Source: a virus (lineage: Duplodnaviria; Caudoviricetes). Taken from it: a stretch of DNA of 32,203 nucleotides. The translations under genes were made by a program, and so were the position numbers. Positions 1-32,203 of this stretch are shown piece by piece. Under the pieces are notes generated by a model. The model made no database searches. It was not told the origin of the DNA and saw only the letters and a list, made by a program, of their open reading frames with translations. Position 1 is the stretch's first letter; each line of letters opens with the position of its first letter. The stretch covers positions 1 through 32,203 of IMG/VR virus record IMGVR_UViG_3300028557_000125. The stretch is one strand, 5' to 3'.

Positions 1-1644
1 ACTTGCTCCAATTGTAGATGTATAAAGAGGATTTTGTTTAATACATTTGGTCAATGTTATATATTTATCTATTAGATTATTAGAATCAATAAATGCTTTA
101 ACTTGATCATTATCAATAGCAGAATTAAATTGAGTTAAGAATGATCTAAATACAGAAGTTTGAAGCGCGTTCATATAGTATATTTTCATAGAGAATATAG
201 TATCTTGAGGCAACAAACTATCTGGAGAAAGCTTTACAGTTAATTTATAAATTGATCGAGTTTGATCATCTATTCTTTCTACAGGAAAATTTTTAAGAGA
301 AATGTTTTCATCTATATTAAATAAATCATCTATGAAAATAAAATTATCTTGTCGTACTTTATCTTGATTATTATTAATATTTTGATTAAATTTTTGTGGA
401 AATATAATTATAGACTCTAATCCTATGTTTTCTGGTAAAAGCTCTTTAAATGTAAATGAAATATTTTCTGGAGTTTCTCTTTTGTAATCTTTAAATAATT
501 TCAACACATTTGAGCGATCAATATTCACATGACTAATATTTAATAATTTATATCCTTTAGAATTTGTATATCTAGATTGTTTAGTGCTTTCATCATATAT
601 ATTTCCACCAGCAGAAGAGTTTCCACTAAAATCAACAGCTTCTATAATACCATAATAATCATTATAATATCCAATATTACTTACTTGTATATATGATTTT
701 GGAGAATATCCAGATCCTGTTGCAGTTTTAATTTGATCATCAATAAAGCCAGACATTGTTTGACTATTTGAATTAAAAAATGTTTGTCCTAAAGTAGTAA
801 TTCCTTCTACATAAAATGTATTATTTTGAATATATGAATTTAAATTATCTTTCGCGTTAAATATTAAAAATCTTGTATTTTGTCCTTTTGTTATCTCTTG
901 TCCTCCAGTTGTATACATTGATCCGATATCTCCAACGCTATAAGAACTTAAATCAGTATTTGATACTGAAGACGATGAATGATCATAATTCAATCTTCTA
1001 ATATCATTTGAAAAGTCTTTAAATATTGTATTATTTGTTGATATTTTATCGTCTTTTGGTTTTGGTATAATTCGATCTAAAAATGTTATTTTTTTATCTA
1101 CTAGATAATTATCAAAATCAATATTTGTTGTATTTGGTATGTAATACTTAAATTCATCTGTAGTAGGAGCAGAGAAATTGAATTCCCATCCAACAATTAA
1201 ATCACTTGAAGGATTAATAAAACTTCCACCTGATACATCAGGAATCATTGAATTATATTGTTTTGAATAAAAATTAATATTTTTAAAATTTATTTCTTTT
1301 ATAAAATCTAACGTATTAACTACTCCAGAAAAAGCTTGTCCAGAAGATTCAAATCCTAATTGACTTTTAGAAAAGACTTGAAAGAAATAATTACCCGTGT
1401 TTTTTGGTATAAAAAAAGAAGATACATAACCAGAAGAATATATTGATTCTGCTATAAGATTTCTTCGGTCATTAGAATTTGGTAAATTACTTAAAATATC
1501 TGAATCAGAAGAATATATTTTATATCCATTTTGATCTTGATTTTCCTCTGGCGGAGGAAATCTAAAAACAAAGCCTTCAGTAAAATTTGTTATTTTAATT
1601 TTTTTAAACTCTACTATTGGTTGATCTGGTAATTCAGCACTCAT
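1..1644 (-). CDS. Tail-tip-associated protein with N-terminal fibronectin type III-like domain; runs off the window edge (3' truncated)
   Basis: ATG at 1644, 2 nt after the gpJ stop. It reads MSAELPDQPIVEF...FVFRFPPPEENQDQNGYKIYSS...TGNYFFQVFSKSQLGFESSG, an FN3-like pattern (P..P start, GY.IY, Y.F.V.S...G.ES). The frame is open where translated at both ends, and absence from the ORF track is consistent with no stop in the window. Confidence 0.7.
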   Translation of the reverse strand, partial: MSAELPDQPIVEFKKIKITNFTEGFVFRFPPPEENQDQNGYKIYSSDSDILSNLPNSNDRRNLIAESIYSSGYVSSFFIPKNTGNYFFQVFSKSQLGFESSGQAFSGVVNTLDFIKEINFKNINFYSKQYNSMIPDVSGGSFINPSSDLIVGWEFNFSAPTTDEFKYYIPNTTNIDFDNYLVDKKITFLDRIIPKPKDDKISTNNTIFKDFSNDIRRLNYDHSSSSVSNTDLSSYSVGDIGSMYTTGGQEITKGQNTRFLIFNAKDNLNSYIQNNTFYVEGITTLGQTFFNSNSQTMSGFIDDQIKTATGSGYSPKSYIQVSNIGYYNDYYGIIEAVDFSGNSSAGGNIYDESTKQSRYTNSKGYKLLNISHVNIDRSNVLKLFKDYKRETPENISFTFKELLPENIGLESIIIFPQKFNQNINNNQDKVRQDNFIFIDDLFNIDENISLKNFPVERIDDQTRSIYKLTVKLSPDSLLPQDTIFSMKIYYMNALQTSVFRSFLTQFNSAIDNDQVKAFIDSNNLIDKYITLTKCIKQNPLYTSTIGAS

Positions 1645-1646
1645 AA

Positions 1647-4600
1647 TTATATTTTATCTGTTTCCATAAATTTAGCTTCATCATATTCTAAGGCTGAAAT
1701 TTTATATTTACTTTCTTCTGTTTCTTCTATATCTAAAACTCTAAATTTTTGAGTTTGATCAATATGTGGTTCTAATTTTGCTCCTAAATATGTATTTTTA
1801 TTTATTCCTGAAATACTAGGACTTTTCTCATATTTATACGTTTCTGGATCTAACTCAATTGTCCATACTGTATTTTGTAATAATGTATGTTGTACGTTAT
1901 CTAACTTTCCAGGAAAATTAATTTTTGCATATCCACTATAATTAATTCCAGTTTCTTCAACAACAAATGTTTGAAATGATAGTCCACTAACTCCAGCGGT
2001 AGTATTGAAATTAATAGTTTGTACTTGCTTTCTTCTTATTGTCTCGCTAGATGGGCCACCTTTTACATTTATATTTTCATCATTTGCATCTTTCAAGTCT
2101 ATATTAACGCTATCATTTACTAAAGAAGTATTTTCTGAAAGCTTATCCATGAAATTATTTGAATTATCTGTGCCAATTTCTAAATTCCCAGCGGGTGTTA
2201 AAACATTAAATTTGCAATCTCCAATTACTGGTAAGAATTCAGCCATATCATTATATTTTATATCAATAATTGCAAAATCTTTAGCTAATTGATATGTTCT
2301 TCCACCAAGAATTTTATTTTGTCTATTTTGATCTTGTATAAAGACAATGTCTCCAGGTTTTAAATATAATGCTGGAAGACTTGTTTCAAAAGATACAAGT
2401 TCTGCTTCTGAATTTTCTGATAACAAAGTCCACTTTCCGTATCTTTCAGCTTGACCTTCGCTCGTGCATCCAAAAGCGCTCATTTCCATTTCTCTTATTC
2501 CATTTCTTAATATACCTTCTCTGTTCTCTACATATTTAATAGCTGGTTTATAAAAATTATCTTTATCATTATATCTAACTAATGCTACATTCCTTCTTAC
2601 TCTTTTACTTGTATTACTATACGTAAATTCTCCTTCTTTAACGTTTGAATTATTGAATAAATAGATAGGTTCTTTGGGTTTATCCTGAGAAGTAAAAATA
2701 AGTCCAGCTGTATAATATACAATACCTCTAAAAATACTTGCCATATCATTTATTACTTTGTAAGCATCTTCTCTAGTAGAAATAAGAAGATTGCATGTAA
2801 ATCTTGGTTCTACCTCTATGGTTTGAGTATTATCAGTACTATTTTTAGTGTTTGATTTTTTACTCTTAACTAGTTGATCACAATATTTTGATATTTCATA
2901 CAAAGTCCATTTATCAACATATTTTGAATCAAAATATTTACCTAATCCAAATCTATTATTTGTAATAATATCATAAAAACACCATGCTGGATTATCTGTC
3001 CAAGCTAAAACAAATTCTCCATTCCAGGAACTTTGATAAGTTCTGGTATATGGATCATAATTAGAAGGAATTTTTACTTTTAATAACCTTGTATCATACG
3101 CTCTTTGAGGTATGCTAGTGAAAAATCTAGCATCAAAATTAGTTAAAATTGCAGCCGTATTTGGATATATTAATTTATCATTGTATATTTCTGTAACAGA
3201 ATCAACATTTGCCTTATTAGCTATATTTATATCAACGGTTTCATAATGTATTGGAGTAATTTCTATTTCCCATCCTATGGTATTTTGATTTGTTATTTTA
3301 TCTAATCCAAGCCATTCAAAACTTTCTATATACGACCCTTGATTTAATTTTCCAACAATTTTTAAAGCCCATGTATCTGACCCAATATTATAAGAATCTG
3401 CGCCAATACTTGAGGCTGGAACTGTACTTCCGTCCCACTTAACATAAAAAACTTGTTGTCCTATATTTATGCTAGAATCAATTCTTTTAAGTCTTAAATA
3501 ATAAAGTTGAGCATATCTATCTACTCTTCCAGTTTGTGTCTTCTTTGCGGCCTGCGCGCTGCTTTCCCAAATGCTTAAATCAACAATTTGTTTAAATAAT
3601 GCAGAAACTTTAATGTTCAATCTTAAGCCATATAAGTTTTTAGCTAAAATATTTATTGATTTTTTATATCTTTTAACTTCTGTTCCGCTGTTTTGTTCTA
3701 TTTTTCTAGCTCCTAATAATCTCATTCCAGAAGTTTTTGTCGTTGAGATATGTTTAGGAATATTAACTAATAAATTTTGAGACGTACTGTAAGCATCTTT
3801 TATAATTTTAACATTTTTAGCATTATTTTCTTGAGTGGTTTGTTTTATATTAAGTATATCTGTTACGTTTGTTCCTGGTAATAATTTCTTAGTATAAACT
3901 TCTTCTTTCAAATCTATATATTTATGTTGTTGCAGCTTGGAATGTAAAGACGGCTTGCCTCCATTTGTATGGCTTAATTTAATAAAATCAAAATTAAGAG
4001 ATCCATTATCTGGATATGTATCATCTGCTAAAGGTGTTTCATTCCAATATACAGAACGAATTAATGGATATTCTCCATCATATTTTTGTACTATTACTCC
4101 ATTTTCATATCCAATCATACCTTCTGTATTTCCTGGCCTTGGTTTTATTTCATAATCCACAATACCTTCTATTGGTCCTTCGCTTACAATATCTAATATA
4201 GATATATTTGTTAGACTTGTTATACCAATATCTTCAGATTTTTTTTGATCATTAATATATACAGTAGCATAATTAGATAATGTATAGTAGTCTTTAATTA
4301 CTTGACCAGGCAAGCATTTTGTATTTTTTGGTATTATGTTTGTAATAGAATTATTAATTTGAGTTATTTGAGTTGGACCTCCAAGAAAAGCACTTACAGT
4401 TTGTTGTGGTTGAAGTTTGCCATCTTTTTTAGTTTGATAAGTACAAGTGTAAATTTGGTTTTTTGTTGCTATTTGACTTTTTTCATCTTCGGTGTATAAA
4501 TATAATGTAAATGTTGTTTGATTAATATATGCATTTTCTAAAAATGCACAATCTGCAGCTGGCACAATTCTACAAGTATAGACTCCTGCTTTTGTAGGTA

Positions 4601-7016
4601 TACCATTAGGATATTTTAGTCTACTTGGATTTCCTATCAATTTTTTAGCGTTGCTTGCACCAATTCCTGCAATATTTTGTTCTAATATAACTTGTCCAAT
4701 CAACGATGATGGAATAGTTGTACCACCATAAGAACTTGGAGCATCATAATAAGCTTGATATTCAAATTGAGCTTGAGCCGCGTCCAAATCTTCTTGTCTT
4801 GAGAAAGATGCAAAAGTTTTAGGATTTCTTTGTTTTACTTCTAAAGGACTACCTTCACTAAAATAAACATCAGGAATTAAATAGTCATTATTTTTATTTT
4901 CAATTCTTTGATATGTTTCTGTTGGTAAATTAGAATAATATGTTCCTATAGTTCTAGTTTCTCCAGCTTTTTTGTTTGGTATATTATTTATTGTATAAGC
5001 TACGGATTCTGTTATAAATTTTCTATTTGTGTTTCTAATAGTCAAACTCACTAATTGACTTCTAGCAGTAGAAGCTGGACCATCTTTACCCTCATTTTTT
5101 CTTGCCGCAGGTGGTGTATAACAAATTCTTCCATTACTATCTATTCTATATTGTTCTCCAGCATCTATATTCATAGTAACATTAACATTAATCGATGTAG
5201 ATGAATCAATATTCTTACCTTTTTGAGTTGACCCAACAAATTTATATAATGTTAATCCTGTTTGTGGATCTATTTTATTTTTTAATTCCCCAATTCCGTA
5301 CTCTGTTCCTCTTGAGTTTTGAGGTGTTACTGGCTCTTGTTGTACTATCCAATTTCCAGAAATTGAAGTAGGATCATCAATATAAACAAAAAATTTTCTA
5401 TTATCAGCATTTTGAAGAGATGAAAATGTTAGAGTTTTTGATCCATTTTTTGGTATAGGCTGTAAGATTGTATTCGTGGCGCTAGTAAATAATCCACCTA
5501 ATATTCCTAATCCACTCTTATTTAATGTTTTAGCAATTAAATCATAATTTTGACCAAGTGCAGAAACTATATCTGACATTTTTGCAAATCTGACTATTGC
5601 ATCTGAAGTAGGTGATAATGTAACACTTATTGTTCCCTGTTGGATTTCAAATGCTGGATTATGATATATATTTAATTCAGATGGAAAACTAGCAATAGGT
5701 TTTATGTTCTTTGTTTCAGCTGGACTAATATTTAAAGTTATATTAACTGCTCCAGATGCCCCTTTACTATTAGCAATATAACATTTAATTGTTTCATTAA
5801 ATGCATGTTTTGGAGTTCCAGATATAACGCCTGTTGTTCTATTTAATGATAATCCTTCTGGTAAATAATCGACAGCAAAACATAGATTACTTGTGTTGCT
5901 ATGTTTAATTGTTGCTGAAAATTTTTCATTAACAACTAAATTAAAAGTTTGAGCAGAAGCACTTGGAGCTGAAGCTCCAGTGATATCTCCTGTAACAATT
6001 TGTAAATTGAAATTAATAGTTTGACCCGAAGCAAAATCAGCATTTTTTAATGTTATTGGTATCGAGGTTATAGTTATTGAATTTGGAGCTATTATAGTAC
6101 CAGATATTTTTTTTGTTATTTGATCAAAAGTTAATCCTAATATACTTAATCTAGCTAATCCTTCATTATTTATATGAGCTTCCCATTCTCCGTTTGTTAT
6201 ATTTGTTGTTATTGAATAATTTATACTTGCACCATTATTTGCTCTTATAATAGGTGTAGATGTGCTTCTTATAGGATCATTTCCCAAAGAATCTTTACAT
6301 TTAATTGTTAAAGTTTTAAAAGAATCAACTGTTATTGTATTTTTCTTTTTATCTATTGCAGGTGTTAAAATGCTAGCATTTAATTGAACCGTATAATAAC
6401 CAACTTTAGAAACTGGTTTATTTGAAGTCCATAAAATATCTGTATTTATTATTTGTGCTGGATTATCATTTGGAGCTTGAAAAGCTAAAGAAGTTTCAAA
6501 ATCTTGATTTTTTGATACATAATAATATGTTACTGCTTGATCAGAATTTATTGTATATGTAAATGGTTGCCCTTTAGTTGCATCTGCTTTTCCAGAGCTA
6601 GTAATTTTTGCTGGGGTTAACGCTGTTGTTTCTCCAGCTCCTCTCGCTACGAGTCCTTTTGCAAAATCCCATATAAACCAAAATCCTTTATCTCTGTCGA
6701 CTCCTTGTATTGAGCCAAGAAATGTTCCGTCCTGAACTTTATTATTAGTATAAAGCGAATTTAATACTGGATTATAAGCTCTAATTAAATCTAAATTATT
6801 TGCTGTTACTTTTAATCCTCCATTTGGATCTGTAATATTATTTAGTTCATCTTGTGGATCACCAAGATCATTAAAAGTAGGAATTATTTCATTATTAAAG
6901 TAGCTCTGCGTATCTTGATCGAAGTTGTATCCATTTGCTCCTCTATACGCAGCACCTTCAATGTATTTGTTTGGATCACAATTTGCGCACCTTTTAACTT
7001 TTGGATCGGTAGCCAT
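1647..7016 (-). CDS. J: Tail tip / central tail fibre protein gpJ-like, with ~925-aa N-terminal extension containing putative Ig (He_PIG-like) domains
   Basis: Lambda-J motifs LDIVSEGPIEG, SVYWNETPL, YPNTA...FDARFFTSIPQRAY...KVKIPSNYDPYTRTY...WNGEF..AWTDNPAWCFYD, EPRFTCN, MASIFRG, FGCTSEGQAERYGKW. Upstream Ig-like repeats LPEGLSLNRTTGVISGTP and GLTFDQITKKISGT. Position after K and I. Confidence 0.92.
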   Translation of the reverse strand: MATDPKVKRCANCDPNKYIEGAAYRGANGYNFDQDTQSYFNNEIIPTFNDLGDPQDELNNITDPNGGLKVTANNLDLIRAYNPVLNSLYTNNKVQDGTFLGSIQGVDRDKGFWFIWDFAKGLVARGAGETTALTPAKITSSGKADATKGQPFTYTINSDQAVTYYYVSKNQDFETSLAFQAPNDNPAQIINTDILWTSNKPVSKVGYYTVQLNASILTPAIDKKKNTITVDSFKTLTIKCKDSLGNDPIRSTSTPIIRANNGASINYSITTNITNGEWEAHINNEGLARLSILGLTFDQITKKISGTIIAPNSITITSIPITLKNADFASGQTINFNLQIVTGDITGASAPSASAQTFNLVVNEKFSATIKHSNTSNLCFAVDYLPEGLSLNRTTGVISGTPKHAFNETIKCYIANSKGASGAVNITLNISPAETKNIKPIASFPSELNIYHNPAFEIQQGTISVTLSPTSDAIVRFAKMSDIVSALGQNYDLIAKTLNKSGLGILGGLFTSATNTILQPIPKNGSKTLTFSSLQNADNRKFFVYIDDPTSISGNWIVQQEPVTPQNSRGTEYGIGELKNKIDPQTGLTLYKFVGSTQKGKNIDSSTSINVNVTMNIDAGEQYRIDSNGRICYTPPAARKNEGKDGPASTARSQLVSLTIRNTNRKFITESVAYTINNIPNKKAGETRTIGTYYSNLPTETYQRIENKNNDYLIPDVYFSEGSPLEVKQRNPKTFASFSRQEDLDAAQAQFEYQAYYDAPSSYGGTTIPSSLIGQVILEQNIAGIGASNAKKLIGNPSRLKYPNGIPTKAGVYTCRIVPAADCAFLENAYINQTTFTLYLYTEDEKSQIATKNQIYTCTYQTKKDGKLQPQQTVSAFLGGPTQITQINNSITNIIPKNTKCLPGQVIKDYYTLSNYATVYINDQKKSEDIGITSLTNISILDIVSEGPIEGIVDYEIKPRPGNTEGMIGYENGVIVQKYDGEYPLIRSVYWNETPLADDTYPDNGSLNFDFIKLSHTNGGKPSLHSKLQQHKYIDLKEEVYTKKLLPGTNVTDILNIKQTTQENNAKNVKIIKDAYSTSQNLLVNIPKHISTTKTSGMRLLGARKIEQNSGTEVKRYKKSINILAKNLYGLRLNIKVSALFKQIVDLSIWESSAQAAKKTQTGRVDRYAQLYYLRLKRIDSSINIGQQVFYVKWDGSTVPASSIGADSYNIGSDTWALKIVGKLNQGSYIESFEWLGLDKITNQNTIGWEIEITPIHYETVDINIANKANVDSVTEIYNDKLIYPNTAAILTNFDARFFTSIPQRAYDTRLLKVKIPSNYDPYTRTYQSSWNGEFVLAWTDNPAWCFYDIITNNRFGLGKYFDSKYVDKWTLYEISKYCDQLVKSKKSNTKNSTDNTQTIEVEPRFTCNLLISTREDAYKVINDMASIFRGIVYYTAGLIFTSQDKPKEPIYLFNNSNVKEGEFTYSNTSKRVRRNVALVRYNDKDNFYKPAIKYVENREGILRNGIREMEMSAFGCTSEGQAERYGKWTLLSENSEAELVSFETSLPALYLKPGDIVFIQDQNRQNKILGGRTYQLAKDFAIIDIKYNDMAEFLPVIGDCKFNVLTPAGNLEIGTDNSNNFMDKLSENTSLVNDSVNIDLKDANDENINVKGGPSSETIRRKQVQTINFNTTAGVSGLSFQTFVVEETGINYSGYAKINFPGKLDNVQHTLLQNTVWTIELDPETYKYEKSPSISGINKNTYLGAKLEPHIDQTQKFRVLDIEETEESKYKISALEYDEAKFMETDKI

Positions 7017-7017
7017 A

Positions 7018-8334
7018 TTAAGATGTTAATGAAGTTGTTGACATGTCTTCATTATTTATATTTGTTATCTTTACAGGATATCCTTTTGTGTTAAAATAGT
7101 AACTTCTTGATGGATAGCTTTCTTCTCCTGCATTTACTTTTGGTTTTCCAGCATTTGGCCCTGATTCTTCAAGATGAGATTTCCTTGATTGAATTCTATA
7201 GTATTGATCATAAGATGCAAAAACTTGATGACTTCCTACAATAAGTCTTCCATATCCTACTGGAACAGGTCCACCTTCTCCTATTGTATTAACTGGTCCA
7301 TTAAATAAATAAGAAGGCTCTCCTCCTCCACCATTTGGAGAACCACTAAAATCTGCAGAAGGATTAGCGATAGCTGCTGGACTTACCATTGGGGGTGGTT
7401 TAGATAACATTAAACTAACGCCTACAGCTACTAATCCTAAAATTGCTGGCATCATCATACTAAGTGTTAATCCAGCGAAAATTTGAGTTCCTGGAAGAAT
7501 AGCTAATACAACAGCTAAAAATATTGCTATAATACCTTTAAACATTCCTCCTCCACCTTTGCCACCACCCTTACCGCCTCCTCCATTATGAACTAAAATT
7601 TCTTCAGCAATATACGTATGATTATCTTTTACATGCATGTTGTAAACATCTTCGCAACCATCTTCTTCTATTTTTTCTATTGGTAAAACATCTCCACTTT
7701 GATGCGTTAATACATCTCCTATTTTAAAATCTGATAATGGGGCAAATCTATTATATTCATTTAAAAACCAGTGATTCTCTGTAGCACGTATAGTTTTGCC
7801 TCCCCATAATGTAATTTTTAATATCTTATTGTCTTTATGGAAAAAAGTTTCCTCAACTATGGATGTTTTAATATTTTTATCTTGATCAAAGCAGAAAATT
7901 TCATCTCCTACTTTAAAATCTTCTATATTTTTATCCCCATTTGGGGTGGATATTTTAACTCCAGCTGGAAAACATCCTCCACCTCCTCCTCCTCCTCCAC
8001 CTGCGCCTTCGATAACTGGAATTATATCGATTGAAGAAAGCTTATCACTTGAGAGTGGAATATTTAATTCTGAATTTTTTAATAAATCAATATGTTTTTT
8101 TGTTAAATCTTTATTTTTTTGAGGTAAATTTTCTGCATTTGGTACCCATACAGATCTATTATTAATAAATATTTCATATTTTGCTTCATTTTCTGCTTGT
8201 TGAATAAGATATTTCATTAATTTTCCAGTATTAGCTTCTATAGCTCTTATGGCCTCTGAAACGCTATTTACTTTTAAATTCCATTCGGAACCAATTTGAT
8301 CGCCCAAATCACCATGTAATGTTACCTTTACCAT
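7018..8334 (-). CDS. I: Tail assembly protein gpI-like (ubiquitin-like N-domain) carrying an inserted Hint/intein-like domain
   Basis: N-terminus V.LHGDLG..IG....L.V.S..EAIRAI...IDIIPVIEGAG; hydrophobic segment; C-terminal SYLFNGPVNTIGEGGPVPVGYGRLIVGS, typical of lambda gpI. Lies between K and J. Confidence 0.9.
   Translation of the reverse strand: MVKVTLHGDLGDQIGSEWNLKVNSVSEAIRAIEANTGKLMKYLIQQAENEAKYEIFINNRSVWVPNAENLPQKNKDLTKKHIDLLKNSELNIPLSSDKLSSIDIIPVIEGAGGGGGGGGGCFPAGVKISTPNGDKNIEDFKVGDEIFCFDQDKNIKTSIVEETFFHKDNKILKITLWGGKTIRATENHWFLNEYNRFAPLSDFKIGDVLTHQSGDVLPIEKIEEDGCEDVYNMHVKDNHTYIAEEILVHNGGGGKGGGKGGGGMFKGIIAIFLAVVLAILPGTQIFAGLTLSMMMPAILGLVAVGVSLMLSKPPPMVSPAAIANPSADFSGSPNGGGGEPSYLFNGPVNTIGEGGPVPVGYGRLIVGSHQVFASYDQYYRIQSRKSHLEESGPNAGKPKVNAGEESYPSRSYYFNTKGYPVKITNINNEDMSTTSLTS
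7585..7974 (-). other. Hint domain (mini-intein / bacterial intein-like, aa 121-250 of gpI); no endonuclease; +1 residue is Gly
   Basis: Block A CFPAGVKISTPNGDKNIEDFKVGD; block B IRATENHWF (TxxH); block F/G VYNMHVKDNHTYIAEEILVHN followed by G. Confidence 0.9.
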
Positions 8335-8335
8335 G

Positions 8336-9085
8336 TTAAATCATACTCCTATGCCTGACGATATATTTCGTATGTTTTCGATAAAAATCGTCATATGTAT
8401 TTACACAAGAAAAAGAATTATATGGGTGGTGTAAAATTGTATTATTCCCTATATGCATAGCGCAATGAGTAGCGTATACTTCAGAAACATTAGGAAATAA
8501 CATAAAAAATGCATCATGCTTTTTTAAAGGAGTATTTTTATCTAATTTAATAAAATTTTGCTTTTCAAAAAAATCTTCATATATAGAATTTATGTCTTTT
8601 AAATTTTTTGGATATGCTATTTCTTTTGGACAATATATCGAAATATTTAATTCTTTTTTATAATAATCTATAGCTAAAGAAAAACAGTCTGAAACTTCAG
8701 TAATATATGGTCTACCAATATATTTATTTTTATAAGTATTTGGATAATATATATTAAATATGTCATTTTTTATATTATAGAGTATATATGTTATATTATG
8801 TTTATTACTATTAAGCTTATCTATTTCACTAAATTCATTATTATCATTATTATGAGAATGAAAACAGGCAACAATCTTGCCTAATTGACTACATTTTAAA
8901 TACTCCAAAGAAGATATTGAGAAAAAATTTTTTTTATCAAATGCTATATTTTTACAAGAATATATGTTAAATTTTAATGTTTTTTCATTAAAGTATATTA
9001 AACCACAAGATTCTATATCTTTTCTATTATTAGATATATTTTTAATTTCATTTTTTAATGAGTCATTAAAATCTATTTTTATCAT
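8336..9085 (-). CDS. K: Tail assembly protein gpK-like (JAB/MPN metalloprotease + NlpC/P60 domain)
   Basis: JAB motif ESCG...FHSH......FSEID; NlpC/P60 motif GRPY....DCFSL..DYY and HCAMHIG...ILHH; ATGA overlap with L. Confidence 0.92.
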   Translation of the reverse strand: MIKIDFNDSLKNEIKNISNNRKDIESCGLIYFNEKTLKFNIYSCKNIAFDKKNFFSISSLEYLKCSQLGKIVACFHSHNNDNNEFSEIDKLNSNKHNITYILYNIKNDIFNIYYPNTYKNKYIGRPYITEVSDCFSLAIDYYKKELNISIYCPKEIAYPKNLKDINSIYEDFFEKQNFIKLDKNTPLKKHDAFFMLFPNVSEVYATHCAMHIGNNTILHHPYNSFSCVNTYDDFYRKHTKYIVRHRSMI

Positions 9086-11484
9086 TTTCCACCTTGAGAT
9101 TGTTGAGTCCTATATTTTCCTTCTGCTGAAGGGAATCCGCCAAATGGAAGGATGCCTAGTAATCTTTCATTATTTTGATCAATTGGGGGACGAATAGTTT
9201 CTGCAGAAATATCTTCTTGTACTTTTTCATATTGACTAGTACTGGTAACAAAATCTGACATTTCAACAAAATATGAAATTTTTACTTCTTCAAAATTAAA
9301 ATTATTTTTCCATCTTTTTTTGCACCCATTTAAAGTTTTAGAACATGTGTCATGAAACCAATATCCCGTATTTGGTGGAGCATTTACAGAATTTGATTGG
9401 TGAGTTTTATTGCATACAAAATAATAATTTAATTGATTTTTTTGTACATGTATGAAATTTCCAGATTGATAATTAAAGTTTTTTTTCCAATGGCCCAGAT
9501 CTGTCCATGCTGATCCTGCTGTACTTCTTGTCGTAGAGAATTCGTTGTCGTTTTGATCTGCTACAGGCGGAGCAGATAACAATCCAAATGTTAAATTATT
9601 TTCATTTAATTGATTGATTTGACATAAAGATTCACTATCTCCACCAAGTTTAGTTTGTGTTGTACCCGTAGCAAATTGTATATTTTTCATTCCAACTACA
9701 TTCGCATATACTCCAGAATGTTTTTCTGAAAGTCTATCGTATCTTTCATAAACGCAACCTTCTCCGCGATAATGAAATGGACAATTTTGAGATAATAAAA
9801 CTCGACCTGGAAGTTTTACTCCTTCTATATCTAAAAGAGATGCAAGTTCATATACAGCATTTGTAGAATCTTCTTGAATTTTTCTATCTATATAAAAAAT
9901 ATCTGGAGTTAATTCTACTTCTGTATTAGAAACATTTTTATATTTAAGCAATTCAGTATCATCTATAGAACCAAAATTATAAAAATTAGAAAATGTCTGT
10001 GTTATTCCAGTTGGAGTACTTAAAATAGGTTGATAATCCGTTGCAATAAAATTAAATGTATGAGTATTTAAATTTGTAGTTCCAGATGCGTAAAATTTAA
10101 AACCTGAAGTAGTAATATTTCTTAATTCTGTAATGAAGTCTAATTTATTAGAATTTGAATTAGAATTAAATAATATTTTTGGTTGATAATTTGTAAAAGA
10201 AGTTGGATAAGATACTGAAACTTCTCCAGTATTATTTGCTCCAAAATTCACAGATTCTTTTAAAGCTACTAATTTTACATCTTCATTTGTGTCTGGATTT
10301 CTTCCTGTATAAAATCCAGTTTCTAAAGCTAAATGATTTACATAGTAATTACCACTTAAATTACTAGAAAATTTAATATCAAAACTATCTGTTTGTTGAT
10401 TTGATATATTATATTTTACTAAAGGGGCAGGATCTAATTGATTAAAATTAAATTCTTTTTCTGTTAGCTCTCTAGTCTGAGTATAAAGTTGCCCACTAGA
10501 TCCTATAGAAATAAAATTTACTAAATTGCCAGTGCTTGGAAAAGCTGTTGGATAATTTATAGTTATTCCACTCTCATTGATGAATTTTTTCGTTTTAAAA
10601 TTAGCGACTAATTTAAGCAAATTTGAAGTATTATTCAATTTAAATTCATTTTCATTTTTATAAATTAAATTAGAAAAACCATTTTGGTTGCCAGAAAATA
10701 TAAAAGTATCTTGATAAAAAATTGGATTATCCGTATTTGTTTCCAAAATATCAGAATTTACATAAATGTTAAAAAAATTTTTAATTTCTTTCGGAGCAAA
10801 AAAACTACAATCTTGAGATTGTCTTAATAACTTATCGTTATAAATTGATTTTATATTAAAAAATATTATATTTTTTTCTCTATCAGTAACAGGTTTATAA
10901 TAATAATTTATCCATTTACAAGCGTTTTCAGGAACAAAATCATTTATTCTTACTGTTAATGTGTCACCATCTCTAGAAGCCCAAGGAGCATCATCATACT
11001 CATTAAATGGATTAATTCCTCCTACAAAATTACTTCCAGCAAGATATCTTAAAAATGTTTTTCTTCTAGTCACTTTAGCGCCAACAATATCTTTTAATTC
11101 ATTCATCTGCATTCTGATGTATTTATAAAAAGAATTATATTGATCTTCTAAAAATTGACTTGAAAATTTAATTTTTGGAGTAGGTAATGAGCCGTTAGAA
11201 GTTATATCAAATCCTTCTCCAAATATCGGAAAAGGATAGTAAAATTTATCTTTCCAAATAATTACTCCACGATTGACATTGAATAAATTATAATCGTTAT
11301 GAATTCGAATAACTCCATCTGAGAAGACGCTATTTTCACCAAAATTTATTGTTACAGGTTGAATATCATTCAAGTCAATTTCATATAAATAAATTGGACT
11401 ACTTGGCTCTAACTCATGTATATGAGTGTTTATATCTCTTTGAGATTCTAATATTTCTGTAAAAATTGTATTTATATCTGCCAT
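9082..11484 (-). CDS. L: Minor tail protein gpL-like (four-Cys Fe-S type) with large inserted lectin/CBM-like domains
   Basis: IYLYEIDL, IIWK..YYPFPI..EGFD....GSLPTP, DIVGAKVTRRKTFLRYL, FYIDRK...YELAS..DIEG.KLP.R, CPFHYRGEGC, DTCSKTLNGCKKR, LPFGGFP. Confidence 0.9.
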   Translation of the reverse strand: MADINTIFTEILESQRDINTHIHELEPSSPIYLYEIDLNDIQPVTINFGENSVFSDGVIRIHNDYNLFNVNRGVIIWKDKFYYPFPIFGEGFDITSNGSLPTPKIKFSSQFLEDQYNSFYKYIRMQMNELKDIVGAKVTRRKTFLRYLAGSNFVGGINPFNEYDDAPWASRDGDTLTVRINDFVPENACKWINYYYKPVTDREKNIIFFNIKSIYNDKLLRQSQDCSFFAPKEIKNFFNIYVNSDILETNTDNPIFYQDTFIFSGNQNGFSNLIYKNENEFKLNNTSNLLKLVANFKTKKFINESGITINYPTAFPSTGNLVNFISIGSSGQLYTQTRELTEKEFNFNQLDPAPLVKYNISNQQTDSFDIKFSSNLSGNYYVNHLALETGFYTGRNPDTNEDVKLVALKESVNFGANNTGEVSVSYPTSFTNYQPKILFNSNSNSNKLDFITELRNITTSGFKFYASGTTNLNTHTFNFIATDYQPILSTPTGITQTFSNFYNFGSIDDTELLKYKNVSNTEVELTPDIFYIDRKIQEDSTNAVYELASLLDIEGVKLPGRVLLSQNCPFHYRGEGCVYERYDRLSEKHSGVYANVVGMKNIQFATGTTQTKLGGDSESLCQINQLNENNLTFGLLSAPPVADQNDNEFSTTRSTAGSAWTDLGHWKKNFNYQSGNFIHVQKNQLNYYFVCNKTHQSNSVNAPPNTGYWFHDTCSKTLNGCKKRWKNNFNFEEVKISYFVEMSDFVTSTSQYEKVQEDISAETIRPPIDQNNERLLGILPFGGFPSAEGKYRTQQSQGGK

Positions 11485-11489
11485 AATTC

Positions 11490-12065
11490 TTATCCAGATA
11501 TTTCATCAAATTTTGCGTTTATTGTATAATTTTCCTTAAAATTAAAATTTGTCTCCCATTCTCTACATACGTATCTTGTTCTATAAGTTTTTTCTGAGTA
11601 TATTGTTGGTGGATCATATGCAAAAGCTTTTGCTGCAGCTTTATCTTGCAAGAAATGAACAATAGCATGTGCTTCTTTTTCTGTTTTTAATTCGAATTTT
11701 AATTGAAAAGTTTTTAAATCTGGATTAATATTTTTATTTATTCTTTGTTCGTATCCATTACCAAATCTTATTACAGTAATTAATGGTTTATGACTAGTTG
11801 TTGATGTATAAGAAGCCATCCAAAAGAATTTAGGTATTCTTGAGTTATCTTGAAGAATTGTGACTCCATCCCAATATTCAAGGTTTAATTTGAAATTATT
11901 ATTACCATTATCAATAATTGGTGCAGTTGAGCTGTCTCCACCTTTTTCATGATCTTTAACAGCGTAATAAAAATTGTTTAAATGTTTGACAATATCATTT
12001 TTTGTAAATTGATAAGATGAACCAAAATTCACCCAATTCCTTATAGGATCGTTAATAGACGGCAT
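11490..12065 (-). CDS. M: Minor tail (distal tail) protein gpM-like with N-terminal CBM5/12-like module
   Basis: FFW...P....IRFGNGYEQR....IN, FL......KAF.Y.PP, YVCREW...INAKFDE. N-terminal W....Y...DIVKH...FYYAVKDH..G...P...YW. Confidence 0.85.
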   Translation of the reverse strand: MPSINDPIRNWVNFGSSYQFTKNDIVKHLNNFYYAVKDHEKGGDSSTAPIIDNGNNNFKLNLEYWDGVTILQDNSRIPKFFWMASYTSTTSHKPLITVIRFGNGYEQRINKNINPDLKTFQLKFELKTEKEAHAIVHFLQDKAAAKAFAYDPPTIYSEKTYRTRYVCREWETNFNFKENYTINAKFDEISG

Positions 12066-12070
12066 ATATA

Positions 12071-12128
12071 CCTTATTCCTTTATATGATTTACACTTAAA
12101 AGGGGTGTAATTATATATTGGAAAAAGG
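12071..12128. promoter_or_regulatory. Back-to-back copies of putative phage structural-gene promoter/RBS motif GTGTAA-N9-10-GGAA(A/T)AAGG
   Basis: Minus copy: TTACAC 12090-12095 and CCTTATTCC 12071-12079. Plus copy: GTGTAA 12105-12110 and GGAAAAAGG 12120-12128. Both sit in the only divergent intergenic gap. Confidence 0.6.
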
Positions 12129-12139
12129 TAAAAATTAAT

Positions 12140-12949
12140 ATGTTTAGCTTTACAAGAGAATCTAATAAATTATTTATAGATAATTCACCTGTAACTGGTC
12201 TTCAAACCATACAGGCAACTTATAATAATCCATATGAAAATATAAAATATTTAGGATTAAATAATAACTCTGTAAATACTGTGCCTATTGGTGCATTTAT
12301 AGGAGCATTGAACTTAACCAATATCATGATCAATGAAGATCAATTCATTAAATATACTGGTAGTAATGGAGCTAATTTGCTATTAAGCTACAATAATGAT
12401 AATAATAAATTCATAATGACTAGCGGTTATTTGGCTAATTATGAGATAGAGTGTAGTGTTGGTGCTATTCCTATTATAACAAGTCAATGGAATATTTATA
12501 ACAACTTTGGTAGTGGTTCAGCATCTGTTCCTAATTTTCAAATAGATGAAACAAAATTGAATATCGTTAGTCCTGGAGACATTTCTATCAATTTTAACGA
12601 TATAGCTGAAGAAAAAATCAATAGATTCAATATTAATATAAAATCCACAAGACTGCCCATCTATGAACTTGGTAAAGTCACTCCATCAGATGTTACTTTG
12701 CAATATCCTATAGAAATTATTTCATCTTTTAGCATATCTTTAAATAATTATAAAATTAAAAATCTTTTTGATTATCCGCAAAAAAATCAATTAAAATCAT
12801 TTTCTATAGATTTAAAGAAAAACAATACAAATACCATTATTAACACTTTTAATATTAATAACGCTTTACTTGTAAGTGAGGACTATAATTTAGATGTGGA
12901 TGGTACAGTATTAGCACAATTAACATTTTCGAGTACTATACATAGATAG
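12140..12949 (+). CDS. Putative tail tube-like protein, paralog 1 (internally duplicated)
   Basis: Beta-rich. The pattern Q.IQATY..P..NIKYLG recurs as INIKSTRLPIYELG; ends YNLDVDGTVLAQLTF, resembling tail-tube folds. Structural-gene context. Confidence 0.55.
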   Translation: MFSFTRESNKLFIDNSPVTGLQTIQATYNNPYENIKYLGLNNNSVNTVPIGAFIGALNLTNIMINEDQFIKYTGSNGANLLLSYNNDNNKFIMTSGYLANYEIECSVGAIPIITSQWNIYNNFGSGSASVPNFQIDETKLNIVSPGDISINFNDIAEEKINRFNINIKSTRLPIYELGKVTPSDVTLQYPIEIISSFSISLNNYKIKNLFDYPQKNQLKSFSIDLKKNNTNTIINTFNINNALLVSEDYNLDVDGTVLAQLTFSSTIHR

Positions 12950-12973
12950 TGTAATATTATGAAAGGAAAAAGG
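12949..12973 (+). promoter_or_regulatory. Third copy of GTGTAA-N10-GGAAAAAGG motif
   Basis: GTGTAA 12949-12954 and GGAAAAAGG 12965-12973, with ATG at 12982. Confidence 0.55.
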
Positions 12974-12981
12974 ATAAATTT

Positions 12982-13770
12982 ATGCCAAGGATATATTATG
13001 ATCAATGTGAATTAAGTATTAATAGAACAGGAGTTATTGCCACATCTGCTAATTTAAACTCTGATATTGCTTTGGGGCCTGTTTATACTTTGGGTAAAAG
13101 AAAGCCTTTTAAAAGATTGGTAACAACTGGACCTGCATCTAGTACATTTCAAATTCAATATATTATTAATCCAACTGGAGATCCCGCTTTTAATACTATA
13201 TCAGATATTAAAAATTTTATTTCTGCTCCAACTAATTACGATGGAGTTACTATAGCTTTAGCAGGTGTTACTGGATATAGTTGTTATTTAAATAATTATT
13301 CTATTAAAATTGAGCCAAACAATGTTGTTACAGCTCAAGCTAGTTATACATCTTATGTTCCAATTTCTGGTGACATCTCTTTAAAATCTAATCCAAATAG
13401 CGCAGTATCTGATAGTATTGCTCATAGTTCAAAAATTAATATAGTTTCTGGAAAAAGTTTAAATGGTGATTCTTACAGTTTTAATTATACATTTGATTGT
13501 AATCTAAATCCTATATATGTTTTAGGTCAAAGAGAACCAGTAGAAGTCAAGCCAATTAGAGCTCAAGAAACAGTTAATATGACAGAAAATGTTTTTAATA
13601 AACTTGTATATACAGGTGAAAATATTCCTTTACGGATTTCCATATCAGGACTGCTTGATAATAATAACTTTACAATTCAAATGCCTGATGCACATATTAA
13701 TAATTCTACAATTGAAACAAATCTTGATGATATTATTAGAACGACTAAGACATTAACCCAATATTATTAA
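12982..13770 (+). CDS. Putative tail tube-like protein, paralog 2 (internally duplicated)
   Basis: Repeated motif LGPVYTLG / LNPIYVLG; TGYSCYLNNYSIKIEPNNVVTAQASY matches the equivalent segment in both neighbours. Confidence 0.55.
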   Translation: MPRIYYDQCELSINRTGVIATSANLNSDIALGPVYTLGKRKPFKRLVTTGPASSTFQIQYIINPTGDPAFNTISDIKNFISAPTNYDGVTIALAGVTGYSCYLNNYSIKIEPNNVVTAQASYTSYVPISGDISLKSNPNSAVSDSIAHSSKINIVSGKSLNGDSYSFNYTFDCNLNPIYVLGQREPVEVKPIRAQETVNMTENVFNKLVYTGENIPLRISISGLLDNNNFTIQMPDAHINNSTIETNLDDIIRTTKTLTQYY

Positions 13771-13771
13771 T

Positions 13772-14737
13772 ATGTTTTATAATGGAAAAAATTTATTAAT
13801 TAAAATTGATGGCAATGAGATTATTGCTACAGATGCCAATTTATCATATGATGCTCAAATCGCTCCGTATTTTGAAATTGGTGATAGATACACAAAAAGA
13901 GTAACTCCAACAGATGTCATTCAAGGAACATTAAGTTTAAATTACTTATTTACTGGTTCAGATTACATAAAGTCATTAAGAAATAATGATTCATCTTTGA
14001 CATTTGATTTTGGTGGAATATCACAAACAGGATATCTTCAATCTCACTCAGTTAAAATTAGCCCAAATAATCCTATATCTTGTTCTGCGGATATAATATT
14101 TTTTCAAACTCCTACTGGAAATTTTACTCCTGTATATTCTAATATTGATCTAACTTCTAGCGTTGTTCATGCAGATAATTTAGTTATTTATGATTTTGAT
14201 AATAAATATTTAACTGGAAATTATATCAATGCATCTTTTAATTATCGAGTTGACATAAGACCAGAGATCGTCATAAATGAAACTCAGGAAAGAAGAGGAG
14301 TTTTTGGAATTAAAGAAAGTACTTTTAATGGTTCTTTTGATAATTTAAATCCAGAATTAAGTATATCTGGAAATAAAGCTGGATTGTCAATTGCAGTTAA
14401 AAATTTTGCTGGAGCTATATTCAAAGAAGCTTTTGGAATAACTGGATTTATAACATCAAAAAAATTTAGAGGAAACACTGATGAAACTATCGTAAGTGAA
14501 ATTAGTATAAAACAATATGAAATATTAGCAGAAGCAGAAGTCTCTGGATTTAGTCCTGCTCTAGTAAATATTGGTGATACATTAAATATATCAGGATCAA
14601 ATTTTGTAAATGTTTTTGCTGTTGTTTTAGATAATTTACCATGTGATTTTAAACTTAAAGGACCAGGAGCGTTAGAGGTTATTGTGCCTAGATTAAAAAC
14701 TAGAGAACCAATTATAACCTTGATTACTCCTGCTTAA
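13772..14737 (+). CDS. Putative tail tube-like protein, paralog 3, with C-terminal IPT/TIG domain
   Basis: IATDANLSYDAQIAPYFEIG and TGYLQSHSVKISPNNPISCSADI parallel paralog 2. C-terminal VSGFSPALVNIGDTLNISGSNF...LEVIVP is an IPT/TIG signature. Confidence 0.6.
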   Translation: MFYNGKNLLIKIDGNEIIATDANLSYDAQIAPYFEIGDRYTKRVTPTDVIQGTLSLNYLFTGSDYIKSLRNNDSSLTFDFGGISQTGYLQSHSVKISPNNPISCSADIIFFQTPTGNFTPVYSNIDLTSSVVHADNLVIYDFDNKYLTGNYINASFNYRVDIRPEIVINETQERRGVFGIKESTFNGSFDNLNPELSISGNKAGLSIAVKNFAGAIFKEAFGITGFITSKKFRGNTDETIVSEISIKQYEILAEAEVSGFSPALVNIGDTLNISGSNFVNVFAVVLDNLPCDFKLKGPGALEVIVPRLKTREPIITLITPA

Positions 14738-14740
14738 TTT

Positions 14741-16759
14741 ATGGGCGTTGTAAATACAACAGGATTAAAGTTTCAGCCGCCAAACATAGAAATTTTATCT
14801 ATGTCTAATGATACTGGATTAGTTAATGATGTAATTCAAATTGAAGGAATAAATTTTGATTATGCAGATTCAATTAAATTTAATAATACAATTAATTGCG
14901 TATCATCATTTAATAGCTTAATTGATGGAAATTTTAGAGTTCCATTTGATGGAAATACTGGATATGTGAATGTTCATGGAGATTTTATTGGTTTAACTGG
15001 GATAAATCCAAAATCTTTTTGGACAATGTTTGAAATAACAAATTTTTCTCCTAATCAAAGCCCATCTGGAGAACAAATTAATTTTGAAGGGATTCACTTT
15101 AATACATTAACTGGAATAAATTTCCAAGCAGAAGTCATAAAAGATGATTGTGATTTTTTATTGAGCGGGTCAAATGCAAGCTTCTTTAATATACAAGGTG
15201 GGACTTTAAGTGGAAATGGAGAAGCCGTTTTTATACAAAATATAAATACAGTTCCAGAACAAATCAATACTTACATTTCTAACATACAAAATTTTGATTT
15301 AATCTCTGGATATAGATTTAATGCCAAATTTAACACTACTCCACAAAATAATATATATGAAAATCATATTTTAAGTTTCAAAACTGGAATATATTCTGGA
15401 TTTTGTATTTTTAATACAATGATTAATTCTGGTATTGCCAATCAATTCCAAACAGAAAGAATAAATTTACCTATAAGTTTTAATACCCTAAATTATCAAA
15501 CCTATGTATCTTTTATTTCATCTGGTGCAATAAGTGATTATTTTATAAGTGGAAAAGATTTTAATGGTTTTTATATAAATTTTCAATCAGGATTATCAAA
15601 TAGTACATTATTTAATTTTTTAACTATAAGTGGAGATAGCGAACATAAACAAGAGTCTACAAATTTTAAATCTTCATCTGTTTCTACTATAAATGGAATT
15701 TTTTCTTATAATAAAAATATAAGTACTCAATACGATAAATTACATGCTCCATTTTTATTGACAAGTATTGAAATTGATGATTCTGATTTAAATCAAAATA
15801 TTTTTAGAAATTTTAATTTTCCAAGTGGTTTAAATATAAATCTTATTTACGAGAAATATAATTCTGGTATTTATTCTGATTTATATTCTATATCCGATGT
15901 TGATATATTATCTAATGGGAGTGGATATACAACTGGAACTCTACTTACTCTTTCTGGAAGCGGATTATCCAGCCTAACTTATGGAATATTAGAAATTATC
16001 GGAGTATCTAGTGGATCGGGTACAATACCAACAGGGGCCGTAAATAGCATAGAAATTTTAAATTCTGGAATATTTACTGGTAATTTCGATTCAAATATAT
16101 TAACTATAAGTGCTGGTTATAAATATAATATCTCTAATTTGACAAATAAATCTTTTAATTTTGATTTAAATCCAGGCACTGGTAATGAACCACCATATAT
16201 TTTAAATTATTTATTAATTAATGATCCAAATGTTGATTTTAATAGATTTATTTATGACTATAGTGGCGGATTTTATCAAAAAATTTATTTTATCGCTGGT
16301 CAGGAAGCTAATTTATTGACTCCAGTTTCTTGCAGCAATTTAAATATAAGCGGAACTACAAATGGAAGCGGTACATGTATTATACCAAAATCAGATTATT
16401 ATATGAATGGACCAGTAGTATTCCTTGGATTATTTGGATATGAAAGAGAAGATTTTGGAAATTTCAAAGAAATTCCTGATCCAATTTCTGTTACGCCATC
16501 TGGGATAAATACTAAAGGCAGTGTAATTATTTCTGGTAGAAGTTTTAAAAAGGCTAATTTAATAGATGGAACAGGAGAATACAATTCAATACTTGTGAAA
16601 TTTAGAAATATTACTAATCCAAAACAAAAAAATGATTTTTCTAATACTTTTTATATTATAGATGATCAAACCTTAAGTGGAAATATTGAATTAGGTTCAT
16701 ATTTAACTGGTTCATATGTAATTCAAGCGTTAACTGAAGACGGAGGGATTTACGAATGA
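14741..16759 (+). CDS. Virion structural/fibre protein with IPT/TIG and H-lectin-like repeats, Ser/Thr-Gly rich
   Basis: IPT motifs ITNFSPNQSPSGEQINFEGIHF and PISVTPSG....GSVIISGRSF; lectin-like YFISGKDFNGFYINF and YNISNLTNKSFNF. Confidence 0.65.
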   Translation: MGVVNTTGLKFQPPNIEILSMSNDTGLVNDVIQIEGINFDYADSIKFNNTINCVSSFNSLIDGNFRVPFDGNTGYVNVHGDFIGLTGINPKSFWTMFEITNFSPNQSPSGEQINFEGIHFNTLTGINFQAEVIKDDCDFLLSGSNASFFNIQGGTLSGNGEAVFIQNINTVPEQINTYISNIQNFDLISGYRFNAKFNTTPQNNIYENHILSFKTGIYSGFCIFNTMINSGIANQFQTERINLPISFNTLNYQTYVSFISSGAISDYFISGKDFNGFYINFQSGLSNSTLFNFLTISGDSEHKQESTNFKSSSVSTINGIFSYNKNISTQYDKLHAPFLLTSIEIDDSDLNQNIFRNFNFPSGLNINLIYEKYNSGIYSDLYSISDVDILSNGSGYTTGTLLTLSGSGLSSLTYGILEIIGVSSGSGTIPTGAVNSIEILNSGIFTGNFDSNILTISAGYKYNISNLTNKSFNFDLNPGTGNEPPYILNYLLINDPNVDFNRFIYDYSGGFYQKIYFIAGQEANLLTPVSCSNLNISGTTNGSGTCIIPKSDYYMNGPVVFLGLFGYEREDFGNFKEIPDPISVTPSGINTKGSVIISGRSFKKANLIDGTGEYNSILVKFRNITNPKQKNDFSNTFYIIDDQTLSGNIELGSYLTGSYVIQALTEDGGIYE

Positions 16760-19700
16760 GTATTGCAATTCTACAATTAACGCAAAGTAGACCAATTATC
16801 AGCACTACAGCTTTAACTGGTATAACTGGTGACTCATTGTTAATGGTAGGAGATAATTTTAAATTTGGAATAACACAACTTTCTGGTCAAAACATAAGCG
16901 ATAATGGTAGTTATTTTAATTTATATGGCCAATATAAACAAAATATTTCTGGATTAAATAATACTATTGATGAAAATAGTATACTTTTCACTATTCCGTC
17001 AGGAATTCCAGAAGGAGCAAATTATCAATTAACTGTTTTTAATCAAGCTGGATCATCAGTAAATAATGCAAATTTAAATATAATTGGTAAACCTAGTATT
17101 AGTGGAATTGATCTTCTTTCTGGTTTACCAGATGATTACATCAGAATATCTGGTAAAAACTTTAATCCTGCTCCAGATTTTACTTTAATTGATACATTAG
17201 GAAATAGAACTAAACCAGATTTTATTTCTAATCTATATTCCATTTCTAGCGTAGATATTACATCATACGGAACGGGATATCAAAGTGGTGATTTTATTAT
17301 AATTTCTGGTCAAAAACCTTTATCTAGTGAAACATATGGATTATTACAAATCGCTCAAACTGGAATAAGTGGTTCTGCAGGTGCAATTGAAATTATAAAT
17401 TCTGGAATTTTTACTGTACCATTTGATACAAATCTTAATTTAACCACATCAGGGCAAATTGGAGATGGATTAAATTTTAATCTAATTTATAATAATTATT
17501 CTTCTGGTAATTTTGATTATCTAGAGTTTCAAGTTCCATATAATGTTAAAAAATTACAAAGTGGTTTAGTAGAAAATTTAAGATATAAAGAAAGCTTAGG
17601 AAGTGTTATCACAGGATTTAATGTTCTTGGTATACCAGAAATTTATACATTATCTTCTTTGACTGGCACAGTAGATACGGATAAAATTACAATCAGTGGA
17701 GAGAATTTAAATTTTGTAAGCGATGTTTTTATTGGAGATTTTGGAGTAGAATTTTCTGGAATAGACTCAAATTCTTTAAATTTTAATGTAGATAATTTTG
17801 CAGAAACTAATTTCATAACAGTGTCTGGAAAATATGGATCAAGCACAAATTCAAGTTTATTTAACGTTTCCTATCCTCCTATTATAGCTAGCGGATTTAA
17901 CCCTCAAGACGTTTTAATAGGAACAGGAGCTGTAATTAATATATCTGGAAAATATTTACAAAGATTAAATTATTTAAATCTTGGCCAACCAAATATATTA
18001 AAAAAATATATTACAATAACAAATTCTGGAAAAGCCGCATCTTTTAACTTACCAAACGAATTAAAAACTACAGAAGTTTTTGCATATTCTGTTGATTTTC
18101 CTAGTTCTGGAACTACAGTTTTATCTCCAAGTACAAGTAATAAATTAGTTATTTCTCAAAGATTAAATACTGCTTTATTAAATTTTAATTATCTTTCTGG
18201 AATAAATGCTGCAAGATATTTAGATGAGATAGAGTTTTTTACTCCAGACCAATATACAGGTGATGGAGATTTTGGAAACATAAATAATTCTGATATTTTC
18301 TTTTTATCTCCTACTGGTTATACATTTATAACAGGTTCATTTAATCGAAGCGGTATAAAAGTAAGTAATACTCCTGGAAGCTTACGTATACAAGTTCCAA
18401 GAGAAGTAGATAATCCTATATGCCCAATTAAAATAATTAGAAATAAATTTAAAGATCAATATATTCTTCCTAGTAATAAATTTGTTAATATTTTACCAAC
18501 TATATTTGCTATTTCATCACTTAATACATTAAGTGGCACTGGATATAGCACTATTCTTCCAGGTAGTATAAATGAAGGCGGAGAATCTCAAGGCTCTGTT
18601 AATGTTGTTACAGATGGATTTATAAAAATTAGTGGTATTAATGCATCCAATGCAACAAAATTAGTATTTAGTGGTTATAGTGGAAATTTAAATCTTTTTG
18701 GATATAAGCAGGCTCCAGAGTTTTTAGTACTTGAAACTGCGTCTAAAGATACTTCTCAAATAGAAGGTATTAGCGGAGATCATACAGGATATACAATTTT
18801 TACATCTCAACTTGGTGGAGATTATACTGGATCAGGTCAAGCATTTTTAACTCATCCACTTTATGGAACTGGATATGGTTATGAAAATTATAATATAACA
18901 AATGATATAATTAAAATCTATCCTGTTTCTGGTTATCGACCAACTGATTCATTTATATTCACAAGTCCAAAAACATTTGCAACACCTTTGGATGAACCAT
19001 TTGAATATACAATACAAACAAACTCTTTTGCTACAAAATTTGAAATTTCACCAACTACTGCGTATGGTTGGGGTCCAGCAGATTGGCCAAGTGGTTATGC
19101 TGGATATGTATACACAGGAGTGCAAGGTGGAAATAAAATTGCTGGAATTCCTTGGTGGGGTAGAAAATATTGGGTTAAAATAAGAGCTCTTGATGGAGAT
19201 CAACCAAATGAGGCTATGTCATTAGAATTAGCCTTTGGTGTTTCTGGAAGAAGTTTAGCTGGACCAGGAGTTGTTTATAGAGGAGATTGGGAAACTGGTG
19301 TTGTATATGTAGGAAATCAATTAAGAAGAGATTTAGTAAAGTACGCTAATGATGGAAGCAATTATTGGTATGCAACACAAACTAATTCTGGCACAAACGA
19401 TTTAGATGCTCCAAGTGCGCTTAGCATCAATTGGTTACGTTTTGATACAGAATTTAGCGCAGTTGCTACAAAGATTTTATTAGCAGAACAATCTAATATT
19501 ACAACTAGTTTAAATATTGGAGTATATAATGCTAAAACAGGAGTTATCAAGAGCGTTAATGATGTTAATTTTGATTTTGGTAGCGGATTTTTCCTTGGTT
19601 ATGATACCTCATTAGGAGCAATTAATCCACAATTACCAAAAATGAGAGTTGGTAACACAGATGAAGGATATATTAAATGGGATGGACAAAGATTATCAAT

Positions 19701-21582
19701 ATTAGGTTCTTTATCTGGAGTTATTACCAGTTCTAAAAATGTAAAAGATGCACAAAATATAGTAGATGCAGAATATTCTGTTGCAGTAGGTTTAAAAAAT
19801 ACAATTCCATCTAATTCAACAAATTCTTTTATATTCGGTGATAGTCATCAATTAGATTTAGCAGATAAGTCTTCAATTATTGGAGGAAAAAATAATATTA
19901 TCACTGGCACAGAATCTTTTTTGAGTACTAATTCAAATATTGCTGGTGGAGAAAGTAATTATATTCTAGGCTCTTTTTCAAATATCATGGGTGGAAAAGG
20001 AAATTATATACAAACAATAAGTACTGGCACCACGAATATAACAATGCAATCTTTTAATTATAATATAGAAGATATTTTTTCAAATATAGTTCCATATTCT
20101 GCAGGTTTTTATACTGATGATTTAGCAATATTAACTTCATATGAAAAAAGTGGAGATTTAAACTTCTTTAACATAGACTCATATGATATCGAAGCTAGTA
20201 GATTCAAAATAAATATTCCTAGTTCTGATATTTTATCTGGAGATAATAGAAATTTCACATTAAATGTTTTTGCTTCTACTTATTCTAATAATTTATTCTC
20301 TGGAACATATAGAAATAATAGTATTGGATTTTGTCAATTTAAGACATTTAAAAGTGGAATTTTATCTGGCAATAGTGAATATAGAATTAATTATCCAACT
20401 CCATTTACAGGAATTGGTTCTTCTAGACAAAAACAAGATATTGTAGTTTTATATAATTTACAAACTCAAAATTTTTATGATGCAATAGTCACAGGAGTAG
20501 ATGCTACTGGATTTAATTTGTTACTTACCGATACATTAAAAGAAGATATAACTGGTATCTTTTTTGCAGGTTCAACTGGAAATTTCACAGGTTTAGGATT
20601 AAATGCTGGTCAGATGTTACAAATACGTTCAATATTTCCATTTATAAATACAATCGATTCTGGTAGTTTTACTGGTACTTTCACAGAAAATTTATTTAAA
20701 AGCGTATCTAATCCTTTAAAAGTGTTTGGAAGAGCTTCAAATGAAAATATTTCTGGTCAACCAACAGATCAAAATTTCTATTACAGTAAAAAGAGCCATA
20801 ATACAACTGGTCAATTTGTTGTTAATATTTCAAGTAATATATCTGGACTAGGTAAATTAACAGGCATTAAATATGAATATATTGCTACAGATATAGATCT
20901 AGATCGACAATCAGCTTTTATATTACAAGGAGACGATGTTTACGGAAAATTTGCTGACTTTTCTTTTAGTGATATCGGTAGTTCAACCATTGGTGGTGGT
21001 ACAGGTAATTTAATTATAGGATCTATATCTTATATTGGAGCAGGAGTTAGTAATACAATTATTGGAGATTATGACATTATTCCTGGAGGTAGAAATAATA
21101 AAATTATTGATACTAATTCTAATGATGTATCCCTTGCTGACTTTTCGGCAATTTTAGGTGGTAAAGACAATACTATTACTGGACACGTAACTGAAGGTGT
21201 TATTTTAGGTGGTAAGAATAATACAATTATAAATACAAATTATACTAATAATTTTGAAATAGATTCTGCAACAATCATAAATGGAGATAATAACATAATT
21301 TCTGGAAATTATTCTACAATTATTAATGGTCAAAATAATATAATAAGTGGAGATTACAACTATACTCTTGGAAATAATATAAAAATTACAGGAAGTGGTT
21401 GCATAGTCGTAAGAGATCTTACTAGTGGTAACTTACAGTTTTCAACAAACGTAGATAATGCTATGTATTTGAGTTACAAAACTATTATTCTTGATATAAA
21501 TAAAATTCCTACAGATTCTGCTCAAGTTCCTGTTAGTGGATTATATAGAAACGGAACTTTTTTACAAATTAGACTTTCTTAA
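16756..21582 (+). CDS. Large tail fibre/adhesin: IPT/TIG repeats, Ig-like, CBM5/12-like, YadA-head-like repeats and H-lectin-like domains
   Basis: Multiple P.I...S...G......ITISG.N IPT repeats; WETGVVY...DLVKY...YWYA...P....W; GG..N.I repeats (SSIIGGKNNII, SAILGGKDNTI, VILGGKNNTI); terminal PTDS...SGLYRNGTFLQI. Confidence 0.7.
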   Translation: MSIAILQLTQSRPIISTTALTGITGDSLLMVGDNFKFGITQLSGQNISDNGSYFNLYGQYKQNISGLNNTIDENSILFTIPSGIPEGANYQLTVFNQAGSSVNNANLNIIGKPSISGIDLLSGLPDDYIRISGKNFNPAPDFTLIDTLGNRTKPDFISNLYSISSVDITSYGTGYQSGDFIIISGQKPLSSETYGLLQIAQTGISGSAGAIEIINSGIFTVPFDTNLNLTTSGQIGDGLNFNLIYNNYSSGNFDYLEFQVPYNVKKLQSGLVENLRYKESLGSVITGFNVLGIPEIYTLSSLTGTVDTDKITISGENLNFVSDVFIGDFGVEFSGIDSNSLNFNVDNFAETNFITVSGKYGSSTNSSLFNVSYPPIIASGFNPQDVLIGTGAVINISGKYLQRLNYLNLGQPNILKKYITITNSGKAASFNLPNELKTTEVFAYSVDFPSSGTTVLSPSTSNKLVISQRLNTALLNFNYLSGINAARYLDEIEFFTPDQYTGDGDFGNINNSDIFFLSPTGYTFITGSFNRSGIKVSNTPGSLRIQVPREVDNPICPIKIIRNKFKDQYILPSNKFVNILPTIFAISSLNTLSGTGYSTILPGSINEGGESQGSVNVVTDGFIKISGINASNATKLVFSGYSGNLNLFGYKQAPEFLVLETASKDTSQIEGISGDHTGYTIFTSQLGGDYTGSGQAFLTHPLYGTGYGYENYNITNDIIKIYPVSGYRPTDSFIFTSPKTFATPLDEPFEYTIQTNSFATKFEISPTTAYGWGPADWPSGYAGYVYTGVQGGNKIAGIPWWGRKYWVKIRALDGDQPNEAMSLELAFGVSGRSLAGPGVVYRGDWETGVVYVGNQLRRDLVKYANDGSNYWYATQTNSGTNDLDAPSALSINWLRFDTEFSAVATKILLAEQSNITTSLNIGVYNAKTGVIKSVNDVNFDFGSGFFLGYDTSLGAINPQLPKMRVGNTDEGYIKWDGQRLSILGSLSGVITSSKNVKDAQNIVDAEYSVAVGLKNTIPSNSTNSFIFGDSHQLDLADKSSIIGGKNNIITGTESFLSTNSNIAGGESNYILGSFSNIMGGKGNYIQTISTGTTNITMQSFNYNIEDIFSNIVPYSAGFYTDDLAILTSYEKSGDLNFFNIDSYDIEASRFKINIPSSDILSGDNRNFTLNVFASTYSNNLFSGTYRNNSIGFCQFKTFKSGILSGNSEYRINYPTPFTGIGSSRQKQDIVVLYNLQTQNFYDAIVTGVDATGFNLLLTDTLKEDITGIFFAGSTGNFTGLGLNAGQMLQIRSIFPFINTIDSGSFTGTFTENLFKSVSNPLKVFGRASNENISGQPTDQNFYYSKKSHNTTGQFVVNISSNISGLGKLTGIKYEYIATDIDLDRQSAFILQGDDVYGKFADFSFSDIGSSTIGGGTGNLIIGSISYIGAGVSNTIIGDYDIIPGGRNNKIIDTNSNDVSLADFSAILGGKDNTITGHVTEGVILGGKNNTIINTNYTNNFEIDSATIINGDNNIISGNYSTIINGQNNIISGDYNYTLGNNIKITGSGCIVVRDLTSGNLQFSTNVDNAMYLSYKTIILDINKIPTDSAQVPVSGLYRNGTFLQIRLS

Positions 21583-22363
21583 GTCTTTCAATTAATTCAA
21601 ATACTTTACTTTTTGGGATATCTTTGACAGAATTAAAGTCTTCAGATTTTTCGAACTTTTCTTTAATTAATTTCTTTTTTAATGTTTCAAAAGAAATACC
21701 TTTATCTTGCATTACCTTTTCCAATAAAGCCGTAGGATTCATTGGATTTTCTTTTTCAGAATCTTCTTTGGCTACTAATCCAAGTTTAGCATCTCCAAGC
21801 TCTTCTTGAGATACTATATTAATCTTTAAGAAATTACGAACACAACGAACGAAAGCTCTATTTTCTGCGATTGCTGCTAAGAAATATCTAGCAAAATCTT
21901 TTGTATTTACAAGAGATGCGTCTGCTAGAGCTTCAAATATTACTGGTCTATTTTCGGTTTCGTAATTAGGAACCCAAGTAATCCTGCAAGATGTTGCGAA
22001 ATAATTATCTGCAGCAGTTACCACTTTATATTCCACGCTTGTAAAACCACGAATTTGTGCCAATTCTTTGATTCCACCTAAAAGGACTAGCAAATCCTTG
22101 TCTTCTAGTTTAGAAACATCTGTCTCTTGTGTTCTTTGTCTATTTGGAACGAGATATTGAGTCTTAACCATAGCTCTCCAATTAATAGAGCCATCTTCAT
22201 TAAAGACATAATTAATATTATCATTCTCCAATAATCCATAACAATTTCTAATAAATAGCTTTGGTGGATTTACTTTTGGTGTTGGAATAACTATATTATC
22301 CATAAATTTTACTGCTCCTGTTTTATTTAGTTCTGAACTATTAATTGAAATTGATTCTTCCAT
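21569..22363 (-). CDS. Putative single-strand annealing protein (Rad52/Redbeta-like superfamily)
   Basis: GIKELAQIRG...FEALADA...LAAIAENRAFVRCVRNFLKINIVSQEEL resembles the SSAP C-terminal helix (AMAETRA..RA.R......S.EE). Replication context. Confidence 0.5.
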   Translation of the reverse strand: MEESISINSSELNKTGAVKFMDNIVIPTPKVNPPKLFIRNCYGLLENDNINYVFNEDGSINWRAMVKTQYLVPNRQRTQETDVSKLEDKDLLVLLGGIKELAQIRGFTSVEYKVVTAADNYFATSCRITWVPNYETENRPVIFEALADASLVNTKDFARYFLAAIAENRAFVRCVRNFLKINIVSQEELGDAKLGLVAKEDSEKENPMNPTALLEKVMQDKGISFETLKKKLIKEKFEKSEDFNSVKDIPKSKVFELIERLKKV

Positions 22364-22369
22364 TTAAGT

Positions 22370-22398
22370 ATATTACTATACTTTTAATATTATGTCAA
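22370..22398 (-). promoter_or_regulatory. Sigma70-like promoter TTGACA-17-TAATAT, 6 nt before ATG (leaderless)
   Basis: -35 at 22393-22398, -10 at 22370-22375, ATG at 22363. Confidence 0.65.
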
Positions 22399-23553
22399 CT
22401 CAAATAAATAAAAATACTTTGCTTCTTCCCAAAATTCTGGAATATCAATAACTTTTATTGGTTTACTCTCAAATGGAATATTTTTTAAATAAGCCGCTTT
22501 TGAATTGTAAATTTGCCCATTACTTATGGTAATTTTATTAGAATTATAATATAAATTATTAATATCTTTTAAATTCTTAATATCTTCTTTTTTACTTTTT
22601 ACAACCTTAATGATTTGTTGATAATCCATATAATCTAATTTAATTGATTTTACAAACTCTTCTGATAGATCAGTGGATAAAACATATGGTATGCCTAAGC
22701 TTTTTAAAACTTTAACAAAACTTAAATCATGATTTTGATCCAAATTATAAATAATTTGAGCTATATTAGATTTATAAGTTTTTAGTATTTCTGAACTAAT
22801 TGGTTTTGATGTTACAATCGAACAGTTGTTTCTTTTTAATTGTTCTCTTAGGGCTTCTTCATTGAATTCATAATCCATACGCATTATTAAAGAATTTACT
22901 CCTAATTTAGATATATCAGCTATGATAGAATTTGGTACAGATTCTATTAGTTTCCTGCTATACTCTTCACCAATACGGAATGTTTTAATATTTATTTTTT
23001 GTAAATCTAAAAACTCTAATATCGAGTTAGCAATACTGATTGGATCAATTTCATTTATAGTTTTTGGAGATTCTTCTGCAGAGTAGCTTGGTTTTCTATC
23101 TTGTTTATTAATTTCTAAAATTTTAATATTATTCTTAGAGTTAAAATATGGACCTGCATTCTCTGGTCTACTATTAGAATATAATGCTACAATAGGCTTA
23201 TCATAGCTACTAGCAACATGTACTCCAAAACTGTCTGCTCCAAAATGCAGTAACCCTCTTTTAATAATATACGCAGCTTGATTTATAGTTGTTTTTCCCT
23301 GCATATGATAGCAATTCTCTATCGGTTTTTCATCTTTTCCGCCAATTTGAATAATATGAATATTTTTTTGACTTAATATTGGAACAAGTTGATTAACGAC
23401 TTCTTGCCAGAAATCATAGCTTTTAGAAGTATATTTACTGCATGGCTGAAAAGATATATATTCATCAAATGGAATTGGACAATATTTTTCATAAACATAT
23501 GGTTTATCTATTTTTAAACCACAATTCAAAGCGTATGTTTCAATTAGATGCAT
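22390..23553 (-). CDS. Glycosyltransferase family 9 (heptosyltransferase-like) C-terminal half plus unknown C-terminal domain
   Basis: HLIETY, KSYDFWQEVV, IIQIGG, GKTTINQAAYIIK...HFGADSFGVHVASSYDKPIVALYS. Confidence 0.8.
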   Translation of the reverse strand: MHLIETYALNCGLKIDKPYVYEKYCPIPFDEYISFQPCSKYTSKSYDFWQEVVNQLVPILSQKNIHIIQIGGKDEKPIENCYHMQGKTTINQAAYIIKRGLLHFGADSFGVHVASSYDKPIVALYSNSRPENAGPYFNSKNNIKILEINKQDRKPSYSAEESPKTINEIDPISIANSILEFLDLQKINIKTFRIGEEYSRKLIESVPNSIIADISKLGVNSLIMRMDYEFNEEALREQLKRNNCSIVTSKPISSEILKTYKSNIAQIIYNLDQNHDLSFVKVLKSLGIPYVLSTDLSEEFVKSIKLDYMDYQQIIKVVKSKKEDIKNLKDINNLYYNSNKITISNGQIYNSKAAYLKNIPFESKPIKVIDIPEFWEEAKYFYLFELT

Positions 23554-25456
23554 ATTTGTAATCCTTATAAGCTATATTTGTTTTGCCATTGTGAAGATAA
23601 GTTAAAAATCTTTGAGTCTGAGAGTAAGGAAGAAAAGCTATTTCAAAATAACCTTTATGCGACCCAATTCCTTCTAGCCATGTAAGACTATCCATTTGAG
23701 AAACGTATTGAATGACCTTATGAACATAGGGATTTGCTTCTAGTACTTCAAAGTATTCTGGCTTTGTAGCTACATATAAATTATAATTTGGATATTGCTC
23801 TTTTATTGATTTGAATAAGCTGGTAGATAAAAATACATCTCCAATGCTCTCTGGCATTACATATAGCAATCTTTTACCATCATCTTTATCTAGGATCTCT
23901 TCGAAAGAAACTGTTTTAGTTTTATTATTATCTTGATCAGCAACTTGTCTAAAATAATTTTCTATATCATTTCTTTTAGTGCCTTTCTGCAATTCATTCA
24001 TCCAATATTTATAGCCATCATCTTCTTTATTTATGTCCTTGGCTTTTAATATATTCTTATATAAGAATAAAATCCATTCTCCATCATCTTTAATATCAGG
24101 AACTACATAGTATGGATCTTTTTCTTCTATTGTAAATGATAAATTTTTATCAACTTCTGGACAAGAGTCAATGAAATCTTCTATAAATTTTCCAATAATA
24201 TTTATTGAATAATTTTCTATAGTCCATTCTCTTGCTTTTTTACCATACTCAACTCTTTCTTCTTTTGACATCGAGTATACTTTTTGTAAGTTTTGTGCAA
24301 TAGATTTTGGACAAGTAGATGCTTTAATAAATTCTGTACCATGCTCTCTGTACTCACTCCAATCAAGAGGAAGACTATACGCCTCTTTTTTGCATAACTC
24401 TTCTCCACAACTATAATTTGTGACTAAAGTAATTAATTCGGCTAATTTAGCTTCTTGAATTGGTATTTCTTGTCCTCCACTTGTGAATGGATGGCAATAA
24501 ACATCCATAAGATTATATACTTCATTCAATTCTTGTTCTGTAACACCTACGCCAACATTTGTTGTTGTCTGACTTTTTTTATGACCACAGAATTTACAAT
24601 CTAAATCTTGACCAGTAAAATTTTTAACTTCATAACTTCCACAAACTTTACAAATATATGTTGTGTATATTTCTTTAGGATCTATACCGTACTCACCAGC
24701 TAGCTTCATGATGTTCCAGCCTTCTCCAAAATGAGTATGAAGTAGTAAGCCAGAATTTTTTATATTATTTTCTTTTTTCCAGATGGCATAACCTTCTAAA
24801 AGATTAGGTACGCTTTTCCTTAATTGATTACGGAAAACAAATCCAACCATAAATTTATTTTCATCAATATTAAATTTTAACCTTAAGTCTTTTCTGTTTT
24901 GATCTGGTAATTTATTAAAATTTTCTGTATCTAAAGCCCCATGAACGGTTTTAACATGTTTGTGGCCTAATTTATGTAATGCTTTCGTTGCAAAATCACT
25001 CCAAATCCAATAATTCTTAACTTTAGGCGCACATTTCACAGCAGATTCAAGAATAGGCAAAGAATCTAAAGTAGTCCAAATAACAGAATTAATTTTATTA
25101 AACCAAGGCTTATCTATAGCAAAATCAACTCCCCATATATCTTGAACAGCAATATAAACATCTGGCTTTTCTTCTTTTATTATTTCATCTAATAGATAAG
25201 CTCCATAACTAGCCATTCTAGCTAAATGAGGATCTTTATTTAATTTATCTACTTCTTGCTGTGTGTTAGGTAATGATCCACAGCTTTTCCAAGGTGTTCT
25301 ATCTAATTGAGGATTACCTTTTTGCATTCCACAGCAATAATTAACAATATCATATTTTCCAGTCTTATATAAGTATTTTAGAATAGCTTTAGAATTTCTT
25401 CCAAAACCTGTTTTTGCTAAACTAAAATCAGATTGAAAAACGATCTTTTTACGCAT
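23540..25456 (-). CDS. Glycosyltransferase (GT4-like, GT-B) with zinc-ribbon insert, DUF4214-like domain and a C-terminal GT9 N-terminal half
   Basis: TGFGR, VGFVFRNQLRK, LNEVYNLMDVYCHPFTSGGQEIPIQEA; CKVC...CKFC; LYKNIL.....DDGYKYW..EL; LLYVMPESIGDVFLSTSLFKSIKEQYP...LEANPYVHKVI. Confidence 0.85.
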   Translation of the reverse strand: MRKKIVFQSDFSLAKTGFGRNSKAILKYLYKTGKYDIVNYCCGMQKGNPQLDRTPWKSCGSLPNTQQEVDKLNKDPHLARMASYGAYLLDEIIKEEKPDVYIAVQDIWGVDFAIDKPWFNKINSVIWTTLDSLPILESAVKCAPKVKNYWIWSDFATKALHKLGHKHVKTVHGALDTENFNKLPDQNRKDLRLKFNIDENKFMVGFVFRNQLRKSVPNLLEGYAIWKKENNIKNSGLLLHTHFGEGWNIMKLAGEYGIDPKEIYTTYICKVCGSYEVKNFTGQDLDCKFCGHKKSQTTTNVGVGVTEQELNEVYNLMDVYCHPFTSGGQEIPIQEAKLAELITLVTNYSCGEELCKKEAYSLPLDWSEYREHGTEFIKASTCPKSIAQNLQKVYSMSKEERVEYGKKAREWTIENYSINIIGKFIEDFIDSCPEVDKNLSFTIEEKDPYYVVPDIKDDGEWILFLYKNILKAKDINKEDDGYKYWMNELQKGTKRNDIENYFRQVADQDNNKTKTVSFEEILDKDDGKRLLYVMPESIGDVFLSTSLFKSIKEQYPNYNLYVATKPEYFEVLEANPYVHKVIQYVSQMDSLTWLEGIGSHKGYFEIAFLPYSQTQRFLTYLHNGKTNIAYKDYKYASN

Positions 25457-25461
25457 TTAAA

Positions 25462-26046
25462 TTACCAAAGATCTTCTTCGTTTTCTGATAAATCTGTTTT
25501 TTCCTCTACTTGTTCTACTTGGTCTTTTTGCTTTCTCTCGTCTATCGACTTAGATTTCGCATTTTTCAACTTCTTGATTTCTTCGCTTCTTTCTGTGGAA
25601 AAGATATGACTTAATCCAAATTTAATATATTCTGCAACCATTCTAGCTTCAGCAAAAGTAAATCCAATAAGAAAGCTAATAGCTGGCTGAGTAGTTTGAG
25701 TTTTAGAATTTTTAATTACATTCAAACTATATCCGATTTGCTTGTCTTCTCTAATATAAGGAGAGAACTTAATTCCTAATTTTTGATTCTCTGAATTGTG
25801 AAAGAAATCTGCAGTTCTATTATTATCTAATGCGTCAAGAATACCACATACTTCAATTTTAGAAAGTTTAACTACTACTTTTTTCTCTGGATTTTGAGCG
25901 TTCTCAGAGAAACTTCCGATCTTCTTTTGATCATTCCAGCTGGCTTGTTTAATTAAATTTAAATAAAAATTGCCATCAAGATTATTAAAAGAAAAGCTGC
26001 AAGCGGTGCCAGTTACTCTAGGGGTTGGTTTATAAATTTGTATCAT
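25462..26046 (-). CDS. Putative single-stranded DNA-binding protein, Whirly/PC4-like fold, acidic C-terminal tail
   Basis: IYK, W...K, KLSKIE...I, FFH and AE...VAEYIKF match the Whirly motif order; ends ENEEDLW; directly downstream of DnaE. Confidence 0.55.
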   Translation of the reverse strand: MIQIYKPTPRVTGTACSFSFNNLDGNFYLNLIKQASWNDQKKIGSFSENAQNPEKKVVVKLSKIEVCGILDALDNNRTADFFHNSENQKLGIKFSPYIREDKQIGYSLNVIKNSKTQTTQPAISFLIGFTFAEARMVAEYIKFGLSHIFSTERSEEIKKLKNAKSKSIDERKQKDQVEQVEEKTDLSENEEDLW

Positions 26047-26053
26047 ATACTAA

Positions 26054-26082
26054 ATATTATCAGTTCTTTAATTAAAAGTCAA
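26054..26082 (-). promoter_or_regulatory. Sigma70-like promoter TTGACT-17-TAATAT, 7 nt before ATG (leaderless)
   Basis: -35 at 26077-26082, -10 at 26054-26059, ATG at 26046. Confidence 0.65.
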
Positions 26083-26083
26083 A

Positions 26084-28621
26084 TTATTTTTCTTTAACTT
26101 CTCCTAATTTCATATATATTTTATGATCTTGAATAGCTATCAAATCCGCAAATACAGTATCTTCTCCCTTTTTGCGTCCTTTAACTATCACAATATTACC
26201 TTCATCTGGGAGAATATTATTCATTTCCTTACATTCATCTATCTTATCATTGAATATTAATGTAGTTACTTTGGAGCTTTCATCTTGAATAGATAATCTT
26301 AAGTACCTAGTTTTCTTTGAGTTGTTAGCTACCCCTAAATATTGCTCTTTTATTATACCTATAAACAATACTGGTAAGCCTTCTGGAGCTTCATTGACTT
26401 CTCTTATATTCAATAAGTCTGGTTTTTGATCAGAGAATATGTCTTTTAACGTAGTATTATAAGTATAACCTAATAGTTTATTTTCATAATACCAATTAGC
26501 AAACCTTTCATTTCTGCTGTTTTGCTCATATATTTTCTTATAAGGATCATATGACTTTCTTATAGTCTCTAATCTTGTGTCCTTAATAATTTGCTTACCT
26601 TTTTCATCTTTAGTATTATTTAAGAATTTAATAATTTTAAATAAATCATAATCGAACTTTTCTCCATACATCATGCAATATTTTTGTTCGTTTTGAGTTA
26701 AGATATTCCATAATTGAGCTTCTAATACTACTTTGCTTCTTGATTGTTTGAAGTTCTCTAAAGCACCAGCTTGAATTAACGGAGATAAAACTCTAATAGA
26801 TAATTTAGCTTGTTGACCAGATTTAAATACATCAAATTTTGTAGCATATTTACTTCTAAAATTATTTAATCTTTCAATTGATTTATCACTAATTCCTTTG
26901 ATAGATAATAGTCCAAATCTAATATCATTTCCTTCAACACTAAAATCCATTTCAGAATTAATAATATGTGGTGGTAGAAGTTTAATATTAAACAAATCCA
27001 TTTCTTTATGAATCTTTGATATTTCGCTAATGGGATCTGGTTCATATCTTGTCATTCTTAATAAAGATAAGAAAAACTCTCTAGGATATTTAAACTTTAA
27101 ATAAATAGTAATTGCTGCTAAACCTGCATAGCTTTGACTATGACTAGCGTTGAATGAATAATTTGCAGAATCTTCTAGAATTTTCCATAAAATTTCTCCA
27201 ATTTCTTTAGGTAGATTATTTGATGCACACTTCTTTTCAATTTTTTCTTTCCATTCTTTAATCTCTTCTACCTTCTTTTTACCTACGATTCTTCTTAAGA
27301 TCTCTGCTTGATCTAATGTAAATCCGATTTTATGTGCCATTTGCATCAATTGTTCTTGATACAAAGCTAATCCACCAGTTCTTTTTAATGTTTCGTCAAA
27401 GAATGGATGAACAGATTGATACTCTCCTGTTTCTACATATTTCGCATATTGATCAACGAATTGTAATGCTCCAGGTCTTGCTAATGCTAATACTGCGCTT
27501 AATTCTTCTGAATTTCTTGGTCTGACTTTCCTACAAACTTTAAAATTTGTATCGGCTTCGATTTGAAATAGTCCATGAGGACTTCTTAGGTCTTGTAGCT
27601 GCTGATATATGAAAACGTCTTCTGTGTCAATATCTTCAATTTTTAAATTGATCATACGGCATACATCATAAACAACTGATACGCTTCTTAAGCCCAATAA
27701 ATCAAGCTTTACATTAAATTGACTAATATCATTCATATCAAAGGCACTAACTGGTTCTTTATCGGATGATAGTTCTAGTGGACATGCTTCAGATAAAGGT
27801 GCATGAGATATTTGAATTCCAGAAGGATGAACGCCTTTATTTTTGATAAGATTTCGTAATTTTAAAGCTATATTATAAATTTCTTGGTTTTCATCACACC
27901 ATTCTTTGAATTTTTCTACTTCATTATACGCTTCTGAGATATCCTTTACTTGTCCGAATACTTTTGGAATTAAGCTACTTACGCTTGTCATTTCTGTTTC
28001 GCTTTTCTCTTCTACAATCTTGCCACACTCTTTGATCAAAAGCTTTCCACTCAAAGTATTAAATGTCAATATTTTGCTGATTCTATTTGGAAAGACCTCA
28101 TTTAAAAATTCAATTACTTTATGTCGATTATAATAACAAATATCCAAATCAACGTCACACATTAAACTTCCATCCAAATATGTTATTCCATCAACAACTT
28201 GCTTTTTAGCTCGAATCTTGGATATAAATCTTTCGAAATAGAGGTTATGTTTAATTGGGTCGATTTTAGTGACTCCAATCAAGAATAGAATTAAACTACC
28301 TGCTGCACTGCCTCTTCCTAGACCAGTTGGAATTTCATTTTCTTTACAGTAATTAATAACCAACCATACAAGGATTATATAATCAATAAACCCAAGGTCT
28401 TCTATAATTTCAAATTCGTGGTCTAGTCGTTTTTTGTATTCTGGTTTTTTAGGTAAATTATTATAAGCTAGCTTCTTTAAAAAATCCGTATTTGAAGCGT
28501 CTTCTGATAAACCTAGTTTTCTTTTATGATCTACTTTTACTTTAAATTCTGGTAATCTTACCCCATATAAAGGTAAATCAATTTTTTGAAACGAGTTTAC
28601 AAAATCAAGAGTCTTCGTCAT
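26084..28621 (-). CDS. dnaE: DNA polymerase III alpha subunit catalytic core (PHP domain absent)
   Basis: GLGRGSAAGS, LYFERF, DVDLD, GVHPSG, KLDLLGL, GLFQIE, ALARPG, YQEQLMQ, YSFNASHS..Y, IRFGL..IKG, C-terminal OB fold. Likely start is the ATG at 28621 (MTKTLDF), not the ORF-track start at 28678 deep inside the upstream gene. Confidence 0.95.
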   Translation of the reverse strand: MTKTLDFVNSFQKIDLPLYGVRLPEFKVKVDHKRKLGLSEDASNTDFLKKLAYNNLPKKPEYKKRLDHEFEIIEDLGFIDYIILVWLVINYCKENEIPTGLGRGSAAGSLILFLIGVTKIDPIKHNLYFERFISKIRAKKQVVDGITYLDGSLMCDVDLDICYYNRHKVIEFLNEVFPNRISKILTFNTLSGKLLIKECGKIVEEKSETEMTSVSSLIPKVFGQVKDISEAYNEVEKFKEWCDENQEIYNIALKLRNLIKNKGVHPSGIQISHAPLSEACPLELSSDKEPVSAFDMNDISQFNVKLDLLGLRSVSVVYDVCRMINLKIEDIDTEDVFIYQQLQDLRSPHGLFQIEADTNFKVCRKVRPRNSEELSAVLALARPGALQFVDQYAKYVETGEYQSVHPFFDETLKRTGGLALYQEQLMQMAHKIGFTLDQAEILRRIVGKKKVEEIKEWKEKIEKKCASNNLPKEIGEILWKILEDSANYSFNASHSQSYAGLAAITIYLKFKYPREFFLSLLRMTRYEPDPISEISKIHKEMDLFNIKLLPPHIINSEMDFSVEGNDIRFGLLSIKGISDKSIERLNNFRSKYATKFDVFKSGQQAKLSIRVLSPLIQAGALENFKQSRSKVVLEAQLWNILTQNEQKYCMMYGEKFDYDLFKIIKFLNNTKDEKGKQIIKDTRLETIRKSYDPYKKIYEQNSRNERFANWYYENKLLGYTYNTTLKDIFSDQKPDLLNIREVNEAPEGLPVLFIGIIKEQYLGVANNSKKTRYLRLSIQDESSKVTTLIFNDKIDECKEMNNILPDEGNIVIVKGRKKGEDTVFADLIAIQDHKIYMKLGEVKEK

Positions 28622-28859
28622 CTGTCTTTTTCTTGCGTTTTTTAGTTGATTTAAACTTGTTGATGGATCGATCAACATTAACTTGAAACTCTTTTAAACC
28701 CTCTCTCAAAGCAGAAAAAGATTTTTCTTCATTATTCAAAGAATAAAATACATCAGCTTTACTATTTACCTTGCCATGCTGCAAAGTAATAAATAGATAA
28801 TCTATATTTTCTTTTTCTAGTTTAGCTAGAATATCGTATATATGATCCATTGATGCCAT
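28605..28859 (-). CDS. Hypothetical protein (84 aa, basic/acidic tail)
   Basis: Has its own promoter, fills the gap and overlaps the dnaE start; no recognisable motif. Confidence 0.65.
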   Translation of the reverse strand: MASMDHIYDILAKLEKENIDYLFITLQHGKVNSKADVFYSLNNEEKSFSALREGLKEFQVNVDRSINKFKSTKKRKKKTDDEDS

Positions 28860-28865
28860 ATGAGT

Positions 28866-28894
28866 ATTATATAACTTTCTTGATTAAAATGCAA
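28866..28894 (-). promoter_or_regulatory. Sigma70-like promoter TTGCAT-17-TATAAT, 6 nt before ATG (leaderless)
   Basis: -35 at 28889-28894, -10 at 28866-28871, ATG at 28859. Confidence 0.7.
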
Positions 28895-29536
28895 TCAAAT
28901 ATTAACCATGTATTTTATTTTATTCCAAACTTTAAAATTTAACTCTAAATCAGATAGAGCATTATGTAAGGAATTATAATCATGATCAATATCTAAATCT
29001 TTTCCTGCTGCGGTTAAATTGGTTTTAACATTTTTAACTTTTGTATGATAGAGCTTGTACATATATTCTGGTAATGATTCTTTTTTAGAATCAAAAGCGT
29101 TTGAGGTTTTGATTCCTTTATATATTAAATTTGTATCTATGCTTTTAGAAATAAAATCATAAGGTTTTAAATTCATGAATTTATAATATTCACTAAGAAG
29201 ATATAAATCAAAACCTAGTATATTATGGCCAACTATGTAATCCGCTTTCTCAATCCATTCTTTTAATGTAGGAAAAAATAACTCTGGATCAATACCATTC
29301 TTTTGGATATTCTTTGGGTCATATCTTGTTATTCTTGCTGCATCTTTACTTATTTTTAAATCGGTCTTCCACTTTAAATAGATGTCCTTACTGTCAATGA
29401 TTTTATCTCCTTGACATTTTAGCATCGCAATTTGCCAAGGAATATTATGGCAAAAATTAAGGCATAGATTTAGAGTCTCACAATCTATGAAAAGTAAAGT
29501 TTTATTCTTGTCGAATCTTAAAAGATGTTCGTCCAT
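28895..29536 (-). CDS. DEDDh 3'-5' exonuclease (DnaQ/epsilon-like)
   Basis: ExoI FIDCET, ExoII VGHNILGFD, ExoIII LHNALSD. Confidence 0.9.
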   Translation of the reverse strand: MDEHLLRFDKNKTLLFIDCETLNLCLNFCHNIPWQIAMLKCQGDKIIDSKDIYLKWKTDLKISKDAARITRYDPKNIQKNGIDPELFFPTLKEWIEKADYIVGHNILGFDLYLLSEYYKFMNLKPYDFISKSIDTNLIYKGIKTSNAFDSKKESLPEYMYKLYHTKVKNVKTNLTAAGKDLDIDHDYNSLHNALSDLELNFKVWNKIKYMVNI

Positions 29537-29537
29537 A

Positions 29538-30011
29538 TTAGAAATTTAGTGGATCAAATTTTATATTAACTTCTTCTGGTTGTCCTAGATTCTTAAGCCA
29601 GTCAATATAGTCTCCTTCGTTTAAAGTAATCCAATCTCCTCCTTTTGATAAGTTATATATTGTATAGTAACTTAAGTTCTTTAAGAATGCAACTATATAA
29701 ACATCTACTCCTAAGCTTTTTGCTACATGAGTGATAGTATATTTTTGAGTATCTCTAGTTTCAAATCGGTTTATAATAGCTTTAAAGTAATTTGGGCCAG
29801 GAACTCTATCATCATCTATCCTAGTCATCTCTAATACCGCTACTGGAACCATTTGACCATCAATAATTCTCCATTCAATTTGATCTACATCAGTAGTATA
29901 CAATTTGTTTAATTTATACTTCCATAGTCTGTAGTCTATAAGACGATCTTCTCTATCTTCTCTTTGGCGAGTTTTTCCGCCGTATGAATTTACTTTTTTA
30001 ATTAAATTCAT
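29538..30011 (-). CDS. Hypothetical protein, possible PD-(D/E)XK-like nuclease fold
   Basis: TDVDQIEW...VAVLEMT...Q......VAKSLGVDVYIV resembles a restriction-endonuclease-like core, but with T in place of the catalytic K. Confidence 0.4.
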   Translation of the reverse strand: MNLIKKVNSYGGKTRQREDREDRLIDYRLWKYKLNKLYTTDVDQIEWRIIDGQMVPVAVLEMTRIDDDRVPGPNYFKAIINRFETRDTQKYTITHVAKSLGVDVYIVAFLKNLSYYTIYNLSKGGDWITLNEGDYIDWLKNLGQPEEVNIKFDPLNF

Positions 30012-30769
30012 TTTTTATTTTGCTCCATCCAACTTTCAAAGCAGAATTCATTACTAGACATATGTTCCATTTCTGGTTTATTTAAAGTAGTTCTATTGTT
30101 AATGCATCTAAATGTTAGAAAGCTTTTAAAGTCTTTTTTACTCTTGTAGTATATACTTTTAGTTTTAAAAAGATCTAAATTATTTAATTTAGCATAATCT
30201 GTCATTTTCTTCTTAACTAAAGGATCAAAGATTAAAGAATTATCTTCAATAAAAACAGAAGGTTTAAAATTTTCAATAAAAGGTAAACATTGGTATCCTT
30301 TAAGAGCATTATTAAATATAAAGTTGTCATAAAATGGTAAAGCTAATTTGATGTTATCGCTAAAATTCTCCTTTAAAATATTCATGTCTAATCTTGGGGT
30401 ATAGTAAAATCCTTCTGTATTGGCTTTTGTCCATAGTTTAATTAATGTTTTATATCCTTCGTCTCCATTTGCAAAGACTATAATTTTATGATGCTTTTTA
30501 AGCTCTTCTTCATTTTTGTTTAAATGATTATCACAAAATACGAATTTAATACCAAAGATTAAATCAATATTAATTGCTTTTAAATGCTTATAGGCTTGTA
30601 AGAAACCACTAAAACAGTCTTCTACTAGAAATACCTTTTTTAATTTATTGTCTTTAGCTATTTGAATTATAGAATCTGGCTCATTTTCTTCATCATTTTT
30701 ATCTTCTAAAGTTAAAATACTTTTGCCTATAGAGTAATGACTCTTGAAAAGAGGAATCGTATCGTACAT
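30008..30769 (-). CDS. Stand-alone PHP domain of DNA polymerase III alpha (N-terminal part; metal ligands degenerate)
   Basis: SHYSI..SI, I...AK, F.QA....I..IFG, HKIIVFA.G.EGYK.LIKL.T.A..EGFYY.PR.D, YY....D......CI, all matching the DnaE N-terminal PHP. Confidence 0.88.
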   Translation of the reverse strand: MYDTIPLFKSHYSIGKSILTLEDKNDEENEPDSIIQIAKDNKLKKVFLVEDCFSGFLQAYKHLKAINIDLIFGIKFVFCDNHLNKNEEELKKHHKIIVFANGDEGYKTLIKLWTKANTEGFYYTPRLDMNILKENFSDNIKLALPFYDNFIFNNALKGYQCLPFIENFKPSVFIEDNSLIFDPLVKKKMTDYAKLNNLDLFKTKSIYYKSKKDFKSFLTFRCINNRTTLNKPEMEHMSSNEFCFESWMEQNKK

Positions 30770-30775
30770 CCTGTA

Positions 30776-30804
30776 TTTATACCTTATATTAAGCTTACTG
30801 TCAA
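30776..30804 (-). promoter_or_regulatory. Sigma70-like promoter TTGACA-17-TATAAA, 6 nt before ATG (leaderless)
   Basis: -35 at 30799-30804, -10 at 30776-30781, ATG at 30769. Confidence 0.6.
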
Positions 30805-31769
30805 GTCAAATCATCAAATGCGTCTTTTGGTTGCTGATTTATAGATACATTATTATGTCTTGGGCAACCAGTGTATTGCCTTTGCTCTACTGTAAATCCT
30901 TTAACATCTTTAAATTCTCCAGTAAAATTTGATTCAACTATTTCATTTTTATCATTTAATTTAACGTAATAATCAAAAGAATCTTTATATGGGCATTTCC
31001 AATTTCCAACACTGCACATCCATTTGTTTTTTGGATTATCTACTGCAAAATTAGATTCTGCACTGCTTTCATCAAAATTATTAATATATTTATTGACATA
31101 TTCTAAATAGTGTTCAAATCCTTTGATCTGATTATCATCAAACTCAAGCTCTTGTATTGGTTGCTTTGGAAACCTCAAGAAAAGGAATCGTACAATAGGC
31201 TTTAATTTAGGCCAAAGCTTTTTACTTGCAAGGCTATACATCATAGCTTGAATATTGGCTTCAAGGTCATCTCCTCTGAATTTGGCTTTGGAGCTTTTGT
31301 AGTCAACTATAACCATTTTATTTTTCGATTTAATAGGCTTATCTATAAAGCCCTTAATGTGATATTTTGGTGAATCACTTTGGATTTCAAAGGAATATTC
31401 TGGAGAAACTATTTTACCATCATTTTCGCCAAAGAAATCATGCTTTAAACCGACCATTATCATATCATTCAATATTTCATAATTTGATTCATCTAAGCCA
31501 CTCTTTTTCATCGACTTCTTAATTAATTTTGATACAGCTTTGCTTCCATCAACTGAATTATTCTTTATGATTTTATTAAAATGGCTTTTATGCTTTGGAT
31601 TTAAAAGTAATTCAAATATCGTATGACAAATCGTACCACGATCACTTCCGTCATTAGATCTTTGTGGAATTTTTAAATGATAATTTAACCAATATGTCCA
31701 CGAGCATGTTTCAAGTGTTTTTATTCTTGAAGCTGAAAGTACTTTTAATTTTTTATTGTCTGATGCCAT
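30801..31769 (-). CDS. PD-(D/E)XK nuclease superfamily protein (RecB/AddB/Cas4-like exonuclease)
   Basis: LSASRIKTLETC, GTICH...E, KGFIDK, IVDYKSS, QAMMYSLA, C-terminal C....CP. Confidence 0.88.
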   Translation of the reverse strand: MASDNKKLKVLSASRIKTLETCSWTYWLNYHLKIPQRSNDGSDRGTICHTIFELLLNPKHKSHFNKIIKNNSVDGSKAVSKLIKKSMKKSGLDESNYEILNDMIMVGLKHDFFGENDGKIVSPEYSFEIQSDSPKYHIKGFIDKPIKSKNKMVIVDYKSSKAKFRGDDLEANIQAMMYSLASKKLWPKLKPIVRFLFLRFPKQPIQELEFDDNQIKGFEHYLEYVNKYINNFDESSAESNFAVDNPKNKWMCSVGNWKCPYKDSFDYYVKLNDKNEIVESNFTGEFKDVKGFTVEQRQYTGCPRHNNVSINQQPKDAFDDLT

Positions 31770-32203
31770 TGTAATATTTCTTCCTTATTCATTTCACCAA
31801 AGTCTTTTTTTGTTGGTAAAGCTATTTGTATTTGATGTCTATCAAAGTGTTTTAATAATTTATCTTTGGTTTTTTCTGACGCTAAATTACCAGCTTTATT
31901 CTTGAGTTCATCATTATTAAATGATATGTAAATTTTGCTTGGATTCAAAACTAGTAAAGTATTTAAAATACTTACGCTGAGATTTAAACCAAATGTAACA
32001 ATAACATTTTGAATACCCGCTTCCCACAAGCTTAACATATCTCCAATACTCTCTACAATAATTACTTCTTTACTTTCTGATAGTATTTTCGAATTAACTT
32101 GTAGAGGATAACGCCAATTGATTTTATCTCCTACTAGCTTCCATTTAGGACACATTTTTTCGCTTCTATTTAGAATATCTCTTCCAGCAACCCCAATCAA
32201 TTT
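31745..32203 (-). CDS. DNA primase (DnaG-like) Toprim domain; 5' end lies outside the window
   Basis: IGVAGR....PKW, IIVESIGDMLSL.EAGI.NV...FG, IYISFNND...AG, KDFGEM. Confidence 0.8.
   Translation of the reverse strand, partial: KLIGVAGRDILNRSEKMCPKWKLVGDKINWRYPLQVNSKILSESKEVIIVESIGDMLSLWEAGIQNVIVTFGLNLSVSILNTLLVLNPSKIYISFNNDELKNKAGNLASEKTKDKLLKHFDRHQIQIALPTKKDFGEMNKEEILQWHQTIKN

Follow-up and report, generated by a model that had tools for sequence, protein, structure and literature searches.

Type-A bacterial intein-like (BIL) domains (PF07591; C. thermocellum 2LWY) are the described relatives of the insert that we analyze here, sharing with it the Hint fold, a length of ~130 aa, Cys1, a TxxH motif, a terminal His-Asn, the lack of a nucleophile at +1 and of an endonuclease, and a position in a variable linker. 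They are reported to form a thioester at Cys1 and to cleave at the Asn, with the freed amine able to attack the thioester (PMC4031507; PMC5874633, PMC7765530), and they are able to splice, yet cleavage products dominate (PMC4031507). BIL hosts are variable bacterial proteins, whereas the present Hint lies in the linker, processed by a protease, of gpI, a phage virion-assembly protein. Class 1 mini-inteins such as gp41-1 and DnaB also have the Hint fold, Cys1 and His-Asn, but the gpI Hint has no Cys, Ser or Thr at +1 and lies outside any conserved enzyme motif.

Two described systems resemble the surroundings of the insert. As in gpI, a ubiquitin-like (Ubl) domain precedes a BIL in Tetrahymena thermophila BUBL1 (ubl4-BIL2-ubl5; PDB 6Y75, 6TMM), where, within a polyubiquitin locus, a Ubl lies on either side of BIL2, which forms isopeptides and reportedly conjugates ubl4 to ubl5 and to a Ras GTPase without ATP (PMC8616854). 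In contrast, the C-terminal flank in gpI is a plug half with no second Ubl, the gpI Ubl ends in Gly-Ala nine residues ahead of Cys1, and the Hint is optional. The L-K-I-J module of lambda, as described for the TAPI Ubl and the TAPK JAB-NlpC/P60 protein (PMC1779556), shares with our locus the M-L-K-I-J order, a Ubl with a conserved terminal Gly, a Gly-rich linker, and JAB plus NlpC/P60 domains; it differs in that our gpI has the Hint and a longer Gly/Lys linker and our gpJ has a 930-residue extension. A full-text literature search, with most subscription journals and supplements outside its coverage, returned no paper that places BIL domains in the tail-tip proteins of phages. The Hint family and the K-I pairing are known; the setting of a self-processing domain in gpI is new.

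The gpI Hint and its tail-tip locus

The window, by which we mean the whole stretch of DNA analyzed (32,203 nt), comprises positions 1 to 32,203 of the Caudoviricetes record IMGVR_UViG_3300028557_000125. Family matches reveal a lambda-type tail-tip block on its minus strand, in the order gpM-gpL-gpK-gpI-gpJ; the gene names were assigned from these matches and the lambda convention. The features are as follows.

1647..7016, minus strand: gpJ (1789 aa), the central tail fibre, Hint-less and with a long extension at its N-terminus (family matches)
4420..4460, minus strand: approximate position of an empty site, close to gpJ residue 860, at which relatives have a second Hint or a two-gene split (alignment to relatives)
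7018..8334, minus strand: gpI-like tail-tip assembly protein with an inserted Hint, 438 aa (family, profile and PDB matches)
7021..7545, minus strand: structural (plug) half of gpI, hydrophobic helices followed by the conserved TAPI-C region (matches and model)
7546..7584, minus strand: Gly/Lys linker of gpI, residues 251-263, with Gly at +1 (sequence; found also in Hint-less alleles)
7585..7974, minus strand: Hint of gpI, assigned to type-A BIL, C121-N250, 130 aa, with Cys1, block B T185-x-x-H188, VYN and a terminal His-Asn, endonuclease absent (PT-HINT, fold)
7975..8001, minus strand: Gly9 spacer of gpI, residues 112-120, in mixed GGN codons (sequence)
8002..8334, minus strand: MoaD/ThiS-like Ubl of gpI, residues 1-111, ending VIEG-A, with the predicted gpK cut directly after it (model and fold alignment)
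8336..9085, minus strand: gpK, with JAB (E25, H76, H78, S86, D89) and NlpC/P60 (C134, H207) domains (family matches, motifs)
9082..12065, minus strand: gpL (11484-9082) and gpM (12065-11490), giving the complete lambda-type M-L-K-I-J order

The gpI sequence reads ...IIPVIEG-A-G9-CFPAG...TENH...VYN...VHN-GGGGKGGGKGGGG-MFKG..., and the layout claimed for it in a first-pass annotation (Ubl, Gly9, a 130-aa Hint, a Gly/Lys linker and a C-terminal half) was borne out down to the individual residues (C121, T185, H188, H249, N250, G251, K255 and K259). The parts flanking the Hint match the phrog_32 tail assembly protein and, weakly, lambda gpI (8IYK_I, E 0.004); the plug role of the C-terminal half is taken from lambda structures as reported (PMC10721106, PMC12617516). 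Two contigs of X7, a run that is not marked as a possible source, are identical to window DNA and span both Hint junctions, so the insertion is not an assembly artefact. The runs that contain window DNA are lake or freshwater metagenomes, with no RNA run listed among them.

Residues 121-250 match PT-HINT (PF07591) at E 1.9e-10, better than the curated cut-off, and barely reach the cut-offs of the intein families TIGR01445 and TIGR01443. The domain was modelled with a pLDDT of about 90 over this range, and its best PDB match is 2LWY, the C. thermocellum BIL attributed to Aranko 2013, both by sequence (E 5e-20) and by fold (Foldseek 1.3e-11, rmsd 1.7). Second in the fold ranking comes BUBL1 BIL2, at 22-23% identity. 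Its 130 aa without an endonuclease lie inside the ~130-155 aa range of type-A BILs, and the variable and patchy site characteristic of that type is seen here in the position in a linker, the empty alleles and the two Hint lineages. The +1 residue is Gly251 instead of the Cys, Ser or Thr of a class 1 intein, and the earlier description of a BIL-type Hint without a +1 nucleophile extends to the relatives, with Gly-Gly at +1/+2 in 46/46 gpI-Hint proteins tabulated (the search pattern demanded Gly at +1, and a separate check for exceptions returned none). The same annotation had noted the absence of a homing endonuclease, and a scan of the 21 ORFs of the window found neither homing endonuclease families nor E1/E2-like genes. 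We assign the gpI insert, from its sequence, to the type-A BIL Hints without a +1 nucleophile, with motifs that appear catalytically intact.

Cys1 and block B are kept in all 21 gpI Hints tabulated. C121, T185, H188, H249 and N250 are invariant in 28/28 aligned proteins, which speaks against a Hint that processes nothing and stays on gpI as a folded spacer or binding domain. One BIL is reported to have spliced only after a Cys had been introduced at +1 (PMC4031507), as such an inert domain might; but the mature plug of lambda is described as filling the tail lumen (PMC10721106), where there would be no obvious room for 130 extra residues, and we consider an inert Hint highly improbable.

Filled and empty sites in gpI and gpJ

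A region search with gpI returned 27 gpI-Hint clusters among 52 matches. With a Hint-less allele as the query, 27 of the 32 full-length clusters of the clade carried the Hint and 5 did not (best 120 of 219 matches). The 122 sequences tabulated divide into 29 with a Hint and 93 without, 88 of the latter being more distant gpI proteins or a fragment. The other five, same-clade clusters (P0053-55, 57, 58), have a run of 5-8 Gly followed by Lys-Gly repeats, and the only one with a locus available (L026) has an intact gpK. Since these five empty alleles keep the Gly/Lys linker, the linker and its lysines belong to the host site, and neither the lysines nor the Gly linkers, on which the first-pass annotation had relied, show domestication. 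Nearly all distant gpI clusters are without the linker. After the Hint, the linker resembles the GGKGG starts of gpJ proteins; joint entry of linker and Hint into gpI from a gpJ start was considered in view of this distribution and of the grouping of the 130-aa Hints with Hints from gpJ N-termini (see below), but gpJ proteins of the sister clade start without a leader of this kind. Two gpI relatives (P0108, P0113) have long Pro-rich or Gly-rich inserts at the linker used by the Hint, so this site tolerates other insertions. Simple-repeat slippage as the source of the Gly runs was ruled out by their mixed codons.

All relatives are uncultured. No Hint was found in the sister clade (0/35 loci) and no relative in GTDB genomes (138 pattern matches, 0 confirmed). 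Among 50,697 GenBank phage records, none matched 80% of either gpI or a gpJ-Hint query at a single location; matches to the Hint only had at most 34% identity, with no tail-protein annotation among the 40 matches listed. In the contigs of four runs no joint leading past the Hint was seen; coverage of the stretch was poor in three of these runs, which makes this result uninformative on Hint-less variants in the population.

Median dN/dS values of 0.094 (Hint), 0.18 (Ubl) and 0.14 (C-terminal half) were calculated from the 53 of 136 pairs (17 alleles) with usable dS in all three regions, the pairs being non-independent. These values indicate that the Hint is under purifying selection and is maintained, not decaying. 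Two Hint types, of 130 aa and 144 aa, occupy the same gpI site. On a host tree built with the Hint and linker removed (22 of 47 rows used), single clades were rejected for Hint carriers (p-AU 1e-4), empty alleles (6e-4) and carriers of the 144-aa type (3e-4), and empty alleles arose on at least two occasions within the clade. In the tree of the Hints themselves, the 144-aa type forms a tight clade separate from the 130-aa type, a single clade of all gpI Hints is weakly rejected (p-AU 0.031, from only 131 columns), and the 130-aa gpI Hints group with Hints from gpJ N-termini (92/99). The groups were defined after viewing the first tree, so that the p-values are generous. These trees point to a Hint module that has been gained, lost or swapped inside the clade, out of step with the host. 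A sporadic, decaying insertion, which the first-pass annotation had named as an outcome that would count against it, is not what the homologues show: the Hint is conserved under purifying selection (dN/dS ~0.09) and present in 27/32 clusters. The five empty alleles and the two swapping lineages, on the other hand, show a module that comes and goes, which does not favour the first-pass interpretation.

The same Hint family occurs at two further places in the tail tip, at gpJ N-termini and in the gpJ interior. Of 38 distinct N-terminal copies, 34 are preceded by a short leader resembling the end of the Ubl (hydrophobic-x-Gly-Ala/Ser), and 34 repeat the leader motif after the Hint. From its sequence, this leader may be a second substrate of the gpK JAB. 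In the loci L027-L082 the gpJ leader ends in hydrophobic-x-Gly-Ala/Ser-Gly-Gly, the ending of the gpI Ubl in the same loci. Separately, we observed two tandem gpI paralogues upstream of a Hint-bearing gpJ in L027-L031, L049, L050 and L073-L079.

The internal gpJ site was scored in 19 distinct loci of the clade, including the window. It is fused without a Hint in seven (the window, L004, L009, L013, L018, L019 and L024), bears a Hint with Gly, Met or Arg at +1 in ten (L005, L008, L011, L012, L014, L020, L022, L026, L032 and L095), and forms the stop-start boundary of two genes in two (L010, 8322-13294; L023, 5679-10874). In L008 and L026 the gpJ Hint is followed directly by Met-Gly, resembling the start of the separate downstream gene. 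The fused, Hint-bearing and split states mean that spliced and cleaved outcomes both exist as natural alleles. For a domain type whose natural roles are poorly defined, these fused, split and Hint-joined gpJ alleles, together with the filled, empty and swapped gpI alleles, provide built-in controls.

Predicted processing of the Ubl and of the Hint

Residues 1-111 of gpI, modelled at pLDDT 86.9, align with MoaD, CysO and SAMP1 at middling Z scores (6.8-7.7; rmsd 2.6-3.3, 75-83 aligned), and all of the top ten fold rows are MoaD/SAMP/Urm1-type beta-grasp proteins. G110-A111 overlies the terminal di-glycine of MoaD, CysO and SAMP1, A111 falling on the last sulfur-carrier residue. This alignment places the Ubl terminus at G110-A111, nine residues ahead of the scissile bond, and not in a Gly-Gly at Cys121 as first read. 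The spacer after Gly-Ala/Ser is 9-11 residues long in 45/46 gpI-Hint proteins and 18 in one; the -1 residue is Gly in 44/46, and the -2/-1 pair is GG in 27, QG in 16 and something else in 3. A thioester at Cys1 would form 9-11 residues (18 in one protein) past the end of the Ubl, which does not support a Ubl-Gly-Gly thioester as once proposed.

The claim of an intact JAB-like and NlpC/P60 protein in gpK was confirmed, with matches to Prok-JAB and NlpC/P60 and every motif residue in place. Modelled as a complex, the JAB domain and the gpI Ubl scored 0.82, against 0.00 for the best of 3 controls; the mark used for this score is reached by 116/157 solved complexes and by 2/215 mismatched pairs. 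The model runs agreed in at least 85% of contacts, with a partner pLDDT of at least 72, and residues 105-114 of gpI contact JAB residues 25, 76, 78, 86 and 89. The model supports binding of the gpI Ubl by the gpK JAB, with the Ubl end in the active site, and predicts a cut directly after G110-A111, as reported for lambda. In two alignments the JAB His, Ser and Asp and P106 and G110 of gpI are invariant, which is partly circular because the rows were chosen by those motifs. JAB release of the Ubl at its last glycine was predicted by Iyer et al. 2006 (PMC1779556), and lambda gpK is reported, in a conference summary, to cleave the Ubl off gpI only after gpI has entered the tip complex (PMC12908700). 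The virion structures of lambda, as described, resolve gpI only from residue 134-135 and are missing gpK (PMC10721106, PMC12617516).

The first-pass annotation cast gpK as the de-conjugase of a Hint-driven system. The JAB motif is, however, intact in loci both with and without a gpI Hint (on an unselected list, in every match but one truncated ORF), so gpK shows no sign of being a special de-conjugase, and the reported removal of the Ubl by lambda gpK as a maturation step (PMC12908700) implies that the JAB needs no Hint.

The fuller form of that proposal is a self-charging Ubl ligase, in which the Hint would make a thioester (on our boundaries, of Ubl-Gly-Ala-Gly9) without E1, E2 or ATP, and a lysine or amine of gpI, of gpJ or of a host protein would receive the Ubl. 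Transfer to a lysine or N-terminal glycine of tail-tip proteins could mark or cross-link intermediates or shield gpJ from host Ubl conjugation, until the gpK JAB removes the Ubl; a preprint on Bil defence speculates that phage tail DUB domains counter such conjugation (10.1101/2023.09.04.556158), but none of the present results ties the Hint to host Ubl defences, as the first-pass annotation had suggested. The precedent of BUBL1 BIL2, for which ATP-free formation of Ubl isopeptides is reported (PMC8616854), stands behind this idea, as do the Ubl-linker-BIL layout, the fold match to BIL2 itself, the retained Cys1 and block B, and the 2-3 Lys within 16 residues after the Hint in 46/46 gpI-Hint proteins. 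But alleles with a Hint are not alone in having the features named in its favour, since the lysines and Gly linkers occur in Hint-less alleles and the JAB is intact in either case; the thioester site lies at least 9 residues past the Ubl end, with a variable -2/-1 pair; the closest Hints stand at gpJ starts with no Ubl upstream; and if gpK cuts after A111 as modelled, no more than a stub of Gly would stay on any target. We judge such a ligase improbable; if real, it would be a new kind of viral protein modification and the first Ubl conjugation cycle of a virus to run without E1 and E2.

We think it likely that the gpI Hint only removes itself as the tail matures, leaving the plug with a Gly-rich, Lys-containing start like that of its Hint-less relatives. 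The predicted gpK cut after A111 would on its own leave Gly9 and the Hint on the plug, and cyclisation of Asn250 would be needed to free Gly251, which would explain why the active site is retained. Cys121 would form a thioester at G120, to be resolved either by hydrolysis or by attack of the freed Gly251 amine. The latter route would yield Ubl-Gly13-Lys-plug, nearly an empty allele, which gpK would then trim. The plug would thus start with Gly4-Lys after cleavage and with Gly13-Lys after splicing and gpK processing, compared with Gly5-8-Lys in the empty alleles. Since a usable plug would result from either route, no +1 nucleophile would be required, and the similarity of the plug starts by all routes would account for selection on the active site without a new function. 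Gly-Gly at +1/+2 and Gly at -1 suit aminolysis, and a poly-Gly site would give the same residues. We favour a reading of the Hint as a mobile module that removes itself and occupies sites where splicing and cleavage are both tolerated.

Against self-removal as the only function we count that the Hint is the majority state (27/32) and has a lower dN/dS than its flanks. Without an endonuclease, and between GGN runs that could permit precise loss, its long persistence suggests some benefit. Immediate cleavage by the Hint would also free the Ubl before assembly and so bypass the checkpoint reported for lambda, yet the Ubl and the JAB are conserved. With these conserved and the Hint in the majority, either splicing would be efficient, or processing would be slow or triggered. 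The second option amounts to a co-opted timing device, whose slow or assembly-triggered cleavage or aminolysis splicing would supplement or back up the gpK checkpoint with no foreign substrate involved. Predominance in the clade without an endonuclease, strong purifying selection, conservation of Ubl and JAB beside the Hint, and the recurrence of Hints at three processing points of tail-tip proteins would all fit a timing role. We nevertheless hold it to be unlikely, as empty alleles arose at least twice in the clade, no Hint occurs at any of the 35 sister-clade loci, and purifying selection is expected of any self-excising element.

Under self-removal, the preferred reading, we suggest as a rule that nucleophile-less Hints survive where spliced and cleaved products both work. 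With the gpI Hint alleles one can ask directly if a phage may bypass the gpK-gpI checkpoint described for lambda or has to restore it through splicing, and a 130-aa Hint with an evolutionary history between Gly flanks is a candidate for ligation tools that need no cysteine.

Other genes of the window

Several further genes of the window stand out. A long insert separates the conserved parts, two in number, of the 800-aa gpL (9082-11484, minus strand), which also matches H-type lectins weakly. The extension of gpJ (7016-4200, minus strand) places ~930 residues ahead of the conserved core; it opens with a CxxC motif, which reads CANC here and CKDC in relatives, and includes a putative Ig domain. 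On the strand opposite to M-L-K-I-J, positions 12140-21582 (plus strand) contain five tail-like genes with one weak tail-tube match, the last being a 1608-aa ORF without a clear family. Two glycosyltransferase genes (one GT9-like, the other GT1-like with a weak DUF4214 match) adjoin the tail genes at 22390-25456 (minus strand). DNA polymerase III alpha is encoded in two genes at 26084-30769 (minus strand), the PHP domain at 30769-30008 and the catalytic part at 28678-26084, and the two are separated by an exonuclease and two small ORFs.
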